Below are positions 1 to 64,000 of a DNA stretch of 64,000 nucleotides, piece by piece. The notes under the pieces were generated by a model. The model had not been told where the DNA came from, ran no database searches, and saw only the letters and a program-made list of their open reading frames with translations. This DNA comes from Acidobacteriota bacterium (GTDB lineage Bacteria; Acidobacteriota; UBA6911). How positions within the stretch are numbered: position 1 is the first letter of the stretch; every line of letters starts with the position of its first letter. Position numbers and translations under genes: made by a program. Location of the stretch: positions 559,219 to 623,218 of the forward strand of contig CBDFLD010000023.1 of assembly GCA_965249005.1 (NCBI GenBank), written 5' to 3'.

Positions 1-187
1 AGGTGTGGCTCTTGCTAAGTCCGGGCGCATTTCTGAGGCACGAGAGCAAGTGGCCCTGGCTTCGGCGCGCGATTCGCAATACCTGGATGCGAATTTGAAC
101 GCTCGGAGCGATATGCCGGATCGAATCACCTCGCACCCGCTGCGCTCCCTTCCCAGCCGGAAAAGTTACTCTCCGGATGTCCTCTAG
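1..187 (+). CDS. 3' end of an upstream gene (partial, hypothetical)
   Basis: Frame open from the window edge to the stop at 185-187. No recognisable domain. Confidence 0.15.
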   Translation, partial: GVALAKSGRISEAREQVALASARDSQYLDANLNARSDMPDRITSHPLRSLPSRKSYSPDVL

Positions 188-302
188 TCCCGAATCCTGC
201 GCCCCCGCGCGCCACTGCGCGCCCCCCCTGCGCTCCCCTGGGCTCATGGTCCGGAAGCTGATTCCTAAAGCAGCCAATAACGTGAGACGATGAGGGCACC
301 GG

Positions 303-2870
303 ATGGGTGGCCCAACGCGGGACAACCTCCCCCGGACCCCACTCTCTCAAAGAAATGGCCTTTCAATGGCTTCGACGGTTTCTAACCCTTCCAAGGCAAG
401 CCCTCAGAAAACGAGCGCACTGCGTTTACCCGACGGCACCCTAGCACCGGCGTTGTTGCACAGTGTCGTCCAAGATGATGCAGGCCACCTCTACTATTCC
501 GACGAGTTCAATCATCGGGTTGTCTCACTCACTCCAGAGGGAGCTGTTCGCTGGTCCGTCGGGGAAAAGGGCTCCGATCCAGGGGAGTTTTGGTATCCAC
601 GCGGGCTGTCGATCGGTTGGCTCCGGACGGGCCAAGAGAATCTCCGGTGTCTAGCCGTTTGCGACGCCTGGAACCACCGTATCCAGTTTCTCGGACTCGA
701 CGGCAAGCCACTGCACTCCTGGAACCGCTCCGGGGAGCGCGTCTTTGACGATGTCTCCGATATCCGCTTTTTGGCCCGTCAGGATGAGAACCTGTCTGGC
801 GGGCATTGGCTGGTGCTGGATCGAGGCAACCATCGCCTCTGCGTGATGGCAACGGGCGGGGATCTCGTTCTCGAGATTGGACGCGAAATGGCGCCGCGCT
901 TCGAGGATCTGTGGGACAAGCAGCAGCCGATGAACCTGGATCACGCCTTGCCAACGGGATTCGTTCGGCCTTCTCCAGCCTATGATCCGCTCTACTACCC
1001 CGACCGAATTCTGGGTCGCGGGGACGACGCAATATTTCTATCCGAACCCCACTCGGGACGGCTGAAACAGGTCTTGGCCGGCAACCTCTTCCCCCTCGCT
1101 ATCCAGAGTCCCGGCGACGGGATATGGATCTCCGGGGATGAGTCGGGATTCATTAGCTGGCAGGAACAAGACAGGCGCCTCAGTCACTTCTGCTGTGCCT
1201 CGATGACATGGGCAGACGCGCAAGTCGAAGGAACGCCGGTGTCTTCCAGTCTTCCCTCCGACCAATTCTGGCTTCAAATCCAGGGTCGGCTGGAAAAATT
1301 CCAGTGGCCGGCAAAAAACCGGACCCTGTCGTCGCGACCGTTCAGCCTGCTGTGGGCAACGTTGCAGGAAGATGTCCGTGCGACCAGCGCGAGTGAAGAA
1401 ACGAGCGGTGCGCTGCTGGAACTGAGCCGGCTCCTGGAGCCTGTCCCGGGCTTGGCCAGTGCGGTGATCGATCTATTGCAGGTTCAGTTCCGGGATGTCG
1501 ACGCTCTCGCAAAGATGGCGTTGAAAATTCAAGAAAACTCACTCCGGGTACGCGAAGATGTGCTCAAGGCTCGGCGCGCAATCAACCGGCCGATTCATCG
1601 TCTCTACCTGGCACTTCAGAAATCCAGTCTACTCTGCAGTGACACTACGGGGCCGGAGCAGCGGGGACGCCTGACGCAGGTGTCGGAAATGTGGGAAGAT
1701 CTGTGCACCTCCATCTACAGAAGGATGGACGATATACAGCGGAAGGTAGACGAGCTGTACTCACTCCGGATCTCACTACCGACATACCTTCCCCCTGGTC
1801 CCGCCGCAGCATCGCCGGATGGAGACGAGGATCTGATCCGGGCATGGAGAGTTGCGCTTGTGCGACACGAAGAGTCGCTCCAAGAGATCATCAAGGAGGT
1901 GGACCGGTGGATCCGTCCCGCGGAGACGGTGGCATTGTTTCCGGGGCCTTTGAAAGCGGATCCGTCAGCCGATGGCGTTGCCTTTGCCACATCGAGCCCC
2001 TGGATTTGGCCCCCCACTCCCCATCGTCAATGTGGCTCGAAACACCTGGAGGAAACAGCGTGCATAGACCTGGGTTCCGCCGGTCGAGCGAAGTCGCCGG
2101 CCCCTGGCCGAATCGCTAGAACCTCAAACGGACACTTGTTTGTATCTCTCGCCCAGGGTCAGGCCGTGGTCCATCTCGATAGTCAAGGATCACTGTTGGA
2201 AACAGTGCCGGAAGCAACCCTCCCGCCGCTGACACGGCCGGTGGGGATTGCCGCAGACGAGCGGGATCGAATCTGGGTTCTGAACCTGGACGAACCGTTC
2301 ATTTGGATCTACGACGTCTCCGCCGGATCGTGGACTCCACTGTCCATCTGTCAGGAATTCAAAATCCCCTACGGAATCTGTTCGACGCCCAGAGGAACCA
2401 TGCTTGTTACAGACATGGGTAGCGACCAAGTCTTGGAGGTATGGCCCAACGGTTCGACCAGAGTCCTTTATCCAGGTTCAGCAACCCCCCTTTCCGGGAG
2501 GCTCCGCCTTCCAGTTTCCGTATTCGTGGATCGACAGCAACCGGAGAGTTCTCGCTGGGTCGTGGACCAGAGGAACCACCGCCTTCTAAAAATCGACGAG
2601 GAGGGAAATCACCTTCGCGAAATTGGCTCTCTCGGCTGGGGGGCCAATAAACTGCTGAGGCCCGAATGTGCCGCTCAGTTTTCCGACGGCATCATCGCGG
2701 TGAGCGCGTATCGATTCCATCGGAAAATAATGCTTTGGACACCTGAAGGCGAGAAGATAGAAGACTTGGCGGTGGACTTCTCCCCAAGCGGTCTGCTCGT
2801 TGACGGAGATAAGCTCATCGCCGCTGATTGGGATGCGTGTCATCTTCGGGTGTTCCGCCGCAACTATTGA
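303..2870 (+). CDS. NHL-repeat (six-bladed beta-propeller) protein
   Basis: 855-aa ORF with repeated YxxDxxNHR(I/V) NHL-like motifs at both ends (YYSDEFNHRVVSL, CDAWNHRIQF, LDRGNHRL, VVDQRNHRLLKI) and a central helical region. Start uncertain (ATG 303 or 366). Confidence 0.5.
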   Translation: MGGPTRDNLPRTPLSQRNGLSMASTVSNPSKASPQKTSALRLPDGTLAPALLHSVVQDDAGHLYYSDEFNHRVVSLTPEGAVRWSVGEKGSDPGEFWYPRGLSIGWLRTGQENLRCLAVCDAWNHRIQFLGLDGKPLHSWNRSGERVFDDVSDIRFLARQDENLSGGHWLVLDRGNHRLCVMATGGDLVLEIGREMAPRFEDLWDKQQPMNLDHALPTGFVRPSPAYDPLYYPDRILGRGDDAIFLSEPHSGRLKQVLAGNLFPLAIQSPGDGIWISGDESGFISWQEQDRRLSHFCCASMTWADAQVEGTPVSSSLPSDQFWLQIQGRLEKFQWPAKNRTLSSRPFSLLWATLQEDVRATSASEETSGALLELSRLLEPVPGLASAVIDLLQVQFRDVDALAKMALKIQENSLRVREDVLKARRAINRPIHRLYLALQKSSLLCSDTTGPEQRGRLTQVSEMWEDLCTSIYRRMDDIQRKVDELYSLRISLPTYLPPGPAAASPDGDEDLIRAWRVALVRHEESLQEIIKEVDRWIRPAETVALFPGPLKADPSADGVAFATSSPWIWPPTPHRQCGSKHLEETACIDLGSAGRAKSPAPGRIARTSNGHLFVSLAQGQAVVHLDSQGSLLETVPEATLPPLTRPVGIAADERDRIWVLNLDEPFIWIYDVSAGSWTPLSICQEFKIPYGICSTPRGTMLVTDMGSDQVLEVWPNGSTRVLYPGSATPLSGRLRLPVSVFVDRQQPESSRWVVDQRNHRLLKIDEEGNHLREIGSLGWGANKLLRPECAAQFSDGIIAVSAYRFHRKIMLWTPEGEKIEDLAVDFSPSGLLVDGDKLIAADWDACHLRVFRRNY

Positions 2871-3258
2871 GGCTTTTTGCTCGTATCCATCCTGTCTCAG
2901 GGCCGCCAACCGATCCCAATAATTAACCGTTTCCAATGAAGGGGCGGAGAGCGATAAGGAGAAAGGCCGACAGCGAAACTTCAATCAGTTAATAATCACG
3001 GGCCCCAGATTCTCCTCCGGTGCTACACCGACCTGCTGAAACTCCCTTCGCCATTGAACATCCCCCCTCACGCTTCCCCCGGTTCCATTCATTCAACAGA
3101 TAAAAAAGGCTAATCATTCTCAGACCCCGGCCGATTCAAACTGGAGTTTTCCCGGTGCCGCTAAGGTCACCGTCAGATTTATTGAAAACCTAATTGTCAT
3201 CAATCGGTTGCGTAGAAAGCGCACTGTGACTGAGGGGGCGAAGCTGTAACCGCCGATT

Positions 3259-4434
3259 GTGCCCCGAGCCGCCGAACCCTTTGCTCAATGGATGAATTCC
3301 AACAACCCGGCGGTTACCAGAACCTTCCCTCGTTACCCTCATCCGGTAGCGTCCACGCGTAACCCGACCAGGAGAATCACGTTGCAATCCACTATCCAAA
3401 CCTGGACCGAAGCGCCGAGTCGGTATCCGGACCGACTTGCACGTGGCCGATCCCGAACCGACACAATCACCTTGCCGAACCCAGAGCTTTCACTGTCGCT
3501 CTATAAAAAGCTATATCTCATACGGGAAGCGGAGGATAGCATCGGCAAGCACTACTTCGATGACGAGATGAAAACACCGATGCACATGTCGGCTGGGGCG
3601 GAACACATCTCGGCCGGCATCTGTGAAGCACTGCAAGACAGCGACCAGGTTTTCGGGACCTATCGCAGCCACGCTCTTTATCTGGCGAAGACCATGGAGA
3701 CCGATCTCTTCTTCGGGGAGCTCTACGGAAGGGCCACCGGGTGCGCCGGTGGCATCGCCGGGTCCATGCATCTGTCGCTTCCGCGAAAGGGTTGCATGCC
3801 TTGTTCGGCAATCGTGGCCAGTAACATCTCGGTTGCGGCTGGCGCTGCCTTTGCCCAGAGAGCAAAGAAGCTGGGCCACGTGGTGGTTGCCTTCTTTGGC
3901 GACGGCGCTCTCGAGGAGGGTGCCTTCTGGGAGTCGCTCAACCTCGTCTGCATGATGAGGCTCCCGATCCTCTTCGTCTGCGAAGACAACGGTCTAGCTG
4001 TCCATACATTCCAAACTGAGCGACAGGGATTCTATTCCATTACCGACATCGTGGAACGATTCGATATTCGTGTTCGGGAGAGCTCGACAACCGATGTGGA
4101 GACAGTAAACCGTCTAGCCCATGAGGCGGTCACCGAGCTGAGGCAGGGCGCCGGGCCCTGGTTCATTCGTTTCCGCTACTACCGCTACCTCGAGCACGTG
4201 GGAGTTTCTGAAGATTTCAAGTTCGGGTACCGGGAGACCTTCGAAGCAGATCCCTGGAAACAGCGGGATTGCCTGCAGGTCCAGCGTGAACGCCTACTTG
4301 CGGGAGGCATCTCTCTCGAAGAGGTCTCGGCGCTCGAGTCAGAGGTTCGAGAAATGGTCGAGCGAAGTCGACAAAAAGCACAGCGGGCGCCTTTTGCCGA
4401 CGGCGCCACACTTTCATCGATGGTCTACGGGTAA
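3259..4434 (+). CDS. TPP-dependent dehydrogenase E1 component, alpha subunit
   Basis: Has the TPP-binding GDG(A)xxEG...N motif (FFGDGALEEGAFWESLNL...CEDNGLA) and an YRSHAL...GG(I)AGSMH core. The N-terminus is uncertain: ATG 3259, ATG 3292, or TTG 3472 (giving a typical 321 aa). Confidence 0.65.
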   Translation: MPRAAEPFAQWMNSNNPAVTRTFPRYPHPVASTRNPTRRITLQSTIQTWTEAPSRYPDRLARGRSRTDTITLPNPELSLSLYKKLYLIREAEDSIGKHYFDDEMKTPMHMSAGAEHISAGICEALQDSDQVFGTYRSHALYLAKTMETDLFFGELYGRATGCAGGIAGSMHLSLPRKGCMPCSAIVASNISVAAGAAFAQRAKKLGHVVVAFFGDGALEEGAFWESLNLVCMMRLPILFVCEDNGLAVHTFQTERQGFYSITDIVERFDIRVRESSTTDVETVNRLAHEAVTELRQGAGPWFIRFRYYRYLEHVGVSEDFKFGYRETFEADPWKQRDCLQVQRERLLAGGISLEEVSALESEVREMVERSRQKAQRAPFADGATLSSMVYG

Positions 4435-4441
4435 GTCGGAT

Positions 4442-5485
4442 ATGAGCAGATTGATCAAATTCAAGGATGCCCTTAAAGAGGCGCAGCACGAAGAAATGGC
4501 CCGAGATCCCAACGTGTTCGTCTACGGCGTCGATGTCGCGGATCACAAACGTATTTTCGGCAGTACGGCCGATCTCGTCGAATCCTTTGGGCCCTCACGC
4601 TGCTTCAGCACGCCTCTTTCGGAGGATGCACTGGCTGGCTTTGGCCTTGGAGCTGCAGTCAATCACATGCGGCCCATCAACGTCCATATCCGGGTGGATT
4701 TCCTCTTGCTTGCCATGAACCAGCTGGCCAACATGATCAGCAGCTACCAGTTCGGCTCGGCTGGTGAGCTGAAGGCGCCGATCGTTTTTCGTTCGGTGAT
4801 CGGCCGAGGATGGGGACAGGCCTATCAACACAGCAAGACCCTCCATTCCTTTTTCGCACACCTGCCTGGCCTGAAGGTCATCTTGCCCTCGACCGTCGCC
4901 GATGCCAAGGGACTGCTCAAATCCGCCATTCGTGATGATAACCCCGTAGTCTTTCTCGAGCACCGCTGGCTTTACGAGGTGGAGGGGACGGTACCGGAGA
5001 CCTCCGATCGGGAGCCGATCGGTCGCTGCCGTATCCTCAGGGAAGGAAGCGACATCACGATCGTCGCCGTTTCCTGGATGAATATCGAAGCGCTCAAAGC
5101 GGCCGAGATTCTCGAGCGAAGAGGCGTGAGTGTCGAAGTCATAGATCCACGTACCATCTCCCCTTTGGATATCGAAACGATCGTGGCCTCGGTGTCGAAG
5201 ACCCGACGTTGCCTGGTCGCAGACTATGATTGGGTCTTTTGTGGGTTCGGGGCAGAGGTGACCGCCGAGGTGCAGCAACGATGCTTTGGCCAGCTCGATC
5301 ACCCGGTCCGCCGTCTGGGCTTCCAGGCTTTTCCATGTCCAACCAGTCGGCCACTGGAGAATGCCTATTACCCGTACGCGAAGGACATCGTTCATCTCGT
5401 AGACGAAATGCTCGATCAGGCAAAGACGGACGTTTCTGGAGAGGAATTCTACTCTTGGGAAAACCGGTTCAAGGGACCATTCTGA
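4442..5485 (+). CDS. TPP-dependent dehydrogenase E1 component, beta subunit (transketolase-like)
   Basis: Starts MSRLIKFKDALKEAQHEEMARDPNVFVYG; has the transketolase-like pyrimidine-binding and C-terminal domains. Follows E1alpha with a 7-nt gap. Confidence 0.7.
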   Translation: MSRLIKFKDALKEAQHEEMARDPNVFVYGVDVADHKRIFGSTADLVESFGPSRCFSTPLSEDALAGFGLGAAVNHMRPINVHIRVDFLLLAMNQLANMISSYQFGSAGELKAPIVFRSVIGRGWGQAYQHSKTLHSFFAHLPGLKVILPSTVADAKGLLKSAIRDDNPVVFLEHRWLYEVEGTVPETSDREPIGRCRILREGSDITIVAVSWMNIEALKAAEILERRGVSVEVIDPRTISPLDIETIVASVSKTRRCLVADYDWVFCGFGAEVTAEVQQRCFGQLDHPVRRLGFQAFPCPTSRPLENAYYPYAKDIVHLVDEMLDQAKTDVSGEEFYSWENRFKGPF

Positions 5486-6342
5486 CTGAACCCGCAGAGT
5501 TATCTCGAAAGGCGGCGCAGCTGCGACTCGATGTCCTTCACACCGTGGCGAAGGCGAAGAAAGGCCACGTGGGCGGGGCTCTTTCGGTCTTGGATATTCT
5601 GGTAAGTCTTTTCCATGGTGGCTTCCTCCGATACGAGCTCGGTCGCCGGCTCGGTGCTTCAGCTGTCCGATCCCGTTGTGCGTCGATCGAATCCGGACAG
5701 GATCGTTTCATACTGAGCAAGGGGCATTGCTCTGTCGCGCTATATGCGGTACTGGCCGACCTGGGCTTCTTCCCAAGGGAAGAGCTGTCAAGCTACAACA
5801 CCAACGGCGGCCTTCTGGGAGAACATCCGGATTATACGATTCCGGGGGTCGAAACAAGCTCCGGCTCACTGGGCAACGGGCTCGGAATCGGGGCTGGCCT
5901 GGCATGGGCGGCAAAGCTGGACGGCAAAGAGACCCGCGTATTCGTGGTCCTTGGCGACGGCGAGTGTCACGAGGGCGCCGTTTGGGAAGCTGCGCTCTTT
6001 GCTTCGCACCATCGCCTGAACAACCTGATCGCCATCATCGATCGCAACGGCTACTGTGTTCATGATACGACCGAGAATATTGTCCGGTTGGAGCCCTTCG
6101 AGGACAAGTGGCAGAGCTTCGCTTGGAACACCCGCCGGTTGAACGGACACGATTTCCCTTCCCTGAGAGAAGCGTTGAGGCATGCATGTGAGGAGTCCTC
6201 CGGCCCAACGGTTCTGATCGCGGATACGATCAAGGGAAAAGGGGTTTCCTTCATGGAGAACAAGGCCGAGTGGCACCACGGTGTCGTGCAGGGTCCTAGT
6301 TATGACAGGGCCGTTGTGGAGCTGGAGGCTTGCCTTCAATGA
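5482..6342 (+). CDS. Transketolase, N-terminal (TPP-binding) subunit of a split transketolase
   Basis: Contains LSKGHCSVALYAVLADLGF...GSLGNGLGIGAGLAWAAKL...VVLGDGECHEGAVWEAALFASHH(R)LNNLIAIIDRN. No canonical start follows the upstream stop: candidates are CTG 5482 (286 aa, typical length) or ATG 5335/5230 with a long overlap. Confidence 0.55.
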   Translation: MTEPAELSRKAAQLRLDVLHTVAKAKKGHVGGALSVLDILVSLFHGGFLRYELGRRLGASAVRSRCASIESGQDRFILSKGHCSVALYAVLADLGFFPREELSSYNTNGGLLGEHPDYTIPGVETSSGSLGNGLGIGAGLAWAAKLDGKETRVFVVLGDGECHEGAVWEAALFASHHRLNNLIAIIDRNGYCVHDTTENIVRLEPFEDKWQSFAWNTRRLNGHDFPSLREALRHACEESSGPTVLIADTIKGKGVSFMENKAEWHHGVVQGPSYDRAVVELEACLQ

Positions 6343-7307
6343 CGGTCGTCCCTCACCCCGTCGACCTTCGGGATGCCTTCTTTGACACGCTGCATCCAAT
6401 CGTGTCCGAGGATGATTCGGTGATGATCCTTACCGCCGATCACGGTGCGCAGGGCCTTACCAGAATCCTGGAGGAGTTTCCCAGCCAAGCGTTCAACGTG
6501 GGCATCTCAGAGCAAAACATGGTGAACGTGGCATCCGGCCTCGCCTTGGCCGGTAAGCGTGTCTTTTGCTATACGATTGCCAACTTTGTCACGCTCCGTT
6601 GCCTCGAGCAAATCAGCGTGAGCGTCTCTGGCAACGACCTGCCCATAAACCTCGTCAGCGTCGGCTGCGGTTTCACCTACAGCTCCGATGGGCCGACCCA
6701 TCATGGTCTCTTCGATATGGCTGCCGCCGGTCTGGTGCCCGGAATGTCGGTGTTCAACGCCTCGGATGCATGGATCACACAGGAGTTTGCACGCGAATCC
6801 GCTCGCCTCCCGGGGGCCAATTACTTCCGGCTTGAAAAAGGAACGTTGCCCTTGGTCATGGAAGCAGAGTTGACGAATCTGTCGGATGGACTGCGGGTTG
6901 TTCGGCCTGCGGGCGATGTGATGCTCCTGGCCACCGGGATCATGGTCCATCGAGCCCTGGACCTCGCCGACAAACTGCGGGAAGAAGGTTGGGACGCGGG
7001 TGTGGTAGACGTTTTTCGGCCCGTGCCGATCAACACCAAGAAGTTGGCGCAAATCGCGGATACGGCACAAAGTCTTGTCACCCTGGAGGAGAGTTACTTG
7101 CCAGGGGGCTTCGGATCCTCGGTCTGCTCCGCGCTGCAAGATGAAAACGTTCAGGTGCCTGTGCTGAGATTGGGAATACCGCATGAAACGACCTTCGCCT
7201 ATGGAAATCGGCAATGGATGCACGAACAAGTGGGTCTGGACGGCGATCGGATTCTGCGACGGTTCAAGCAATGGCACGCCTCTCAGCTGAGCCTGGTTCA
7301 TGATTGA
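6330..7307 (+). CDS. Transketolase, C-terminal subunit
   Basis: Pyrimidine-binding and C-terminal transketolase domains (FNVGISEQNMVNVASGLALAGKRVF). Overlaps the N-terminal subunit by 13 nt. Confidence 0.7.
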   Translation: MPSMTVVPHPVDLRDAFFDTLHPIVSEDDSVMILTADHGAQGLTRILEEFPSQAFNVGISEQNMVNVASGLALAGKRVFCYTIANFVTLRCLEQISVSVSGNDLPINLVSVGCGFTYSSDGPTHHGLFDMAAAGLVPGMSVFNASDAWITQEFARESARLPGANYFRLEKGTLPLVMEAELTNLSDGLRVVRPAGDVMLLATGIMVHRALDLADKLREEGWDAGVVDVFRPVPINTKKLAQIADTAQSLVTLEESYLPGGFGSSVCSALQDENVQVPVLRLGIPHETTFAYGNRQWMHEQVGLDGDRILRRFKQWHASQLSLVHD

Positions 7308-8316
7308 GCACAGGGCAAACACGTCCTTCTATCACGGGAAGAAGGTACTGGTGGCCGGAGGAACCGGGACGATCGGGATCCCCGTCGTCCGCCGCCTGGT
7401 GGACATGGGAGCGCGGGTGTCGGTCGCCTCCCTGGATCCATACGACTACGCTGGGAGTGTGCTCCCGGTGCAGGCAAACTTCACGCGCATCGATCTGACG
7501 GACCTTGCCAATTGTCTGAGAATGACCGAGGGCATGGATATGGTCTGCAATCTTCTTACCATCAAGGGATCCGTTGGAACGGGCGAAAGCCGGGCAGCCA
7601 GTTATTGGGTCCCGATGGTCTGGTTTCAGACAAACCTGATGGAAGCCGCCTTTCGTCACCGGGTCGACCGATTTCTGTTCGTCGGCAGCATCTGCTCTTA
7701 TCCGCCCGCCGATACCCCCAAGGGCGAGGACTCCATGTGGAACGGCCTTCCCAGGCAGAGTGACCGCTTCACCGGCCTGGTCAAGCGCATGGCCGAGATA
7801 CAGGGGGAAGCCTACTACGTGGAACACGATTGGGACGCCGTGCGGATCATCCGTCCCTGCAACGTGTACGGCCCATACGACGACTTCAACCCCAAAACAG
7901 CTCAGGTGATTCCCGCACTCATCGGACGCATGCTGGATGGCGAGAACCCTGTCTCCGTGTGGGGAGATGGGACGGCCGTACGCGATTTCATCTTTTCCGA
8001 TGAGTTGGCGGAGTGGCTTCTCGTCGCGTTGGAGCAGTCTCCCGGCTGCCAGCCGCTAAACCTGAGCAGCGGAAAGGGGCATACCATCCGCGAAGTGGCC
8101 GAGACGATCGCCAACTGCATCGAGCCACAGCCCCGCATCGAATGGGATCCGACAAAACCGACGGGTGACCCCGTGCGACTCCTCAAGGTCGAGCTGGCAG
8201 AAAAACTGATTGGTTTTCGTAGCGAAGTCACCCTGCAGCAAGGAATTCACTATACGGTCGATTGGCTCCGGCAGAACCGTCAAATCGCCGCTTGCCGCGA
8301 GTATGCCGCTCAATGA
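7300..8316 (+). CDS. NAD(P)-dependent epimerase/reductase, GDP-L-fucose synthase (Fcl/GER) family, paralog 1
   Basis: VLVAGGTGTIG Rossmann motif; catalytic region RPCNVYGPYDDFNPKTAQVIPALIGRM typical of GDP-4-keto-6-deoxymannose 3,5-epimerase/4-reductases. 338 aa. Confidence 0.7.
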   Translation: MIEHRANTSFYHGKKVLVAGGTGTIGIPVVRRLVDMGARVSVASLDPYDYAGSVLPVQANFTRIDLTDLANCLRMTEGMDMVCNLLTIKGSVGTGESRAASYWVPMVWFQTNLMEAAFRHRVDRFLFVGSICSYPPADTPKGEDSMWNGLPRQSDRFTGLVKRMAEIQGEAYYVEHDWDAVRIIRPCNVYGPYDDFNPKTAQVIPALIGRMLDGENPVSVWGDGTAVRDFIFSDELAEWLLVALEQSPGCQPLNLSSGKGHTIREVAETIANCIEPQPRIEWDPTKPTGDPVRLLKVELAEKLIGFRSEVTLQQGIHYTVDWLRQNRQIAACREYAAQ

Positions 8317-8738
8317 AAAGTCCGCAACGACAATTCCATCTTCCCATGGCAGAGTTGATCGACCGCCTAACGGTCGATCAGATCAAGGAGGTTCTGCTGG
8401 AATGCGACAAGGAGGATCTGGGCAAGGAGGTCCGTGCGCTCGAGCACGACATCGACTTGCTGATCGATCGGCACGGACTGACTCTCTCGGGTCGCTTGAT
8501 TCGAATCGTCATCATCTTGTCTCAGATGAATCTCCACATCTGGTACAACAAGGATCAAATGGGAGATGATCCCAAAGCAGAAGGGTATCTCCCCCGACTC
8601 CAGTTGTCGCACCAGCTCAACGGAATTCGCAACCAGATGAAGAACCTGCTTCTTGCCGAGACCGGTGAGAAAAACGGAGCGACGACCCGCGCCAACTTCA
8701 ACACCGACAACCTGACCGGCTGGGATATTCGGATTTAG
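8313..8738 (+). CDS. hypothetical protein (all-helical, unknown function)
   Basis: 141-aa ORF whose ATG overlaps the upstream stop (ATGA). Co-oriented in the operon. No recognisable motif. Confidence 0.35.
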   Translation: MKSPQRQFHLPMAELIDRLTVDQIKEVLLECDKEDLGKEVRALEHDIDLLIDRHGLTLSGRLIRIVIILSQMNLHIWYNKDQMGDDPKAEGYLPRLQLSHQLNGIRNQMKNLLLAETGEKNGATTRANFNTDNLTGWDIRI

Positions 8739-8862
8739 CGCCGTGGCTGGGCTCCGGCGCGCTTTCCGCTAACCGCTTCCCGAACTCGCCCGTGCACTCC
8801 GTGTGCAACTTGGACGACCTTTCATGCGTCTCTCGGAGAGGAGACGCCTACTGTCTCTTATG

Positions 8863-9960
8863 CGATACAACACTTTGCCTAGCGTTCCGTTCCCGGTGCC
8901 CGTCATCGGCCAGGGTTGCGGCAAAATCGACAAGGGGCAACCGCTCGACGCGCTGCTCGAGGGAATTGAACGGGGCATGACGCTTCTCGATACCGCCGAG
9001 GCGTACAATCAAGGTCGGAGCGAGGCCACGCTCGGAACGGTCATGCAAAAGATTCGGAGCAAGATCATTCTGGCTTCCAAGGTTTCCCCCGATCATCTCC
9101 ATCCGCATCAAGTGGTGGAAGCCTGTGAAAGGAGCCTGCGGAGCTTGAAGACGGACACGATTGACCTTTACCAGATTCACTGGCCAAACCATAAAATCGC
9201 GATCGAGCGGACCATGACGGGACTGGCCCGGCTCATGGATGCGGGAAAGATCCGCATGGTCGGCGTCTGCAACTTCACGCTCCGCGAATTACAACGGGCT
9301 GAGGAAGCTTTTCGCCCCTATCCGATCGCCTCCGTTCAGGCCGAATACAACCTTTTCGACCGAAGCTCCGAATGGAGTCTGATTCCGTTCTGCCAGCGAT
9401 CCGACAAGCTCTTCCTGGCATACAGTCCGTTGGAGCAGGGAACGCTGGTCGGAAACGGAGAAAGGATCGAGACTCTGGAAGCCATCGGCCGCAACTATGA
9501 TTGCAGCGCCCATCAAATCGCCCTCACTTGGTTGTCCTCCCGTTCCCATGTCTCCGTGATTCCAAAGGCGGCAAAGATCGATCATGTCGTGGAGAACGCA
9601 GCCGCCGGTGATATCGTCTTGAGTTCCAAGGATAGTTCTGCAATCTCACAACTTTTCTCCTCCCGCCCGCTGATGGTTGCTCCGGAGAGTATCCGGGTGG
9701 TTCAGGACGGAGTGGACAACCGGCCCGCCTATCAGACCATGGAAGAGGCCATGGAAAACCATCTGGGCCTGACTCCGAGCCCCTACGAGTTGGCACAAGA
9801 GCTCCACGAGAGTGAGTTCCTGAAACCGGTACGACTTCGTCCTACCACGGATTCCTCAGGACAGTATGAATACGACCTGATTGAAGGCCGGCTGCGGTAC
9901 TGGGCCTGGGTCATAGCGCACGAGGGCAAGAAGCCTATCCCCGTGCTGGTTCGAAAATGA
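8863..9960 (+). CDS. aldo/keto reductase family oxidoreductase with C-terminal extension
   Basis: LDTAEAYNQGRSE...IDLYQIHWPN AKR signatures, plus a ~90-aa C-terminal extension. Start could be 8803, 8824 or 8863. Confidence 0.6.
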   Translation, partial: RYNTLPSVPFPVPVIGQGCGKIDKGQPLDALLEGIERGMTLLDTAEAYNQGRSEATLGTVMQKIRSKIILASKVSPDHLHPHQVVEACERSLRSLKTDTIDLYQIHWPNHKIAIERTMTGLARLMDAGKIRMVGVCNFTLRELQRAEEAFRPYPIASVQAEYNLFDRSSEWSLIPFCQRSDKLFLAYSPLEQGTLVGNGERIETLEAIGRNYDCSAHQIALTWLSSRSHVSVIPKAAKIDHVVENAAAGDIVLSSKDSSAISQLFSSRPLMVAPESIRVVQDGVDNRPAYQTMEEAMENHLGLTPSPYELAQELHESEFLKPVRLRPTTDSSGQYEYDLIEGRLRYWAWVIAHEGKKPIPVLVRK

Positions 9961-11018
9961 CAGTCCAAGCTATTCCGCACACCGAGCTCGACTTCGAGCA
10001 GAAGATTCAGTGGATCAAGCAGTCGGTTCGGGACATGCTCGAGGAACGGGAGCGCGGCTACCGGCACGACGGTATTGCGCTGGCGTCGGAGTTTTGGGTG
10101 AAATCCTTGCAGAGAGTCCAGTACTTGATGGATCTCCCGGACAAGCATTTCCGCAACATCCGATACCACACGCTCTTCCTCTCAGGCGGCCAGTTTTACA
10201 CCATGATGGATCCGCCGCCTGATCCCCGGCAGTTGGCCATGAATCTCGGATATCACTGGGTGACCCGCTCCATTCCTCGGCGGTACTGGCTGAGTGAGCC
10301 AAAGGCGGACTTCACCAACGACCTCTTTGATTTCAGCTTCAACTACAAGGAACACTGGGTCAATTTCCATATCGCCTGGTACCAGAAGACGGTATTCAAC
10401 CTTTATCAAGCAGGATTCTTCGAAGACTTCAGGGATCCCTTGATCGTGGAGATCGGGACGGGCTACGGGGGACTGGCTCACGGCTTGTTCAACTGCCTCG
10501 AGAGCGGCGGGACCTACATCCTGGTCGACCTCCCGGAGATGTTTTTATTTTCCGCCAGCTACATCGCACTGAACAACCCGTCGGCAAGAATCTATATCTA
10601 TCAACCCAAGACCTTTTCCCCGGACATTGTGACAGGCAAGGCAGGCCGATACGACTTCATCTTCCTCCCGAACTACCAGTTCCGAGAGTTGCAGAACCTC
10701 GCGGAGATCAACCTGTTTCTGAATACTCAGTCGTTTCAGGAAATGACAGAGCCGCAGGTAACCGCATATCTCGACCTCGCTCAGTCCAAGTTGAACGGAT
10801 TTCTTTACAGCGACAACTTGGACCGTCACACGCATAATCCCTCTCTGAATTCGGTAACCCGGCTCTTGCAGGAACGATTCAATTTGACCCCTCCGGCGCG
10901 CTACTACGATCAGATCGAGCAGAGGGACAAGAATGCCTTGTACAGGCGCTATGTCGGGGTGCCCAAAACACAGGATTGGGATAGTTTCGACTACGACCGG
11001 TTGGCCATCCCGTATTAG
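9957..11018 (+). CDS. class I SAM-dependent methyltransferase-like protein (putative sugar O-methyltransferase)
   Basis: 353 aa with VEIGTGYGGLAHGL glycine-rich motif I and an acidic LVDLPE motif II. Sits in a deoxysugar cluster. Confidence 0.45.
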   Translation: MTVQAIPHTELDFEQKIQWIKQSVRDMLEERERGYRHDGIALASEFWVKSLQRVQYLMDLPDKHFRNIRYHTLFLSGGQFYTMMDPPPDPRQLAMNLGYHWVTRSIPRRYWLSEPKADFTNDLFDFSFNYKEHWVNFHIAWYQKTVFNLYQAGFFEDFRDPLIVEIGTGYGGLAHGLFNCLESGGTYILVDLPEMFLFSASYIALNNPSARIYIYQPKTFSPDIVTGKAGRYDFIFLPNYQFRELQNLAEINLFLNTQSFQEMTEPQVTAYLDLAQSKLNGFLYSDNLDRHTHNPSLNSVTRLLQERFNLTPPARYYDQIEQRDKNALYRRYVGVPKTQDWDSFDYDRLAIPY

Positions 11019-11074
11019 ATCCGTTTCGATCATTGGATAGTTTCGACTACGACCGGTTGGCCATCCCGTACTAA
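10976..11074 (+). repeat. ~56-bp imperfect tandem duplication spanning the 3' end of the MTase-like gene and the start of the next gene
   Basis: GGATAGTTTCGACTACGACCGGTTGGCCATCCCGTA occurs at 10978-11013 and 11034-11069. The flanks are also similar (TAGATCCGTTTCGATC vs AAATGCCGTTCGATC). Confidence 0.6.
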
Positions 11075-12010
11075 ATGCCGTTCGATCTGACGAGAACGAT
11101 CACCCCGACCGACTGGGCACTGTTTCTTGGTTGCCCGGCCAGCCTCCTGCCGGCCGAATGTGTCGAGACGGCCGCCGCGCACGATTTTCGATATCGCGTT
11201 CTTGCGGGACAAGATCGGGAGAACGTTTTCCTCAGAGTGTTCAAGGCGCTGCACTCACAACTCGAGGTATCCGGGCCCCACCGACTCCGCCGGTGGGAGG
11301 ACGGCTGGTCAGAAAACTTACGCGAATTCGAGCGGTCCGACTTCGATCCAGGCACTCTCGTTCCAAAGTTCATAAAGAACGACGTCAAGCGTCTCCGGGG
11401 TGAGTACATCCTCCCGGAGAGCACGAGCTTCGAGATCGACTTTGTTTCTGTTCTCTGGCAATTCCTCTTTAGAACCTACTTTTCACAAGCCGAGTCGATA
11501 TACGAGTTTGGTTGCGGCCCCGGGCAAAACCTGGTCGAACTCGCCAGAATCTATCCCGACAAGAGGCTCTATGGATTGGACTGGGCCCAATCCGCCCTCG
11601 ACATAGTCGAAAACTTGAGGGGGCGGCTCGGCATCCACGTTCGGGCAGAGAGGTTCGACTTCTTTTCGCCCAGCGATGCGCTACGCCTCGAAGAAGGCGC
11701 CGCCGTCTTCACCGCCGGCGCACTGGAGCAGACCGGAGTGCGGTTCCAGCGTTTTCTGGACTGGCTACTGGAACAGTCGTTTTCCGTTTGCGTCAACGTG
11801 GAAACTCTTCAAGAAACCTACGATCCAGCCAAACTCTTCGATTACGTGGCTAGCAGCTACATAGAGAAACGGGGCTATCTACAGGGTTATCTCACGGCCC
11901 TTCGCCGGCTCGAGGAACAAGGAGTGGTTCGCATTCTCAAGGTTCACCGTGTTTTCGGCAGCCTCTACAACGACGTCTATACCTACGTGGCCTGGGAAAA
12001 AGCCCAATGA
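11075..12010 (+). CDS. class I SAM-dependent methyltransferase
   Basis: YEFGCGPGQNLVELA...LYGLDWA motif I/II. 311 aa. Confidence 0.55.
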   Translation: MPFDLTRTITPTDWALFLGCPASLLPAECVETAAAHDFRYRVLAGQDRENVFLRVFKALHSQLEVSGPHRLRRWEDGWSENLREFERSDFDPGTLVPKFIKNDVKRLRGEYILPESTSFEIDFVSVLWQFLFRTYFSQAESIYEFGCGPGQNLVELARIYPDKRLYGLDWAQSALDIVENLRGRLGIHVRAERFDFFSPSDALRLEEGAAVFTAGALEQTGVRFQRFLDWLLEQSFSVCVNVETLQETYDPAKLFDYVASSYIEKRGYLQGYLTALRRLEEQGVVRILKVHRVFGSLYNDVYTYVAWEKAQ

Positions 12011-13026
12011 TTCAAAAAGAGGTGCGCGATTACTACAAAAACAGAGAGGCCCTGGTAACAGGGGGCACTGGTTTGATCGGGCGATGCGTCGTACTCCAGC
12101 TCTTGGAGCTGGGAGCCCGGGTGACGGTAGTGTCTCTGGATGAGATCGATCCTCCCTCCGATGTAGGTTTCATCCGAGGAGACCTCACAGACTTCGGGTT
12201 CTGCCGAGAGGTATCGGCCGGGATGGAGGTCGTGTTTCACGTTGCCGGGATCAAGGGTTCTCTCGAGGTCACACGGACCAAGCCGGCCTCCTTCTTCGTC
12301 CCACTGCTTCAAATGAACACAAACATACTGGAAGCCGCTCGAATGAACCGGGTCCAGAAGATCCTGTACACGAGCTCCATTGGAGCGTATCCCAGCGCTG
12401 AGGTGTTCATCGAACCCCAAGACGGAGAACTGACTGACGAGAAACCTCCGATGGATCACTTCCCTGGGTGGGCGAAGCGAATGGCCGAAATGCAGATTCG
12501 ATCCTACCAGATTCAGTATGGAGAGCGGCACTACGCCGTCGTCCGACCCTGCAACGTTTACGGCCCCGGAGACAACTTCGATCCGGACAACGCCATGGTC
12601 ATTCCTTCCTTGATGGCCAGAATTCATGGTGGCGAAAACCCTGTCAAGATCTGGGGCGACGGCAAGGCGATCCGGGATTTCGCCTTCAGCAAAGACGTGG
12701 CTCGAGGGATGATTCAGGCATCATACTACGGGACCGAGGGAGGCTTTGTGAATCTTGGAAGTGGTTCTGGATGCTCCATCGAGGAACTCGTCTCCACGCT
12801 CAAGACAGTCGTCCCGTTCGAGTACGAATTCGATCAAAACAAGCCGAGTGGCTTCCCGAGGAGAATCATGGACATATCCAAGGCTCAGGCAATGATCGGC
12901 TACCAGCCTACTACCCCGCTCCTCGAAGGTCTAAAGCAAACCTGGGACTGGTTCTGTCAGAACCCGACAGAATACGAGCAGAGGAAAAACTACTTTCGAG
13001 CTGAGCTCGATGGAGTTGGAGCGTGA
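12007..13026 (+). CDS. NAD(P)-dependent epimerase/reductase, GDP-L-fucose synthase family, paralog 2
   Basis: ALVTGGTGLIG and RPCNVYGPGDNFDPDNAMVIPSLMARIHGGE. 339 aa. Confidence 0.7.
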   Translation: MIQKEVRDYYKNREALVTGGTGLIGRCVVLQLLELGARVTVVSLDEIDPPSDVGFIRGDLTDFGFCREVSAGMEVVFHVAGIKGSLEVTRTKPASFFVPLLQMNTNILEAARMNRVQKILYTSSIGAYPSAEVFIEPQDGELTDEKPPMDHFPGWAKRMAEMQIRSYQIQYGERHYAVVRPCNVYGPGDNFDPDNAMVIPSLMARIHGGENPVKIWGDGKAIRDFAFSKDVARGMIQASYYGTEGGFVNLGSGSGCSIEELVSTLKTVVPFEYEFDQNKPSGFPRRIMDISKAQAMIGYQPTTPLLEGLKQTWDWFCQNPTEYEQRKNYFRAELDGVGA

Positions 13027-13577
13027 TAGACAACACCGGAAATAGCGCAACCATTGAAGGCCTGGAGTTGCAGATCCGGCCCGCGAGGCTGGAAGGGGTC
13101 CAGGTTATTACTCCCCCCACCATATTCGAAGACTTCCGTGGTCACTATGTCGAGACCTACAATCAGGCCCTGTATCGTTCCGCCGGGATCGACATGGAAT
13201 TCAAACAAGACGACATTTCCGTGTCGCGCCGCAATGTCTTGCGCGGGATCCATGGGGACCGGAAAACCTACAAGCTCGTTTCGTGTCTCTGGGGAAGCTT
13301 CTACCTGGTGGTGGTAAACAACAACCCCGAATCGGCTCAATACCGACAGTGGGAATCGTTCACCATCTCGAGCGCCAACCGATTGCAAGTTCTCGTCCCG
13401 CCGTTCTTTGGAAATGGGCACCTCGCTCTGAGCAGCCATTCCCTTTTCCACTACAAGCAAACCAACTACTACGACCGTGCGAGTCAGTTCACGCTCCGCT
13501 GGAACGACCCGGAGCTCAAGATCTGGTGGCCGATCCGAGAGCCGATCACTTCTCAGCGAGACGAGGGCACCTCTTGA
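13023..13577 (+). CDS. dTDP-4-dehydrorhamnose 3,5-epimerase-like (RmlC cupin) sugar epimerase
   Basis: GTG start overlapping the upstream stop. RmlC-like beta-barrel with VQVITPPTIFEDFRGHYVETYN and an FHYKQTNYYD region. 184 aa. Confidence 0.65.
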   Translation: MIDNTGNSATIEGLELQIRPARLEGVQVITPPTIFEDFRGHYVETYNQALYRSAGIDMEFKQDDISVSRRNVLRGIHGDRKTYKLVSCLWGSFYLVVVNNNPESAQYRQWESFTISSANRLQVLVPPFFGNGHLALSSHSLFHYKQTNYYDRASQFTLRWNDPELKIWWPIREPITSQRDEGTS

Positions 13578-14590
13578 TCCGCACAGACGAGTTCTTCCGC
13601 GGAGCCAAGGTTCTGGTAACGGGGGCCGCGGGATTCGTGGGCACGAATCTCTTGGCGGCTTTGAGCCGGCGCGGAGCCGATATTCGCGCTGTCGTGCACG
13701 ACCGTCTCCCACAGATCGAGGATTCCAGCATAAAGTTCGTACGAGCGGATCTCACGTCAGCCGACGATTGCGCTCGTGTTGCGAAATCGAGAGAGTACGT
13801 CTTCATGTGCGCCGCCAATACATCCGGTGCCGCAGTGATCGAGAAGACTCCGCTGGCGCACGTAACCCCAAATGTCATCATGAACACCCTCATGATGGAG
13901 GCGGCTCACCGCGCCGGCGCGCGCAAGTTTCTTTTCATAAGTAGCAACACCGTCTATCCTGACCTCGATCACCCCGTTGAAGAGACCGAGATGCTGTCGG
14001 GGGACCCGTATCCGAAGTATTTCCCCGTGGCTTGGATGAAGCGTTTTGGAGAGATCTTGGGACAGGCCTACGCCGAAAAGATCCCTCGGAAAATGCCGGT
14101 AGTGGTTCTGCGCCCCGGAAATCTCTACGGTCCGTACGACGATTTTCAGTGGGAGACAAGCCACGTTCTTCCAGCACTGATGCGAAAGGTCGTGGAGCGG
14201 CACGATCCGTTGGAGGTCTGGGGCGACGGAAAGGACGTCAAGGACTTCCTCTACATCGACGACTTTGTTCGCGGAATGTTGCTCGCCATGCCGAAATCGA
14301 AAGGTTTTGTGTGTTTCAACATCGCTTCGGGCAGGGAAACCGTGCTCCGTGATGCCCTGGACATCATGCTCGAGGTCGAGGGGTACCGCAACGCGCGTGT
14401 CGTGTGCAACACCGACAAGCCTTCGATGATTCCCAAGCGCCTGATCAGTATCGAGAAGGCTCGAGCCTCGCTCGGTTTCGAACCAACCGTCTCGCTTCGC
14501 GACGGAATCACAAACACAATACAGTGGTACCGATCTCAGCGTCTCGCACTCCACGTGGGTGCCGGGAAGGAGCTGATCGCTCTCCAGTAA
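13574..14590 (+). CDS. NAD(P)-dependent epimerase/reductase, GDP-L-fucose synthase family, paralog 3
   Basis: VLVTGAAGFVGTNL and RPGNLYGPYDDFQWETSHVLPALMRKV. Probable TTG start at 13574 overlapping the RmlC stop; the listed ATG at 13283 would overlap RmlC by 290 nt. Confidence 0.6.
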   Translation: MIRTDEFFRGAKVLVTGAAGFVGTNLLAALSRRGADIRAVVHDRLPQIEDSSIKFVRADLTSADDCARVAKSREYVFMCAANTSGAAVIEKTPLAHVTPNVIMNTLMMEAAHRAGARKFLFISSNTVYPDLDHPVEETEMLSGDPYPKYFPVAWMKRFGEILGQAYAEKIPRKMPVVVLRPGNLYGPYDDFQWETSHVLPALMRKVVERHDPLEVWGDGKDVKDFLYIDDFVRGMLLAMPKSKGFVCFNIASGRETVLRDALDIMLEVEGYRNARVVCNTDKPSMIPKRLISIEKARASLGFEPTVSLRDGITNTIQWYRSQRLALHVGAGKELIALQ

Positions 14591-14682
14591 CTGCTCGCGG
14601 ATCTGCTCTTATGCGCGTAACTTAACAAATCGCCAAGAACCACGTTTTCAGGCTGTACAATGCAGTTACGTTCCCAAGCGAC

Positions 14683-14737
14683 TGGCGCGTTGCGCCAGTC
14701 CGAAGTGACCGGCGCAACGTGCCGGTCAGACGCTGAC
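14683..14737 (+). promoter_or_regulatory. cluster of overlapping, mutually exclusive hairpins in the leader of the GHMP kinase gene
   Basis: Hairpins: TGGCGC-GTT-GCGCCA (14683-97); TTGCGCC...GGCGCAA (14690-14717); GACCGGC-n7-GCCGGTC (14707-27); GTCAG-ACG-CTGAC (14725-37). The last ends 6 nt before ATG 14744. Confidence 0.3.
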
Positions 14738-14743
14738 CGCCCC

Positions 14744-15787
14744 ATGATAATAAGCAAAACACCTTTTCGTATTTCGTTCTTTGGAGGGGGGACCGACTAC
14801 CCGGCCTGGTACACCGAGAATGGCGGTACCGTCATCAGTGCGACCATCGACAAGTACTGTTACGTAAACTGTCGTTATCTCCCGCCCTTCTTCGAGTACA
14901 ACTACCGGATCCGATACACCTCCCAGGAAGGTGCCCACAGCCTGGAAGAAATCGAGCACCCTTCGGTTCGGGAGTGCATTCGCTTTATGGGCATTCCCGA
15001 CGGACTCGAGGTTCAGCACAACGCGGACCTGCCCGCGCAATCGGGTCTCGGGTCCAGTTCGTCTTTTACGGTTGGCATGCTCCACTGCCTCCACGGGCTT
15101 CTCGGCAAGATCGTGGAGAAAAAGGACCTCGCCTGCGACGCGATCACCGTGGAGCAAACATTGATTGAAGAGAATGTAGGGTCTCAGGATCAAGTAGCAG
15201 CCGCCTACGGCGGCTTCAACCGGATCGACTTCGGACCCGGGAGCGCCCTGTCGGTGGAACGCCTCTTGCTGGATCTCGACTACATCGAGCATCTCGAAGG
15301 TCGTCTGTTGCTGTTCTTCACCGGATTCCAGCGAACAGCCTCTCAAATAGCCGAGCATCAAATTCGAAACACACCGGCCAAACGGCGCGAGCTTCGTGCC
15401 ATGATGGAGCTTGTCAAAGAAGCCTTGAGTGTATTCAAGAAAGGCCCCCGACACCTCGACGAGATTGGCCGTTTGCTAAATGAACAGTGGGAAATAAAGA
15501 AGCAGATGAGCCATCTGATCAGCAACCCTGCACTGGACGACATCTATGACTCGGCTCGCAGTGCAGGGGCCACAGGCGGCAAGCTGCTCGGTGCCGGAGG
15601 AGGCGGTTTCTTTCTCTTTTTTGCTCCCCCGGAACGACACGCCCAAATCCGACTGCGCCTATCCGAGCTGGTGTACGTCCCCGTCAAGTTCGAGGGTCTC
15701 GGAAGCCAGATCATCTACTACACACCTTCAAAGCCGCTGGCCCGCGCCTCTGAATTCGACCCTTCCGTACAGTTCGCCTCCGCCTAG
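14744..15787 (+). CDS. GHMP-family sugar kinase (D-glycero-alpha-D-manno-heptose 7-phosphate kinase HddA-like)
   Basis: N-terminus MIISKTPFRISFFGGGTDYP and GHMP ATP-binding motif PAQSGLGSSSSFTVG. The alternative ATG at 14660 adds 28 low-complexity residues overlapping a hairpin cluster. Confidence 0.6.
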   Translation: MIISKTPFRISFFGGGTDYPAWYTENGGTVISATIDKYCYVNCRYLPPFFEYNYRIRYTSQEGAHSLEEIEHPSVRECIRFMGIPDGLEVQHNADLPAQSGLGSSSSFTVGMLHCLHGLLGKIVEKKDLACDAITVEQTLIEENVGSQDQVAAAYGGFNRIDFGPGSALSVERLLLDLDYIEHLEGRLLLFFTGFQRTASQIAEHQIRNTPAKRRELRAMMELVKEALSVFKKGPRHLDEIGRLLNEQWEIKKQMSHLISNPALDDIYDSARSAGATGGKLLGAGGGGFFLFFAPPERHAQIRLRLSELVYVPVKFEGLGSQIIYYTPSKPLARASEFDPSVQFASA

Positions 15788-15806
15788 CGCTCCCGTCACT
15801 AGTCCG

Positions 15807-16613
15807 CTAGGGACAATCCCGGTCCTCATCCTGGCCGGCGGCAAGGGCACCCGTCTTGCCGGCGTCGTGGGTTCCGTGCCGAAAGCCCTTGCCCCCGTTC
15901 GCGGCCGTCCTTTCTCGGAGATTCTGATCGAACGGTTCATTGCGGCGGGCTTTCGCCGCTTTGTCTTCGCCACTGGATACGAGTCCGGTCAAATACGGGA
16001 TCACTTTGCCATGGACTCGGCGTCGGTCACCATATCCTTCTCGAACGAGACCCGTCCACTGGGAACCGGTGGTGCCATTTGGAACGCCCGCCCACACCTT
16101 GGCGGCAACGGTTTCGTCGTGTCGAACGGGGATTCGCTTTGTCACGTTGATTACCGCGCCTTGCAGCAATTTCACAAACAGAAGCAGGCTCTCTGCTCGA
16201 TGGTGCTCTCCAGAGCCGAAGACCCGAGCGACTACGGAAGCGTTTCCATCGATGGCGAGGGTCGAATAGTCGGATTCGATGAGAAGCCAGCCACCGGTCT
16301 TCCCGCCCGCCCGGCTGACGACGACAAACGGCGGACCGGTCGGATGAACAGCGGGGTCTATTGTCCAGCTGGCGACGACAAAGGGCGATCCGGTTGGATA
16401 AACAGCGGGGTCTATTGGATGGACCCAGGGATATTTGATTACTGGTCCGATGGTCCGGTGTTCTCTATCGAACGAGATTTCTTTCCCAGAGCCCTGCAGA
16501 CCGGTCGGCTCTTCGGCTTTCCGACATCCGGGGAGGTGCTCGACATCGGCACGCCAGAGCGCTACTCCCGGATCCAATCGTTGAATTTTCACCATACGGT
16601 ATTGAAATCCTGA
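15807..16613 (+). CDS. sugar-1-phosphate nucleotidyltransferase (HddC/GMP-like)
   Basis: PVLILAGGKGTRL...NSGVYWMDPGIF nucleotidyltransferase signature. The frame is open back to ATG 15546, but no ATG/GTG/TTG lies between the kinase stop (15787) and the LAGG motif, so the start is unresolved. Contains a 54-bp in-frame tandem duplication. Confidence 0.5.
   Translation, partial: LGTIPVLILAGGKGTRLAGVVGSVPKALAPVRGRPFSEILIERFIAAGFRRFVFATGYESGQIRDHFAMDSASVTISFSNETRPLGTGGAIWNARPHLGGNGFVVSNGDSLCHVDYRALQQFHKQKQALCSMVLSRAEDPSDYGSVSIDGEGRIVGFDEKPATGLPARPADDDKRRTGRMNSGVYCPAGDDKGRSGWINSGVYWMDPGIFDYWSDGPVFSIERDFFPRALQTGRLFGFPTSGEVLDIGTPERYSRIQSLNFHHTVLKS
16320..16417 (+). repeat. 54-bp in-frame imperfect tandem duplication inside the nucleotidyltransferase gene
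   Basis: Copy 1 at 16320-16363 and copy 2 at 16374-16417 (~80% identical), encoding DDKRRTGRMNSGVYCPAG / DDKGRSGWINSGVYWMDP. Confidence 0.6.
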
Positions 16614-16644
16614 AAACTCGAGGCTCCAAACAAAGAGATTATTT

Positions 16645-16654
16645 CCCCCCCCCC
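16645..16654 (+). repeat. C10 homopolymer tract upstream of the tandem GT2 paralog array
   Basis: ATTTCCCCCCCCCCGTTT: ten consecutive C residues, 39-95 nt upstream of the candidate starts of GT2 paralog A. Confidence 0.6.
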
Positions 16655-16749
16655 GTTTCAGTTTTTTCTCCCGGCGCCAACCGGGAATTGAATTGAGTGT
16701 TCTGCTAAAGGGGCGGCGAGCGCTTAGCGGAAAAGCGGATAGCGACAAC

Positions 16750-18264
16750 ATGCAAACACCACGCTTCAGTGTCCTGACGATCGTCAAAAACCGTAAGGCG
16801 ACGATCCAGCGGTGCATCGAATCCATCCTGGCCCAGGATTACCCTGATGTCGAGCTCGTGGTACAGGATGGAGCCTCCACCGATGGAACCCTGGAGATAC
16901 TGCGAAGCTACAACGGCCGGCTCGCGCTCCAGTCGGAACCGGACAAGGGAGCCACTCCCGCCTTCTTCAAAGCACTCGAGCGATGCACCGGGACCCTTTG
17001 GTGCGTTTGCATGTCCGACGAAGCCTTGCCGCCCGGGACGCTAAACTGGGCGGCCGCTCGGCTGCGGGAAAATCCCAAGTTGGGGGTGGTTTATGGAGAC
17101 GCCGAGATCATCGACTTCGAAGGAAAGGTCCTCAGCACGTACCGGCCTGCACCGGCCCTCAACTTCGAGAAGTACCTGATCGGGCAGGTCCGCCCCATCT
17201 TCTCGGCCAGCTTCTGGCGGCTGGAGGCGATCCGGTCGTCCGGACTGACCGAGTTCGACGGTGCCGGTGAAGTGGAGCAATGGTTGCGTGTGGCTGCCCA
17301 CTATCCTATCCGCTACTTCCCACGGGTGGTCTCGCGTTACGGCTACGCAGAGGAGACCCTCTCGAATACGGATATTCATCATCCTGACGCTGACGAGGAA
17401 CCTCATGAGACCGTGATCAACCAGGTCTTGAAAGATACGGACAAAGGAAGGGAGTGCGCCCACCTTCGCGAGCGAGCTCACAGCGGCGTTCATCTGTGGC
17501 ACGCCGTCTGCTTGCTCTGCAATGACCGGCCGCAAGAGGCTCTCCCGGTACTGGCAAAGGGACTGTTGAAATCTCCGTCTCGTGAACGCCTTCTGGACGT
17601 CTGGGACAAGGCCGAGCTCCTTCAGAACGCCGTCCGGCGACACAACCGTGACAAATCCGAGCAGCGAGCCTCTCCCGTTCGATTCGCGTACGATCGCATC
17701 GCGACCCAGATCGAAGATGGGGAGATCGAGCAGGCCAAGTCCGCCATTCTCTTCCTTCAGGATGAGCTCCATCAAGCACCGCTGCCGGCTCCGATCATTC
17801 CCGCTGATCTTGTTCTTTCCAGGCAGACTCCGGGGGCGGACCCCACCCACCCGACCGATCCGATTGCACTCAACCTCCTTTCGGAATGGCTTCACGCGCT
17901 GCTGACCGGAACATCCTCTTTGACGGAAGGACTCAAATATTACACGGCCCGCCCGCTCTTCATTTATGGCGGTGGAAATCTTGGGGGCATTGTCTATCAG
18001 GACTGCCTCCGCAACGGCATCGATGTTTCGGGAATCATCGACCAAAGGGGAGATTCCATCCGAAGTCAATGGAACGGCACCAGCGTGTACACTCCGCGAC
18101 AGGTGTCGTCCGCCCTTACCGGTTCGGCCATGATCCTGCTGGCCCTTTATCGAAACGAGCAGGAACAAGAAGCCGAGCGACTGCTCCGGCAGCTGGTTCC
18201 CGCATCGTGTCCCATCTTATCCTGGAAACTTCTTTCGCTCATCAGTCTTGCAAAGATCGACTAA
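16750..18264 (+). CDS. family 2 glycosyltransferase with C-terminal NeuD/PglD-N-like Rossmann domain (paralog A)
   Basis: GT2 core FSVLTIVKNRKATIQRCIESILAQDYPDVELVVQDGASTDGT plus a ~300-aa extension ending LFIYGGGNLGGIVYQDCLRNGIDVSGIIDQ...W..TSVYTP. Confidence 0.55.
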   Translation: MQTPRFSVLTIVKNRKATIQRCIESILAQDYPDVELVVQDGASTDGTLEILRSYNGRLALQSEPDKGATPAFFKALERCTGTLWCVCMSDEALPPGTLNWAAARLRENPKLGVVYGDAEIIDFEGKVLSTYRPAPALNFEKYLIGQVRPIFSASFWRLEAIRSSGLTEFDGAGEVEQWLRVAAHYPIRYFPRVVSRYGYAEETLSNTDIHHPDADEEPHETVINQVLKDTDKGRECAHLRERAHSGVHLWHAVCLLCNDRPQEALPVLAKGLLKSPSRERLLDVWDKAELLQNAVRRHNRDKSEQRASPVRFAYDRIATQIEDGEIEQAKSAILFLQDELHQAPLPAPIIPADLVLSRQTPGADPTHPTDPIALNLLSEWLHALLTGTSSLTEGLKYYTARPLFIYGGGNLGGIVYQDCLRNGIDVSGIIDQRGDSIRSQWNGTSVYTPRQVSSALTGSAMILLALYRNEQEQEAERLLRQLVPASCPILSWKLLSLISLAKID

Positions 18265-19775
18265 CCAAAATACTCGTCCCCAGTTCTCGATTCTCTGCTT
18301 CGTAAAGAACCGGAACGGGACAATCGCCCGTTGCGTAGAGTCCGTCTTGCGCCAGTCGGTCGAAGATTTCGAGCTCGTCGTCCAGGATGGGGCATCGACG
18401 GATGGCACGCTGGAAACCCTACGCCGCTACTCGGACCATCGGATCAAGCTCATCTCGGAGCCGGATGATGGTCCGGAGCAGGGCTTTTTTCGGGGTCTGC
18501 AAAGATGCCAGGGAAAATACCTGGGGATTTGCCAGTCCGACGAGGAGCTCGCTCCCGGCGCCTTGGCATGGGCTCGAAGGCATTTTGATGAGAACCCTCA
18601 GCTCGGAGCAATCTATGGAGATGCGGAGCTAACCGACTATTACGGAAACGGACTCGGCCTGTACCGGCCCGAGGGTCCATTCACGTTCGAGCGATTCGTC
18701 TGCGGCGAGATTCGACCCATTTGGTCGTCATCCTTCTTCCGCCTCGAAGCGGTCCGGCAAAGCGAGGTAAGAGAATCATCGATCCCCTCCGACACGGAAA
18801 TGTTCATGCGGGTGGGAGGTCGCTATGCCGTGGAATACTTCGAGGGAGTTGTTTCGCGGTACGGATTACACCCTTCCGCGTTCTCCTCGAACGAATCGAT
18901 GATCATGGGGACAGATCGAGGCTCGCCTCGACGGGATCTCGCGCATCTTTCATGAAACCCGCGAGGGGCGTCCCAGGGCGCACCTCGAGCGCCGAGCCAA
19001 AGCCAGCTGGCTTCTGTGGTACGCGGAGTGTCTCCTTTGCGTCGAAGCCACGGAAGAGGCCATCGAGCTGCTGAGGAGAAGTCTCCGCTACGTACAGGAC
19101 GACGGGCCGGAAACCGTTTTCTTGGCCCGTGCCAGGTTTCTTTCGGCGCACGTCTACGGCGATCGGAGCAGCGACAGAACTCCCGCTCATCTGCTGAGCC
19201 TCACCTGGAAACGGATTTGTCACGAGATTCGGATCGACGAGACCGAGAAAGCAAAGAAGTTGATCCGTTTCCTGCAGGACTCCCGTCCCCTGAGTCTGGA
19301 TCCCTGGGTAGAGCTCGATCGTTCGGTTTGCGTCGCGAACGGACTCCCGGCCAGGCGCTACGACTGCTCCAAGTACCCGGATCCGCTGAATCTGACGACA
19401 CTTTGGCTGCGTCGACAACTCTTCGCGCGATCCTGTATCAGCGATCCCTTCCGAGACGCTTTGGTTCGAGACATCTACATCTATGGGGGAGGGCAGCTGG
19501 GACACAGCCTCTTTCATGATTTCCGAAACGCGGGAATCCCGATCCAGGGAATCATCGACCAAAAGGCGGAAGAAATACAACAGCCGTGGCACCCGATTCC
19601 GGTTTATTCGCCCGATTCTATCACCACGCAGCTGCCGTCCACTGCAGCTTTCGTGCTTGCCCTCTATCAGCCCCAGCAGGAAATGGCCGCGCTCCAGCGG
19701 CTGGAGGCTCAAGGGGTCGACGCCCGCCAGGTCACTTCCTGGAAAGAGCTCGTCTATGACTCCAGTGAATCTTAG
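18248..19775 (+). pseudogene. GT2 + Rossmann-like-domain glycosyltransferase paralog B, frameshifted
   Basis: N-part 18248-18955 and C-part (frame open from ~18903; listed ATG 19122) are collinear with paralogs A and C. A single +1 shift lies at the GGGG run 18907-18910; removing one G restores ...MGQIEARLD... . Confidence 0.45.
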
Positions 19776-21399
19776 TGCTCCGGTCCATCCGCTCTTTTCG
19801 GTTCAGTGTTATGTGCTCAACCGGAGACAGACCATACGTCGCTGTCTCGAATCCGTATTGTCCCAGGATTACCCGAACATCGAGTTTGTCATCCAGGATG
19901 GCGCCTCCACGGACGGGACACTGGAAATACTCCAACAATACCAGGACGATCGGATCAAGCTGATTTCCGAGCCCGACGCCGGCCCCGAAGAGGCATTCTT
20001 CAAAGCGTTGAAGCGCTGCCGGGGCACCTTCTGGTGTACCTGCTTGTCGGATGAAGCGCTAATGCCGGGCGCGCTGAAGCGGGCAGCCGACGAGTTGCAG
20101 GCTCATCCGGAAGTTGGGGCTATTTACGGGGACGCGCAAGTGATCGATTTCGAGGGCAAGCCTTTGAGAACGTACCGGCCGGCTCCAGATTTCTCATTTG
20201 AGAAATTCTTGATCGGCCAGGTCATGCCGCTGTTTTCGTCCGCGTTCTTTCAGTTGGAAGCCGTGCGGGCAAGCTCCCTCACCGAGGGTCAGAACGCCGC
20301 CGACAGCGAATTGTGGCTAAAAATGTCCGCGCAATATCCAGTCCGCTATGTTCCGGAGACGTTTTCACGTTATGGAGTGGGAGAGACGACCTTTTCCAGC
20401 AACGCGAGCTTGATTCTTCGTCAACTCAAACCCCGGCTCGACGCCATCGACGAGGTGTTGAACGACACGGAAGCCGGGAGGGCCATCACCCACTTGCGCA
20501 AGCGGGCCCACGCAGGAGTACAGCTATGGTACAGCCAGTGCCTCCTCAATCTGGGCGCTTGTCAAGATGGTCTCCAACTCGCCAGAGAGGCTCTCCTGTC
20601 GGACGCGCGTGCAGACACCCTCTATGATTTGTGGGATAAGGCCGCAGGCTTTCAAAGAATCATCCACGCCTTCTCGGGCGACGGGTGCTCCTCCAGTACC
20701 TCTCCCATGGAATTCCTCTATCACTATATTCAAACCGCCGTGGAAAGGAACGAGGTCCAGCGAGCCGCTTCGATCATGAGCTTCGTTTCACTCGCCAACA
20801 ACCAAGATGCCTTTCCCCGCGGCATGTCTCGCCTGTTGCAGGTAATGATGCGCAAGCGGCCTGAACCGTATGCACCCCAAGATCAGAGTGCGTGGGTACC
20901 GACGAACTTGATGTCTCAATATATTCGGCACTTTCTCCAACAGGAGGCGCCGATCACGCTTCCCTTGAAGAAGGCCGGGGTCGAGCGCGTGTTCCTCTAC
21001 GGCGGAGGGGATCTGGGTCGAGTCCTGTACGCCGACTGCCGGAGCAGCGGCTTGACCGTCGCCACTGTCATCGATCAGAGAGGGGAGGAAATCCAGAACC
21101 AGTGGCCCGAGTGTCCGGTTCTTTTGCCCTCTAAGTGGCGTACGGCATACCGGCGGGATGGCGAAAAGCAACGGAACGGTAGTAGCGCGGACGAAGAAAC
21201 CACCGGCAGTGACACTTGTCTTGTGCTCGCGTTGTATGAGGAGAATCAGGAAACATCTGCCCTTGAGACGCTACGGCAAGAGAGTCCGACGCCCCCGTCC
21301 TTGTTTCCGGTAACCATTTCCTGGCGAGAGCTTGTACTCTTCACACACCTCTATCCGAGTTATCGAGATTGCTTCTTAGCGTCGTCACCCCAGCCCTGA
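19756..21399 (+). CDS. family 2 glycosyltransferase with C-terminal Rossmann-like domain (paralog C)
   Basis: MTPVNLSAPVHPLFSVQCYVLNRRQTIRRCLESVLSQDYPNIEFVIQDGASTDGT and a C-terminal LYGGGDLGRVLYADCRSSGLTVATVIDQRGEEIQNQW. Confidence 0.55.
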   Translation: MTPVNLSAPVHPLFSVQCYVLNRRQTIRRCLESVLSQDYPNIEFVIQDGASTDGTLEILQQYQDDRIKLISEPDAGPEEAFFKALKRCRGTFWCTCLSDEALMPGALKRAADELQAHPEVGAIYGDAQVIDFEGKPLRTYRPAPDFSFEKFLIGQVMPLFSSAFFQLEAVRASSLTEGQNAADSELWLKMSAQYPVRYVPETFSRYGVGETTFSSNASLILRQLKPRLDAIDEVLNDTEAGRAITHLRKRAHAGVQLWYSQCLLNLGACQDGLQLAREALLSDARADTLYDLWDKAAGFQRIIHAFSGDGCSSSTSPMEFLYHYIQTAVERNEVQRAASIMSFVSLANNQDAFPRGMSRLLQVMMRKRPEPYAPQDQSAWVPTNLMSQYIRHFLQQEAPITLPLKKAGVERVFLYGGGDLGRVLYADCRSSGLTVATVIDQRGEEIQNQWPECPVLLPSKWRTAYRRDGEKQRNGSSADEETTGSDTCLVLALYEENQETSALETLRQESPTPPSLFPVTISWRELVLFTHLYPSYRDCFLASSPQP

Positions 21400-22448
21400 A
21401 CAGCGTTCGATTCATCCGGGAAACGCTCGACAGCGTCCTGAGCCAGGGTCACGCGCGGATGGAACACATCGTTGTCGATGGAGGCTCCACTGACGGCACC
21501 GTGGAGCTGCTGACCGAATATCGAGATAGATATCCCGAACGGCTTCGTTTTATCTCAGAACCGGATCGTAACAACTGTGACGCCATGAACAAGGGATGGA
21601 GACTGGCGCAAGGAGAAATCCTTTGTTGCATGGGCAGCGACGACATCATGCCGGAGGGAACGGCCGAATACGTGGTTCGCCATTTCCTCAGCCATCCCGA
21701 AGACTCCGTAGTCTACGGCGAGTGCGACATCATCGATGAAGAGGGACAGTACATCGGTAGGCTTGCAACCCGAGATTTTTCTGTCGATCGCTCAGTCAAC
21801 GACTCCACCTGTGTGAGCTTCCCGGCCTGTTTCTATCGCAAACAGGTCGTGGATACGGTCGGACCGGCTTTGATCGAAAGCCTTGTTTGTGACCACGAGT
21901 TTCTGATTCGGGCCGGAAAACAGTATCCCTTCCGTCGTGTCCCGCGAATCCTTTCTCACTTCCGCCTGCACCCTGGGAGCATCACGGGAACATCCTGGAA
22001 CGGCGCTTATGTGGGGGCCATGTACGAAACCAACCGGCTGCACCATGGCCGTCTCACCTCGAGTGTGTGCCGCAGATTTTTTCGCCGGAAGCTTTCGCGA
22101 CTACCATGGGTCGGGAAGCTCGCCGGTGGGCTTCGAAACAGTAGTTCCCACGGAGAGCCGTGGGCCGGGAAAAGAGCCATCATATTCGGAGCGGCGATGA
22201 CCGGTCATGCTTGCCTGGCTGAACTGAGAAAATCCAACAAGGAAGTGCTCTTCTTCATCGACAACTCGCCCCCACCCGGCGGCCGATACTCCGGCCTGCC
22301 CGTCTACCGCCCGGAACACCTCCGCGAGCATCCACACCTGGATTTCGACGTCATTCTATTGGCCACGGGCGGGCGGGACAAGGACATGCGAAACCAACTC
22401 CGAGATCTGGGAATTCAGTCTTCCGTCCTTCGTTATCGGGCAGATTGA
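21369..22448 (+). CDS. family 2 glycosyltransferase with C-terminal Rossmann-like domain
   Basis: TTG start. LSVVTPALNSVRFIRETLDSVLSQ...VVDGGSTDGT GT2 core, with a C-terminal AIIFGAAMTGHACLAEL...VLFFIDN...GLPVYRP. Confidence 0.55.
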   Translation: MLLSVVTPALNSVRFIRETLDSVLSQGHARMEHIVVDGGSTDGTVELLTEYRDRYPERLRFISEPDRNNCDAMNKGWRLAQGEILCCMGSDDIMPEGTAEYVVRHFLSHPEDSVVYGECDIIDEEGQYIGRLATRDFSVDRSVNDSTCVSFPACFYRKQVVDTVGPALIESLVCDHEFLIRAGKQYPFRRVPRILSHFRLHPGSITGTSWNGAYVGAMYETNRLHHGRLTSSVCRRFFRRKLSRLPWVGKLAGGLRNSSSHGEPWAGKRAIIFGAAMTGHACLAELRKSNKEVLFFIDNSPPPGGRYSGLPVYRPEHLREHPHLDFDVILLATGGRDKDMRNQLRDLGIQSSVLRYRAD

Positions 22449-22461
22449 TCATAGGGAAACC

Positions 22462-23484
22462 ATGACGAAAGAAACTCCTACCGCCTTCATCACCGGCATC
22501 ACCGGCATGGTGGGCTCGCATCTGACGGACTTTCTGCTGGCCCACACCGACTGGGAAATCTTCGGCCTCTGTCGGTGGCGTAGTCCGCTCGACAACCTGG
22601 CGCATTTGATTCCCAGAATCGAAAGGAAGGAGCGCGTACAGCTCCTGTACGGAGATCTCAACGACTTCAGCTCCTTGGCCACCGCGATTGCGCGCAGCAA
22701 GCCCGACTATGTCTTCCATCTGGCGGCACAAAGCTACCCGCAAACCAGTTTCTCCGCCCCACTGGAAACCTTGGAAACCAACATCTTGGGCACCTGTCGA
22801 TTGCTCGAGACCATCCGATCTCAACCTGGTTGTGACCCTGTGGTGCACGTTTGCGCATCGTCGGAAGTCTTTGGCAGAGTCCCGAGCGACAGATTACCGA
22901 TTCACGAAGAGTGTTCCTTTCATCCCGCATCGCCGTATGCCATCTCCAAGGTCGGGACAGACCTAATCGGCCGCTATTACGGTGAGGCCTACGGCCTCAA
23001 AGCGGTGACTACGCGGATGTTTACGCACACCGGTCCGCGGCGCGGAGATGTCTTCGCAGAGTCGACCTTCGCCAAACAGATCGCCCTGATCGAAGCCAGG
23101 CACGTGGAACCTGTGCTTCGGACCGGCAATCTGGAATCGTTGCGTACCTGGGCCGACGTGCGGGACGCCGTGCGCGCCTATTACCTGCTGGTGACCACGA
23201 ATCCGGTTCCAGGGGAGTATTACAACATTGGAGGGACGTACTCGTGTACCGTCGGCGAGATGCTCAAGGTGCTGCTCTCGTACTCCAAGGTGCCGAATAT
23301 TGAAGTCAAGCAGGATCCGGATCGCCTTCGTCCACTGGACGCGGATCTTCAGGTTCCCGACACCACCAAGTTCATGGCGAAGACCGGATGGAAACCCGAG
23401 ATTCCTTTCAAGCAGACGATGCAGGACTTGCTGAATTACTGGCGCGATCGTATTCGATCCGGCCAGAAGTTCTTGACCCGTTGA
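22462..23484 (+). CDS. gmd: GDP-mannose 4,6-dehydratase
   Basis: AFITGITGMVGSHL, the YAISK catalytic tetrad region (SPYAISKVGTD), and a TTRMFTHTGPRRG motif characteristic of short-form Gmd. 340 aa. Confidence 0.65.
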   Translation: MTKETPTAFITGITGMVGSHLTDFLLAHTDWEIFGLCRWRSPLDNLAHLIPRIERKERVQLLYGDLNDFSSLATAIARSKPDYVFHLAAQSYPQTSFSAPLETLETNILGTCRLLETIRSQPGCDPVVHVCASSEVFGRVPSDRLPIHEECSFHPASPYAISKVGTDLIGRYYGEAYGLKAVTTRMFTHTGPRRGDVFAESTFAKQIALIEARHVEPVLRTGNLESLRTWADVRDAVRAYYLLVTTNPVPGEYYNIGGTYSCTVGEMLKVLLSYSKVPNIEVKQDPDRLRPLDADLQVPDTTKFMAKTGWKPEIPFKQTMQDLLNYWRDRIRSGQKFLTR

Positions 23485-23548
23485 ACCTCTGACGGGCCTC
23501 CACCGATGGACTCCTAAAGATTACCCTGGGGCGGACGATGAGAGCATC

Positions 23549-23570
23549 AACGGCCTTCGGCTGTTTTTTT
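23549..23570 (+). terminator. weak candidate rho-independent terminator after gmd
   Basis: Short hairpin (AACGGCC-UUC-GGCUGUU with one G-U pair) running into a T7 tract at 23564-23570. It lies in the 110-nt gap before the regulator gene. Confidence 0.3.
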
Positions 23571-23594
23571 CGAGACCTCGTGCTGATTGGATGA

Positions 23595-24278
23595 GTGACC
23601 ATAATGGCTAAGCGGGCTTCTGAAAACCTATACATACGCTCCCCCAAGCGAAATCTCCTCTCCATTCTCAACGCTCTGAGCTCGAATCCGAACCTGACTC
23701 AGGCATCCCTGGCTGAGCTCTGTGATCTATCGGTAGCGATGGTCAACAACTACCTGAAGGAGCTCGACTCCGCAGGGGTAATCGAATATCGTCGCAAAAG
23801 TCTTCGTGTGATCTCCTATCACTTGACGCCGGCCGGAAAGCGCAAGCTCACGGAGGTGCAACAGGACCTGCTGGGTGAAATGATTGGCTTTTACTCGGAA
23901 ACCAAGTCGTGGCTCCTGAACTCGATCGTGGAGCAAGCCGGAAGCCTGCAGCGTGTGTTGCTCTTTGGCACGGGAGAGCTGTGTGAACTGGCTCTCCATG
24001 CGCTGGAATCCGAAGGGATCAAGGTCATGGGGATCTGCGACGAAGCGCCTGACCGGATCGGGCAGGAGTGGTGCGGTCGAGAAATCCTGAACCCCGCGCA
24101 GATTCGATATATCGCCCCGGACGCCGTGGTTATCGTGGATGTTGCCCGGACCGTTGAGATTTACGCCAAGCAACAGCACCTCTTGAGCTCGGGCATTGCC
24201 CTGGTGCGTCTCGACGGGCACCCCTCGGAAGCACCCGCCAGCATCCAGGAAGAAGAACCGACCATGTCCCTCGTCTAG
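23595..24278 (+). CDS. winged-helix (MarR-like) transcriptional regulator fused to a NeuD-N-like Rossmann domain
   Basis: N-terminal wHTH (LTQASLAELCDLSVAMVNNYLKELDSAGVIEYRR) and C-terminal RVLLFGTGELCELALHALESEGIKVMGICDEAPDRIGQEW...AVVIVDV. GTG 23595 or ATG 23604. Confidence 0.5.
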   Translation: MTIMAKRASENLYIRSPKRNLLSILNALSSNPNLTQASLAELCDLSVAMVNNYLKELDSAGVIEYRRKSLRVISYHLTPAGKRKLTEVQQDLLGEMIGFYSETKSWLLNSIVEQAGSLQRVLLFGTGELCELALHALESEGIKVMGICDEAPDRIGQEWCGREILNPAQIRYIAPDAVVIVDVARTVEIYAKQQHLLSSGIALVRLDGHPSEAPASIQEEEPTMSLV

Positions 24279-24519
24279 CCCCGCCCCCCGTTCCTTCCCC
24301 GCCTGCTTCACCCCCCTCTCCTGTTTTCGCGGCAAGGTCCTGCGGTCTCGAAAACGAATTCCAAGAAAACACTACTTTGCAACTCCGGCGGGATCCGTTC
24401 GGGACCCACCCATGGATCTTTGTGGTCATCGAAGCGGGGCAAATCAAACAAAGAAAGTTCTCAACTTTTGGCGAAGCTGTGACGAAAACTAGTACACGCC
24501 AACATGGAGCGCCAGATTA

Positions 24520-24756
24520 ATGAACAACAAACTGAAAAGTCTCATTGCTGATCTGTTCAAGTGCGACGTAAGCGATCTAACCGATGATACGGGACCGGGC
24601 GATATCCCCGGATGGGACTCCCTGGGTCATGTGACGCTAATGGCCGAGATTCAAAAGCAGTTAGGGACTCACGTGCCGGTGGAAGACGCGATCGAAGTCG
24701 AGTCTATCGCCGATCTGGCCAGTCTCTTAGAGCAGCTTCAGGGGCAAGTGACGTGA
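24520..24756 (+). CDS. acyl carrier protein
   Basis: 78 aa, acidic, with a GWDSLGHVTLMAEI phosphopantetheine-attachment DSL motif. Confidence 0.7.
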   Translation: MNNKLKSLIADLFKCDVSDLTDDTGPGDIPGWDSLGHVTLMAEIQKQLGTHVPVEDAIEVESIADLASLLEQLQGQVT

Positions 24757-25520
24757 AGATCGCCGGCAGGAACATCGTCATTACGGGCGGTGCCTCCGGT
24801 CTCGGTTTTGCGTTTGGCGAACAGCTCTATCGGCTACAGGCGCGCGTGTGGTCCTTGGACCGGAATCAACACAGCATTGCAGCCGCAATGGCGGCCCGGG
24901 AAACGAATGGTAGTCACCGCGGCAAACTCGAGTTTCTCTGCTGTGACGTAGGAGACGAAGCTCAGGTCATCGAGACGGTTGCAAGGATCGAGTCGGATTC
25001 AGGAGGAATCGATGTCCTGATCAACAACGCAGCCGTCCTCAGAGACCAATCCCTGGTCAGCCGGCTCCGGAAGAAAATCAAGCAGCACTCCCTCGAAGAC
25101 TGGAACGAAACCCTGCGAAGCAACCTTACCGGGCCCTTCCTGATGACCCGCGAGGTGGCGTCGGTCATGATTTCCGCCAAGCGTCCCGGCATCGTCGTTA
25201 ATATTTCATCCATCTCACGGGCAGGCAACGCGGGCCAGAGCGCGTACTCCGCCAGCAAGGCAGGAATCGACGCACTGACGGCTACCTGGGCTCAGGAGCT
25301 CGCCGTCTACCGCATCCGTGTAGTCGGCCTCGCCCCGGGATTCGTAGAGACCCCCATGACCGAGAGGATCCCGGCACTTTTCTTGGAAGCCATCCGGCAA
25401 AAAAGTCCACTCAAGAGGTTTGGCACCCTGGGTGAGTTCGGGCACACGATACAGTACATCATCGAGAACGACTATCTTCACGGCAAGGTGTTGGAGCTCG
25501 ACGGTGGCCTGCGCTTCTAG
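24753..25520 (+). CDS. short-chain dehydrogenase/reductase (3-oxoacyl-ACP reductase FabG-like)
   Basis: GTG start overlapping the ACP stop (GTGA). ITGGASGLG cofactor motif, NNAA, and the S...YSASK catalytic triad. Confidence 0.7.
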   Translation: MKIAGRNIVITGGASGLGFAFGEQLYRLQARVWSLDRNQHSIAAAMAARETNGSHRGKLEFLCCDVGDEAQVIETVARIESDSGGIDVLINNAAVLRDQSLVSRLRKKIKQHSLEDWNETLRSNLTGPFLMTREVASVMISAKRPGIVVNISSISRAGNAGQSAYSASKAGIDALTATWAQELAVYRIRVVGLAPGFVETPMTERIPALFLEAIRQKSPLKRFGTLGEFGHTIQYIIENDYLHGKVLELDGGLRF

Positions 25521-25545
25521 CCACAGTGTTTCGCCGAACAGGAAA

Positions 25546-26964
25546 ATGTCGACATCAAAAGAAGTTGCCAGAGCAGCCCTATTTGTTTCCTACCACTTCC
25601 CTCCGTGTACCAGCATCGGAATGCGCCGAACTCTACGTTTTGTCCGCGGTATCGGAACGCTGGGGTGGCGTCCGGTCATTCTGACGGTCCGGAACCAGGA
25701 TTACCTGCGAGAGCCCACCGAGGAGATCGCTTGTGATCACATACCCGAGACAGCATCGGTCTACCGGACGCGAGTGAGGCGGCCGCTGGAGCTCGCGCTC
25801 TGCCTGCGCGACCGCTGGCGCCGGCTCACGCGATCCAAAAACCACAGTTCAGGCCAGCAGGCGTCCGGCGCCCAGGGCGACCCGGCTTCCAGTCCTGGCG
25901 CTCGGTCCTGGGTCCAGCGCTGGATCGACCCATGGTTTAGCACCCCGGATGCACAGGTTGGCTGGCTCCCATCGGCGGTGTGGAAGGGTTGGCGCGCGAT
26001 CGGCCCCGAGGGTGTGGCCGTCATTTACAGTAGCGGCCCTCCCTACAGCGCACATTTGATCGCATGGGCGCTGAAGAAGCTTTCGGGCCGCCCCTGGGTG
26101 GCCGACTTCAGGGATCCGTGGAGCCGCCGCCCCTGGGATCAGGATATTGTCAACCGCACGCCCCGCTACCGGGTTCAGGTATGGATGGAAAGAGTGGTCG
26201 TTCTCGCGGCCGACACCCTCATCAGCAATACCCGTGCAATGGGCGAGGATTTTCGCGATCGCTATCCGGACGAGCCGCGGGACAAATTCGTCGTCATCAC
26301 AAACGGCTACGACCCGGAGACGTTGCCAAAGCCAACCCGGGAACCGTCGCAGCAGACCTTCAACATCACGCATACCGGAGCCATCTACGGACGCCGAGAT
26401 GCGAGGCCCATCATCCGCGCCCTGGCCCAGATTCGTGATGCCGGGAACATCCAGCCCGGATTCTTGAATCTGAAGCTCGTGGGCAAACTGGAGGCAGAAG
26501 CCGAGGTCCAGGCGATGATCCAGTCTCTGGATCTGGCTGATTGGGTGACCATTGTTCCTGAGGTCTCCTTCCAGGAGAGCATCCGGTATCTGGCCCGTTC
26601 CCAGGTTTTGCTCGTTTTGCAGCCGGATGCGCCCCTTCAGATACCTGGAAAATTGTTCGAATACATTTATCTCAAAAAGCCGATTCTAGCATTGACGGGG
26701 GAAGGAGCGACGGCCGAGATCATCCGTCAATACAGGCTGGGGGAGGTAGTACCGCCGGATGACCCCGAACGCATCGCAGGGGCCATTGCCCAGCTTTACC
26801 AAGACTCTCACGAGAGTCGCGTCGGGCCGGACGAGTCCGCCCTCAGAGATTTTCATACAGCCACCCTGACGGCCGAGCTGGTATCGGTTTTCGAGTCCGT
26901 GGCCGCGTCGCAACGCAAACCGCTCGTGAGTCCAGCTCCTGAGAAAGTAGTGGAGAATCGATAA
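25546..26964 (+). CDS. family 4 (GT-B fold) glycosyltransferase
   Basis: GT4-like: N-terminal acceptor domain and C-terminal ...E(Y/F)xxxKPILA... donor-binding region (LFEYIYLKKPILALTGEGA). Confidence 0.55.
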   Translation: MSTSKEVARAALFVSYHFPPCTSIGMRRTLRFVRGIGTLGWRPVILTVRNQDYLREPTEEIACDHIPETASVYRTRVRRPLELALCLRDRWRRLTRSKNHSSGQQASGAQGDPASSPGARSWVQRWIDPWFSTPDAQVGWLPSAVWKGWRAIGPEGVAVIYSSGPPYSAHLIAWALKKLSGRPWVADFRDPWSRRPWDQDIVNRTPRYRVQVWMERVVVLAADTLISNTRAMGEDFRDRYPDEPRDKFVVITNGYDPETLPKPTREPSQQTFNITHTGAIYGRRDARPIIRALAQIRDAGNIQPGFLNLKLVGKLEAEAEVQAMIQSLDLADWVTIVPEVSFQESIRYLARSQVLLVLQPDAPLQIPGKLFEYIYLKKPILALTGEGATAEIIRQYRLGEVVPPDDPERIAGAIAQLYQDSHESRVGPDESALRDFHTATLTAELVSVFESVAASQRKPLVSPAPEKVVENR

Positions 26965-28097
26965 TGGCAAAGTTGAAGCTGAGCTTCCCTTCCTATCAGC
27001 AACCGAGCATGGTCACCTTCGGAAGCGGCTCGATCCGCACCCTGGCGGAATGCGCCCCGCTGAAGGATAGCGCGATCTTCCTCAGCGGCCGGGAGGAGGT
27101 CCGCAACGTGGTTGAGCGGAGCTTGAGCAAGCGTGGCATAGACCTCGGAGATGCTCCCGTACTCGTCAAGCCCGCCGGAGAGCCGACGCTCGAAATGGTG
27201 AAATTGGGTGCAGCTTTCCTGAAAAAGCAACCCTTCCAGCGAGTGATCGGGATCGGGGGCGGCTCCGTGATGGACTGGTGCCGGTTGTCGTGGGCCGAGT
27301 CGGAAGAAATCCTCAAATTCGATGGCCAGCGCGCGCTGGTCGAAGGATCGGCGCCGAGAACCACGGAGCTGTGGCTGGTTCCCTCGACCTGCGGGACAGG
27401 CGGAGAAGCAGCCAATATTGCGGTCTTCAGCCACGAAGGCCGGAAGATCCCGGCCGTCTCACGGGCGTTCGTGGCAGACCGTGTCGTACTCGACGGCCAA
27501 TTTCTCTCGAGCGTCGGCCCGGCCGTCCTGGCCAACTCCCTTTGCGACGCTTTGAGCCATGCGATCGAAGCCTATGTGTCGATCCTTCCCTGTCCGCTGG
27601 CCAAGGAAGCAGCCGTATCGGCGCTGACGCTCATCTTCCGGCACTATACGGATGGCAGCCCGTCGCGAAACGACCGTCTGATGGAGGCAGGCTACCTTGG
27701 CGGGGTCGCCGCCGCCAACTGTTCGGTTGGGGCGATTCACGCTTTTGCTCACACAATCGCCGCATACGGCGTCTCCCACGGTCATGCCAACGCCCTCGGT
27801 CTCATTGCCGGCGTTTACTCCAATCAAGATGTGCCCGCGATGCAAGCACTCCTTGGCCGCTGCGGAGCCAGAACCATCGACGAGTTCATTGACCAGCTGC
27901 GGCCAATTGTCCAGACCGCGCTGTCGCGCGACCGCGACATGGAGCTGCTCCAAGCGCTCCGCGACCAATCGGCTCTGCGTCTGGTCAGCGAGCAGATGTC
28001 CGCGGACGTTTGTATGCGTTCGAGCCCCAGAGCGTTGGAACCGAAGGAAGTGCCGACCTTCCTGGAAAAGGTAGCCGAAACGGTCGAATGCCTATGA
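26964..28097 (+). CDS. iron-containing (group III) alcohol dehydrogenase / DHQS-like superfamily
   Basis: GIGGGSVMDW glycine motif, CDALSHAIEAYVS and HAFAHTIAAYGVSHGHANA metal-binding His cluster typical of Fe-ADH. 377 aa. Confidence 0.6.
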   Translation: MAKLKLSFPSYQQPSMVTFGSGSIRTLAECAPLKDSAIFLSGREEVRNVVERSLSKRGIDLGDAPVLVKPAGEPTLEMVKLGAAFLKKQPFQRVIGIGGGSVMDWCRLSWAESEEILKFDGQRALVEGSAPRTTELWLVPSTCGTGGEAANIAVFSHEGRKIPAVSRAFVADRVVLDGQFLSSVGPAVLANSLCDALSHAIEAYVSILPCPLAKEAAVSALTLIFRHYTDGSPSRNDRLMEAGYLGGVAAANCSVGAIHAFAHTIAAYGVSHGHANALGLIAGVYSNQDVPAMQALLGRCGARTIDEFIDQLRPIVQTALSRDRDMELLQALRDQSALRLVSEQMSADVCMRSSPRALEPKEVPTFLEKVAETVECL

Positions 28098-29536
28098 AGA
28101 TTGCGACCCAGGAAGCGACAACACTCGATGCCATCGAGTCGGTCGACGGGACGGCCCTCGCACTGGTCGATAACTCAGATAGCCTTAGCTACGGGCAGAT
28201 GCGAGGCGCGGCGCGGCAGATAGCCTCACGGGTGCAGGAGCGTTACGGAACGGAGCAGTACATTCTCGTCCGGGCGACATCGGACGTGTGGTTCGTCACG
28301 TCGCTACTGGGCATCCTCTACAGCGGCAACACCCCCATCCCGGTGGACGAGCAAGCGCCGCTCTCCTCATTGAGCTATATGAAGGACAAGGCCGGAGCTG
28401 TCGACGTCATCGCTCCACTCCGCCCCGGCGAATTCGAGGCTCTCCCACCAACGTTCGAGCCCAATGACTCCAGGCCAGCCCTGATCCTTTTCACCTCCGG
28501 CACCACGGGTTTTCCAAAAGGTGTCATAATCTCTCATCAGAACCTCAGCCATTCCTGCCGCGCGATATCGAGCTATCTGGGTTACCCCGAACACCCCTCC
28601 GCGGCCGTCGTGCTCCCGTTGCACTACAGCTACGCGCTGCTGTCTCAGGTATGGTGCCAACTCTCGATCGGCGGATTGGTTCGTCTTTTTTCGAACTTCA
28701 AGAACCCCATCAAATTCAGTCGCGTCGCCAACGAGATGGGGCTGGAGACGTTCTGCGGCGTCCCGGCCACCTACAATGCCCTGGCGACGATTCACCACAT
28801 GAGCCCAATCGAGATGCCCGGCTTCCGGGTGCTCTGCTCCGCCGGAGCCGCCATGGACCGAAGCAAGTTCGGCGATATCAAGAAGATCTTCCCCAACGCC
28901 GTTTTCTTCAACAACTATGGCATGACGGAAGCCGCTCCACGGATCTCCTACATCCGTGAGGACGATCCCCGTTTCTTCGAGCCCACCTGCGGGCACCCCA
29001 TGGATGGGGTCCAGGTCAAGATCGTAGATCCCGAGACTCACGTGGATCTACCCGACGGCGAGCCTGGGATGCTGGTCGTCCGGGGGCCCAACATCACCCC
29101 TGGGTACCTGAACGACGAGAAGATCACGCAAGAGTCTTTCACCGCAGACGGGCATCTGATTTCCGGTGATGTCGCCTACAGCGAGAACGGCTATTTTTTT
29201 ATTTGCGGGCGTCACGACGACATCTTCAACGTGGGAGGAGAGAAAGTAGCTCCCCTCGAGATCGAGCGAGCGCTGCACAAGAACTCTGCCATTGAGGCCG
29301 CCGCCGTGAGCGGCCTGGCCGACGAGGCACGAGGGAAAATCCCGGTGGCCTTTCTGAAGTTGAAACAAGCCGCCTCGAGGCGAGACATCATGGGCGCGCT
29401 CGACGGCGAGCTGCCTCCGGTAAAGATCCCACAACGCTACTTCGAGGTCAGTGGTTTTCCCGTGACCTCCAATGGAAAGATACAGAGACGCAAGCTTTCC
29501 GTGGACGATTCCTTTGTCATCCGGGAGATTGTTTGA
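28088..29536 (+). CDS. AMP-dependent synthetase/ligase (acyl-CoA/acyl-ACP synthetase)
   Basis: LFTSGTTGFPKGV AMP-binding motif, YGMTE, and GDVAY...GR.DD..NVGGEKV.P.EIE C-terminal core. Confidence 0.65.
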   Translation: MPMKIATQEATTLDAIESVDGTALALVDNSDSLSYGQMRGAARQIASRVQERYGTEQYILVRATSDVWFVTSLLGILYSGNTPIPVDEQAPLSSLSYMKDKAGAVDVIAPLRPGEFEALPPTFEPNDSRPALILFTSGTTGFPKGVIISHQNLSHSCRAISSYLGYPEHPSAAVVLPLHYSYALLSQVWCQLSIGGLVRLFSNFKNPIKFSRVANEMGLETFCGVPATYNALATIHHMSPIEMPGFRVLCSAGAAMDRSKFGDIKKIFPNAVFFNNYGMTEAAPRISYIREDDPRFFEPTCGHPMDGVQVKIVDPETHVDLPDGEPGMLVVRGPNITPGYLNDEKITQESFTADGHLISGDVAYSENGYFFICGRHDDIFNVGGEKVAPLEIERALHKNSAIEAAAVSGLADEARGKIPVAFLKLKQAASRRDIMGALDGELPPVKIPQRYFEVSGFPVTSNGKIQRRKLSVDDSFVIREIV

Positions 29537-29537
29537 A

Positions 29538-30617
29538 ATGTTCTTGGACCGCGTGGCTCCCTACGGCTTGGATCCCGACCAAAAGCACTCCTATCTGTCC
29601 GGCCAGCTTCAGGCACTGCTCGAACATCACGAGAAGATGTGCGCGCCCTACGCCAACATCGTAGGGGACTGGCGGAAACATGATCAGACGGATCGAAACC
29701 AGATCGAGGACTACCCGTTTATTCCCGTCACGATCTTCAAGGAATATGACCTGAGATCGACCCAGGGGGAGGTCATGAGCCTTCAATCCTCGGCCACGAC
29801 TTCCGGCAACGCCTCAAAGATATACGTCGACAAGCCAACCCGGAAGCGCCAGACCATCTCAGCCAACAGAGTCCTGTCCAGCTTCGTCGGGAACGAGAAG
29901 CGTCCCTACCTGGTCTTCGACAGCGAGTCTACGGTTCGCGGAAGCGCCTCCATGGGGGCTCGCGGGGCTGCAATCCTGAGTCTGGCCCATCTCGCATCCG
30001 AATTTCATTTCATCGCCAGGGAGGAAGGCGGGCAGTTGTCTCTGGACGTCGACGCACTGGACGGTGCCCTGCAACGGATCGGACAAGAACCCTTCATTGC
30101 GTATGGGTTCACCTACATCCTGTATCAGATGCATCAGGAGCTTGCCCGCCAGGAACGGACGCTCCCGGTCGCCCATCCAGACTCGATGCTGCTGCACAGC
30201 GGGGGCTGGAAACGGCCGATTGATCTTGCGGTGGACAAGGAGACCTTCAATCGAACGATCTCCTCCGTATGGGGCCTTCGCGAGGAACAGGTGATCGACT
30301 TCTACGGTGCCGTCGAACAGATCGGCGTCCCGTATCCCGACTGTGCCGAGGGTTACAAGCATGTTCCATACTGGGCGGAGATCATCATTCGCAAGAGCGA
30401 CACACTCGAGCCTGCCGGGATTGGGGAAACCGGATTGATACAGCTGCTGAATTGCCTCCCCCTGTCGGCGCCCAACCACAGCGTCTTGACCGAAGACCTC
30501 GGGCAGTTGAGTCTCCTGGACGGATGCCGGTGTGGGCGACGAGGCAAGGCATTCGTTTTCATCGGCAGGGCTCCGCGCTCGGAGACGAGAGGATGCAGTG
30601 ACGTCACAAGACACTGA
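29538..30617 (+). CDS. LuxE-like acyl-protein synthetase
   Basis: 360 aa with a LuxE-family (PF04443-like) architecture: N-terminal YPFIPVTIFKEYDLRS...SSATTSGNASKIYVD and ACS-like C-terminal half. Follows the AMP ligase by 1 nt. Confidence 0.5.
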   Translation: MFLDRVAPYGLDPDQKHSYLSGQLQALLEHHEKMCAPYANIVGDWRKHDQTDRNQIEDYPFIPVTIFKEYDLRSTQGEVMSLQSSATTSGNASKIYVDKPTRKRQTISANRVLSSFVGNEKRPYLVFDSESTVRGSASMGARGAAILSLAHLASEFHFIAREEGGQLSLDVDALDGALQRIGQEPFIAYGFTYILYQMHQELARQERTLPVAHPDSMLLHSGGWKRPIDLAVDKETFNRTISSVWGLREEQVIDFYGAVEQIGVPYPDCAEGYKHVPYWAEIIIRKSDTLEPAGIGETGLIQLLNCLPLSAPNHSVLTEDLGQLSLLDGCRCGRRGKAFVFIGRAPRSETRGCSDVTRH

Positions 30618-31881
30618 GATTACGACTGCAGGCCCTAAAGGACCCGCCAACGGAGATCAATCCTACTCCGCTCTGCTCAGCGGACTGGGCGAGCGGCGGG
30701 AATCACCCAAAGCTCTATCGTTCGATGAGCGCCTCGCGGTGCTGGATGCCTTTTCCGACGCATTGCTGGAGCGAGGAAACACACTGATCGGGGCGCCCTT
30801 GCCCGGACTCCCTTTTCTGGCAGGGTTCCTGCGGCGCTCCAATCTCGAGAAGCTGGTATCCCGCCAGATTCCCAATCCGGAAGCGCTGCGTCGTTTTTGT
30901 TCCGTGGGCGAGCGCAAGAGTTTGCGTCTGGTCCCCAGGGGGATCGTCTGTCATTGGATCGCCGGCAACGTGCCGCTTCTGGGTATGTTCTCATGGGCCC
31001 TGAGCGCCTTGGCTGGAAACCTCAACGTCATTCGTCTCAGTACACGGCAGGACGACTTCATTACTCCGATCCTGAGTCACGTCGCGGAGCTATCCGAGGG
31101 CGGAAAACAGATGGTCGAGGAGACCGTGGTACTGCGTTTCGAGCGAGACAACCTCGCGGCACACGAGGACATGAGTAATATGGCCGACGTCCGCATTGCC
31201 TGGGGGGGACAGGAAGCTGTGGAAGCGATACGGGCGCTTCCGTGTCGCTGGACCTGCGAAGACATCGTTCTTGGCCCCCGAGCCAGTCTCGCGGTCGTCG
31301 ATCCGGCCCTGATGACGAAGGGAACTCTTTCCCGACTGGTGACCGATATCGTATTCTTCGATCAACTCGCGTGCAGTTCGCCTCAGTTGCTCTTCGTTCG
31401 CGGACGACCAGGAGAAAGCTCGTTTGATTCGTTTTTCGAGAGTTTCTGCGCGGCCTTCGCCACGCAATCCACGGCCATCCCGCGTCATCCACTTGATTTC
31501 GCGGAGACCTTTCAGATCCAGCTCGATCGAACCCGAATGTTGCTCGATCAGGGCAAGCTGTCTCGCGATCGACGCACCCAATGGACGGTTGCGGCCCGGG
31601 AGCAACCCCTGGGCTCGGTCGTCTGCGCCAACCGCTTCATTCAAGTGATTCCCGCGAGTCGATGGCAGGACGTGACGCGCCATATTCCCAACAACGTCCA
31701 GACCATCGTGACCTTGCTCTCCAAACAGGAGCACGAGCAGTTTACCGAGGAGGCGTCTCACCACGGGGTCTGTCGTTTTCCCCGACCCGGGGAGGGAAAT
31801 AATTTCGAAGATCCCTGGGATGGCGTGGCTCTGCTGGCCCGTCTCTGCCGCTGGGTGATCCGCAGCGACCCAAGAAGCTGA
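30598..31881 (+). CDS. LuxC-like acyl-CoA (acyl-protein) reductase
   Basis: LuxC family (PF05893-like): VCHWIAGNVPLLGMFSWALSALAGNLNVIRLS and an aldehyde-dehydrogenase-like fold. No ATG start; candidates are GTG 30598 or GTG 30532. Confidence 0.5.
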   Translation: MTSQDTEITTAGPKGPANGDQSYSALLSGLGERRESPKALSFDERLAVLDAFSDALLERGNTLIGAPLPGLPFLAGFLRRSNLEKLVSRQIPNPEALRRFCSVGERKSLRLVPRGIVCHWIAGNVPLLGMFSWALSALAGNLNVIRLSTRQDDFITPILSHVAELSEGGKQMVEETVVLRFERDNLAAHEDMSNMADVRIAWGGQEAVEAIRALPCRWTCEDIVLGPRASLAVVDPALMTKGTLSRLVTDIVFFDQLACSSPQLLFVRGRPGESSFDSFFESFCAAFATQSTAIPRHPLDFAETFQIQLDRTRMLLDQGKLSRDRRTQWTVAAREQPLGSVVCANRFIQVIPASRWQDVTRHIPNNVQTIVTLLSKQEHEQFTEEASHHGVCRFPRPGEGNNFEDPWDGVALLARLCRWVIRSDPRS

Positions 31882-31925
31882 GCGAGAGTCTCTCGCGAAG
31901 CATTTCCAATACGAGGAGCTCGATC

Positions 31926-33053
31926 GTGAGCCGTGACGCCAACCTCACCATGGAACCGGAACCGAAAGAGACCCGAAAACGCAAGGGCCTCTTTTTTTAC
32001 GATGCGTCCCTGGAATCGGAGATCTTCGCGCTTCAGGAAAGCGTCTATCCCCAGAGAAGAAAGGACTGGATCGCGCCCCGCTGGCGCTGGATGTTTGTCC
32101 GTTCGGCCGAACGATTGGGAATCCGACCTCTGGTCTGTGTCTATCGTAACGCCTCGGGGGTGGTGGCACATCAGGGAGTGATTCCCGTCAACCTGAGAGT
32201 GGCCGGATCGGAGCATTCCACGGGTTGGTTCGTCGAGACCATGACTTCGGACGCAGTCCGTGGAAAGCCGATCGGTCCGACGGTCATCCAGAAGACCCTG
32301 GAGTCGATACCGTTTAACCTATCCCTGGGCCAAACAGCGCAGATGCGCTCGATACAGTTCGCTCTTGGCTGGGAGCAGGTGGCGCCCCTCGAACATTACG
32401 CCCTCATCCTCAATGCCCGAAATGTGTTGCGCGGAAAGGGAATCCCCGCATTGAGCCACCTGGCACCCCTGGGGATGGGAGCAATGCAGGGCCTTCGACG
32501 ACGCCTGGGTAGACGCCGGCTGGACTGGTGCCCCTCGACCGAGGAAGTGGACCGCTTCGACTCACGCCACGATCTGCTCTGGGAGCGCGCGCGTGACGAG
32601 CATGCGTGTTCGGTCGTGCGGGATTCCTCATATCTCAACTGGAAGTACGTCGATCAGCCCGGTCAGGAATTCATTCGTCTGGAGGTCCGGAAGCGAGACG
32701 AGGTGGTTGCCGTTGCCGTCCTGCAAATCCTCGAGTCGTCTCCGGCCTATGGGTACCGGCGGGGATTCGTAGTCGATTTGATTACTTCCTTCTCGACCCC
32801 GGATACGGTGTGGGCTGCGCTGGAGGCAACCGCACAGGCTTGTGAAGAGCGGAAAGTCGACCTGCTCACTTTCTATTTGATAAGCGCGAAACTAGCCGCC
32901 GCGGTCCGAAGCTTTGGATTCTTTCGCCGAGAACCGACACGGGTCTTTCTGGTTGCTCCCGGAGACCTTTCCCAGCAGATGCGTGAGACGGTCCTGTCGC
33001 CCGAAAGCTGGTTGATCACAATGGGCGATTCCGATATCGATCGTCCCTGGTAG
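31926..33053 (+). CDS. FemAB/CelD-like GNAT-superfamily acyltransferase
   Basis: 375 aa; GTG start 7 nt after an AGGAG RBS. The C-terminal half has a GNAT-like fold (RRGFVVDLITSF...LLTFYL) resembling the BioF2/FemXAB-like acetyltransferases common in EPS clusters. Confidence 0.45.
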   Translation: MSRDANLTMEPEPKETRKRKGLFFYDASLESEIFALQESVYPQRRKDWIAPRWRWMFVRSAERLGIRPLVCVYRNASGVVAHQGVIPVNLRVAGSEHSTGWFVETMTSDAVRGKPIGPTVIQKTLESIPFNLSLGQTAQMRSIQFALGWEQVAPLEHYALILNARNVLRGKGIPALSHLAPLGMGAMQGLRRRLGRRRLDWCPSTEEVDRFDSRHDLLWERARDEHACSVVRDSSYLNWKYVDQPGQEFIRLEVRKRDEVVAVAVLQILESSPAYGYRRGFVVDLITSFSTPDTVWAALEATAQACEERKVDLLTFYLISAKLAAAVRSFGFFRREPTRVFLVAPGDLSQQMRETVLSPESWLITMGDSDIDRPW

Positions 33054-33095
33054 GACCGTGGTAAAACCGTCGTAAAACCGGGAACGTCCCTTTCT

Positions 33096-35659
33096 TCATC
33101 GGAAGTTCTCAATAAGCATGATGTCTGAGCTCACGGTCATGTCGCTAAAGGCGTAGTAGATCCACTTCTCATTGGCGGTCACAGCGATACTTCCTGTCGA
33201 GAGTTCTACGGACCCTGCCTGTCCATACACTTCCTTTTTTTCTTTCGTGTTCAAATCCAGATAGTGAATCGAGAACCCTCCTCCACGCCTATTCTTCCCG
33301 TAGTAGAGTCGATCCCCCACGATATCGAACCCACCAGCGCCAACTACTCTTTCTTCCAGGATTGGCACCTCCTGGCCACCCTCAACAGGAACGCGCCAAA
33401 TATTTTGGTCCTTCTGATAGTAAAGGTACTGTCCAGCTTTCGATGCACGGGGCCGGCCGCCTCCGTCTTGTGTCACCTGTCTAGCTCCTTCTCCCTCGGG
33501 AGACATCCTCCAGATTTGCCCGGTACCGCTACGACCCGAGTTGAAATAGATCCAGCGACCATCATGGGACCAACTCGGACTACCGTCGGATTCAGGATTG
33601 TTGGTCAGACGTTTCGGCTCTCCTCCTTCGGCATCCACGACGTAAACTTCAGAGTTGCCCTCGATAATCGAGGAAAACGCGATCCTTTGGCTGTTGGGAG
33701 ACCAATCGGAGCGGTCACTGATTTGGCGCAACCGGGTCAACTGAAAGGGTTGACCCGAGCCATCCGCGGGGGATGTCCAAATCTCGGCATTCCCGAACCT
33801 GTCCGATGTGAAAACGATCTTCTGGCCATCAGGGGACACCCTCACTTTGTAATCTCCGTACATCGGATTCGTGCGGATGATTGTTGCGGGTCCCGCTTTT
33901 TTTGTAGTCTGGGTTGTTTGGACCGGAGACGCGCCATATGTCAGCTCCCTCCGATCGAAGATCGACGTACACCAGACGGTCCTCACGGACACACGGGCAG
34001 AACGCTCCAATCCCGACACCACAGACGACTCTCGGCTTTCCGCCCTTGACCGATATTCGATAAAGGCGCGGATGACGAAGACCTCCATCTGTCGCTGCTG
34101 AGAAAATGATCTCTCGTCCGTCGTGTGTCCAGGTCGGGCAATCGAGTGAAAAGTATTGTTCAGAAGTTACGGGCTGGGGGTCGCCGCCTTCCACCGATTG
34201 GACCCAAAGGTCATTAACAGCCATGGCTGTTCCCCCGTTGCGAACAAAAGCCACCTGCGTTCCATCCGGCGAAAACGAAGGCCAGTAATCGCCCAGCGTC
34301 GATGTAGCTTGAGGATCTGTCAGGGGTTTTCTATCCCTGTTTTGCAGGGAGATCAGGACGATTCGGCGGCGTCCGTCTTCTGGGGACTTCTCTGCCTTGG
34401 CGATCCACTTCCCGTCCGGCGACCAGGAGATGGGTCCGTTCACATCGACGAAATGAAAACTTCCGGATACATGCTTCCCTAGCACGTCCGTGACTTTCTG
34501 CGGCTGCCCTCCCAAGGAGGGGATGGTGTAGAGCGTTGCCTTCGTCTCGGTATCCCGAACAAAAGCGAACTGTGTGCCGTCCGGGGACCAAGCTGCCCAT
34601 CCTTCGGCCTCCGGACTACTGACCACAGGGAGCGTTGCCGTTCCCTCGCCGATCTGCGTGACGTAGATATCCCAGTCGTTACTGACGCCTCTCGCGCCGT
34701 AGAGAATCTGGTTGCCGTCGGGCGAAAGCTGTGGAAACCTTTTCTCTCCCCCGTCAGTCGTAATGGGTCTGATCTCGGCGGGCTCTGCGGGAAGATCCAC
34801 AACCGTGTCCGTCTCGGGCCAGTAGTAGATTCCGGCAGCTACGGCAGCCAGTACAACCAAAGCCCCACCTATCCACAGTGCTGCTCCCAGACGCTTCTTG
34901 GGTCTTGTCTCTACCTCATACCGCGGTATCGATACTCCAGTCAAAGAATCGCGCTTCAGCCTCCTCAGATCTGCGAGGAGATCCTTTGCCGACTGATACC
35001 TCAGCTTCGCATCCTTCTCCAGGGCCTTCTCGATCAGCCCCACCACGTCATCCGGTAACTCCGGCTTGATCCGTACAAGCGACACCGGCACCTTCGTCAG
35101 GATCTCGTTGAACACTACGCCTGTTGTATTTCCCTTGAAGGGTTGCGTCCCCGTCGCCATCTCGTACAACACCACCCCAAAAGAAAACAGATCCGTCCGA
35201 GAATCGAGATCTTGTCCTTTCACCTGCTCCGGTGACATATACGCTGCCGTCCCTACCGTCGATCCCGGACTCGTCAGATAGGTCTCTGTCGCCGTGGATG
35301 CAGAGTCCGACGAGGTTTCCGTCGACTTAGCCAAGCCAAAGTCCAGGATCTTTACCTGTCCACGTTCGGTGATCCTTCAGGGTCTGCCCTTCCAGATACT
35401 GCATCGTGATGAAGGGTTGACCCTCGTGCTCTCCAATATCGTAGATGGCGCAGATATTGGGGTGATCCAGTGCGGAAGCTGCGCGTGCTTCACGCTGGAA
35501 CCGTTCCAGGGCATGGCGGTCCTTGGCCAAGCTTTCTGGCAGAAACTTCAAGGCGACATGACGGCCCAGGCGGGTGTCTTCGGCTTTGTAGACCACACCC
35601 ATGCCTCCACCGCCAAGTTTGTCCAGGATTCTGTAATGGGAGATCGTTTCGTCGATCAT
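33096..35659 (-). pseudogene. Ser/Thr protein kinase - TM - TolB/PD40 beta-propeller, paralog 1 (disrupted)
   Basis: N-terminal [39 protein letters not shown]. Relative to the intact paralog at 46233, a 128-bp deletion (~35330-35345) removes the HRDIKPAN catalytic loop. A +1 frameshift in the T7/A7 run 33897-33903 splits the propeller. Confidence 0.55.
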
Positions 35660-35724
35660 GGTCGTAGGCGCAGTGTCGCTCACGGATAGAGCGACCTACA
35701 GGTGTCCTGAGATTCGTATGAAGA

Positions 35725-38357
35725 TCATCGGAAGTTCTCGATCAGGTTGATGTCTTGGCTCACGGTCGTATCTTTAAAGGCGTAGTAAATCCACTTCTCA
35801 TCGGGGGTCGCCGAGATACTATTCGTGTAGAGCGATACGGACCCTTCCTTTCGAAGTAGCAGGGTGTCACGTCCGGTCTTCAAATTGCGATAGTGAAGCG
35901 AGAACCCTCCCCCACCTCTGTCCTTTGCGTAGTAGAGTCGATCCTTCACGATATCAAACCCCGAACGGGCTCTTTCGTCCAAGACCTTCCGCTCCTCGCC
36001 ACCCTCAACAGGAACTCGCCAAATACTTCCGTCCTTCTTCTGATAGTAGATGTACTCTCCATTCGCCGATGCACGTGGGCTGCCCCCTCCCTTTCGCGTC
36101 ACCTGGATTGCCTCCCCTCCCTCCGCTGATATCTTCCAGATCTGACCGCCTGAAGCGAAAGAGATCCAGCGACCATCATGGGACCAACCCGGACTGACTT
36201 CGGTAGCAGGACTAGTGGTCAGACGTTCCGGTTTTCCTCCTTCGGCATCCACGACATAAATATCCGGTTTGCCCTCCACGATTGAGACAAAAGCGATTCT
36301 CTGACCGTTGGGAGACCAATCGGGGCGAGCGCCATCTTGGTTGGCCAACCTAAATGAACCCGAGCCATCCGCTTTGGAGGCCCAGACCTGTAAGTCACCG
36401 CCCCTCGATGATGTGAAGGCAATCTTCTGGCCATCGGGGGATACCCTGACTTGATGATCCATGTACATTGGACTCGTGTAGATGATGCGCTCCGGGGCCG
36501 GCTTTTCCTCGTTGTTTGGGTTGTTTGGACCAGGGGTGCGCCATATCTCGTTGCCTTTCCCCACGCTTTGCACAAACACGAGGCGATCCCCGCGGACACA
36601 CGGGCCCACGGCTCCAAGCCCCGCATCGGTTACGATTTCCGGCTTCCCGCCAGAAACAGGTACCCGAAAAAGGTGATTGCCAGCTTGTCGACCTTTCCAT
36701 GCCGAAAAGATGATCTGTTGGCTGTCACGTGACCACGTAGGGCAACGGATGTTTCTGTATTGCTCAAAAGTCAACCGCTCGGCCTTGCCACCTTCCACCG
36801 ATTGGATCCAAAGGTCGCCATAAAAAAACCCACGCCCCGAGCGGACAAAAGCCACTTGCGTTCCATCCGGTGAAAACGACGGCGCGGTATCACCACCAAT
36901 TGCAGCGTCGGGAGGATCTGTCAGGTCTGTTTTGTCCCCTGTTTGTGGGGAGATCAGGACAATTCGGGATTGTCGATCGTCCGGATACGCTCTGCCGCGG
37001 CGATCCAGGTCCCGTCCGACGACCAGGATAGTCCGTTCTTTGGGCCTACGAGGTCGGAAACTTTACCCGGATGCCCTCCCAAGGAGGGAATGGTGTAGAG
37101 CGCTGCCTTCTCTTCGGTCTCCCGAATAAAAGCCAATTTTGTACCGTCCGGGGACCAGACTGACGCTCTTTCAGTCTCCGAGCTACTGACTACAGGGAGC
37201 GTTGCCGTTCCCTCGCCGATTTGCGTGACGTAGATATCCCAATTGTCACCCTCGACTCTTGCGTGATAGGCCACCTGGGTACCGTCGGGTGAAAGTTGGG
37301 GGAATCTCCTCATTCGAGCGTCCGTGGTGATGGGCCTGATCTGGATGGGTTCCGTGGGAAGATCCGCAACCGTGTCCGTCTCGGGCCAGTAGTAGATTCC
37401 GGCAGCTACGGCAATTGCCAGTACGACCAAAGCCCCACCTATCCACAGTGCCGCTCCCGGACGCTTCTTGGGTCTTGCCTCTACCTCATAACGAGGTATA
37501 GAGACTCCCGTCAGAGAGTCCCGCTTCAGCCGGCTCAGGTCCGCGAGGAGATCCTTCGCCGACTGATACCTCAGCTTCGCATCCTTCTCCAACGCCTTCT
37601 CTATCACACGTATCACGTCATCCGGCAACTCCGGCTTGATCCGCACAGCTGACGTTGGCACCTTCGTCAATATCTCGTTGAACACAACCCCGGTTGTCGC
37701 CCCCTTGAACGGTTGCGTCCCCGTCGCCATCTCATACAACACTACCCCAAACGAAAACAGATCCGTACGAGCATCGAGTTCCTGTCCCTTGACCTGCTCG
37801 GGTGACATGTACGCTGCCGTCCCCACCGTCGATCCCGGACTCGTCAGATTTGTTTCTGTCGCCATGGACGCAGAGTCCGACGACTTCTCCGTCGATTTTG
37901 CCAAACCAAAATCCAGGATCTTTAGCTGCCCACGTTCTGTGATGAAGATATTCGCCGGCTTGATATCCCGGTGCACGATCGCCTTGGAGTGCGCTACCTC
38001 CAGCGCGTCGGCAATCTGAATCCCCAGATCCAGCAGCTCTTCTGTTTCTATTGGCTTGCTCTCGATCCGCTCCTTCAGGGTCTGCCCATCGAGATACTGC
38101 ATCGTGATGAAGGGTTGACCCTCATGTTCTCCAATATCGTAGATGGCGCAGATATTGGGGTGATCCAGAGCAGAGGCTGCCCGTGCCTCCCGCTGGAACC
38201 GTTCCAGGGCGTGTCGATCTTTGGATAGGCTCTCGGGAAGGAACTTCAAGGCGACGTGGCGGCCCAGGCGGGTGTCTTCGGCCTTGTAGACCACGCCCAT
38301 GCCGCCACCGCCAAGTTTGTCGAGGATTCTGTAATGGGAAATAGTCTCGTCGATCAT
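35725..38357 (-). pseudogene. Ser/Thr protein kinase - TM - TolB/PD40 beta-propeller, paralog 2 (single frameshift)
   Basis: Kinase, TM and propeller are complete, but a -1 frameshift near 36975-36985 separates ORF 36954-38381 from the frame open to 35725. This could also be a sequencing error. Confidence 0.45.
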
Positions 38358-38397
38358 GGTCGTAGGCGCAGTGTCGCTCACGGATAGAGCGACCTAC
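38358..38397 (-). promoter_or_regulatory. conserved 40-nt structured leader of STK-TolB paralogs (copy 2)
   Basis: GTAGGTCGCTCTATCCGTGAGCGACACTGCGCCTACGACC immediately 5' of the ATG. It is identical to the leader of paralog 1 (35660-35699) and contains the hairpin GTCGCTC-n7-GAGCGAC. Confidence 0.35.
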
Positions 38398-39944
38398 TAA
38401 AAAATGTACTTCAATGCGAACTGGATGGTTCGTGGGTCGTCGGCTCGTAGGATTCGCACGGAATCTGGACGGTTGACATTGATTATGGTGAGGTTGTTGT
38501 TGATACTGGGCGCGCCCAGGTGGGGCGTGTTGGTGAAGTTGAAGGCTTCGAAGCGAAACTGCAAGCGATGACCTTCCCAGGGCATGGGAAAGTATTTCGA
38601 CGCCAGAAAATCGATGTTCTTGAACCCTGCTGCTTGGAGTATGCCCCGTCCGACATTGCCATGCTCACCCGGAGGGCCCGCCTCGAAAGCATCTGGGTTG
38701 AACCAGCGCATCGAATCGCGCTCGGACTCGGGAAGATTGGGATCTGCCACCAGGTTGCCTCGATAGGAACCCCCAGCTTGCGCAAAATTGGGAGCGAACG
38801 TGGTGCTCACCCATGGACCGGTCTGCAACGTCAGGATGGCGCCGAGCTGCCATCCACCGAGAATCCAGCTGGCGGGCCCCGTCTGCAGCCGTCCCTTGCC
38901 TGTCCCGAACGGCAACTCGTAAATGGTGCTCAGGTTCAAGGCCAAATTCCGGCTCAACCCCGAGGGACCATAGTTCCTCCTAATTTCCTTGATATGTGGA
39001 GAATTAGGTTGCCCCCCTCTAAAGAGAGCCTCTCCTCTCTCATTAAGGCTCGGCACATTGTAGTCGAGGGTCTTCGACCAGGTAAAAGCACTCAGGAAGC
39101 TCAAGCCATCGCTGAATCGTTTCTCGACTTTGGCCGTGAAAGCGTTGTAGTTGGCGTTGAGATTGTTTTCATTGACTTGGAAGTTATTGAGCCGAAATCG
39201 GGTGTTCGATTCCGAGGCCGCCGGCGTCCGCCGCCTGGCCTGCGGAGAAGTAGTCCCCGGCTCTAGTGGGGCAGCTACGTTTCGCAGCCACCAGGGCATG
39301 TGGGACTGGGCCTGGCCGTTGTAGCCCAAGGTCAACAGGATATCTGAGGGCAGCTGATGCTGGATGTCCAAGAACCACTGGCCGCTGCTGATCGTGGGTA
39401 GAGAGTCGGGGACAATGCCGGCACCAAAACGTGCATAGATGTTGGGATCCCCTTGCGTCAGCTCGAAGAGCGGAAACCCCTCCCCCACGAGCACCTGGGT
39501 CGCTGTGAAGGTGGAAGACGTCCTCAGCCCTGTCACACTCGGTCCGCCCGGCAGAAAACGGCGGGTTTCCAGCTGCGCTGTTCCATTCTCCGAATAATAG
39601 TAGCCGGCGCCGGCCCGAATCACCGTGTTGTCCGTCAATCGATAGGCAATCCCGAGTCGGGGTGCGAAGTTCTTCTTGTCGAGCATGCAACCGCAGTCTC
39701 CTTCACTTTCGGGAAATTGCCAGCGCTCGAAACGAATTGGAATGACGTCTGACGTTTCGTCAAAGGGGTATCCTGAAAATACCGGCTTGGCGACCGGGCT
39801 GCCAGAACTTAGATCTCTGGGTCGTGGCTGCATGAAGAGCTCCCAGCGGAGGCCCATGTTGATGGTCAGCCGGTTTGTCACTCTCCAGTCGTCTTGAATG
39901 TAGACGCCCCAGTAGGGATTGGCAATATCTTCGCCGATTGGCAA
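38397..39944 (-). pseudogene. TonB-dependent receptor, C-terminal fragment (split by IS)
   Basis: Starts ...IGEDIANPYWGVYIQDDWRV and ends with the C-terminal aromatic ...FALKYIF, the TBDR barrel terminus. Collinear with the N fragment across the IS. Confidence 0.6.
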
Positions 39945-39947
39945 GAA

Positions 39948-40539
39948 AGTGAATTACCCTCGCCTGAAGGCGAGGGCTTCGGTCGTCGGCTGAAGCCGAC
40001 TAAAGGCCTCGCCTCATAGAATGGCCTATTCCGTTATCTTAAAGTCCCGGTCCTCCTGGGGCTCGACACCTTGTTGCTCAATGTACTGCTTGATCACTTC
40101 GTCCGTCACATTTCCTGTCGTACACACAAAGTACCCTCGTGCCCACAGGTGCCGGCCCCAGAACTCCCTTTGCACCGACCTATATTCCCTCATTAGATGG
40201 TGACTGCTCTTCCCCTTCACGGCCTGCATGATTCGGCTCGGCGACACCTGCGGCGGCATGCTCAACATCAAGTGCACATGATCTGGACTCACATTCCCTT
40301 TCACAATCACCACATCCTCAGATGCACAGATCTCTCGGATCAGCTCTCTTGTCCTTCTGGCTATGTCCCCCTTCAGGACCGGCTTGCGGTACTTCGTGAT
40401 AAACACAAAGTGATATTGCAGCTCATAGACTGTGTGCGATCCTTTCCGGTATCTCGGCATGCATCATTGTACCGCAAGCCTCCTAAAGGCTTCGCCTGAA
40501 GGCGAGGGATTTCACCCATCCCCGAGTGGGACATTAAAA
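39948..40539 (-). mobile_element. IS200/IS605-family insertion sequence (tnpA only)
   Basis: ~590 bp with subterminal hairpins CCTCGCC-TGAA-GGCGAGG (39958-39975) and CTTCGCC-TGAA-GGCGAGG (40490-40508). AAAGT is present at both junctions. Carries a Y1 transposase. Confidence 0.7.
40026..40460 (-). CDS. tnpA: IS200/IS605-family transposase TnpA (Y1 HUH)
   Basis: 144 aa: HTVYELQYHFVFITKYRKPVL, HVHLMLSMPP (HuH) and ...WARGYFVCTTG (catalytic Tyr region). Confidence 0.8.
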   Translation of the reverse strand: MPRYRKGSHTVYELQYHFVFITKYRKPVLKGDIARRTRELIREICASEDVVIVKGNVSPDHVHLMLSMPPQVSPSRIMQAVKGKSSHHLMREYRSVQREFWGRHLWARGYFVCTTGNVTDEVIKQYIEQQGVEPQEDRDFKITE

Positions 40540-42437
40540 GTAGCATTTGTCCAGCCCAGCATGGCGTCGGCCAGTGGGTGTCCGGTCCTGTTCGCGCTGG
40601 CTGGGTTGGAAAACCGGGCTGTGAACTTGCCACTGCCATGGAAATTCATCTGCCCGAAGGGGGTACCCTGGGTACGATCCGATCTCCAGCTGCGGAACTC
40701 TCCGCCAAACTTGAGACTATGTTTCCCGACCATGATCTGGAAGTTGTCGGCAATATAGAGGGTGTCCAGCACCGTGGTATTGGTACCCCCACCGGCACCT
40801 CCACCGACACCGGAGTACCCTCCGACCCCAAAGAAAACAAGCCCCTTTTTGAATTCGTCACTGCCGAAGTCCGGAAACTGGTCGATGGCCGCGTTCTTGA
40901 CGCCGAAGACCGCATTCAAGTTCTCCGTGTGTTCATCGACGCGCGCGGAGGGAAAGTGCGTATAGCCGAAGCGAAACTCGTTGTGCATGCGGGCGCCAAA
41001 CGTCGCGTTATAGTTGAGGGCCACCTGATGGCCTGTGAACTGGAGAATACTGGATGTCCTGGCAGGAAACGGCAACGGCGGGCCTCCGATCCTGTCCTCG
41101 CTGCGATGGGAGTAGCGGCCAAACATTCGGTGGCTGTCGTTGAAGTTGTGGTCCACGCGCACGTCATAGACCTCGTTGTCGTTGCGGAACCGCTGAACAA
41201 CAAAGTAATTGAGCCGACTGAATTCCTCGCCCGGAACGTTCGGCAGCGGGTAGAGCTCGAGCACTCTCATCGCAACCGGATCCATGCGGTTTTGAGGAAT
41301 GATGCTCCCTTCAAAGGGCTGGCGCTCGCCGCCGGGACCACGCGTGAGCGGATCATAGATCAGGCGGCCGCGGTTGGCCCCGCCTACCTCCTGAGAGAAG
41401 TTGCCCTGCCGGGCCATCGGACTGGGAACGGACTGAAGGAAGGACGCCCCGCCTTCGCGTAGCCGTGTGCCCTGAAAGCTGACGAAGAAGAAGGTCTTGT
41501 CTGCAAAAATGGGCCCACCAAGGGTTCCGCCGAACTGATTTCGAATGTAGGGTGGGGGCGGTGTTGCCTCGCCCGTAATCGGGTTGGGTGGGGGCGCATC
41601 TCGATTGAACATAAAGTGGTTGGCGGAGAAGGCACGGTTGCGGTGGAAATGATAGAGGCTGCCGTGGAACCGGTTGGTCCCGCCCTTGGTGGAGACAATG
41701 ACCTGCGCCCCCGCCTTGTAGCCGTACTCCGCCGATACGTTGTGGGTGACGACTTTGAATTCAGAAATGGCGTCGACCGAGGGCTTCAGCGTCTGGGCCT
41801 GAGTGATCAACGGCCCCTGCACGGTCCTTGCGGCATTGTCCACTCCGTCCACCAAGATCGCGGTCTGGTCAAACGGCAGGCCACCAGATCGATAACCCCC
41901 TTCCGGGCTCGTTTGCTCCCCTCTTCCCCCCTGCCCGCCTCTCAATATACCCGGACTCAGACCCGCCAGCGAGAGGTAGTTTCTACCATCCAGAGGCAAC
42001 TCGTGGATTTGCTTTTCTTCTATCACCGTACCGGCGCTGTGGGCCTGTTGCTCGATTCGGCTACTCGCAGCCTTGACTTCGACTCTGAAGCTCGCCTGTC
42101 CCACCTGAAGCTGGAAGTCATGTCGCACGACCTGTCCTAAGCCTAGGCCGATCTTGGTCTGGACCGTGTCGAAGCCGACATTCCCACAGGTCACCTGATA
42201 GAGGCCTTCCTTGAGCAGCGGCACCGAATAGAAGCCGACTCCGTTGGCAATTGCACTTCTCACGACTCCGGTGTCGAGGTTCGTTACCGTCACCTCCGCG
42301 CCGGGAATGACGCCGCCCGATGTGTCGGCAACGGTCCCCTGAATCTCAGAGTCGCGCGCCAAGCACGGGGTAGCTGCAAGCAAGTACCCCACAAGCAGGA
42401 TCAACGGGAGTTGTCGAATTTCTTTCAGGGTAAACAT
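40512..42437 (-). pseudogene. TonB-dependent receptor, N-terminal fragment (carboxypeptidase-regulatory-like domain + plug + barrel start)
   Basis: Signal peptide MFTLKEIRQLPLILLVGYLLAATPCLA, then a CarboxypepD_reg-like domain (GTVADTSGGVIPGAEVTV...GFYSVP) and plug/barrel. GGAGG RBS before ATG 42437. Ends ...TNATFNVP, then IS-derived codons and a stop. Confidence 0.6.
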
Positions 42438-42622
42438 TGTCGCCTCCGAAATGAAACGAACAGATTCAGCAAACCTGAAGGATCTCGCCGGCGAAGCATG
42501 GACGCCTGGACCTGCCGATTCCCCGTTCCAGACGGATAATCGACGGCTCGAGTAAGAGAAGCTTGTTCTTTCCAGTTTACCCATCCGATCCTCAACCTTC
42601 AATCGTTTCTCGCGCTGCCGAT

Positions 42623-44493
42623 AGGGGTAGGGAGGCCCGATTGAGTTCGATCCCCCCTCCCTCCGAACCGTACGTGCGGTTCTCCCGCATACGGCTCTCC
42701 AGTTGGTGGTCTTACCTCGACGAGGATTGACGGACCAAGCCATGGGCAGTCGCCAAGGAATACAGCCCGTGCTCAGCAAAGTAGGAATTCCGCCAGCGTT
42801 GATGATCTCGCCCGCGGCCACGTCCCTTCCGACCGCATCGCTTTCGCAGTATCGATCGCAGTCGCATCCGGACCCAGCCATCTATGGGCTCAAAGGTGTT
42901 GCTGTGACTCTGCTTGAAGTACTCAAACCAGCCTCGCAGCGTCGCGTTCACATCCTCGATGATGTATGCCAGACTGTGGCCATGGGCACGTTTTGTTTTC
43001 GCCCGGATGGTCGTTCTGAGTTTCTTCAGGCTCTTCTTCCGTGGCCAGCGATACTGGGCTCGAAAGTGATACCCCAGAAAGTCAAATCCCTCCGTCTCAG
43101 CATCCACAATTCGCGTCTTCTCCGGATGAAGCGTCAGACCAGCTTCCGAAGTCCACGCCTGTACCAGAGCCAAGGCCGCCTCTGCTTCTTCTCGCGTACG
43201 ACACAAGATGACAAAGTCATCAGCGTAGCGCACCATTTGAAAGCCTCGCTTGGCCATCAGGTGATCGAGCGGATTGAGGTAAACGTTCGAAAGCAAGGGA
43301 CTGATCACGGCGCCTTGCGGACTACCAGATTCTGGAGTCCACTGCTTCAGACCATCCATGATCCCTTGCTTAAGAAACTGCTCAATCAGTCGGAGCACCC
43401 GGCCGTCGCTGACTTTCTCTCGCACGCGTGCCATCAACTTATCATGCGGAATCGAATCGAAATAGCCTTTCAAATCCGCGTCCACAACGTAGCCGTAGCC
43501 ACTCTTCCTCAGCTCAACAACACGTCGAAGCGCGTCCTTGCAGCTGAGTCCGGGTCGAAAGCCGTAGCTATGCTCGGCAAACTCCCGCTCGAAGATCGGT
43601 TCCAGCACGTTGCGAAGCGCGGTTTGAACTACACGGTCGCGCACCGTCGGGATACCGAGTGGTCGCTTTTCCTCACCTCCCGGCTTTGGGATCCACACGC
43701 GTCGGACCGCGTGTGGCACGTAGGTGCGTTTCTGCAAGGCTTGTGCGATGCGTCCCAGGTTCTTGTCTCGGTGTTGCGAGAACTCATCTATCGTCACGTG
43801 ATCCACGCCAGCGGCTCCCCTGTTCCCGGCCACTTGTATGTATGCCGAGAGCAGGTTAGCTTCCGCAAACACCTTGTCGATCAGTCGGGCCCATTTCCCT
43901 CCTTGCACTCCAGCCTCGAGTGCCGTCAACATGCGGTCCGTCCAAACCGTCGCTTCCGTCCACCTCCATCGGCTGCGGACTTCTCCGTCGGGTTGAGTCC
44001 GAGGGCGTTTCCGACCTCTAAACACTGCGCCCGGTTGTTGTTCCGACTGTTCGGTCATCCCGCATCCACCTCCCTGCGTCCCTTTGCTCCACGAGTGTTA
44101 GCTCGCTTCTTCGCTACTATGGACGCTCTGACTCCTGAGCTACCGGCTCTTCGGCTCTCCTTCGAGTATGAACTCCGTCTTGGCTGTCGCTCAGGTCTCC
44201 CTGCTTTACGTGTTTGGCCTTCAGAGCATTCCGTCCCCAACCACCTGACTGCCCCTGCCGTCGCTTTTGCACACAACCCCTCAGCGCGACAGGCCTTTCG
44301 GGCTTCGCCATTACCTAGCAGGCTCGCCAGTCAGCCCGGCCGAAACGGGTTCGCTTTACTACGGACTGCTCGTTCACCTCCAGTTGCTCTCCACCCCCTT
44401 TCACAAGGACGCAGTTACTTTCAGTTACAGGCCGGAGTGTGTATGCCTGACGAGGACTTTCACCTCGCTAGCCAAACACGCTCGCAGGCGCAC
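42623..44493 (-). mobile_element. group II intron (bacterial, class C-like, En-minus)
   Basis: 5' GUGCGCC at 44493 (minus). Domain V GAGCCGUAUGCGGGAGAACCGCACGUACGGUUC at 42667-42699. Domain VI with a bulged A ends ~42623. The RT/maturase ORF sits in domain IV. Confidence 0.65.
42712..44058 (-). CDS. group II intron reverse transcriptase/maturase
   Basis: RT motifs: RVWIPKPGGEEKRPLGIPTVRDRVVQ (RT1-2), FRPGLSCKDAL, YVVDADLKGYFDSIPH, GSPQGAVISPLLSNVYL, VRYADDFVIL (YADD). Maturase X domain present, no En domain. Confidence 0.8.
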   Translation of the reverse strand: MTEQSEQQPGAVFRGRKRPRTQPDGEVRSRWRWTEATVWTDRMLTALEAGVQGGKWARLIDKVFAEANLLSAYIQVAGNRGAAGVDHVTIDEFSQHRDKNLGRIAQALQKRTYVPHAVRRVWIPKPGGEEKRPLGIPTVRDRVVQTALRNVLEPIFEREFAEHSYGFRPGLSCKDALRRVVELRKSGYGYVVDADLKGYFDSIPHDKLMARVREKVSDGRVLRLIEQFLKQGIMDGLKQWTPESGSPQGAVISPLLSNVYLNPLDHLMAKRGFQMVRYADDFVILCRTREEAEAALALVQAWTSEAGLTLHPEKTRIVDAETEGFDFLGYHFRAQYRWPRKKSLKKLRTTIRAKTKRAHGHSLAYIIEDVNATLRGWFEYFKQSHSNTFEPIDGWVRMRLRSILRKRCGRKGRGRGRDHQRWRNSYFAEHGLYSLATAHGLVRQSSSR

Positions 44494-44787
44494 TAGGTAT
44501 CTCACTCCGTGAGCGACAGCAGCATCCGTATATTGCGTCTCTCGGCGAGAGACGCCTACGGACCACAAACCCTTTATTGCGATTCCTCCGAGTACACGGG
44601 CTTTGTTAACAGTTGTGTCGCCGCAAAGTCATTAGGGCCAGGTGACGTTTCGGTTAAGGTTGAGTCCAAAGCGATTGGATCACTGAGCGACACCTTGCAA
44701 ATGATTGCTTTTTCAACATGTTGAACGACCTGCCCTCCTTGCTGTACAATTGCTTGCAACTGATACCCTCCGGAGGAAATAAAGGGG

Positions 44788-46236
44788 ATGGAAGGCGATT
44801 TCCGTCTGGGAGATTGGCTGGTTCAGCCACAGCTGAACCAGATTGTCGGATCGGGCCGGGAAACGACCGTCGAGCCCAAAGTCATGGATGTGATGGTCTA
44901 TCTGGTCGAGCACGGTGACGAGGTCTCCTCCAAAAAAGACATCATGGAGGCGGTCTGGGCCGACACCTTTGTCACTGACGGCGTGCTCAAGCATGCCATC
45001 TTCGATCTGCGTAGAGCCCTCGAGGATGACGCCCAGAATCCCCGCTTCATTCAGACAATACCGAGAAAGGGCTACCGCCTGATGGCCGCGGTCACGAGGC
45101 CGGGGCCTGACGAGGATTTCCGCTACCGCATCGTAAATAGGCTCGGCCAGGGGGGAATGGGAGAAGTTTTTCTGGCAGAGGACAGCTTACTGCGCCGGAA
45201 GGTGGCACTGAAGTTTGTTCGAGAGGACAAGCAGGCAGACGAGACCTACAGGAAGCGCCTCTTGAGAGAAGCGCCCTCGGCGGCGGCATTGGATCATGTG
45301 TATATCGCCAGAATCTACGACATGGGGGAGCGGGATGGAAAGGCATTCATCGTCATGGAGTATGTCGAAGGTCCCACGCTGAAGGAAACACTGGGCGGCG
45401 GTCCGTTACCTGCTCAGGAAGCACTCCCGTTGGCGGCACAGATGGCAGCGGCTCTGGAGGAAGCCCACAACAAAGGAATCATTCACCGGGACTTCAAACC
45501 GGCAAACATAACCGTCACATCCGAAGGAAGGATAAAGGTCCTCGACTTTGGCCTGGCCAAGGCCGTCAGTAGCGAGTCTTCCGCAGCGGACCTGTCAGAT
45601 TCGACCAGCATTACGATTGAAGGAGGCCGGGCGGGGGTCATTGCAGGGACGACTCCGTATATGTCACCGGAGCAGGCACGCGGTCAGGCAGTGGACAAGC
45701 AAACCGATATCTGGGCCTTCGGATGTGTGCTGTATGAGTGTCTGGGAGGAAAGAAGCCGTTCGACGGCGAAACGCCGACCGATGTACTGGGTGCGCTTGT
45801 GGGCAAGGAGCCGGACTGGGATTCACTGCCCGGCGATACCCCTGCCGGGGTTCGTAGTCTACTGACTCGTTGTTTGCAGAAGGATGCGGACAAGCGGCTT
45901 CACGACATTGCCGATGCCCGGATCGAGATCGAGGATGTGCTGGCGAACCCAGAAGGCTCGGAAGTTTCTTCTCCAGCGGTGACTCGAGTAAGCTGGCGCT
46001 GGGTCGTTCCTTTGGCCTTGGTAATCCTGGCGCTGGGCGCTGTGATCGGTGCCGTCATCTGGAACCTAGGCACGGAAACGGCGGAGAGTAGCTCTGGGAT
46101 TGGCGCGTTTCGGAGTGAGATCAACCTTCCGGAAGGCGAACGGCTCGTTCATAATTTCAAGCATGGCTTCGCACTTTCTCCTGACGGAACACGCCTGGCC
46201 TTTGTGTCCGCGACGGAGACAGGTCAACTGACATGA
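44788..46236 (+). CDS. winged-helix (CadC/OmpR trans_reg_C) - Ser/Thr kinase - TM protein, truncated at start of PD40 region
   Basis: N-terminal trans_reg_C ([26 protein letters not shown]...PRKGYRL), then a kinase domain ([22 protein letters not shown]) and a TM helix. Ends ...[19 protein letters not shown], overlapping the next ATG (ATGA). Confidence 0.55.
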
Positions 46237-48893
46237 TCGGTACTACGATCTCCCATTACAAGATCCTCGACAAGCTCGGTGTTGGCGGCATGGGCGTGGT
46301 CTACAAAGCCGAAGACACCCGCCTGGGCCGTCATGTCGCCTTGAAGTTCCTTCCCGAGAGCTTGGCCAAAGACCGCCATGCGCTGGAACGCTTCCAGCGG
46401 GAAGCCCGGGCGGCATCCGCCTTGGATCACCCGAACATCTGCGCCATCTACGACATCGGAGAACATGAGGGTCAACCCTTCATCACGATGCAGTATCTCG
46501 ATGGGCAGACCCTGAAGGAGCGGATCGAGAGCAAGCCAATAGAAACAGAAGAGCTGCTGGATCTGGGGATTCAGATTGCCGACGCACTGGAGGTGGCACA
46601 CGCAAAGACAATCGTGCACCGGGATATCAAGCCGGCCAATATCTTCATCACCGAACGTGGACAGGTAAAGATCCTGGACTTTGGCTTGGCTAAGTCGACG
46701 GAAACCTCGTCGGACTCTGCATCCATGGCGACAGAGACCTATTTGACGAGTCCGGGATCGACGGTAGGGACGGCAGCCTATATGTCACCGGAGCAGGTGA
46801 AGGGACAGGATCTCGATGCTCGGACGGATCTGTTTTCCTTTGGGGTGGTGCTGTACGAGATGGCAACGGGGACACAACCGTTCAAAGGAAACACGACGGG
46901 AGTTGTGTTTAACGAGATACTGACGAAGGTACCGGTGTCACTGGTACGGATCAAGCCGGAGTTACCTGATGACGTGATACGTGTGATAGAGAAGGCGTTG
47001 GAGAAGGATGCGAAACTGAGGTATCAGTCGGCGAAGGATCTGCTGGCGGATCTGAGACGGCTGAAGCGGGACTCGTTGACGGGAGTGTCTATCCCGCGAT
47101 ATGAGGTAGAGGCAAGACCAAAGAAGCACTGGGGAGCGATGGCGTGGATAGCGGCTGCAATCGTCGTACTGGCGCTTGCCGTGGCTGCCGGAATCTACTT
47201 CTGGCCCGAGACGGACACGGTTGCGGATCTTCCCACAGAGCCCCCCGAGATCAGACCCATTACGACTGACGGCCGAGTGAAAGGATCCCCGCAGCTTTCG
47301 CCCGATGGCAACCAGGTCGTTTATGCCGCAAGAGCCGCAGGGAACAATTGGGATATATTCTTTGAGCCAATCGGCGAGGGAACGGCAACGCTCCCTATAG
47401 CCAGTACCCCGGAGTATGAGGGATGGCCAGTGTGGTCCCCGGACGGCACACAGTTCGCCTTTGTTCGGGGTACTCGGGAGAAGCTAACGCTCTACACCAT
47501 GCCTGCCCCCATTGGAGGGAATCCGCGGAAGCAGACCGAATTCGTGGGACCGTGGTTCGACACTCCACTCTCAGCTCTCTCCTGGTCTCGTGATGGGCAA
47601 TGGATTGCCATGCCAGAGAAGTATCCGGGCGACCCACGATCCCGAATTGTTCGCTTCTCCCCACAAACCAGGGAAAAGGAAGAACTGACGCATCCTCCAG
47701 ATACATCTCTCGATGGCGATACCTTTCCGTCGTTTTCGCCGGATGGAACACAGGTGGCTTTCGTTCGCACCGGGGTCGCTGCAATGAATCGCGACGTTTG
47801 GATCCAATCGGTGGAAGGTGGCGAAACCCGGCAAGTGACTTCTGAGAGATACGCAGGAATCAATTGCCTTACGTGGACATTCGACAGCCAAGAGATTATC
47901 TTTTCGGCAACTAATCGCCTTTTTCGGGTATCCGCTAAAGGCGGGAAGCCGCGAGTCGTGACCGGTCCGGGGCCGGGAGCGCGGTGTCCTTGTGTTCGTG
48001 AAGATCGCCTGGTGTTTGTCCGGTCCCGATCTGAGGGATGGGAGATATGGCGCGTTCCGGGTCCAAACAATACGGAAACTCTGGACCCCCAACGAATCAT
48101 CTACACAAATCCGCTGTACTGGGAGTATCAGGCGAGGGTATCCCCTGATGGCCAGAAGATCGCTTTCTCATCGGACAGGAGCGGCAATAGCGAGATTTGG
48201 ACATCGCCAGCGGACGGCTCGGGTCAACCCTTTCAGTTGAGCTCCTTGAGCTCCGGGGGCGGCCCCGATTGGTCTCCCGACGGTCAAAGCATCGCTTTTG
48301 CTGCACTCGTGGAGGGCAACACGGATATTTACGTCGTGGATGCCGAAGGAGGAGAGCCCACACGTGTGACCACCAATCCTGACTCCGATACCAGGCCGAA
48401 TTGGTCCCATGATGGTCGCTGGATCTATTTCGCTTCAGGCGGTCAGATCTGGAAGATGTCTCCCGAGGGAGAGGACAGAACCCAGATAACGCGAAAGGGA
48501 GGGCAGCGACCGCATGAATCGCCGAACGGAGAGTACGTTTACTATCTAAAAAGCGACAGAAGCATGTGGAGTATCTGGCGAGTTCCTGTCGAGGGTGGCG
48601 AGGAAGTGCCGGTTCTGGAAAAAGAAGTCCATTATCAACAAGAATTCCATCCAGGCTTTGCCATCGGGGACGATCGACTCTACTACGGGAAGAACAGTAG
48701 CGAAGGAGGATTTTCGATTCACTATCTGGATTTGATGACGAGAGAGATAAAGGAAGTATTCGAACAGGAAGGGTCCGTAAGGCTCGCGCGGTCCGGGAGT
48801 ATCGCGGTGGACCCCGACGAGAAATGGATCTACTACGCCTTCCATGACACGACAGTGAGCTCAGACATCATGCTGATCGAGAACTTCCGCTGA
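46233..48893 (+). CDS. Ser/Thr protein kinase - TM - TolB/PD40 beta-propeller protein (intact paralog)
   Basis: 886 aa. Full kinase domain ([25 protein letters not shown]), a TM helix ([23 protein letters not shown]), and ~8 PD40/TolB repeats (SPDG.., WS.DG..IAF). Confidence 0.7.
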
Positions 48894-48987
48894 CAGAGGG
48901 ACGTCCCCCAATGCTCCGAGATAGGGCGCAGCTTCCCGGCTTGAGATTCTACGACTTGAGACATACAATCGTCACCGCATTGGCCGA

Positions 48988-49078
<91 letters not shown>

Positions 49079-49101
49079 GACCCCCACGGAGGAAACACAA
49101 G

Positions 49102-49485
49102 ATGCGAAACCCCTTGGATGCGGAAGAAACGCTACGAGCCTTTCTGGAAGGAACGGATGAGGACGGCCCCTTCATCATGGTCAACTTGCTGAAGTTCAAG
49201 CCCGGTGGAGGAGCGAAGCAGTACCGCAAGTACGGAGAGGCCATGACCCGCCTGATTCCGAAGATCGGGGGAAAGTTCATCTACAACGGACGTGTCATAA
49301 AGAAGTTCGTTGGGGACAAAGACTGGCACGCCGTGGCGTTGGTTCAATACCCGTCACGCAAGGCTTTCTACGACATGCTCCACAGCGCCGAGTATCAAGC
49401 GATTCATCCGTTTCGAGAAGACGGGTTGGAGAAGACACGCGTGTATGCGACCCTGCCTCTAGAGGTCGAGCAGTTGTCTGAATGA
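49102..49485 (+). CDS. DUF1330 domain protein
   Basis: 127 aa with the ...VALVQYPSRKAFYDMLHSAEYQAIHPFRED... pattern typical of DUF1330. Confidence 0.5.
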   Translation: MRNPLDAEETLRAFLEGTDEDGPFIMVNLLKFKPGGGAKQYRKYGEAMTRLIPKIGGKFIYNGRVIKKFVGDKDWHAVALVQYPSRKAFYDMLHSAEYQAIHPFREDGLEKTRVYATLPLEVEQLSE

Positions 49486-49524
49486 ATACCGCGCCGCGCC
49501 GAACCTGCCGGGCTCGCTTCCATC

Positions 49525-50103
49525 CTAAGACCGACCCGGCACGATCGCTTCGATCTGATCCACCACTCGCTCCAGCTCGTCGACCACTGGCATGCTGCCC
49601 GAGGCCTTGAACGATTCGACCAGGGAGCGATAGTACCACAAAATCTCCTGCGGGCCCCCGTTGAAGCGGCTCCATACGGCATCCCCCACAGCTTCGTGAT
49701 CCCGGACAAGGGCACGGGCGTTGTGCAGCTTGTCGGCGGCCGAGACGAGCACGACCGATGGCAAGGCGGTTCTCACATGCTCGATATAGGCAACCTTGCG
49801 CTCCTTCCAGGGAGGCTTGGGGGTTTCATCGGAATCGGTGCAGCCCTCCACGATGTGGGCAACGTGGTCTCCGAATCGGCGCCGGATCTCATCGAGTGTC
49901 GGAAGTCCGCCTTGATCCTCGACTGCATCGTGCAGCAGCGCCGCAATCGCTTCGTCCTCGTTGCCGCCATACTCCAGGGTCAGGGCTGCCACACCCAGCA
50001 AGTGAGCAATGTAGGGCACTTCAGTCCCCTTGCGCTGCTGCGTATCATGCAGTTGCTTGGCATAGAGCAGGGCTTCCTCGAACCTCTTTGTCAGCATGGG
50101 CAC
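49525..50103 (-). CDS. HD-domain (p)ppGpp hydrolase-like protein (SpoT/RelA hydrolase domain, small alarmone hydrolase type)
   Basis: YIAHLLGVA...AALLHDAVEDQGGLPTLDEIRRRFGDHVAHIVEGCTDSDE matches the H..HD..ED metal-binding motif of SpoT-type HD hydrolases. 192 aa. Confidence 0.55.
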   Translation of the reverse strand: MPMLTKRFEEALLYAKQLHDTQQRKGTEVPYIAHLLGVAALTLEYGGNEDEAIAALLHDAVEDQGGLPTLDEIRRRFGDHVAHIVEGCTDSDETPKPPWKERKVAYIEHVRTALPSVVLVSAADKLHNARALVRDHEAVGDAVWSRFNGGPQEILWYYRSLVESFKASGSMPVVDELERVVDQIEAIVPGRS

Positions 50104-50996
50104 TCACGGCTCAGTCGAAGCGAAGGCGGAGGGGGACAATGGATTTCCACTTCTCGACCAGTGGCCGGGTGGGTCAGCCCTAGGGTCATCGCATGGAGGG
50201 TATATCCCAGCTCACCGGGGCGCGCTCGGGATCCGTCCGCGGGCCGCCCACCCACCCCATACAGTGGATCTCCCACAAGCGGGTAGCCTGCTGCGGCCAG
50301 ATGAATGCGGATCTGGTGCGGACGCCCGGTGAAAATTCGCGCTTCCAGAATGCTTCCTCCATCAAGCCGCTCCAGCACCCGGACTCGGGTACGAGATTCT
50401 TTTCCAGCGGGAGAAGCAGCGTAAACCGTTTCCAGGGCAGGGTGAGGCAGCGGGCCAATGGGGACATCCACCTGGAACTCACTCTGAGTCGGAGTTCCCG
50501 TGGCGAGCGCGCGATAGACCTTGACGACTTTCCCCTCCTGAAAGGCCTTGCCGATCGCCGACCGGGCTCGCGCGCAGAGTGCGCATAACACGATCCCCGA
50601 CGTCCCTCTTCCCAGACGATGGCACGGGGTGGCAGCCGGGTAGCGTTTTCTCACCTGATGAAGAAGGGTATGGACGAGGAATCCGCCACCCGGCATGGTG
50701 GGAAGGCCTCGGGGTTTCGCGAGCGCCAAGAGGTCCTCGTCCCGGTAGAGAACCGCATAGGAAAGCGGGACTTCAGGCTCCTTCCAGGGTGGGCGGCGCC
50801 ACACGAAACTCTGCCCGGTCCACACTGCCGTCTCCGGTGCCACGACGCGGTCTTCTACAAGGACCCGTCCCGCATTGATCCTGTGTTCCCATTCCGACCT
50901 TTCGGTATGGGGATAGCGGAACGAGAGATAATCCAGGATGGGACGGCCCTCACCTTCCGGAGACACTCTACCAAGATAGTCGAATCCCTGATTCAA
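50091..50996 (-). CDS. RluA-family pseudouridine synthase-like protein (catalytic Asp replaced)
   Basis: S4-like N-terminus and an RluA-family core, but motif II reads HRLGRGTSG (codons GGA) where family members have HRLDxDTSG. Confidence 0.55.
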   Translation of the reverse strand: MNQGFDYLGRVSPEGEGRPILDYLSFRYPHTERSEWEHRINAGRVLVEDRVVAPETAVWTGQSFVWRRPPWKEPEVPLSYAVLYRDEDLLALAKPRGLPTMPGGGFLVHTLLHQVRKRYPAATPCHRLGRGTSGIVLCALCARARSAIGKAFQEGKVVKVYRALATGTPTQSEFQVDVPIGPLPHPALETVYAASPAGKESRTRVRVLERLDGGSILEARIFTGRPHQIRIHLAAAGYPLVGDPLYGVGGRPADGSRARPGELGYTLHAMTLGLTHPATGREVEIHCPPPPSLRLSRECPC

Positions 50997-51138
50997 GGTT
51001 TTACGATTATCTCTTATCCCGGCTGTGCGGGATACTGGATTTTCGAAAGGAAACGAGGGGTCGTCGCGATAGGGATACCAGAATGGATGCTACCCGAACT
51101 TGGGGATCTCGCGGATCTCCCGGATCTCCCGGTTCTAC

Positions 51139-51561
51139 TCACTCCGTAGGATGGGCAAGAGAGTCCAGCAACGCGTCGATGGAATTGTTTCTATCGAACT
51201 GCTTCTCTGCTTCGCGGATCAACTCGGATACGAGCTCAAGGCCTTGCATCAATAGCTTGGACATCCGCGCGTCATAGCATCGCGAGCCAGACTCGAGATC
51301 CAGAAAGATCTCACGCAGTCCGAGGGTCACGCGCTCAACGTCCGCGAAGCCCCATGCTTCCGCTTCCTGGCTCAACTCGCCCAAAAGCTGGACGATGGGC
51401 CGGAAACGGCTCAATTCGTCGGGCTTCGAGTCAAGAAGTAGGAGCTCGCGCCAGAGGTTTTTCAGGCTTTGCTGGGCTGAACTTACGTACTCGGTCTGAG
51501 GCTCGACTCTCCAAGCCTTTTGATCAGAACCACTTCCGGAAGATTGGGTGTCGGGGAGCAT
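51139..51561 (-). CDS. hypothetical protein
   Basis: 140-aa ORF, coding-like composition, no recognisable motif. Confidence 0.3.
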   Translation of the reverse strand: MLPDTQSSGSGSDQKAWRVEPQTEYVSSAQQSLKNLWRELLLLDSKPDELSRFRPIVQLLGELSQEAEAWGFADVERVTLGLREIFLDLESGSRCYDARMSKLLMQGLELVSELIREAEKQFDRNNSIDALLDSLAHPTE

Positions 51562-51733
51562 TCGGCCACCTTCCTTGAAACGAGGATACGTTCTCTCTTC
51601 CTTTAATATCGACTGGATTCCAGCAAGTCTTACTCATATCGGCAATTCAGTCCGAATTGCCGTTTGGTGGACGGGTGGCCTGGATGGATTCGCATTTGAA
51701 ATCTCCGCTCGATCGGACTACCCTTCATGCACT

Positions 51734-54454
51734 ATGCACGAGCTGCCGATGGATCTCGAACACACTAAATACAAGCTGAGCAACGGACTAGACGTCATCC
51801 TGCGCGAGGATCACCGGTTACCTTTGGTCGCCGTGAACCTGTGGTATCACGTGGGACCCGCCAACGAGCGGCCAGGTCTGACCGGGTTTGCTCACCTCTT
51901 CGAACACATGATGTTTCAGGGGTCGAAATACGCCGGAGATGACGCTCATTTCCGAATGCTGGAAGCGGCCGGGGCGAGCGATATCAACGGCACGACTGAT
52001 TTTGACCGAACGAATTACTTCGAGACCCTGCCGTCGGACCAGCTGGAGCTGGCGCTATGGCTCGAAAGTGATCGAATGGGCTTTCTGCTGGACAAGCTCG
52101 ATCACGGCAAGCTGGAGAATCAGAGAGACGTCGTGCGCAACGAGCGGCGCCAGAGCGTCGAGAGCGCACCTTATGGGTTGGTCGAAGAAGAGATGTTTCA
52201 TCAGCTCTTTCCGTCGGAGCATCCGTACTATGCCTCCGTGATTGGCTCTCACGCCGATATCGAGGCGGCTCGGCTCCGCGACATTCGGGATTTCTTCCGG
52301 CTGTTCTACGCACCCAACAACGCAAGTCTTGCGATCGTCGGCGACATAAACCGGACCGTGACCGAGAAATGGATTGAACGATACTTCGGATCGATTCCAG
52401 CCGGTCCTCCGGTTCCGGAGATCGAGGTTGCAGCGCCGGTGATTCGGTCCGAAAAGCGTGTCGTGGTGACGGATCAGATCGAGTTGCCGCGAATCTATCT
52501 CGCGTGGATTACCCCACCGATCTTCCGGGCTGGCGACGCCGAGTGTGACTTGCTGGCGAAGATTCTCGGCGGCGGTAAGTCGAGTCGTTTATACAAGAAC
52601 CTGGTTTACGAAAAACAAATTGCCCAGGACGTGGTCGCGCACCAGTATTCGTTGGTCTTGGGCTCCATCTTCTTCATTCAGGCGACAGCCAAGCCGGGTG
52701 TGGAACCGCAACGTCTGGAAGCAGCCATTGACGCCGAGTTGCATCAAGTAAGGCAACAAGGGCCGACCGCACTGGAGCTGGAGGGTGCCCAGAACATCTT
52801 CGAATCTGAAATGATCCGCGGATTGGAGACACTGGGCGGGTTTGGCGGCGTGGCGGATCGTTTCAACACCTACAACCACTACCTCGGTGACCCGGATTAT
52901 CTTTCGCAGGATCTCGCCCGCTACCGAAACGCGACCACCGACTCGCTGAGGGCGGTCGCAGAGACAAACCTCACCAACCAATCTCGGGTCGTGGTTGTCG
53001 GAGTGTCCGGTGCAAAGAAGATCCATGACATACCACGAAGCGAGGATCGCGAGATCGAGTCGATCGACGGCGAGCCGGATTCTCCGGCGCAAGACTGGAG
53101 AAAAAATTCTCCCTCTCGTGGTCGTGCTTCTTCGATGAACCTGCCAATTCCAAAAGTTTTCGAGCTCGACAATGGTTTGGATATCTATTTTATCGAGCAA
53201 CATGATCTGCCATTGGTGGCGGCAAACTTGATCGTCCTCTGTGGAAGTGACGCCAACCCGTTGGACTCCCCGGGGCTCGCCTCTTTCACTGCGGACATGT
53301 TGGACGAAGGCACGACGAAGCGATCGGCTCTCACGATCGCCGACGATCTGGACCGGCTCGGTGCCGCCCTGTCGACCGGATCCACAACAGACCTGTCCTA
53401 TTTTACGGTTCGCACCTTGAAACGAAACGTGGGACCGGCGTTCGAGCTGATGGCCGACGTGCTTCTGAACCCGAGTTTTCCGGAGAAAGAAATCGATCGG
53501 CGGCGGCATCATCGACTGACCCGGATCCAGCAGCAGCGAGACAGTCCCCACGCGCTCGGCAGCCGAGCGCTGCTGGACGTCCTCTATGGCTCCCGGCACC
53601 CCTACGGCTACACGGAGCTTGGGACCAAGGAATCCAACTCGTCGATCCAAAGAGACCAACTGGCTGCATTCTGGAAATCTGGATACGTTCCGACCAGGGC
53701 CGCTCTGGTCGTGGCAGGAGACCTCGACGAGTCTGAGTTGCTTCGACTTGCACAAGACTACCTCGGTGTCTGGGAAGGTACTGCAGAGCCCTCCGGCGCA
53801 CCGGAGGCTCCTCCGCCGTCGCAGCGGCGCATCGTGATCGTGGACAAGCCGGAGCTCCCGCAGACAACGCTTCTCGTCGGCCATGTTGGCGTTGCCCGAT
53901 CGAACCCCGACTATATTCCGATTGACGTCATGAACACACAGCTGGGAGGGTTGTTCTCGAGCCGCATCAACCTCAACCTGCGGGAGCGGAATGGCTATAC
54001 CTACGGGGCCTCGTCCTCGTTTTCATCGCGCAGAGGCCCTGGTCCCTTTTTGGTGGCGACGAGCGTTCGCCAGGATGTAACCGGCCCCGCGGTGCGAGAG
54101 ATTGTCCACGAAATCGAAGGGATGCGGGCTTCCGAGCCTGCCGAGCAAGAGCTGCAACTGGCAAAGGACTCCATTTCTCGCTCTCTGCCAGGATTCTTCG
54201 AGACCACGGCACAATCCGCGTCCACGATCGGGGGCTTGTTTGTCCACGGGTTGGAGCTCGCATACTATCGCGACCTTCCGGGACAGGTCGATGCCGTAAC
54301 GGCACAGCAAGTTCAGCGTGTCGCCGAGCAGTATCTGCGCCCCGACGCACTCGTGGTCGTCGCGGTTGGGGACCGGCAAAAAATCGAGCCTCAGCTGGCG
54401 GAGCTGGAATTCGGCGAGATCGAGATCCGTTCCCTTGATCCCGTTGATCCGTGA
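51734..54454 (+). CDS. M16-family zinc peptidase (tandem insulinase-like halves)
   Basis: Inverted zinc motif HLFEHMMFQGS (HxxEH) near the N-terminus of the first half. A second inactive M16-like half follows, ~900 aa in total. Confidence 0.65.
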   Translation: MHELPMDLEHTKYKLSNGLDVILREDHRLPLVAVNLWYHVGPANERPGLTGFAHLFEHMMFQGSKYAGDDAHFRMLEAAGASDINGTTDFDRTNYFETLPSDQLELALWLESDRMGFLLDKLDHGKLENQRDVVRNERRQSVESAPYGLVEEEMFHQLFPSEHPYYASVIGSHADIEAARLRDIRDFFRLFYAPNNASLAIVGDINRTVTEKWIERYFGSIPAGPPVPEIEVAAPVIRSEKRVVVTDQIELPRIYLAWITPPIFRAGDAECDLLAKILGGGKSSRLYKNLVYEKQIAQDVVAHQYSLVLGSIFFIQATAKPGVEPQRLEAAIDAELHQVRQQGPTALELEGAQNIFESEMIRGLETLGGFGGVADRFNTYNHYLGDPDYLSQDLARYRNATTDSLRAVAETNLTNQSRVVVVGVSGAKKIHDIPRSEDREIESIDGEPDSPAQDWRKNSPSRGRASSMNLPIPKVFELDNGLDIYFIEQHDLPLVAANLIVLCGSDANPLDSPGLASFTADMLDEGTTKRSALTIADDLDRLGAALSTGSTTDLSYFTVRTLKRNVGPAFELMADVLLNPSFPEKEIDRRRHHRLTRIQQQRDSPHALGSRALLDVLYGSRHPYGYTELGTKESNSSIQRDQLAAFWKSGYVPTRAALVVAGDLDESELLRLAQDYLGVWEGTAEPSGAPEAPPPSQRRIVIVDKPELPQTTLLVGHVGVARSNPDYIPIDVMNTQLGGLFSSRINLNLRERNGYTYGASSSFSSRRGPGPFLVATSVRQDVTGPAVREIVHEIEGMRASEPAEQELQLAKDSISRSLPGFFETTAQSASTIGGLFVHGLELAYYRDLPGQVDAVTAQQVQRVAEQYLRPDALVVVAVGDRQKIEPQLAELEFGEIEIRSLDPVDP

Positions 54455-54531
54455 CCCTTTCCCACCTCTCTGGTTCATGGTAGATTGGATGCCTTAGTCT
54501 CCTATTCCCAGGCAGGTCAAGGCATCGGGAC

Positions 54532-55947
54532 ATGACTGCTCACGAATCGTTGAAGATCAAGCTGCAGGACGAGACCCTTACCGTCACTTCCGAGTTCCTC
54601 GAGAAGTACAACGTTCCAGGTCCGCGATACACCAGCTACCCGACAGCTCCCGAATGGAACGACGACTTTGGGCCGTCGGACTTCGTCGAGGGGCTCGAGA
54701 GATCGAATGCCTCCCGTCCAGCTCGTCCTCTCTCGCTGTACATGCATCTGCCCTTTTGCGAGAGTCTCTGCCTGTTCTGCGGGTGCAACGTAGTCATCAA
54801 CAAGGATCACCAGGTCTCGCATCCCTATCTAGAAAAGCTGAAGCTCGAAGCGGATCGGACTTCCAAGCTTCTAGATCCTGACCGTCCCGTGGTCCAGTTT
54901 CACTGGGGCGGAGGCACCCCGACCTACTTCACGGCGGAGCAGCTCGAAGAGCTCTTTGTTCACGTGAAGAAGAGATTCCTTTTCGCGCCAGATGCCGAGA
55001 TCGGACTCGAGGTGGATCCCCGAGTGACGACTCTGGAACAAATCCGAATCTTGAGCAAGCTCGGGTTCAATCGGATATCACTCGGGATCCAAGATTTCAC
55101 TCCTATCGTCCAGGAAACCGTGCGGCGCATGCAGCCGTTCGAGGCGACACGGGATTTGATCGACGAGTGCCGCCGGCTCGGCTACGAGTCAATCAACGTG
55201 GACTTGATCTACGGTCTCCCCCATCAGACTCCCGACAGCTTTGTCGATTCGATCGAAAAAGTGCTGACCATCAGGCCCGACCGGGTGGCCATGTTCAGTT
55301 ACGCCCACGTGCCCTGGCTGAAGAAACAACAGGGGTCCTTTGAGAAGTTCATCCCCCGAGGGATGGAAAAGTTCCGGATCTTCGTTGCCGGAATCGAGCG
55401 ATTTACCGAGGCCGGATACCTCTACATCGGGATGGATCACTTTGCACTTGCGGAGGATGAGCTACATCAGGCACAGCACGACCGAACACTCCATAGGAAC
55501 TTCCAGGGCTACACGACCAAAGCCGGCGCGGACCTACTGGGCATGGGAGTGAGCTCCATCAGTGGCCTGGATCGGGTCTACGCCCAGAATTTTCGCGATC
55601 TCCAGCACTACTATGCGGCTCTGGACGGCGAGTCGATTGCGACGATGCGCGGGTTTGGTCTGAGCGACGAGGACGTCCTCCGGAGAGCGGTGATCAACAA
55701 GATCCTGTGTCACTGCGTGTTGGAAAAGCACGAAGTCCGAGACGAATTCGGTGTCGAGTTCGACGACCATTTCGCCAGGGAACTGTGCGCGCTCGAGAAT
55801 CTGGAAAGGGATGGCTTGGTGGAGTTGTCGAAGGACCGGATCTCGGTGACAACTCTGGGCCGCATCTTCATTCGCAACGTGGGCATGGTATTCGATACCT
55901 ATCTGCGCAGTCCGCGCGAAAAACCGCTGTTTTCCAAGACACTTTAA
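54532..55947 (+). CDS. hemN: oxygen-independent coproporphyrinogen-III oxidase (radical SAM)
   Basis: YMHLPFCESLCLFCGCN radical-SAM CxxxCxxC motif with HemN-type flanks, and an HemN C-terminal domain. 471 aa. Confidence 0.8.
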   Translation: MTAHESLKIKLQDETLTVTSEFLEKYNVPGPRYTSYPTAPEWNDDFGPSDFVEGLERSNASRPARPLSLYMHLPFCESLCLFCGCNVVINKDHQVSHPYLEKLKLEADRTSKLLDPDRPVVQFHWGGGTPTYFTAEQLEELFVHVKKRFLFAPDAEIGLEVDPRVTTLEQIRILSKLGFNRISLGIQDFTPIVQETVRRMQPFEATRDLIDECRRLGYESINVDLIYGLPHQTPDSFVDSIEKVLTIRPDRVAMFSYAHVPWLKKQQGSFEKFIPRGMEKFRIFVAGIERFTEAGYLYIGMDHFALAEDELHQAQHDRTLHRNFQGYTTKAGADLLGMGVSSISGLDRVYAQNFRDLQHYYAALDGESIATMRGFGLSDEDVLRRAVINKILCHCVLEKHEVRDEFGVEFDDHFARELCALENLERDGLVELSKDRISVTTLGRIFIRNVGMVFDTYLRSPREKPLFSKTL

Positions 55948-56190
55948 AGCTCCTCTCTGAAAATCCTAGCCTGGACCCAGAGGGCAAATCGGATGCGTCC
56001 CTGGCGTACCTTCGTGCATGGCGCAAGCTAATCGTGTACCACACGGTTTGTGGACGGTGAACTAATCCCATTCTGAACTTCAGAATCTCCCCTTGAGTGA
56101 CGATATAGAACAGGTGAGGCAGCAGCGTCCGTTGCCGTTCCTGGTCTCGTGACGGGTGGATATCCGTAAAGCATTTAGAAAGAAATTCTT

Positions 56191-57078
56191 ATGTCGATGA
56201 CCCTCAGTATCGCCGACGTAAACTTGGAAGCTGGGGACCGACTAGTAGAACTCGCGCGCCTGGCGGCTTGTGACAACGACAGGCACCTACGCGGGTCGCC
56301 CTTCTTCGATGAGGTGATGGGTATTGAAAAGCTTCAAGGGAAACAAGCCAGTGCCAACCTGCTGCGCGGGGTTCTGGCAAAGCTGATCAGCGTCAATCGA
56401 GAGCAGATCGATCGACTGAACTACCCGGAAAGTGTGCGCAAACTGATTCGTCTGGAATTCGGCAGGATCGAGGAGTTTCTTGGCAACAAGGGCGACGACT
56501 ACTTCAGTCTAAGCGAGCATGATCTCAGGTGCGATTTTCGCATCGCGTGCTTCGGTCGGGTCCCCCTAGGTCCCGAGCACATGGAGACTAGCGGCGTGTC
56601 GCGGAGCCTTTGTCTTCGAGGCGGCCTCGGACAGTTCTTTCGATTCCTCCGAATGGTTTCTAAAACCAAGGGCGTAACCCGATTTTATCAGCTGCATCTG
56701 GCCAAGGGAATCGCGCCCTACTCTTTCCTCATCCGGTTCCGTCCGGAAGCGCAGGTGCAAATGTTTCAAAACGTGGCCGAGTGCTTGAGAATGAATCCAA
56801 GTTATCGGGGACTCGTCGTCGGTAGCTGGTGGTACGATCCGCAACTCGAGCGCTTGAGCCCACATCTAACCTACTTGCGCGAGACGATGCAAAAGGGAGG
56901 AGCCCTCCTCTTTCGCTATGGCTCCACCAAGGGTGCGCTCCGAGACGCGTTGGCGAATTCAGCGAAGCGCCAGGCTTTATACGAAGCAGGTGAGTATATA
57001 CCGACATCCTATGCGGTCGTTTGGCCCCGCGACAACATGATCCAATGGGCGGAGAGCCACGGCAAATCCTCGTCTTGA
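56191..57078 (+). CDS. hypothetical protein
   Basis: 295-aa ORF, no recognisable family. Confidence 0.35.
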   Translation: MSMTLSIADVNLEAGDRLVELARLAACDNDRHLRGSPFFDEVMGIEKLQGKQASANLLRGVLAKLISVNREQIDRLNYPESVRKLIRLEFGRIEEFLGNKGDDYFSLSEHDLRCDFRIACFGRVPLGPEHMETSGVSRSLCLRGGLGQFFRFLRMVSKTKGVTRFYQLHLAKGIAPYSFLIRFRPEAQVQMFQNVAECLRMNPSYRGLVVGSWWYDPQLERLSPHLTYLRETMQKGGALLFRYGSTKGALRDALANSAKRQALYEAGEYIPTSYAVVWPRDNMIQWAESHGKSSS

Positions 57079-57153
57079 TACCGCCAAGATTATGCATGAT
57101 CGTAGGCTCCGAGAACCCATGACCGTCCCACCCAAAGCGATCGGGGTGGCCGA

Positions 57154-58134
57154 TTGAAGCAGACGTTGAAGGTGATTCTGCTGTGGGCGATGCGTGCGAT
57201 TGGACTCTTTGCGCTAGGGAGATACCTTACGCGTCGCGACTTGATGATCGTCGGCTGGCATGGCGTCAGCATGGACGATGAACACGAGCGGTTCCCTAAT
57301 CTCTTCATCACACCGGACTCGTTGAGGCAACGTCTTACGTTTCTCAAGAAGCACTATCGAGTCGTCAGCTTGCAGGAAGCCGTGAAACAGCATGGTTCCG
57401 GTCGATTCAGCTCGAGACAGGTTGTCCTTACGTTCGACGATGGTTTCTACAACTTCTTGAAGATGGCAGTGCCGATCTTGCACGACTTCGCCGTGACCGC
57501 AACCAATTACATCGACACGGATCAGACGGAGGATCAGCGCCCCACCGCTCCGCTTCTCGTAAGAGACGTGATCCTTTCGGCCCACTGCCTCGAGGCGACG
57601 GTGAGCCTCGGTCGTGCACCAATGAAAGTAGGGTTGAGAACCCCTGAAGACCGAGTCAACTTGACGCAGAGTGCGCTCGCCTATATGGAAAGCCTACCGG
57701 TGAGCGGCCTGACTCGTATCGAATTCGCGAAGACGCTAGCATCCGAACTGGGAGTGCTTCCAGACAGCCTCCTCCATCGCCGCGTCTGGCACAAGCTCAA
57801 TGTGGGAGAACTGCAACAGTTGAGCAACGAAGGATTCTCCATCCAGTTGCACACGCACCGCCATCGTAACGTTGTGAACTACTATGAGTCGGCTCAGGAG
57901 GAAATCGAGACCAACCGAGCACACGTCGAACGGTTTACCGGCACCGAAGCACGAGATTTTTGTTATCCATCGGGGAGATGGAGCCGACGTGTTTGGCCAA
58001 TACTGCAGAACGCCGGCATCCGGAGCGCAGTCACCACGAGGCAGGGCCCCAACTCTACCCGGACACCGATCTTCGCGTTACGGCGGGTCATGAACGGAGA
58101 GTCCCCCCGAGTCCTCCGGGCAGCTGGAGTTTGA
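57154..58134 (+). CDS. polysaccharide deacetylase (NodB-homology) family protein
   Basis: N-terminal TM helix and the NodB motif VVLTFDDGFYNF. 326 aa. Confidence 0.6.
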   Translation: MKQTLKVILLWAMRAIGLFALGRYLTRRDLMIVGWHGVSMDDEHERFPNLFITPDSLRQRLTFLKKHYRVVSLQEAVKQHGSGRFSSRQVVLTFDDGFYNFLKMAVPILHDFAVTATNYIDTDQTEDQRPTAPLLVRDVILSAHCLEATVSLGRAPMKVGLRTPEDRVNLTQSALAYMESLPVSGLTRIEFAKTLASELGVLPDSLLHRRVWHKLNVGELQQLSNEGFSIQLHTHRHRNVVNYYESAQEEIETNRAHVERFTGTEARDFCYPSGRWSRRVWPILQNAGIRSAVTTRQGPNSTRTPIFALRRVMNGESPRVLRAAGV

Positions 58135-58327
58135 GTTTCAAATGTCCAATCTCCGATGGTTGCAGCATGCCATTAGGAAGCCGTCCGGACGTCATTGTCC
58201 GTCGGAGCAAGCAAATAGCTCCAAGCAAGATCGCAACTGGCTTTGATCCGGGAGGTTCGCGACTGAGTCCTGGCCAATGCCTGCGAGCGACTCCCAGCGA
58301 GGTACGTCTGACCGGCTCGATTTCAAA

Positions 58328-59824
58328 TCACCGGCTTGTGCTTCTTTTGGGCCTGAGGGAGAAAGTTGAGACGAATCGGCTGAAATCCCCCAGCAACTCC
58401 AGGCGCAGATCGGTAATCTCTGGAATATCTTGATAGAGTACGGTGGCCACGTACACGAGCCCGCCGATCGATACCTGAACCACTAGCTTCATGAGCAACG
58501 GGATTGCAAGTGCCTGGAGTAGGAAAATATCGGTGCCGATGATAAACACAGCCATGACTGCACAACCGAGCACGGCATGCCGCTGCACATACCAGAAATC
58601 GGACCATTTCAACGGAGTGAAAGAAGTGGTCAGGCGGAAAAACATCAGCGTGGTGAAAAGGCTGTGAAGCACGATCGCCCCGGCGATTCCGTTAGCCCCA
58701 AACTGCATTCCGACTGCGCATCCCGGTACGATGACGAGCAATCCCCACAATTGTTGACGTACGTGTGCACGAACACGGTTGTTGGCCACTATCAGGGAAG
58801 AGAGCATTCCCATGTTGGATCGGAATACGCCGGCAAGGACAAAGATCTGCAGTGGCACAGCCATCCCCGCCCATTTCTGCCCATACAGCGACACGACGAA
58901 GTAAGGCGCTACGACTCCCAAACCTACAAGGATAGGATAGTTCACCAGTGTAAGGGGCAGCATGGCCTGGCGATAGGCTCGCCTCAGTTTCTCGGCATCC
59001 TCCTGGATCTCGGAAAATGCAGAGTAGAGTATCGAGTTGACCGGTCGCGAGATCTGTCTTTGCGGCATGGACATGAGCCTGAGCGCTCGTTCGTAGAAAC
59101 CCAGGGCCTCGGCTCCGAAAGACTTGCCCACAATCACGATATCCAAGTTTTGACTCAAGTATCCGAGTTGGCTCTTGAAGAAAAACCACGCGCCAAATGA
59201 AAAGGTGTCCTTCACGGCGGCGTGCGAATAGCGGAAGCGTGGAACCCAGCGCGTGTACCAAACGGAAGCCGCGATCTTGGTCACGGTGGAGATGAGCTCT
59301 CCCCAAACCAGGCTCCAAACTCCGAACCCCGAGAAGGCGAGGACTACGGCAATCCCGAGTCCCAAGACGCTCGAATACAGCACGGCAAGCCAGAATTCGC
59401 GGAACTTGAACTCCTTCTTGAGCTTGGCCATGGTAACCGAGGTGAAGCTGGTCAATAGGAAGTTGAGCGTCATCAGGCGGAGAACGTTTTCAACCTGAGC
59501 ATTCTCGAACCATACCGCTGCATACGGGGCGGCGATGTTGACGAGGACCAGCACCACGGCGTAGATTGCGAAGTTTACGCAGAATACGGAATTGAAGTGT
59601 TTCTCGGTAGCGTCCTTTTTTTGGATCAGCGCGGCAGCGAAGCCGAATTCGCTGACCCGCTTGCCATAAAGTAGAAGGATCGTCCCGATGGCCATGACAC
59701 CATAGTCCGACGGTTCCAGCATCCGCGCCAGCAGGACGCTGACGCCAAAGCGTACCAGCTGATTGCCGCCGCTACCGAATGACGACCATAGGACGCTTTT
59801 CCTTACAGCTTTACGAAGATTCAA
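58328..59824 (-). CDS. polysaccharide biosynthesis protein / Wzx-like oligosaccharide flippase (MOP superfamily)
   Basis: 498 aa with ~12-14 predicted TM helices. The N-terminus LWSSFGSGGNQLVRFGVSVLLARMLEPSDYGVMAI is typical of the Wzx/PST family. Confidence 0.6.
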   Translation of the reverse strand: MNLRKAVRKSVLWSSFGSGGNQLVRFGVSVLLARMLEPSDYGVMAIGTILLLYGKRVSEFGFAAALIQKKDATEKHFNSVFCVNFAIYAVVLVLVNIAAPYAAVWFENAQVENVLRLMTLNFLLTSFTSVTMAKLKKEFKFREFWLAVLYSSVLGLGIAVVLAFSGFGVWSLVWGELISTVTKIAASVWYTRWVPRFRYSHAAVKDTFSFGAWFFFKSQLGYLSQNLDIVIVGKSFGAEALGFYERALRLMSMPQRQISRPVNSILYSAFSEIQEDAEKLRRAYRQAMLPLTLVNYPILVGLGVVAPYFVVSLYGQKWAGMAVPLQIFVLAGVFRSNMGMLSSLIVANNRVRAHVRQQLWGLLVIVPGCAVGMQFGANGIAGAIVLHSLFTTLMFFRLTTSFTPLKWSDFWYVQRHAVLGCAVMAVFIIGTDIFLLQALAIPLLMKLVVQVSIGGLVYVATVLYQDIPEITDLRLELLGDFSRFVSTFSLRPKRSTSR

Positions 59825-59900
59825 ATTCGTCGATCCCTATTCGATTTGCCTGCTCGCAACCCGCTAGACCCGGGCTCCCTGCAATGGTTCATGGGTGTTG

Positions 59901-61481
59901 CTAGACACCAACCAAGGAGCCTTCTCCCGTCTCGTTCCGCAATTGTTCCTTCATGATCTTGCCGGAAGCATTTTTGGGTAACTGCGCGCGCACCAGCACC
60001 GATCGAGGCACCTTGTATTCCGGCAATGATTTTCGGCAGTGCGTGATCACCAGGTCGGCCAAGTCCATAGCGTCATTGGAAGGTACGACGAAGGCGCAGA
60101 TTACTTCCCCCAGGTATTGGTCGGGCACGCCGATCACGGCCGTTTCCATGACGTTCGGATGATCCGAGATGACTTCTTCTATTTCCTTCGCGCTCACACG
60201 GTTGGCACCGGATTTGATCATGTCGCGCTTGCGCCCGACGACGTAGAAGAAACCTTCCTCGTCCATCCGGCCAAGATCGCCGGTGTGGAAACCATGCTCG
60301 GTAAGGACCGCTCGCGTCTCATCTGGCTGGTTCCAGTATCCCTGCATGATGTTTGGCCCCCGTGCCACGATTTCTCCCGTCTCTCCGGGGAGGGCTTCCT
60401 TGCCGTCGTCCCTTATGAGCGAAAGCTCGACGTCTAGGATTGGCTTGCCGATGCTCCCGAGCTTCCGAGAAAGTTCAGGGGGCGGTAGGAAAGTGAGTCG
60501 CGCCGATGCCTCGGTTGCTCCATACATGACGAACAACTGCTTGCCGGGGAAGGTATCCATCACCTCCCGGATAAGCCGAGGCGGCATCGCTCCACCCGCC
60601 TGAGTCAGGTATCGGAGTGACGGGAAGTTCATTTTTCGAACCGCCGACTTGCCCAGCAAGATGGCATACGTTGAAGGGACTCCGGAAAAGCCGGTAGCCC
60701 CCTTGGCTTGCATGGTCCTGAGCACCAGATTGGGAAAGGGAAACCGATTGTCGATCAGGACCGTGCCACCAGCTGCGACGTGGGTATTGATGATCGATGT
60801 GCCGTAAACATACGGAAACGGGAGAACGGTCATTGTCCGGTCTTGTGGACTCAGATCCAGATAGTCGTTGATGCTGCGTGTGTTGGCCACAATATTGCGA
60901 TGGCTGAGCATGGCGCCCCGTGGCTCGGCCGTGCTTCCAGAAGTGTAAACGATTGAAGCCAGTGCCGAGTCCTCGATGCGTGGATTCCGAGGACCGGGCG
61001 TCTGTTCCATGACCTGCGACCAGGACACCGATTCCCATGATCCCGATGGTTCTTCGGGCAAGGTGGCCTTCTCTTCGATCTGGGAATCCAGAACTACGAC
61101 CCCGCGTAGGCTGTGAGCCTCGCCGGCGCAAGCTCGGAGCTTGATCAACTGGTCTCGACCCGCTAGCAGGACTTCAATGTTGCAGTCATTCAGCACATAG
61201 CCCAAGGAGTCCGGAGTGGTGGTGGTGTAAAGCGCTACTACGACCGCACCGGTTTTGAGGATGCCATAGTAGGCTGCCAGATAAGGGCTCGAGTTTCCTG
61301 CTATCAATCCAACCCGATCTCCGTATTGAACCCCCAAGTGAGATAAAGTGGAAGCAATACGATTGGCCGCGTCTTCCAGTGTGCCGTAACGGACAACCTC
61401 GTCTCCGTGAATACAAACGGGATGATCAGGCCTTTGTTGCGCCTGTTGCTCGAGGAAGTGATGGAGAAGCCTTGGTTCCAT
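59901..61481 (-). CDS. AMP-dependent synthetase/ligase (long-chain fatty-acid CoA/ACP ligase-like)
   Basis: YTSGSTAEPRGAML AMP-binding motif, YGATE, and GDLGRMDEEGFFYVVGRKRDMIKSGANRVSAKEIE. Confidence 0.65.
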   Translation of the reverse strand: MEPRLLHHFLEQQAQQRPDHPVCIHGDEVVRYGTLEDAANRIASTLSHLGVQYGDRVGLIAGNSSPYLAAYYGILKTGAVVVALYTTTTPDSLGYVLNDCNIEVLLAGRDQLIKLRACAGEAHSLRGVVVLDSQIEEKATLPEEPSGSWESVSWSQVMEQTPGPRNPRIEDSALASIVYTSGSTAEPRGAMLSHRNIVANTRSINDYLDLSPQDRTMTVLPFPYVYGTSIINTHVAAGGTVLIDNRFPFPNLVLRTMQAKGATGFSGVPSTYAILLGKSAVRKMNFPSLRYLTQAGGAMPPRLIREVMDTFPGKQLFVMYGATEASARLTFLPPPELSRKLGSIGKPILDVELSLIRDDGKEALPGETGEIVARGPNIMQGYWNQPDETRAVLTEHGFHTGDLGRMDEEGFFYVVGRKRDMIKSGANRVSAKEIEEVISDHPNVMETAVIGVPDQYLGEVICAFVVPSNDAMDLADLVITHCRKSLPEYKVPRSVLVRAQLPKNASGKIMKEQLRNETGEGSLVGV

Positions 61482-61484
61482 GGA

Positions 61485-62729
61485 TCAATGCACGCTTTGC
61501 GACTTCGGTGCGGCGATCTGAATACTGCCGCAAGGCACGATTCCGACGCGTGCTCCGTGGGGAAATTCTTCCCGCAAATAGGAATGGATTGATCTCGCGT
61601 TATCAAAGAACGGGTATCCGTCCCAGTAGATCTGATGAAAATCCTCACGCGTGACGCCCGGCATCAGGCCTGCAAGCAAACGGTTCTTCAGGAATGATTT
61701 GCGCGCTGGCGCTCGGTAGACACGCTGGCCCGGGCCGAAGAGCCCGTGGTGTCCAATACCCAGCGAGCAGGCACTGGAAACTAGAAGAAGACCCTTTTCA
61801 CTCAGGTAACCCTCGGGAGCCGTGTGATGGAACATGAGAGCGCTTTCTGCCTGCAGAAGTTCGTCGTCCTTGGGGTATGCGTTCAGAACCACGACATCCA
61901 GGGGTTCTTCCGGTATGCGCGTGGCGTAAACTTGCCGCGCGAAACGTGCGGCCTCGCGATGAGCGATCTCAGTATCCCCGACAAACACCCCACAAATTTC
62001 TCGACATTGGTTTACCACGACGTTGATGCTCAGTTGCACTCCCAGGTGGCAGGCGACTTTACCGAATTCCTCTCGGAAGCGATTTCCTTCCAAGCTTCCG
62101 GCCTTACCCCGGAACCCCATGAGGACCGCTTTGTGGGTCCACTCGATGCTGTCGATATCGGAAAGCCCCGGTAGCACCATCTTGGCTCCGCCACTGAAGC
62201 CGGCAAAGGCGTGGGGCACGACACTGCCGAGCAGAATCTTGAGATCGGCCTGGGCGAAGGTTCGATTCACCCTGACGGAAACGGTGCCTACCTTGATTCC
62301 GATTTCCACCAAGTTGTCCTCGCAGTTGTGGTTTTCAATCGTGATCCTGGAGGCCACCTCTGCTCCGACCTTCTTGATGATTTGCTCCTCTGTGAGTGGC
62401 GTGTGAGATCCCAGGCCAACGATGATTCGAATGTGGTCGTCCCCCACGCCGGCGGCTAGGAGCGTTTTCAGGACGCTCGGCAGAATGCGATGGGCGGGCG
62501 TGGGCCGGCTCAGATCGTCGATCGCGATGGCGACCCGACTTTTTTTTCTGGCCAGTTGTTCCAGGGAAGGTGCTTCGATGGACCGGGCCAAGGCAGAATC
62601 CAACTCTTGATCCGAGAGTGGAGCGGCTCCTGCCATTTCATACACTCGGACGTTGCTGTTGTCGGGAAAGTCGAGGCGGTACCGTTCATCGCCGAACCAA
62701 GCCCGCCAAGGGACCTCAAAAGACTGCAT
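61485..62729 (-). CDS. LarA-like (lactate racemase N-terminal domain / DUF2088) protein
   Basis: 414 aa resembling nickel-pincer LarA-family racemases/epimerases (VAIAIDDLSRPTP...IIVGLGSHTP...). Moderate confidence in the family. Confidence 0.45.
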   Translation of the reverse strand: MQSFEVPWRAWFGDERYRLDFPDNSNVRVYEMAGAAPLSDQELDSALARSIEAPSLEQLARKKSRVAIAIDDLSRPTPAHRILPSVLKTLLAAGVGDDHIRIIVGLGSHTPLTEEQIIKKVGAEVASRITIENHNCEDNLVEIGIKVGTVSVRVNRTFAQADLKILLGSVVPHAFAGFSGGAKMVLPGLSDIDSIEWTHKAVLMGFRGKAGSLEGNRFREEFGKVACHLGVQLSINVVVNQCREICGVFVGDTEIAHREAARFARQVYATRIPEEPLDVVVLNAYPKDDELLQAESALMFHHTAPEGYLSEKGLLLVSSACSLGIGHHGLFGPGQRVYRAPARKSFLKNRLLAGLMPGVTREDFHQIYWDGYPFFDNARSIHSYLREEFPHGARVGIVPCGSIQIAAPKSQSVH

Positions 62730-62971
62730 TATTGCTCATTTCGGTGAGCCTCGACGAACCGGGTAATCGCGTCCACCGATTCGAAGTTCTCCGGCATGAG
62801 TTCGTCTTCTTCGACCTGCAGACCGAAATGCCCTTCCAGAAAGGTTATGAGATCTAACATTCGAATGGAGTCCACGACGCCCTTGATCAGGAGACTGTCA
62901 GAATCGTCAAACAGGGTCTCATCGGGCGTCCCGGATTTCAGGTAACTGCGCACGATCGATCGTATTTCCAT
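62729..62971 (-). CDS. acyl carrier protein-like
   Basis: 80 aa, acidic, with a DSIRMLDLITFLE Ser-containing attachment motif. Its stop overlaps the LarA-like start by 1 nt. Confidence 0.5.
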   Translation of the reverse strand: MEIRSIVRSYLKSGTPDETLFDDSDSLLIKGVVDSIRMLDLITFLEGHFGLQVEEDELMPENFESVDAITRFVEAHRNEQ

Positions 62972-63476
62972 ACCATCACCTAGAAAGATTGATTTTTCGG
63001 GAAATCGAAGGCGGTAGCACTTCTCCCTTCAGTTACTGTGAGACGTCCAATAACCAACTGATTGACATTGAGTTACGATGCCTGTGATCTGGTTCCACCC
63101 GTGGCTGGCTTGATAAAAGAAGAGTGCCGGCAGCGGAAGGGATGTCGAAGTTGAGCACACAAACATCAACCAAACTTGGAATCTACGTACAAGTTCTTAT
63201 CGCACGGAAACCCATGAAAGGTTAAGTATTTAACGCCGGGACGGATGGGGAAGCCAGCTTGGCAGTCCATCCAGGGCACGGATTGCCAAAAAGGAACAGC
63301 CAGGGCGAGGACGGTGAGTGCGGCTCGCTTCTTCATCGGTTTGAAGATGAGCGCCCCAGAACACATGCGCGACCAAAGCTCGTTGAATAGCTTTTCAATT
63401 TGCTCTTCATTCATCTACCTTGAAGGGCAAAAAATGAGGTAAACCATCTAGAATGTCGGATGGCTTGGCCTGATGA

Positions 63477-64000
<524 letters not shown>

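Follow-up and report, generated by a model that had tools for sequence, protein, structure and literature searches.

The 64,000-nucleotide stretch of Acidobacteriota DNA analysed here (the window) holds exactly five copies of one Rossmann-like domain of ~95 aa. Four copies form the C-termini of the neighbouring glycosyltransferases GT2-A, GT2-B, GT2-C and GT2-D. The fifth forms the C-terminal half of a wHTH regulator, R. The host locus is an Acidobacteriota sugar-polymer gene cluster. HMMs, profile-profile comparisons and controls agree in showing that the five segments are homologous, as originally predicted, and are paralogous copies of a single mobile Rossmann-like accessory domain of ~95 residues with a small dinucleotide fold. 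By analogy with its relatives, the domain probably serves its host proteins in binding a ligand of nucleotide type, in pairing, or in both.

All coordinates refer to the + strand of the window. Order of elements in the domain: beta1, Gly-rich loop, alphaA, beta2 ending in Asp, three more strands. Copy A (17944..18261) is matched by HMM and is modelled by AlphaFold2 with pLDDT 91 as a beta-alpha-beta fold of 5 strands. Copy B (19464..19763) is matched by HMM. Copy C (20980..21345) is matched by BLASTP and HMM, and is longer than the 20990-21200 first proposed because of an insertion of ~20 aa after the third strand. Copy D (22164..22445) belongs to a GAAxxG subfamily. Copy R (23940..24215) has a GTGxxC loop and is matched by HMM and by profile-profile comparison; D149 ends strand 2, and C148 and C160, a candidate disulfide pair, are kept across the R family. 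All five recurring segments are present, at or very near the predicted positions.

GT2-A (504 aa, 16750..18264) consists of a GT2 catalytic part, a helical TPR-like linker and the C-terminal domain, and is identical from ATG 16750 to database protein P0049. GT2-B (18248..19775) is split in this assembly because of a 1-nt insertion near 18910, with the catalytic part and the domain in different reading frames (18248-18955 and 18903-19775), annotated in this genome as pieces of 202 aa and 217 aa; its orthologs P0051 and P0325 are intact at 476 aa in two related assemblies. GT2-C (547 aa, 19756..21399) is identical to P0321. GT2-D (359 aa, 21369..22448) consists of a GT2 domain, a short linker and the domain, and is identical to P0199. 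The GT2 family test (PF00535, cut-off 23.3 bits) is passed by A (64.1 bits), B (69.1 bits), C (77.6 bits) and D (93.2 bits). A word-indexed search with the linker-plus-domain part of GT2-A (286 aa) came back empty; an exhaustive profile search gave the reason, namely that close relatives over the full length are confined to this species group. Most close GT2 homologs of D are without the domain (260-300 aa, ~66% coverage), so the domain is dispensable for GT2 fold and chemistry.

In pairwise BLASTP, copies A, B and C match one another at 1e-20 to 1e-24 and R matches A/B/C at 4e-9 to 9e-7. D matches B no better than 5e-4, and gives no significant match to A, C or R. By its sequence, D is a more distant subfamily whose kinship is demonstrable with profiles only. 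An HMM of 49 R-family proteins, with the enzyme copies left out, was run against 712 six-frame ORFs; apart from self matches, its top hits are B, A and C (1e-6 to 4e-5). The A6 HMM, made from enzyme copies only (R and C excluded, D included), recovers R at 2.9e-14 and C at 1.4e-11 in the window, the next ORF scoring 0.51; D, a member of this model, scores E 2.5e-25. In profile-profile comparison, the D family matches the R family with 98.3% probability (hhalign, E 1.3e-13) and A/B/C with 96.2%, and the enzyme set matches the R family with 99.0% (E 5e-18, 93 columns). That the likeness is generic GxGxxG Rossmann similarity or low-complexity linker, of no specific common origin, is extremely improbable. 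In its favour are the lack of significant pairwise matches between D and A, C or R and a Pfam scan that is empty above threshold for the domain in the five copies of the window. Against it, five SDR/epimerase N-terminal Rossmann parts of the window, taken as controls, give 0.1-8% vs 82-99% for the five copies, the window-wide HMM scan has a clean gap (1e-11 vs 0.5), and the alignments span the whole domain (~90 columns). The domain profile does not pick up the ordinary Rossmann proteins encoded in the window. The profile-profile check proposed earlier upholds the relatedness of the five segments, and the generic or linker reading is effectively refuted by the controls, the profile comparisons and the window-wide gap.

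According to precomputed Pfam annotation, the domain is already catalogued as PF22674 (C2185-like_N), and it is not new as an entity. Precomputed PF22674 records exist for D (as P0199), for 32 of 48 R homologs, including P0001 (96% identical to R), and for GT2, GT4, GT-D and methyltransferase fusions; A, B and C are tied to PF22674 through profile comparisons only, not through a Pfam record of their own. We know of no function for PF22674, and literature searches for PF22674, C2185-like or c2185 returned nothing usable. The GT2 fusion had been presented as an architecture not recognised as characterised. It is not peculiar to the cluster, because PF22674 is widely found fused to GT2 and to many other enzymes of glycan pathways.

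The enzyme-only profile matches, among PDB sequences, 3nkl (CapD/WbpM-type N-domain) best at 6.3e-12, then Rex (2vt2, 5.2e-9; 5zz5, 4.8e-8), VioB (6.1e-8), PerB (1.2e-3) and WbaP residues 145-239 (2.1e-3). Foldseek with the A-domain model places the Rex family first, followed by VioB (rank 3), WbaP 8t53 (E 1.2e-2, TM 0.59), 3nkl and PerB; for the isolated A domain the E-values are modest (1e-3 to 2.5e-2, TM 0.5-0.65). The matches place the domain in one superfamily with the CapD/WbpM N-domain, the NAD(H)-binding domain of Rex and the N-domain of NeuD/PglD/VioB, and probably also with the WbaP DUF. PF13727 (WbaP accessory domain) is absent from Pfam scans of window proteins and domain copies. 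PF08484 (Methyltransf_14) is the Pfam family that matches the most copies (9/23 members, best E 5.5e-5); its cut-off is reached in P0003, an R homolog, and in proteins of cluster L022, the window's own copies remaining below threshold.

The original likening of the domain to the N-terminal part of NeuD/PglD is valid at superfamily level, because the profile significantly matches 3nkl, Rex, VioB and the WbaP DUF. It fails as a statement of closest kinship, 3nkl and Rex (6e-12 and 5e-9) standing nearer than VioB and PerB. Positions 2-75 of TIGR03570 are matched at 14.1 (A), 15.8 (C), 14.2 (D) and 22.3 bits (R) against a cut-off of 160.8, and PglD_N Pfam matches are below threshold. The predicted absence of the hexapeptide half is borne out: the proteins stop 0-20 residues past the domain, and no match was found in a Hexapep search (E<=1). 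Membership in NeuD/PglD is rejected on the missed TIGR03570 cut-off and the lack of the left-handed beta-helix half. Shared with NeuD, PglD, PerB and VioB are the small Rossmann-like domain, the pattern G-x-G-x-x-G ... G-F-(I/L)-D-(D/N) and the setting in glycan pathways; the domain described here differs in having no left-handed beta-helix acetyltransferase half, in being C-terminal on GT2 and in missing the family cut-offs. The accessory domains of large phosphoglycosyl transferases (WbaP DUF) and of CapD/WbpM/PglF-type dehydratases (3nkl, the closest sequence match) are likewise non-catalytic parts of glycan-assembly enzymes, but there the hosts are membrane PGTs and dehydratases, and here soluble-type GT2, other enzymes and a transcription factor. 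Window proteins carry no methyltransferase domain beside the copy, unlike sugar C-methyltransferases with the PF08484 C-terminal domain.

Regulator R (224 aa, 23604..24278) starts at ATG 23604, the conserved leader and the homolog P0001 (also 224 aa) fixing this codon. It consists of a wHTH (23643-23825), a long helix (23829-23939) and the Rossmann-like domain; AlphaFold2 pLDDT 86.8. HTH_24 is matched at 43.5 bits (cut-off 21.9). MarR models are below cut-off: PF01047 18.7 vs 24.6 bits, PF12802 20.8 vs 27 bits, MarR_EPS TIGR04176 26.9 vs 88. R is therefore rejected as a MarR protein proper on family cut-offs, and has a generic wHTH of MarR-like type. R shares the architecture of Rex (wHTH plus Rossmann domain) yet fails Rex membership, NCBIfam Rex scores being far under the cut-offs. 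The wHTH fusion, too, had not been recognised as characterised; Rex is a well-characterised analogue and the top full-length structural match of R. Likeness to Rex (2vt2, 5zz5, 1xcb, 3wg9) lies in the N-terminal wHTH, the small Rossmann-like domain, the GxGxxG-type loop and the motif G(I/V)xDxDPxxIG. R differs in its HTH_24/MarR-like wHTH, a 37-residue helix between the domains, the lack of a predicted swapped C-terminal helix, the missed Rex family models and TM-scores of 0.33-0.39 only. The family to which R belongs is uncharacterised; its members found here all come from Acidobacteriota and share an invariant recognition helix. Literature searches found no described regulator of this kind and no Acidobacteria EPS regulators.

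Motifs of ligand-binding type are retained both in the enzyme set and in the R family. The first Gly is present in ~90% and the strand-2 Asp in ~80% of the enzyme set. The R family has GxGxLA and CDDDPxxIG, the latter resembling FDxDPxKIG of Rex. Not every copy keeps an intact Gly-rich loop: D reads GAAxxG and R reads GTGxxC, and Ala or Cys takes the place of the third Gly of GxGxxG in the R family. At the end of strand 2, part of the R family has Ser, Thr or Glu instead of Asp, and a GT2 subgroup with 'FTSS' lacks the Asp.

The reading we somewhat favour is that one mobile Rossmann-like domain binds the nucleotide part of a ligand and mediates dimerisation, and that R is a Rex-like one-component regulator. 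The domain would bind the nucleotide part of an NDP-sugar, a nucleotide or a dinucleotide, and would mediate dimerisation, in both respects as its relatives do. On the four GT2 enzymes it would act as a C-terminal module that regulates the enzyme or handles its substrate. On R, whose wHTH, long helix and Rossmann domain follow a Rex-like order, it would sense the ligand and mediate dimerisation, and its ligand occupancy would alter how R binds DNA; R and the enzymes may have different ligands. Rex senses NADH through its Rossmann domain, and the N-domains of PglD, PerB and VioB help hold the nucleotide of the NDP-sugar. Roles of the WbaP accessory domain reportedly include inhibition by UMP. 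UMP, UDP and UTP stabilise the isolated WbaP DUF, described as PF13727/CoA-binding, which also makes up the dimer interface; its published roles are dimerisation and uridine-nucleotide binding (PMC10942596).

The GT2 copies could instead be catalytic machinery that grips the nucleotide handle of the NDP-sugar, with an independent re-use on R. The parallels are the PglD/PerB/VioB N-domain, with the profile matches to VioB (6e-8) and PerB (1e-3), and the sugar C-methyltransferase C-terminal domain, with the PF08484 matches given above; many different sugar-modifying enzymes carry the domain. However, the NDP-sugar donor is already bound by the GT2 catalytic domain, most close homologs of D dispense with the domain, and stand-alone and TPR-only versions exist, and we regard this explanation as rather unlikely. 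A functional Rex, that is, an NADH/NAD+ redox sensor with no ligand in common with the glycosyltransferase copies, is an unlikely identity for R. Rex 5zz5 is the best PDB sequence match of an R-dominated profile (7e-4), the Rex family takes ranks 1, 2, 4 and 6-9 in Foldseek with the full-length R model (~210 columns), the motif G(I/V)xDxDPxxIG is common to both, and NCBIfam Rex models do match, though below threshold. These scores are, however, 12.5-15.1 bits, in the Rossmann part only, against cut-offs of 126-226; the full-length R profile gives only 0.35 vs Rex; and the third Gly of the loop is replaced. PF06971, the family of the DNA-binding N-terminus of Rex, is missing from the Pfam matches of R, whose wHTH is of HTH_24/MarR type. 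Rex carries a domain-swapped C-terminal helix; the R model has no helix beyond strand 202-205, its tail (214-227) being disordered.

A pure protein-protein module, assembling a glycosyltransferase complex to which R is tethered or in which it is sequestered, with no small-molecule ligand, is improbable. It would agree with the dimer interfaces of the related Rex and WbaP domains, with the many domain-bearing enzymes of single clusters and with the co-location of the regulator and such enzymes, but the conserved positions concentrate in the Gly-rich loop and at the Asp of strand 2, as in a nucleotide site, and cluster L049 has many copies and no R. If the domain is only a generic dimerisation handle, the finding is a useful annotation of PF22674 and little more. 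Understanding of small Rossmann-like accessory domains on glycan-assembly enzymes is just beginning. At this locus the superfamily is seen on many classes of enzyme and also on a transcription factor of Rex-like architecture, which offers a concrete, testable way to learn how Acidobacteriota, as important makers of extracellular polysaccharide in soil, might tie transcription and enzyme activity to their pools of nucleotides or nucleotide sugars.

A conserved promoter-like element, CTAAAG-N15-ACGATGAG, lies upstream of R (23514..23542). Its second copy (265..294) lies upstream of the NHL-repeat gene 303-2870 at the cluster head. These are the only two matches in the window, vs 0.00 expected. 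TAAAG-N17-CGAT is found in 37/40 R-family leaders. The R-family leader has no Rfam match and no RNAalifold consensus structure; a structured RNA is set aside on these grounds and a DNA-level element favoured. No match in the window was found for the palindromic operator model CAYTSANTSARTG or for the conserved block just before the R-family start codon, and no inverted repeats were found in three intergenic regions. Nothing supports the proposed control of the downstream acyl module by R through the R-ACP intergenic region 24279-24519, which is without an inverted repeat and without a copy of the R-family upstream element. The uncharacterised R family is defined here, and the invariant recognition helix and conserved upstream element make its DNA target and ligand directly testable.

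It is conceivable, and at present doubtful, that the Acidobacteriota R family and adjacent glycan enzymes read the same nucleotide-sugar signal through the shared sensor/dimerisation domain, or that the enzymes titrate R by homotypic contacts; with the NHL-repeat gene and the TAAAG-N17-CGATGA element, this would constitute an undescribed phylum-wide module of surface-glycan regulation. Non-R domain-bearing ORFs are located <=10 kb from R homologs in 9/37 species-level loci, a raw count without background control. Such neighbours are GT2, GT4, GT9-like, FkbM methyltransferase, radical SAM/SPASM, pyruvyl transferase and TPR proteins. R is not strictly a glycan-cluster regulator, because about half of its homologs are in housekeeping neighbourhoods (QueF, XseAB) without glycan genes. 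Domain copies per cluster number 5 here, 5 in L022 and 6-7 in L049, the last without R. Versions of the domain that stand alone or are joined to TPR only also occur.

Five copies of a Rossmann-like domain of about 95 residues are encoded in one gene cluster. Four are C-terminal on the GT2 glycosyltransferases GT2-A (16750-18264), GT2-B (18248-19775), GT2-C (19756-21399) and GT2-D (21369-22448), referred to as copies A to D; the fifth belongs to the wHTH regulator R (23604-24278). All five segments lie where the original prediction had placed them, and their kinship is far above chance by BLASTP, HMM and hhalign comparison. GT2-A, -B and -C are paralogs over the whole protein, with pairwise E-values of 1e-20 to 1e-24 for the domain; R matches these three copies pairwise at 4e-9 to 9e-7. 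When 49 R-family proteins are made into an HMM, its top non-self ORFs in the window are B, A and C. An HMM of enzyme-borne copies only gives R an E-value of 2.9e-14 and C one of 1.4e-11, the rest of the 64 kb scoring no better than 0.5. Copy D is a weak pairwise match and is tied in through its own small family (proteins P0200-P0203, P0241 and P0302 of the searched collection), for which hhalign returns 98.3% with the R family and 96.2% with A/B/C. The enzyme set and the R family, compared profile to profile, align at 99.0% over 93 columns (E 5e-18). Five SDR/epimerase proteins of the window served as controls; their Rossmann N-termini score 0.1-8%, so the domain is a specific subfamily and generic GxGxxG similarity is ruled out. 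Copy C carries a charged-rich insertion of about 20 residues (RRDGEKQRNGSSADEETTGS, approximately 21155-21215) behind the third strand, missing from A, B, D and R. GT2-B contains a 1-nt insertion near 18910 (approximately 18905-18912; ATGGGGACAGATC versus ...MIMGQIEA... in orthologs), which puts the linker and the domain out of frame with the catalytic part. Two related assemblies have uninterrupted orthologs of 476 aa; GT2-B is either a recent pseudogene or bears a long-read indel error.

The predicted fold is a five-stranded beta-alpha unit, modelled confidently by AlphaFold2 (pLDDT 91 for the A domain, 86.8 for R). The domain is already known, having a Pfam entry and a characterised superfamily. 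In precomputed annotation PF22674 (C2185-like_N) is assigned to a protein identical to D, to 32 of the 48 R homologs and to GT2, GT4, GT-D and methyltransferase fusions elsewhere. Local Pfam/NCBIfam scans return sub-threshold or borderline matches to Methyltransf_14, CoA_binding, PglD_N, NeuD_NnaD (positions 2-75) and Rex. Searched against PDB, a profile combining 28 enzyme-borne copies has significant matches to 3nkl (6.3e-12), an N-domain fragment of a CapD/WbpM-type 'UDP-D-quinovosamine 4-dehydrogenase', then Rex (5.2e-9 and 4.8e-8), VioB (6.1e-8), PerB (1.2e-3) and residues 145-239 of WbaP (2.1e-3). Foldseek with the A-domain model places the Rex family at the top, followed by VioB, KefC, WbaP, 3nkl and PerB, at modest E-values of 1e-3 to 2.5e-2. 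From the profile matches and the agreeing Foldseek order, the proposed likeness to the NeuD/PglD N-terminal domain is right for the superfamily, as the VioB and PerB matches show, but not for the closest family, 3nkl and Rex being better by profile. The hexapeptide acetyltransferase half of NeuD/PglD is missing from the window proteins, as predicted.

In the AlphaFold2 model, the wHTH of regulator R is joined to the domain by a helix of 37 residues. The wHTH matches HTH_24 at 43.5 bits; MarR Pfam models remain under cut-off on R. Translation most likely starts at ATG 23604 (MAKRASEN..., 224 aa) rather than at GTG 23595, since the conserved leader block ends 4-6 nt 5' of the ATG in homologs and a 96%-identical homolog is also 224 aa long. 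The 48 members of the family are about 226 aa long, share 39-96% identity and have an invariant recognition helix (LSVAMVNNY.K) and a conserved GxGxLA loop, C-D-D-D-P..IG motif and EWCGRE block. Homologs were found in Acidobacteriota MAGs only, some of which have at least two paralogs. The cysteines at residues 148 and 160 (GVC148DDDP, EWC160GRE) are invariant or nearly so in the R family, not in enzyme-borne copies, which hints at a regulator-specific thiol- or metal-based feature.

Upstream of R-family genes conservation is marked. Of 40 distinct leaders (loci L001-L047), 37 have the element TAAAG-N17-CGAT(G)A about 93 nt ahead of the start codon, and a second conserved block is immediately 5' of the ATG; neither an Rfam match nor an RNA consensus structure was obtained for these leaders. 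With its constant 17-nt spacer the element looks like a dedicated bipartite promoter, or possibly an operator. Its form in the window, CTAAAG-N15/16-ACGATGAG, is present in exactly two copies (0.00 expected by chance): at 265-294, ahead of the NHL gene that opens the cluster (start 303), and at 23514-23542, upstream of R. An NHL gene preceded by a second R-type element is also found in L022. Of 37 species-level loci, 9 have a homolog of the NHL gene no more than 10 kb away from the R homolog (phmmer 1e-36 to 1e-128); such genes are in L001 (10722-13307, minus strand), L022 (10859-13417), L015, L019, L024, L026, L029, L032, L033 and L044. The R-ACP intergenic region, 24279-24520, had been put forward as the target of R; it holds neither the leader element nor an inverted repeat. 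Between element and start codon the R leader contains an intrinsic-terminator-like hairpin (23549-23575; AACGGCCTTCGGCTGTT plus T run), which could terminate the GT/GMD transcript arriving from upstream or act as an attenuator for R.

Fusion of GT2 with the domain is not special to this cluster: among the best 150 GT2 relatives, about a dozen have a copy at the C-terminus. A single protein of 1011 aa combines radical SAM, two domain copies and GT2. In 9 of the 37 species-level loci, domain-bearing partners are neighbours of the R homolog; they include GT2, a 1604-aa GT4 protein, a GT9-like protein, FkbM methyltransferase, radical SAM/SPASM proteins, an FrhB/pyruvyl-transferase fusion and TPR proteins; in L022 the domain is on five consecutive genes downstream of R. 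Other R homologs occupy housekeeping settings (QueF/XseAB or PHP/BipA). The placing together of R and domain-bearing enzymes is no more than suggestive. Locus L049 (1-12783), from a different, low-GC organism (44% GC), is a LicD/GT-D/IspD-type glycan cluster without an R homolog. Its six or seven domain-bearing genes, including a stand-alone 158-aa protein, GT2, methyltransferase, GT-D and GT4, make multi-copy clusters a wider phenomenon. New here, and uncharacterised, are the R-type regulator family with its putative sensor domain and its repeated adjacency to enzymes bearing the same domain.

Best conserved in both enzyme and regulator sets are the Gly-rich loop and the Asp ending strand 2, the signature of a nucleotide site. 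Rex senses NADH through the equivalent domain. A true redox role of this kind is a rival reading for R: Rex-family chains are the best Foldseek matches of full-length R, and the architecture is alike. The TM-scores are low (0.33-0.39) because the domains are arranged differently; R stays below the cut-offs of the Rex family models, and its full-length profile scores only 0.35 against Rex. R is thus Rex-like in architecture, yet not Rex.

The N-domains of PglD, PerB and VioB help to hold the NDP of the sugar substrate, and a role in GT2 catalysis alone is a further rival. A pure interaction module is the third alternative, to be weighed against the nucleotide-site pattern. In WbaP, the DUF on its own gains stability from UMP, UDP and UTP and supplies the dimer interface, and UMP inhibits the full-length protein (PMC10942596). 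Given the conserved pattern together with the WbaP, Rex and PglD-class precedents, a nucleotide-type ligand-binding, dimerising accessory module is the favoured reading. On the GT2 enzymes such a module would have a regulatory function or handle substrate, and on R it would act as the sensor.

Every gene between 303 and about 33 kb is encoded on the plus strand, and together they make up a sugar-polymer or glycolipid cluster; the genes further on have no relation to glycan synthesis and encode Ser/Thr kinases, outer-membrane proteins and peptidases. The NHL-repeat/Vgb_lyase-like gene (303-2870, about 850 aa) is first. Two E1/transketolase-like gene pairs, epimerases and an aldo-keto reductase stand between it and the GT2 genes, GHMP kinase and nucleotidyltransferase precede GT2-A, and a GDP-mannose-dehydratase-like gene (22462-23484) lies between GT2-D and R. 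A previously unlisted gene for a small ACP (24521-24757, 78 aa, ...GWDSLGHV...) bounds the intergenic region behind R and opens the downstream module, its stop codon overlapping the GTG start (24754) of an SDR, which is followed by GT4. Fe-ADH, AMP-ligase, LuxE and LuxC come next, in that order. The E1/transketolase-like pairs and the set ACP/KR/Fe-ADH/AMP-ligase/LuxE/LuxC (noted for 3259-7307 and 26964-31881) together point to a sugar product that is branched or acylated, a glycolipid or acylated polysaccharide.

What the first reader, a model, noticed from the sequence alone, without database searches (positions are those of the whole stretch)
24520..33053. ACP / FabG / GT4 / Fe-ADH / acyl-AMP ligase / LuxE-like / LuxC-like / FemAB-GNAT module inside a glycan cluster: candidate undescribed fatty aldehyde/alcohol glycoconjugate pathway
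Eight co-directional, tightly packed genes, several with overlapping stop/start codons. They combine a dedicated acyl carrier protein, a 3-oxoacyl-ACP-reductase-like SDR, an acyl-adenylating ligase, and a LuxE-like acyl-protein synthetase directly followed by a LuxC-like acyl reductase. LuxC/LuxE are the fatty-aldehyde-generating pair of the lux system. An iron-containing alcohol dehydrogenase (DALSHAIEAY / HGH motifs), a GT4 glycosyltransferase and a FemAB/CelD-like GNAT acyltransferase complete the set. Pairing LuxC (acyl to aldehyde) with Fe-ADH (aldehyde to alcohol) predicts fatty alcohol formation. The GT4 and GNAT suggest attachment to a sugar or to the polymer made by the upstream 6-deoxyhexose cluster. 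The whole module sits directly behind a wHTH regulator and downstream of Gmd, Fcl-like and GT2 genes. LuxC-type reductase domains are known from bacterial ether-lipid (elb-type) pathways. I do not recognise this exact discrete-gene arrangement embedded in a deoxyhexose cluster as a described system. It may encode an alkyl/acyl-decorated glycolipid or lipoglycan.
Basis: partly seen in the sequence, partly recalled or inferred. Interest (0 to 1): 0.75.

Follow-up and report, generated by a model that had tools for sequence, protein, structure and literature searches.

The report
Hydroxyacyl-decorating gene module for a polysaccharide
Eight tightly packed genes probably build a small hydroxylated acyl group on a dedicated carrier protein and attach it to a surface polysaccharide. 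The module recurs in uncultured bacteria of several phyla and resembles the little-studied cholera O1 "tetronate" genes rather than a fatty-alcohol lipid pathway.

Summary
At 24520-33053 (+) lie eight co-directional genes with junctions from a 20-nt overlap to a 44-nt gap. They encode ACP, a FabG-like SDR, GT4, Fe-ADH, an AMP-ligase, LuxE-family and LuxC-family proteins, and a 375-aa protein. Profile scores are strong and the catalytic Cys of both Lux-like proteins is conserved.

One correction: the eighth gene is not FemAB/PF13480. It has no Pfam or NCBIfam match and is a tandem GNAT of the Eis/N-myristoyltransferase type.

The module is not an accident of this window. Twenty public MAG loci (Acidobacteriota, Planctomycetota, Gammaproteobacteria) carry most or all of FeADH-ligase-LuxE-LuxC-ACP-SDR-ORF8, about 14 with all seven detected in that order, often followed by a GT4. 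In 32 other loci the ORF8 domain ends a type I PKS, (MaoC-SDR)-FkbH-ACP-KS-AT-KR-ACP-ACP-ORF8. That PKS should make a C5 polyhydroxy acyl-ACP.

The closest described parallels are the V. cholerae O1 tetronate genes (ACP, ligase, Fe-ADH, LuxC/LuxE fusion) and the ACP-FabG-ligase-LuxE-LuxC cassette of flagellin glycosylation islands.

Best reading: a short hydroxyacyl group is made on ACP, with a carboxylate reduced to an alcohol by LuxE/LuxC/Fe-ADH, and ORF8 transfers it to a glycan. A long-chain fatty alcohol glycolipid is less likely. I rate it a new variant of a known but biochemically unproven kind.

The parts
23595..24278 (+). winged-helix (MarR/HTH_24-like) regulator upstream of the module; possibly its regulator
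   Evidence: Pfam HTH_24 E 2.4e-11. Weak MarR_EPS TIGR04176 match, 26.9 bits against a cutoff of 88. A terminator-like hairpin at 23549-23565 precedes it. A 241-nt gap follows it.
24520..24756 (+). dedicated acyl carrier protein (78 aa) with the GWDSLGH phosphopantetheine-attachment serine
   Evidence: PF00550 E 2.9e-9. DSL motif read in the translation. 53-81% identical to the ACP of related modules.
24753..25520 (+). FabG-like short-chain dehydrogenase (ketoreductase): TGGASGLG cofactor motif and YSASK catalytic motif
   Evidence: adh_short E 3e-47 and KR E 1e-12. PRK08217 262 bits, below the cutoff of 298. Always directly after the ACP in related loci.
25546..26964 (+). GT4-family glycosyltransferase, a recurrent partner of the module
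   Evidence: Glyco_trans_1_4 E 3e-11 and Glyco_trans_4_4 E 1e-9. Its orthologue group lies just downstream of, or within a gene or two of, ORF8 in L001, L029, L039, L045 and L062, and is also present in L054. Another GT4 group follows ORF8 or PKS-ORF8 in L009, L010, L013, L032 and L034.
26964..28097 (+). iron-containing alcohol dehydrogenase; inferred aldehyde-to-alcohol step
   Evidence: PF00465 E 1.7e-21 and ADH_Fe_C E 9e-16. Nearest solved relatives are the AdhE ADH domain, 4-hydroxybutyrate dehydrogenase, lactaldehyde reductase and KdnB.
28088..29536 (+). ANL-superfamily adenylating ligase (SGTTGFPKG, YGMTE and C-terminal Lys motifs); inferred ACP-loading enzyme
   Evidence: AMP-binding E 5e-56 and AMP-binding_C E 8e-12. 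The best solved match over its full length is the LgrA adenylation domain (196 bits), followed by 4CL and oxalate- and malonyl-CoA ligases.
29538..30617 (+). LuxE-family acyl-protein synthetase that keeps the C-terminal acylation cysteine (ETRGCS)
   Evidence: PF04443 E 1e-51. Aligns to LuxE of PDB 7xc6 with the EQKGCS/ETRGCS Cys conserved. Not a LuxE equivalog: 52.8 bits against 550.
30598..31881 (+). LuxC-family acyl-thioester reductase that keeps the active-site cysteine (DQLACSSPQ)
   Evidence: PF05893 E 1.7e-64. Aligns to LuxC of 7xc6, DQQACFSTQ against DQLACSSPQ. Not a LuxC equivalog: 82 bits against 750.
31926..33053 (+). ORF8: tandem-GNAT acyltransferase of a family without a Pfam or NCBIfam model; inferred ACP-dependent off-loading transferase
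   Evidence: - No Pfam, NCBIfam or PDB sequence hit.
- AF2 model pLDDT 93.
- At least 232 homologues in the first search.
- 372 cluster representatives at E <= 1e-30.
- It forms the C-terminal domain after KR-ACP-ACP in 32 PKS loci.

Best explanation
The eight genes form one unit. It makes a short, hydroxylated acyl group on a dedicated ACP and attaches it to a sugar of the polysaccharide specified by the upstream cluster.

Proposed steps:
1. Inferred: the LuxE-like synthetase adenylates one carboxyl of a small di-acid (keto- or hydroxy-substituted, C4-C6) and takes it onto its C-terminal Cys.
2. Inferred from the lux mechanism and conserved Cys residues: the LuxC-like reductase accepts the thioester on its Cys and reduces it to an aldehyde.
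3. Inferred: the Fe-ADH reduces the aldehyde to a primary alcohol.
4. Inferred: the ANL ligase adenylates the remaining carboxyl and loads it on the ACP.
5. Inferred: the FabG-like SDR reduces a keto group to a hydroxyl on the ACP-bound chain.
6. The ACP dependence is shown by domain fusion in relatives; the acceptor is inferred: the ORF8 tandem GNAT transfers the (di)hydroxyacyl group from the ACP to an acceptor. The acceptor is most likely an amino group of a sugar or of the growing glycan.
7. Inferred: the GT4 incorporates or extends the modified residue.

The order of steps 1-5, the identity of the acid and the acceptor are not determined.
For: 1. Families and catalytic residues are confirmed.

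2. The gene set FeADH-ligase-LuxE-LuxC-ACP-SDR-ORF8 recurs in 20 non-redundant loci of three phyla, about 14 with all seven detected in that fixed order. The loci also carry GT4, GT2, AsnB-like, flippase, sulfatase/sulfotransferase and Wzy-like genes.

3. In 32 loci ORF8 is the last domain of a PKS. Twenty-seven show FkbH and 23 show MaoC-SDR-FkbH. FkbH scores 301-324 bits against a cutoff of 147.
   - From established knowledge of FkbH loading modules, such a module yields glyceryl- or lactyl-ACP. One malonyl extension plus KR then gives a C5 di- or trihydroxyacyl-ACP.
   - So ORF8 is an ACP-dependent off-loader of short polyhydroxy acyl chains.

4. In Planctomycetota loci, both the discrete genes and the PKS lie directly downstream of the same CE4-like deacetylase gene (with no other gene, or one, between), with GT genes downstream. 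This suggests the two are interchangeable suppliers of acyl-ACP. It also suggests a deacetylate-then-N-acylate logic.

5. The precedent with a known product is V. cholerae O1. Its genes are annotated as follows:
   - wbeL: ligase with an ATP-binding domain.
   - wbeM: Fe-ADH.
   These are assigned to the (S)-2,4-dihydroxybutyryl (tetronate) N-acyl group of perosamine. Mutants lose O antigen or phage sensitivity.

6. Two adenylating enzymes fit a substrate with two carboxyl groups, one reduced and one kept for transfer.

7. The nearest solved Fe-ADH relatives act on C2-C4 polar substrates. The ligase is closest to a carrier-loading A domain and to oxalate/malonyl/4-coumarate ligases.

8. The ORF8 fold matches N-acyltransferases of amino sugars and aminoglycosides (Eis, GlcN N-acetyltransferases).

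9. ACP-dependent short hydroxyacyl N-decoration is an accepted category. An example is the F. psychrophilum wfpC-G genes, predicted to make 3,5-dihydroxyhexanoyl.
Against: - No enzyme of this module has been assayed. The V. cholerae and flagellin-island pathways are themselves sequence-based proposals.
- I could not obtain the V. cholerae Wbe or Aeromonas sequences. Relatedness beyond shared Pfam families is untested.
- The window contains no sugar aminotransferase and no CE4 deacetylase. No acceptor amine is evident here.
- The upstream cluster looks like a GDP-sugar, 6-deoxy pathway with O-methylation. An O-ester or another acceptor is therefore possible.
- Canonical LuxC/LuxE act on C14 acids, and ORF8 resembles N-myristoyltransferase as closely as it resembles Eis. 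Chain length is not settled.
- The role of the SDR (beta-keto, alpha-keto or aldehyde reduction) is unknown. It aligns only weakly with the N-terminal SDR of the PKS (21.6% identity, E 2e-5) and not with the PKS KR.
- The DH-KR-FkbH lactyl logic rests on my recollection of bryostatin-type loading modules.
Confidence: 0.5

Rival explanations
1. LuxE/LuxC reduce a long-chain fatty acid to a fatty aldehyde and the Fe-ADH reduces that to a fatty alcohol. The alcohol is glycosylated by the GT4, or a fatty acyl group is transferred by the GNAT. The product is an alkyl- or acyl-decorated glycolipid or lipoglycan.
For: - LuxC and LuxE family membership with conserved catalytic Cys; the characterised members use C14.
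- A GT4 is a conserved partner.
- Published papers on flagellin islands also guessed a 'liposugar'.
Against: - A mono-acid has only one carboxyl. Reducing it to an alcohol leaves nothing for the ligase, ACP, SDR and GNAT branch, so two unrelated products would be needed.
- The module has no ketosynthase, thioesterase or LuxD-type transferase to draw on fatty-acid synthesis.
- The Fe-ADH and ligase affinities point to small polar acids.
- PKS-fused ORF8 relatives build C5 polyhydroxy chains.
- The only relative with a known product (V. cholerae O1) makes a C4 dihydroxyacyl group.
- Both Lux-like proteins fall far below the equivalog cutoffs for true LuxE and LuxC.
Confidence: 0.15
2. The redox branch runs oxidatively. 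The Fe-ADH oxidises a small diol or hydroxy compound to an aldehyde. The LuxC-like enzyme, acting as an acylating aldehyde dehydrogenase, converts it to an enzyme-bound thioester. That thioester is passed, directly or through LuxE or the ligase, to the ACP, giving the acyl-ACP that ORF8 transfers.
For: - An Fe-ADH paired with an acylating aldehyde dehydrogenase is the AdhE/Eut/Pdu logic. The Fe-ADH's best matches include AdhE and EutG-type enzymes.
- LuxC belongs to the aldehyde dehydrogenase superfamily and keeps its Cys.
- This route would explain how the discrete genes could replace a PKS as an acyl-ACP source.
Against: - An ATP-dependent LuxE-like synthetase with its acyl-Cys, and a second adenylating ligase, would both be superfluous.
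- The V. cholerae product has a terminal CH2OH, as expected from reduction.
- No case of LuxC working this way in vivo is known to me.
Confidence: 0.1
3. The module makes a non-glycan product. This could be an N-acyl amine or amino acid, or a small hybrid metabolite, made by ORF8 from acyl-ACP. On this view its position next to glycan genes is only a neighbourhood effect.
For: - ORF8 belongs to a broad tandem-GNAT superfamily: 9766 cluster representatives at E <= 1e-3.
- Its structural relatives acylate peptides and small amines.
- PKS fusion is typical of secondary metabolism.
- The window encodes no amino-sugar pathway.
Against: - Both the discrete and the PKS forms sit repeatedly among GT4, GT2, flippase, Wzy-like, AsnB-like, sulfotransferase and CE4 genes in unrelated phyla.
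- A GT4 lies inside the operon here, with overlapping codons.
- A GT4 directly follows ORF8 in many loci.
Confidence: 0.1

Closest known systems
Vibrio cholerae O1 tetronate genes wbeK-L-M-N-O (rfbKLMNO; VC0248-VC0252), proposed by Morona et al. 1995, Gene 166:19
   Same: - Shared parts: a dedicated ACP (from my memory of the 1995 paper), an AMP-type ligase (WbeL), an Fe-ADH (WbeM), LuxC plus LuxE functions (WbeN) and a transferase.
- Both lie inside a glycan cluster that also holds a GDP-mannose-4,6-dehydratase-type gene.
- The V. cholerae product is a C4 dihydroxyacyl amide on a 6-deoxy amino sugar.
   Different: - LuxC and LuxE are fused in WbeN (825 aa) and separate here.
- This module adds a FabG-like SDR and an internal GT4.
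- Its transferase is the ORF8 tandem GNAT.
- No perosamine synthase or any other sugar aminotransferase is present in the window.
- Direct sequence comparison was not possible.
ACP-FabG-AMP synthetase-LuxE-LuxC cassette of flagellin glycosylation islands (Aeromonas group II; Enterobacteriaceae)
   Same: The same five families sit side by side inside a glycan-building island, and the product is equally uncharacterised.
   Different: - Those islands are tied to pseudaminic acid and flagellin genes.
- No Fe-ADH or ORF8-type GNAT is reported for them.
- The window has no pse or flagellar genes.
Bacterial luciferase fatty-acid reductase LuxC-LuxD-LuxE (PDB 7xc6)
   Same: Homologous LuxC and LuxE folds, with the acyl-accepting Cys of each conserved. 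A similar synthetase-to-reductase thioester relay is likely.
   Different: - No LuxD, LuxA or LuxB.
- Scores are far below the equivalog cutoffs.
- The module is coupled to an ACP, a ligase, an SDR, an Fe-ADH and a GNAT.
- The substrate is probably not myristate.
Flavobacterium psychrophilum wfpC-G (ACP, two KS, KR, PglD-like transferase), predicted to make N-3,5-dihydroxyhexanoyl on Qui2NAc4N
   Same: A dedicated ACP plus a KR makes a short hydroxyacyl group inside an O-antigen cluster, and the group is transferred from the ACP to a sugar.
   Different: That chain is built by ketosynthases and transferred by a hexapeptide-repeat enzyme. Here there is no KS; there is a LuxE/LuxC/Fe-ADH branch and a tandem-GNAT transferase.
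NodB/NodA (Nod factor) and LpxC/LpxD (lipid A): deacetylate, then N-acylate from acyl-ACP (recalled from established knowledge)
   Same: In related loci a CE4-type deacetylase gene sits next to the acyl-ACP-dependent transferase. The same two-step exchange of N-acetyl for another acyl group is implied.
   Different: - The transferases are unrelated folds.
- The acyl group here is probably short and hydroxylated.
- The window itself has no CE4 gene.

Membership tests
LuxE acyl-protein synthetase family (PF04443) | Profile score above the Pfam gathering cutoff across the domain | tested here: met
   176.6 bits against 24.9; residues 28-378 of the ORF cover profile positions 24-385 of 391.
LuxE acyl-protein synthetase family (PF04443) | C-terminal cysteine that carries the acyl group | tested here: met
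   ETRGCS aligns with EQKGCS of LuxE in 7xc6_E. The assignment of this Cys as the acylation site is from my knowledge of Vibrio/Photobacterium LuxE.
True bioluminescence LuxE / LuxC (NCBIfam equivalogs NF052244, NF052251) | Score above the equivalog cutoff | tested here: not met
   52.8 against 550 and 82.3 against 750.
LuxC acyl-thioester reductase family (PF05893) | Profile score above the cutoff and the active-site Cys | tested here: met
   218.6 bits against 21. DQLACSSPQ aligns with DQQACFSTQ of 7xc6_A.
lux fatty-acid reductase system | Presence of LuxD acyl-transferase and luciferase LuxAB | tested here: not met
   None of the ORFs I profiled, which cover nearly all ORFs of 200 aa or more between 303 and 51000, hits these families.
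V. cholerae O1 tetronate pathway (WbeKLMNO-like) | Co-located ACP, AMP-ligase, Fe-ADH, LuxC and LuxE functions | tested here: met
   All five families are adjacent in the window. The V. cholerae annotations come.
V. cholerae O1 tetronate pathway (WbeKLMNO-like) | Linked synthesis of the acceptor amino sugar (Gmd plus perosamine synthase / DegT aminotransferase) | tested here: not met
   A Gmd-type dehydratase is present but below the equivalog cutoff (172 against 415). No DegT-family protein was found among the ORFs profiled.
V. cholerae O1 tetronate pathway (WbeKLMNO-like) | Orthology by direct sequence or phylogenetic comparison with VC0248-VC0252 | not testable with these tools
   The V. 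cholerae sequences could not be retrieved.
Flagellin glycosylation island cassette (ACP-FabG-ligase-LuxE-LuxC) | The five families adjacent to one another | tested here: met
   for the window; for the published cassette.
Flagellin glycosylation island cassette (ACP-FabG-ligase-LuxE-LuxC) | Linkage to pse/maf/flagellin genes | tested here: not met
   No such families in the window.
FemAB / CelD-like Acetyltransf_6 (PF13480, PF02388) for ORF8 | Profile match to PF13480 or PF02388, or Fem-type structural neighbours | tested here: not met
GNAT superfamily, tandem-GNAT architecture, for ORF8 | Two GNAT-fold halves in one chain | tested here: met
Iron-containing alcohol dehydrogenase (PF00465) | N- and C-terminal domain profile matches above the cutoffs | tested here: met
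   77 bits against 31.3 and 58.5 bits against 27. Metal-ligand motifs (DALSHAIEAY, HAFAHT, HGH) were read in the translation.
PEP-CTERM/XrtA exosortase EPS accessory set (TIGR03098 ligase and others) | Ligase above the TIGR03098 cutoff | tested here: not met
   151 bits against 592. Some gammaproteobacterial relatives carry a second ligase plus a PLP decarboxylase next to the module, but the window does not.
FkbH-loaded type I PKS ending in an ORF8 domain | FkbH, KS and AT domains in cis with ORF8 | tested here: not met
   The window has no tblastn match to these domains. ORF8 is a free-standing gene here.

The most novel reading that the evidence does not exclude
ORF8 may define an unrecognised family of ACP-dependent off-loading acyltransferases. 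These would graft short polyketide-like polyhydroxy acyl chains onto polysaccharides.

The chains would come from either of two interchangeable suppliers:
- an FkbH-primed single-module PKS, or
- a discrete LuxE/LuxC/Fe-ADH/ligase/ACP/SDR set that turns a central-metabolism di-acid into a dihydroxyacyl-ACP.

This would amount to a widespread 'polyketide-polysaccharide hybrid' decoration system in uncultured Acidobacteriota, Planctomycetota, Nitrospirota, Desulfobacterota and Gammaproteobacteria. It would also give a testable function to the long-unexplained LuxC/LuxE genes in O-antigen and flagellin glycosylation clusters.
Probability: 0.35. Interest if true: 0.75.

Novelty: new variant of a known kind. 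Interest (0 to 1): 0.55.

Why it matters
- Non-luminous LuxC/LuxE homologues in glycan clusters have been annotated for about 30 years without biochemistry. Examples are cholera O1 antigen and the Aeromonas, Pseudomonas and enterobacterial flagellin islands.
- This module offers a compact, conserved seven- or eight-gene version. A natural PKS-for-discrete-genes swap constrains what the product must look like.
- The hypothesis is directly testable: reduction of one carboxyl of a small di-acid, ACP loading of the other, then GNAT transfer.
- The module supplies an uncharacterised transferase family (372 cluster representatives at E <= 1e-30) that current profile libraries miss.
- Acyl decorations of this type define serotype, phage receptor function and immunogenicity in pathogens. 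They probably tune the physical properties of environmental exopolysaccharides.

Tried and rejected
1. Direct comparison with V. cholerae WbeK-O and the Aeromonas cassette was not possible.
   - The 1995 paper is not held.
   - The protein search tools list only the nearest, environmental relatives.
2. Plasmid tblastn with LuxC-like and ORF8 gave only distant hits, 22-30% identity. In Azospirillum lipoferum 4B the LuxC-like and ORF8-like genes lie on different plasmids, so they are not the same module.
3. FemAB/PF13480 for ORF8 is rejected.
4. A DctM-like dicarboxylate transporter (cluster c26) two genes upstream in gammaproteobacterial loci looked like support for a di-acid substrate. The Pfam hit is below cutoff (20.6 against 23.8) and NCBIfam finds nothing, so I dropped it.
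5. The discrete SDR as orthologue of the PKS KR domain is not supported. There is only a weak match to the N-terminal SDR of the PKS.
6. The exosortase/PEP-CTERM context fits some relatives but not this window.
7. The promoter scan found no sigma-70-like site in 23400-33400. This is uninformative for this kind of organism.
8. Literature searches for the seven-gene module or for FkbH-PKS/GNAT in EPS loci found nothing relevant.

Full report
**1. What is in the sequence**

Between 24520 and 33053 on the + strand there are eight ORFs in one direction. With the most plausible starts the junctions are very tight:
- ACP/SDR: 4-nt overlap.
- SDR/GT4: 25-nt gap.
- GT4/Fe-ADH: 1-nt overlap.
- Fe-ADH/ligase: 10-nt overlap.
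- Ligase/LuxE-like: 1-nt gap.
- LuxE-like/LuxC-like: 20-nt overlap.
- LuxC-like/ORF8: 44-nt gap.

A 241-nt gap with a GGAG before the ATG separates the unit from the upstream winged-helix gene. The next downstream gene is convergent. G+C is unremarkable, 0.57-0.61.

**2. Families**

Pfam confirms seven of the eight assignments with strong scores:
- PP-binding.
- adh_short/KR.
- GT4 domains.
- Fe-ADH with its C-terminal domain.
- AMP-binding with its C-terminal domain.
- LuxE, PF04443, 176.6 bits.
- LuxC, PF05893, 218.6 bits.

Against the only solved LuxC-LuxE complex (7xc6), both proteins keep the cysteine that carries the acyl group. LuxC-like has DQLACSSPQ against DQQACFSTQ, and LuxE-like has ETRGCS against EQKGCS. 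Neither is an orthologue of the luminescence enzymes; the NCBIfam equivalog scores are 52.8 against 550 and 82.3 against 750.

The translations show these motifs:
- the ACP DSL serine;
- the SDR TGGASGLG and YSASK motifs;
- the ligase P-loop SGTTGFPKG;
- the Fe-ADH metal-ligand motifs.

The eighth protein (ORF8, 375 aa) has no Pfam, NCBIfam or PDB sequence match, even at permissive thresholds.

**3. ORF8 is a tandem GNAT of an unmodelled family**

- An AlphaFold model built from 44 homologues is confident, pLDDT 93 and pTM 0.90.
- No Fem protein appears among the top 60.
- The family is large. The first search found at least 232 hits, almost all labelled hypothetical.
- A profile search of 1.84 billion cluster representatives gave 372 at E <= 1e-30 and 4456 at E <= 1e-10.

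**4. The module is conserved**

Genomic contexts of ORF8 homologues show the same gene set. A scan of one genome per species returned 71 loci, all labelled MAGs. tblastn and clustering of their ORFs gave the following:
- Twenty non-redundant loci carry most or all of FeADH-ligase-LuxE-LuxC-ACP-SDR-ORF8. They come from Acidobacteriota/Vicinamibacterales, Planctomycetota and Gammaproteobacteria.
- About 14 of them have all seven detected in that order, at 40-81% identity to the window's proteins.
- L039 has the order ACP-SDR-ORF8-GT4-FeADH-ligase-LuxE-LuxC. It is the closest to the window, at 54-76% identity.
- A GT4 lies directly after ORF8 in many loci. The window's GT4 orthologue group occurs in six other loci.
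- The surrounding genes are typical of exopolysaccharide loci: GT2, GT4, AsnB-like amidotransferases, flippases, Wzy-like proteins, sulfatases/sulfotransferases, UDP-sugar dehydrogenase and beta-helix proteins.

The scan relied on two exact peptide patterns. The absence of isolate genomes is therefore suggestive, not proven.

**5. An unexpected second architecture**

In 32 other loci the ORF8 sequence is not a gene. It is the C-terminal domain of a 2,600-3,370-aa protein.

Pfam and NCBIfam resolve this protein as (MaoC dehydratase)-(SDR)-FkbH-ACP-KS-AT-KR-ACP-ACP-ORF8:
- FkbH (TIGR01686) scores 301-324 bits against a cutoff of 147.
- By tblastn, 27 loci show the FkbH domain, 29 the KS and 23 the MaoC-SDR pair; the remainder are contig-truncated.
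- These loci have no LuxE or LuxC within 10 kb.

From established knowledge, FkbH domains load a glyceryl unit from 1,3-bisphosphoglycerate onto an ACP. From my recollection of bryostatin-type loading modules, a preceding DH-KR pair is thought to convert that unit to lactyl-ACP. One malonyl extension and a KR then give a 3,4-dihydroxy- or 3,4,5-trihydroxypentanoyl-ACP.

ORF8 follows the last ACP, so it is the off-loading transferase. This is the strongest evidence here for two points:
- ORF8 takes its acyl group from an ACP.
- The group is short and polyhydroxylated.

The 'ACP-ORF8' and 'KR-ACP-ORF8' fusions seen on short contigs are most likely C-terminal fragments of such proteins.

**6. Interchangeability and the acceptor**

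- In Planctomycetota loci the same CE4-like gene lies upstream of the discrete genes (L005, L008, L015, L020), with no gene or one unassigned ORF between. This is cluster c10, PF01522, E 7e-7, above the Pfam cutoff.
- The same gene lies immediately upstream of the PKS in L028, L038, L047, L061 and L068, and just downstream of it in L035.
- Weaker c10 relatives also follow distant ORF8 paralogues in L070, L072, L075 and L076.
- This is the pattern expected if the discrete six genes and the PKS are alternative suppliers of an acyl-ACP for the same kind of reaction. It also fits a reaction that replaces an N-acetyl group on a sugar by another acyl group.
- The fold relatives of ORF8 are N-acyltransferases of amino sugars and aminoglycosides, which agrees.
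- The window itself has neither a CE4 gene nor a sugar aminotransferase.

The upstream cluster of the window encodes:
- an HddA-like GHMP kinase;
- an HddC/ManC-like guanylyltransferase;
- a Gmd-type 4,6-dehydratase;
- three Fcl-like SDRs;
- a NanM-like sugar O-methyltransferase;
- an aldo-keto reductase;
- four GT2s.

All of the enzyme matches are below equivalog cutoffs. The acceptor in this organism remains open. It could be an amino sugar made elsewhere or a hydroxyl group.

**7. Mechanism**

The module has two adenylating enzymes, one thioester reductase, one alcohol dehydrogenase, one ketoreductase, one ACP and one transferase, and no ketosynthase. The simplest scheme that uses every part starts from a small acid with two carboxyl groups:
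- One carboxyl is activated by the LuxE-like enzyme, reduced by the LuxC-like enzyme to the aldehyde, and reduced by the Fe-ADH to the alcohol.
- The other carboxyl is adenylated by the ligase and loaded on the ACP.
- The SDR converts a keto group to a hydroxyl.
- ORF8 transfers the resulting dihydroxyacyl group.

This is the logic long proposed for V. cholerae O1:
- Mutations in these genes abolish or alter the O antigen.

Supporting but weak evidence:
- The Fe-ADH's nearest solved relatives handle C2-C4 polar substrates: the AdhE ADH domain, 4-hydroxybutyrate dehydrogenase, lactaldehyde reductase and KdnB.
- The ligase aligns over its full length with a carrier-loading NRPS A domain, and next with 4-coumarate, oxalate and malonyl ligases rather than FadD/FAAL.

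I cannot tell which acid is used. Oxaloacetate or malate would give a dihydroxybutanoyl group; 2-oxoglutarate or 3-oxoadipate would give longer ones. I also cannot tell the order of steps or the position reduced by the SDR.

**8. Rivals**

- The fatty aldehyde/alcohol glycolipid model keeps the canonical LuxC/LuxE substrate, and ORF8 does resemble N-myristoyltransferase. But a mono-acid cannot both be reduced and be transferred as an acyl group. No gene in the module draws on fatty-acid synthesis, and the PKS relatives make C5 chains.
- An oxidative use of Fe-ADH and LuxC to feed the ACP would make both adenylating enzymes redundant.
- A non-glycan product conflicts with the recurrent glycan context and with the GT4 inside the operon.

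**9. Comparison with what is known**

The kind of system is recognised: ACP-dependent synthesis of a short hydroxyacyl decoration inside a glycan cluster. Examples are:
- V. cholerae O1 tetronate.
- F. psychrophilum wfpC-G, predicted to make 3,5-dihydroxyhexanoyl.
- The ACP-FabG-ligase-LuxE-LuxC cassette of flagellin glycosylation islands, present in 98 Aeromonas strains and about 71-80 enterobacterial strains. Its product is unknown and was guessed to be a 'liposugar'.

What appears new, within the limits of the literature searched:
- The fixed seven-gene module with an Fe-ADH and the ORF8 tandem GNAT.
- The ORF8 family itself.
- Its alternative existence as the terminal domain of FkbH-primed PKSs in polysaccharide loci of at least five phyla.

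**10. Verdict**

It is an acyl decoration pathway, probably short and hydroxylated rather than fatty, and it has described relatives.
- Novelty: a new variant of a known but biochemically unproven kind.
- Interest is moderate to good. The comparative evidence turns an old annotation puzzle into a concrete, testable mechanism.

Noticed in passing
L012 1280-11104; L021 3296-11071; L043 947-11059 and about 29 further loci: Large type I PKS proteins, (MaoC-SDR)-FkbH-ACP-KS-AT-KR-ACP-ACP, end in a domain homologous to ORF8. They sit in polysaccharide-type loci of Nitrospirales, Desulfobacter, Pirellulales, Vicinamibacterales and Gemmatimonadaceae MAGs. I found no description of them in the literature searched.
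   Followed up: partly
window 3259-7307 (+): Two pairs of thiamine-diphosphate enzyme genes head the same-strand glycan cluster: E1 alpha/beta-like (3259-5485) and split transketolase N/C (5230-7307). A Rhizobium anhuiense plasmid locus (L078) also combines a split transketolase with an LpxA-like transferase, a small ORF, an AMP-binding protein, DegT, LuxE-like, LuxC-like and an SDR. This hints at a link between such ThDP enzymes and acyl or branched-sugar decoration.
   Followed up: no
window 12007-16613 and 22462-23484 (+): An HddA-like GHMP kinase (138 bits), an HddC/ManC-like guanylyltransferase, a Gmd-type dehydratase (172 against a cutoff of 415) and three Fcl-like SDRs all score below equivalog cutoffs. 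The nucleotide sugar may be a GDP-heptose or 6-deoxyheptose derivative rather than GDP-fucose. A NanM-like sugar O-methyltransferase lies at 9957-11018.
   Followed up: partly
Aeromonas piscicola AH-3 flagellin glycan (PMC7874193): The published glycan has a 376.14-Da pseudaminic acid derivative and an unidentified 102-Da unit. By my arithmetic, 102.03 Da is C4H6O3 (dihydroxybutanoyl). Replacing one acetyl of Pse5Ac7Ac gives 316.13 - 42.01 + 102.03 = 376.15 Da. This may be the product of the ACP-FabG-ligase-LuxE-LuxC cassette next to pseH. It rests on a mass coincidence only.
   Followed up: no
window 38397-39944 and 40512-42881 (-): Two adjacent minus-strand ORFs match complementary halves of one outer-membrane beta-barrel profile (PF25183, positions 365-838 and 1-351). 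About 570 nt lie between them. This may be a disrupted TonB-dependent-type receptor gene or a sequencing frameshift.
   Followed up: no
window 33096-38381 (-) and 44788-48893 (+): A cluster of Ser/Thr protein kinase genes fused to PD40/WD40-like beta-propeller repeats. ORF 33829-35334 holds only the C-terminal half of a kinase domain (profile positions 154-256) and overlaps ORF 33096-34088, so it may be a fragmented copy.
   Followed up: no
L036, L044, L065 (about 11060-13940): In some gammaproteobacterial loci ORF8 is followed by a second AMP-ligase and an Orn/DAP-type PLP decarboxylase. A genuine PF13480 (FemAB-like) gene lies upstream. This set resembles the exosortase A (PEP-CTERM) EPS accessory genes, so the module can be embedded in XrtA-type loci.
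   Followed up: partly
window 23549-23565 (+): A terminator-like hairpin with a T-run lies between the Gmd-type gene and the wHTH gene. It suggests that the regulator and the eight-gene module are transcribed separately from the upstream glycan genes.
   Followed up: no
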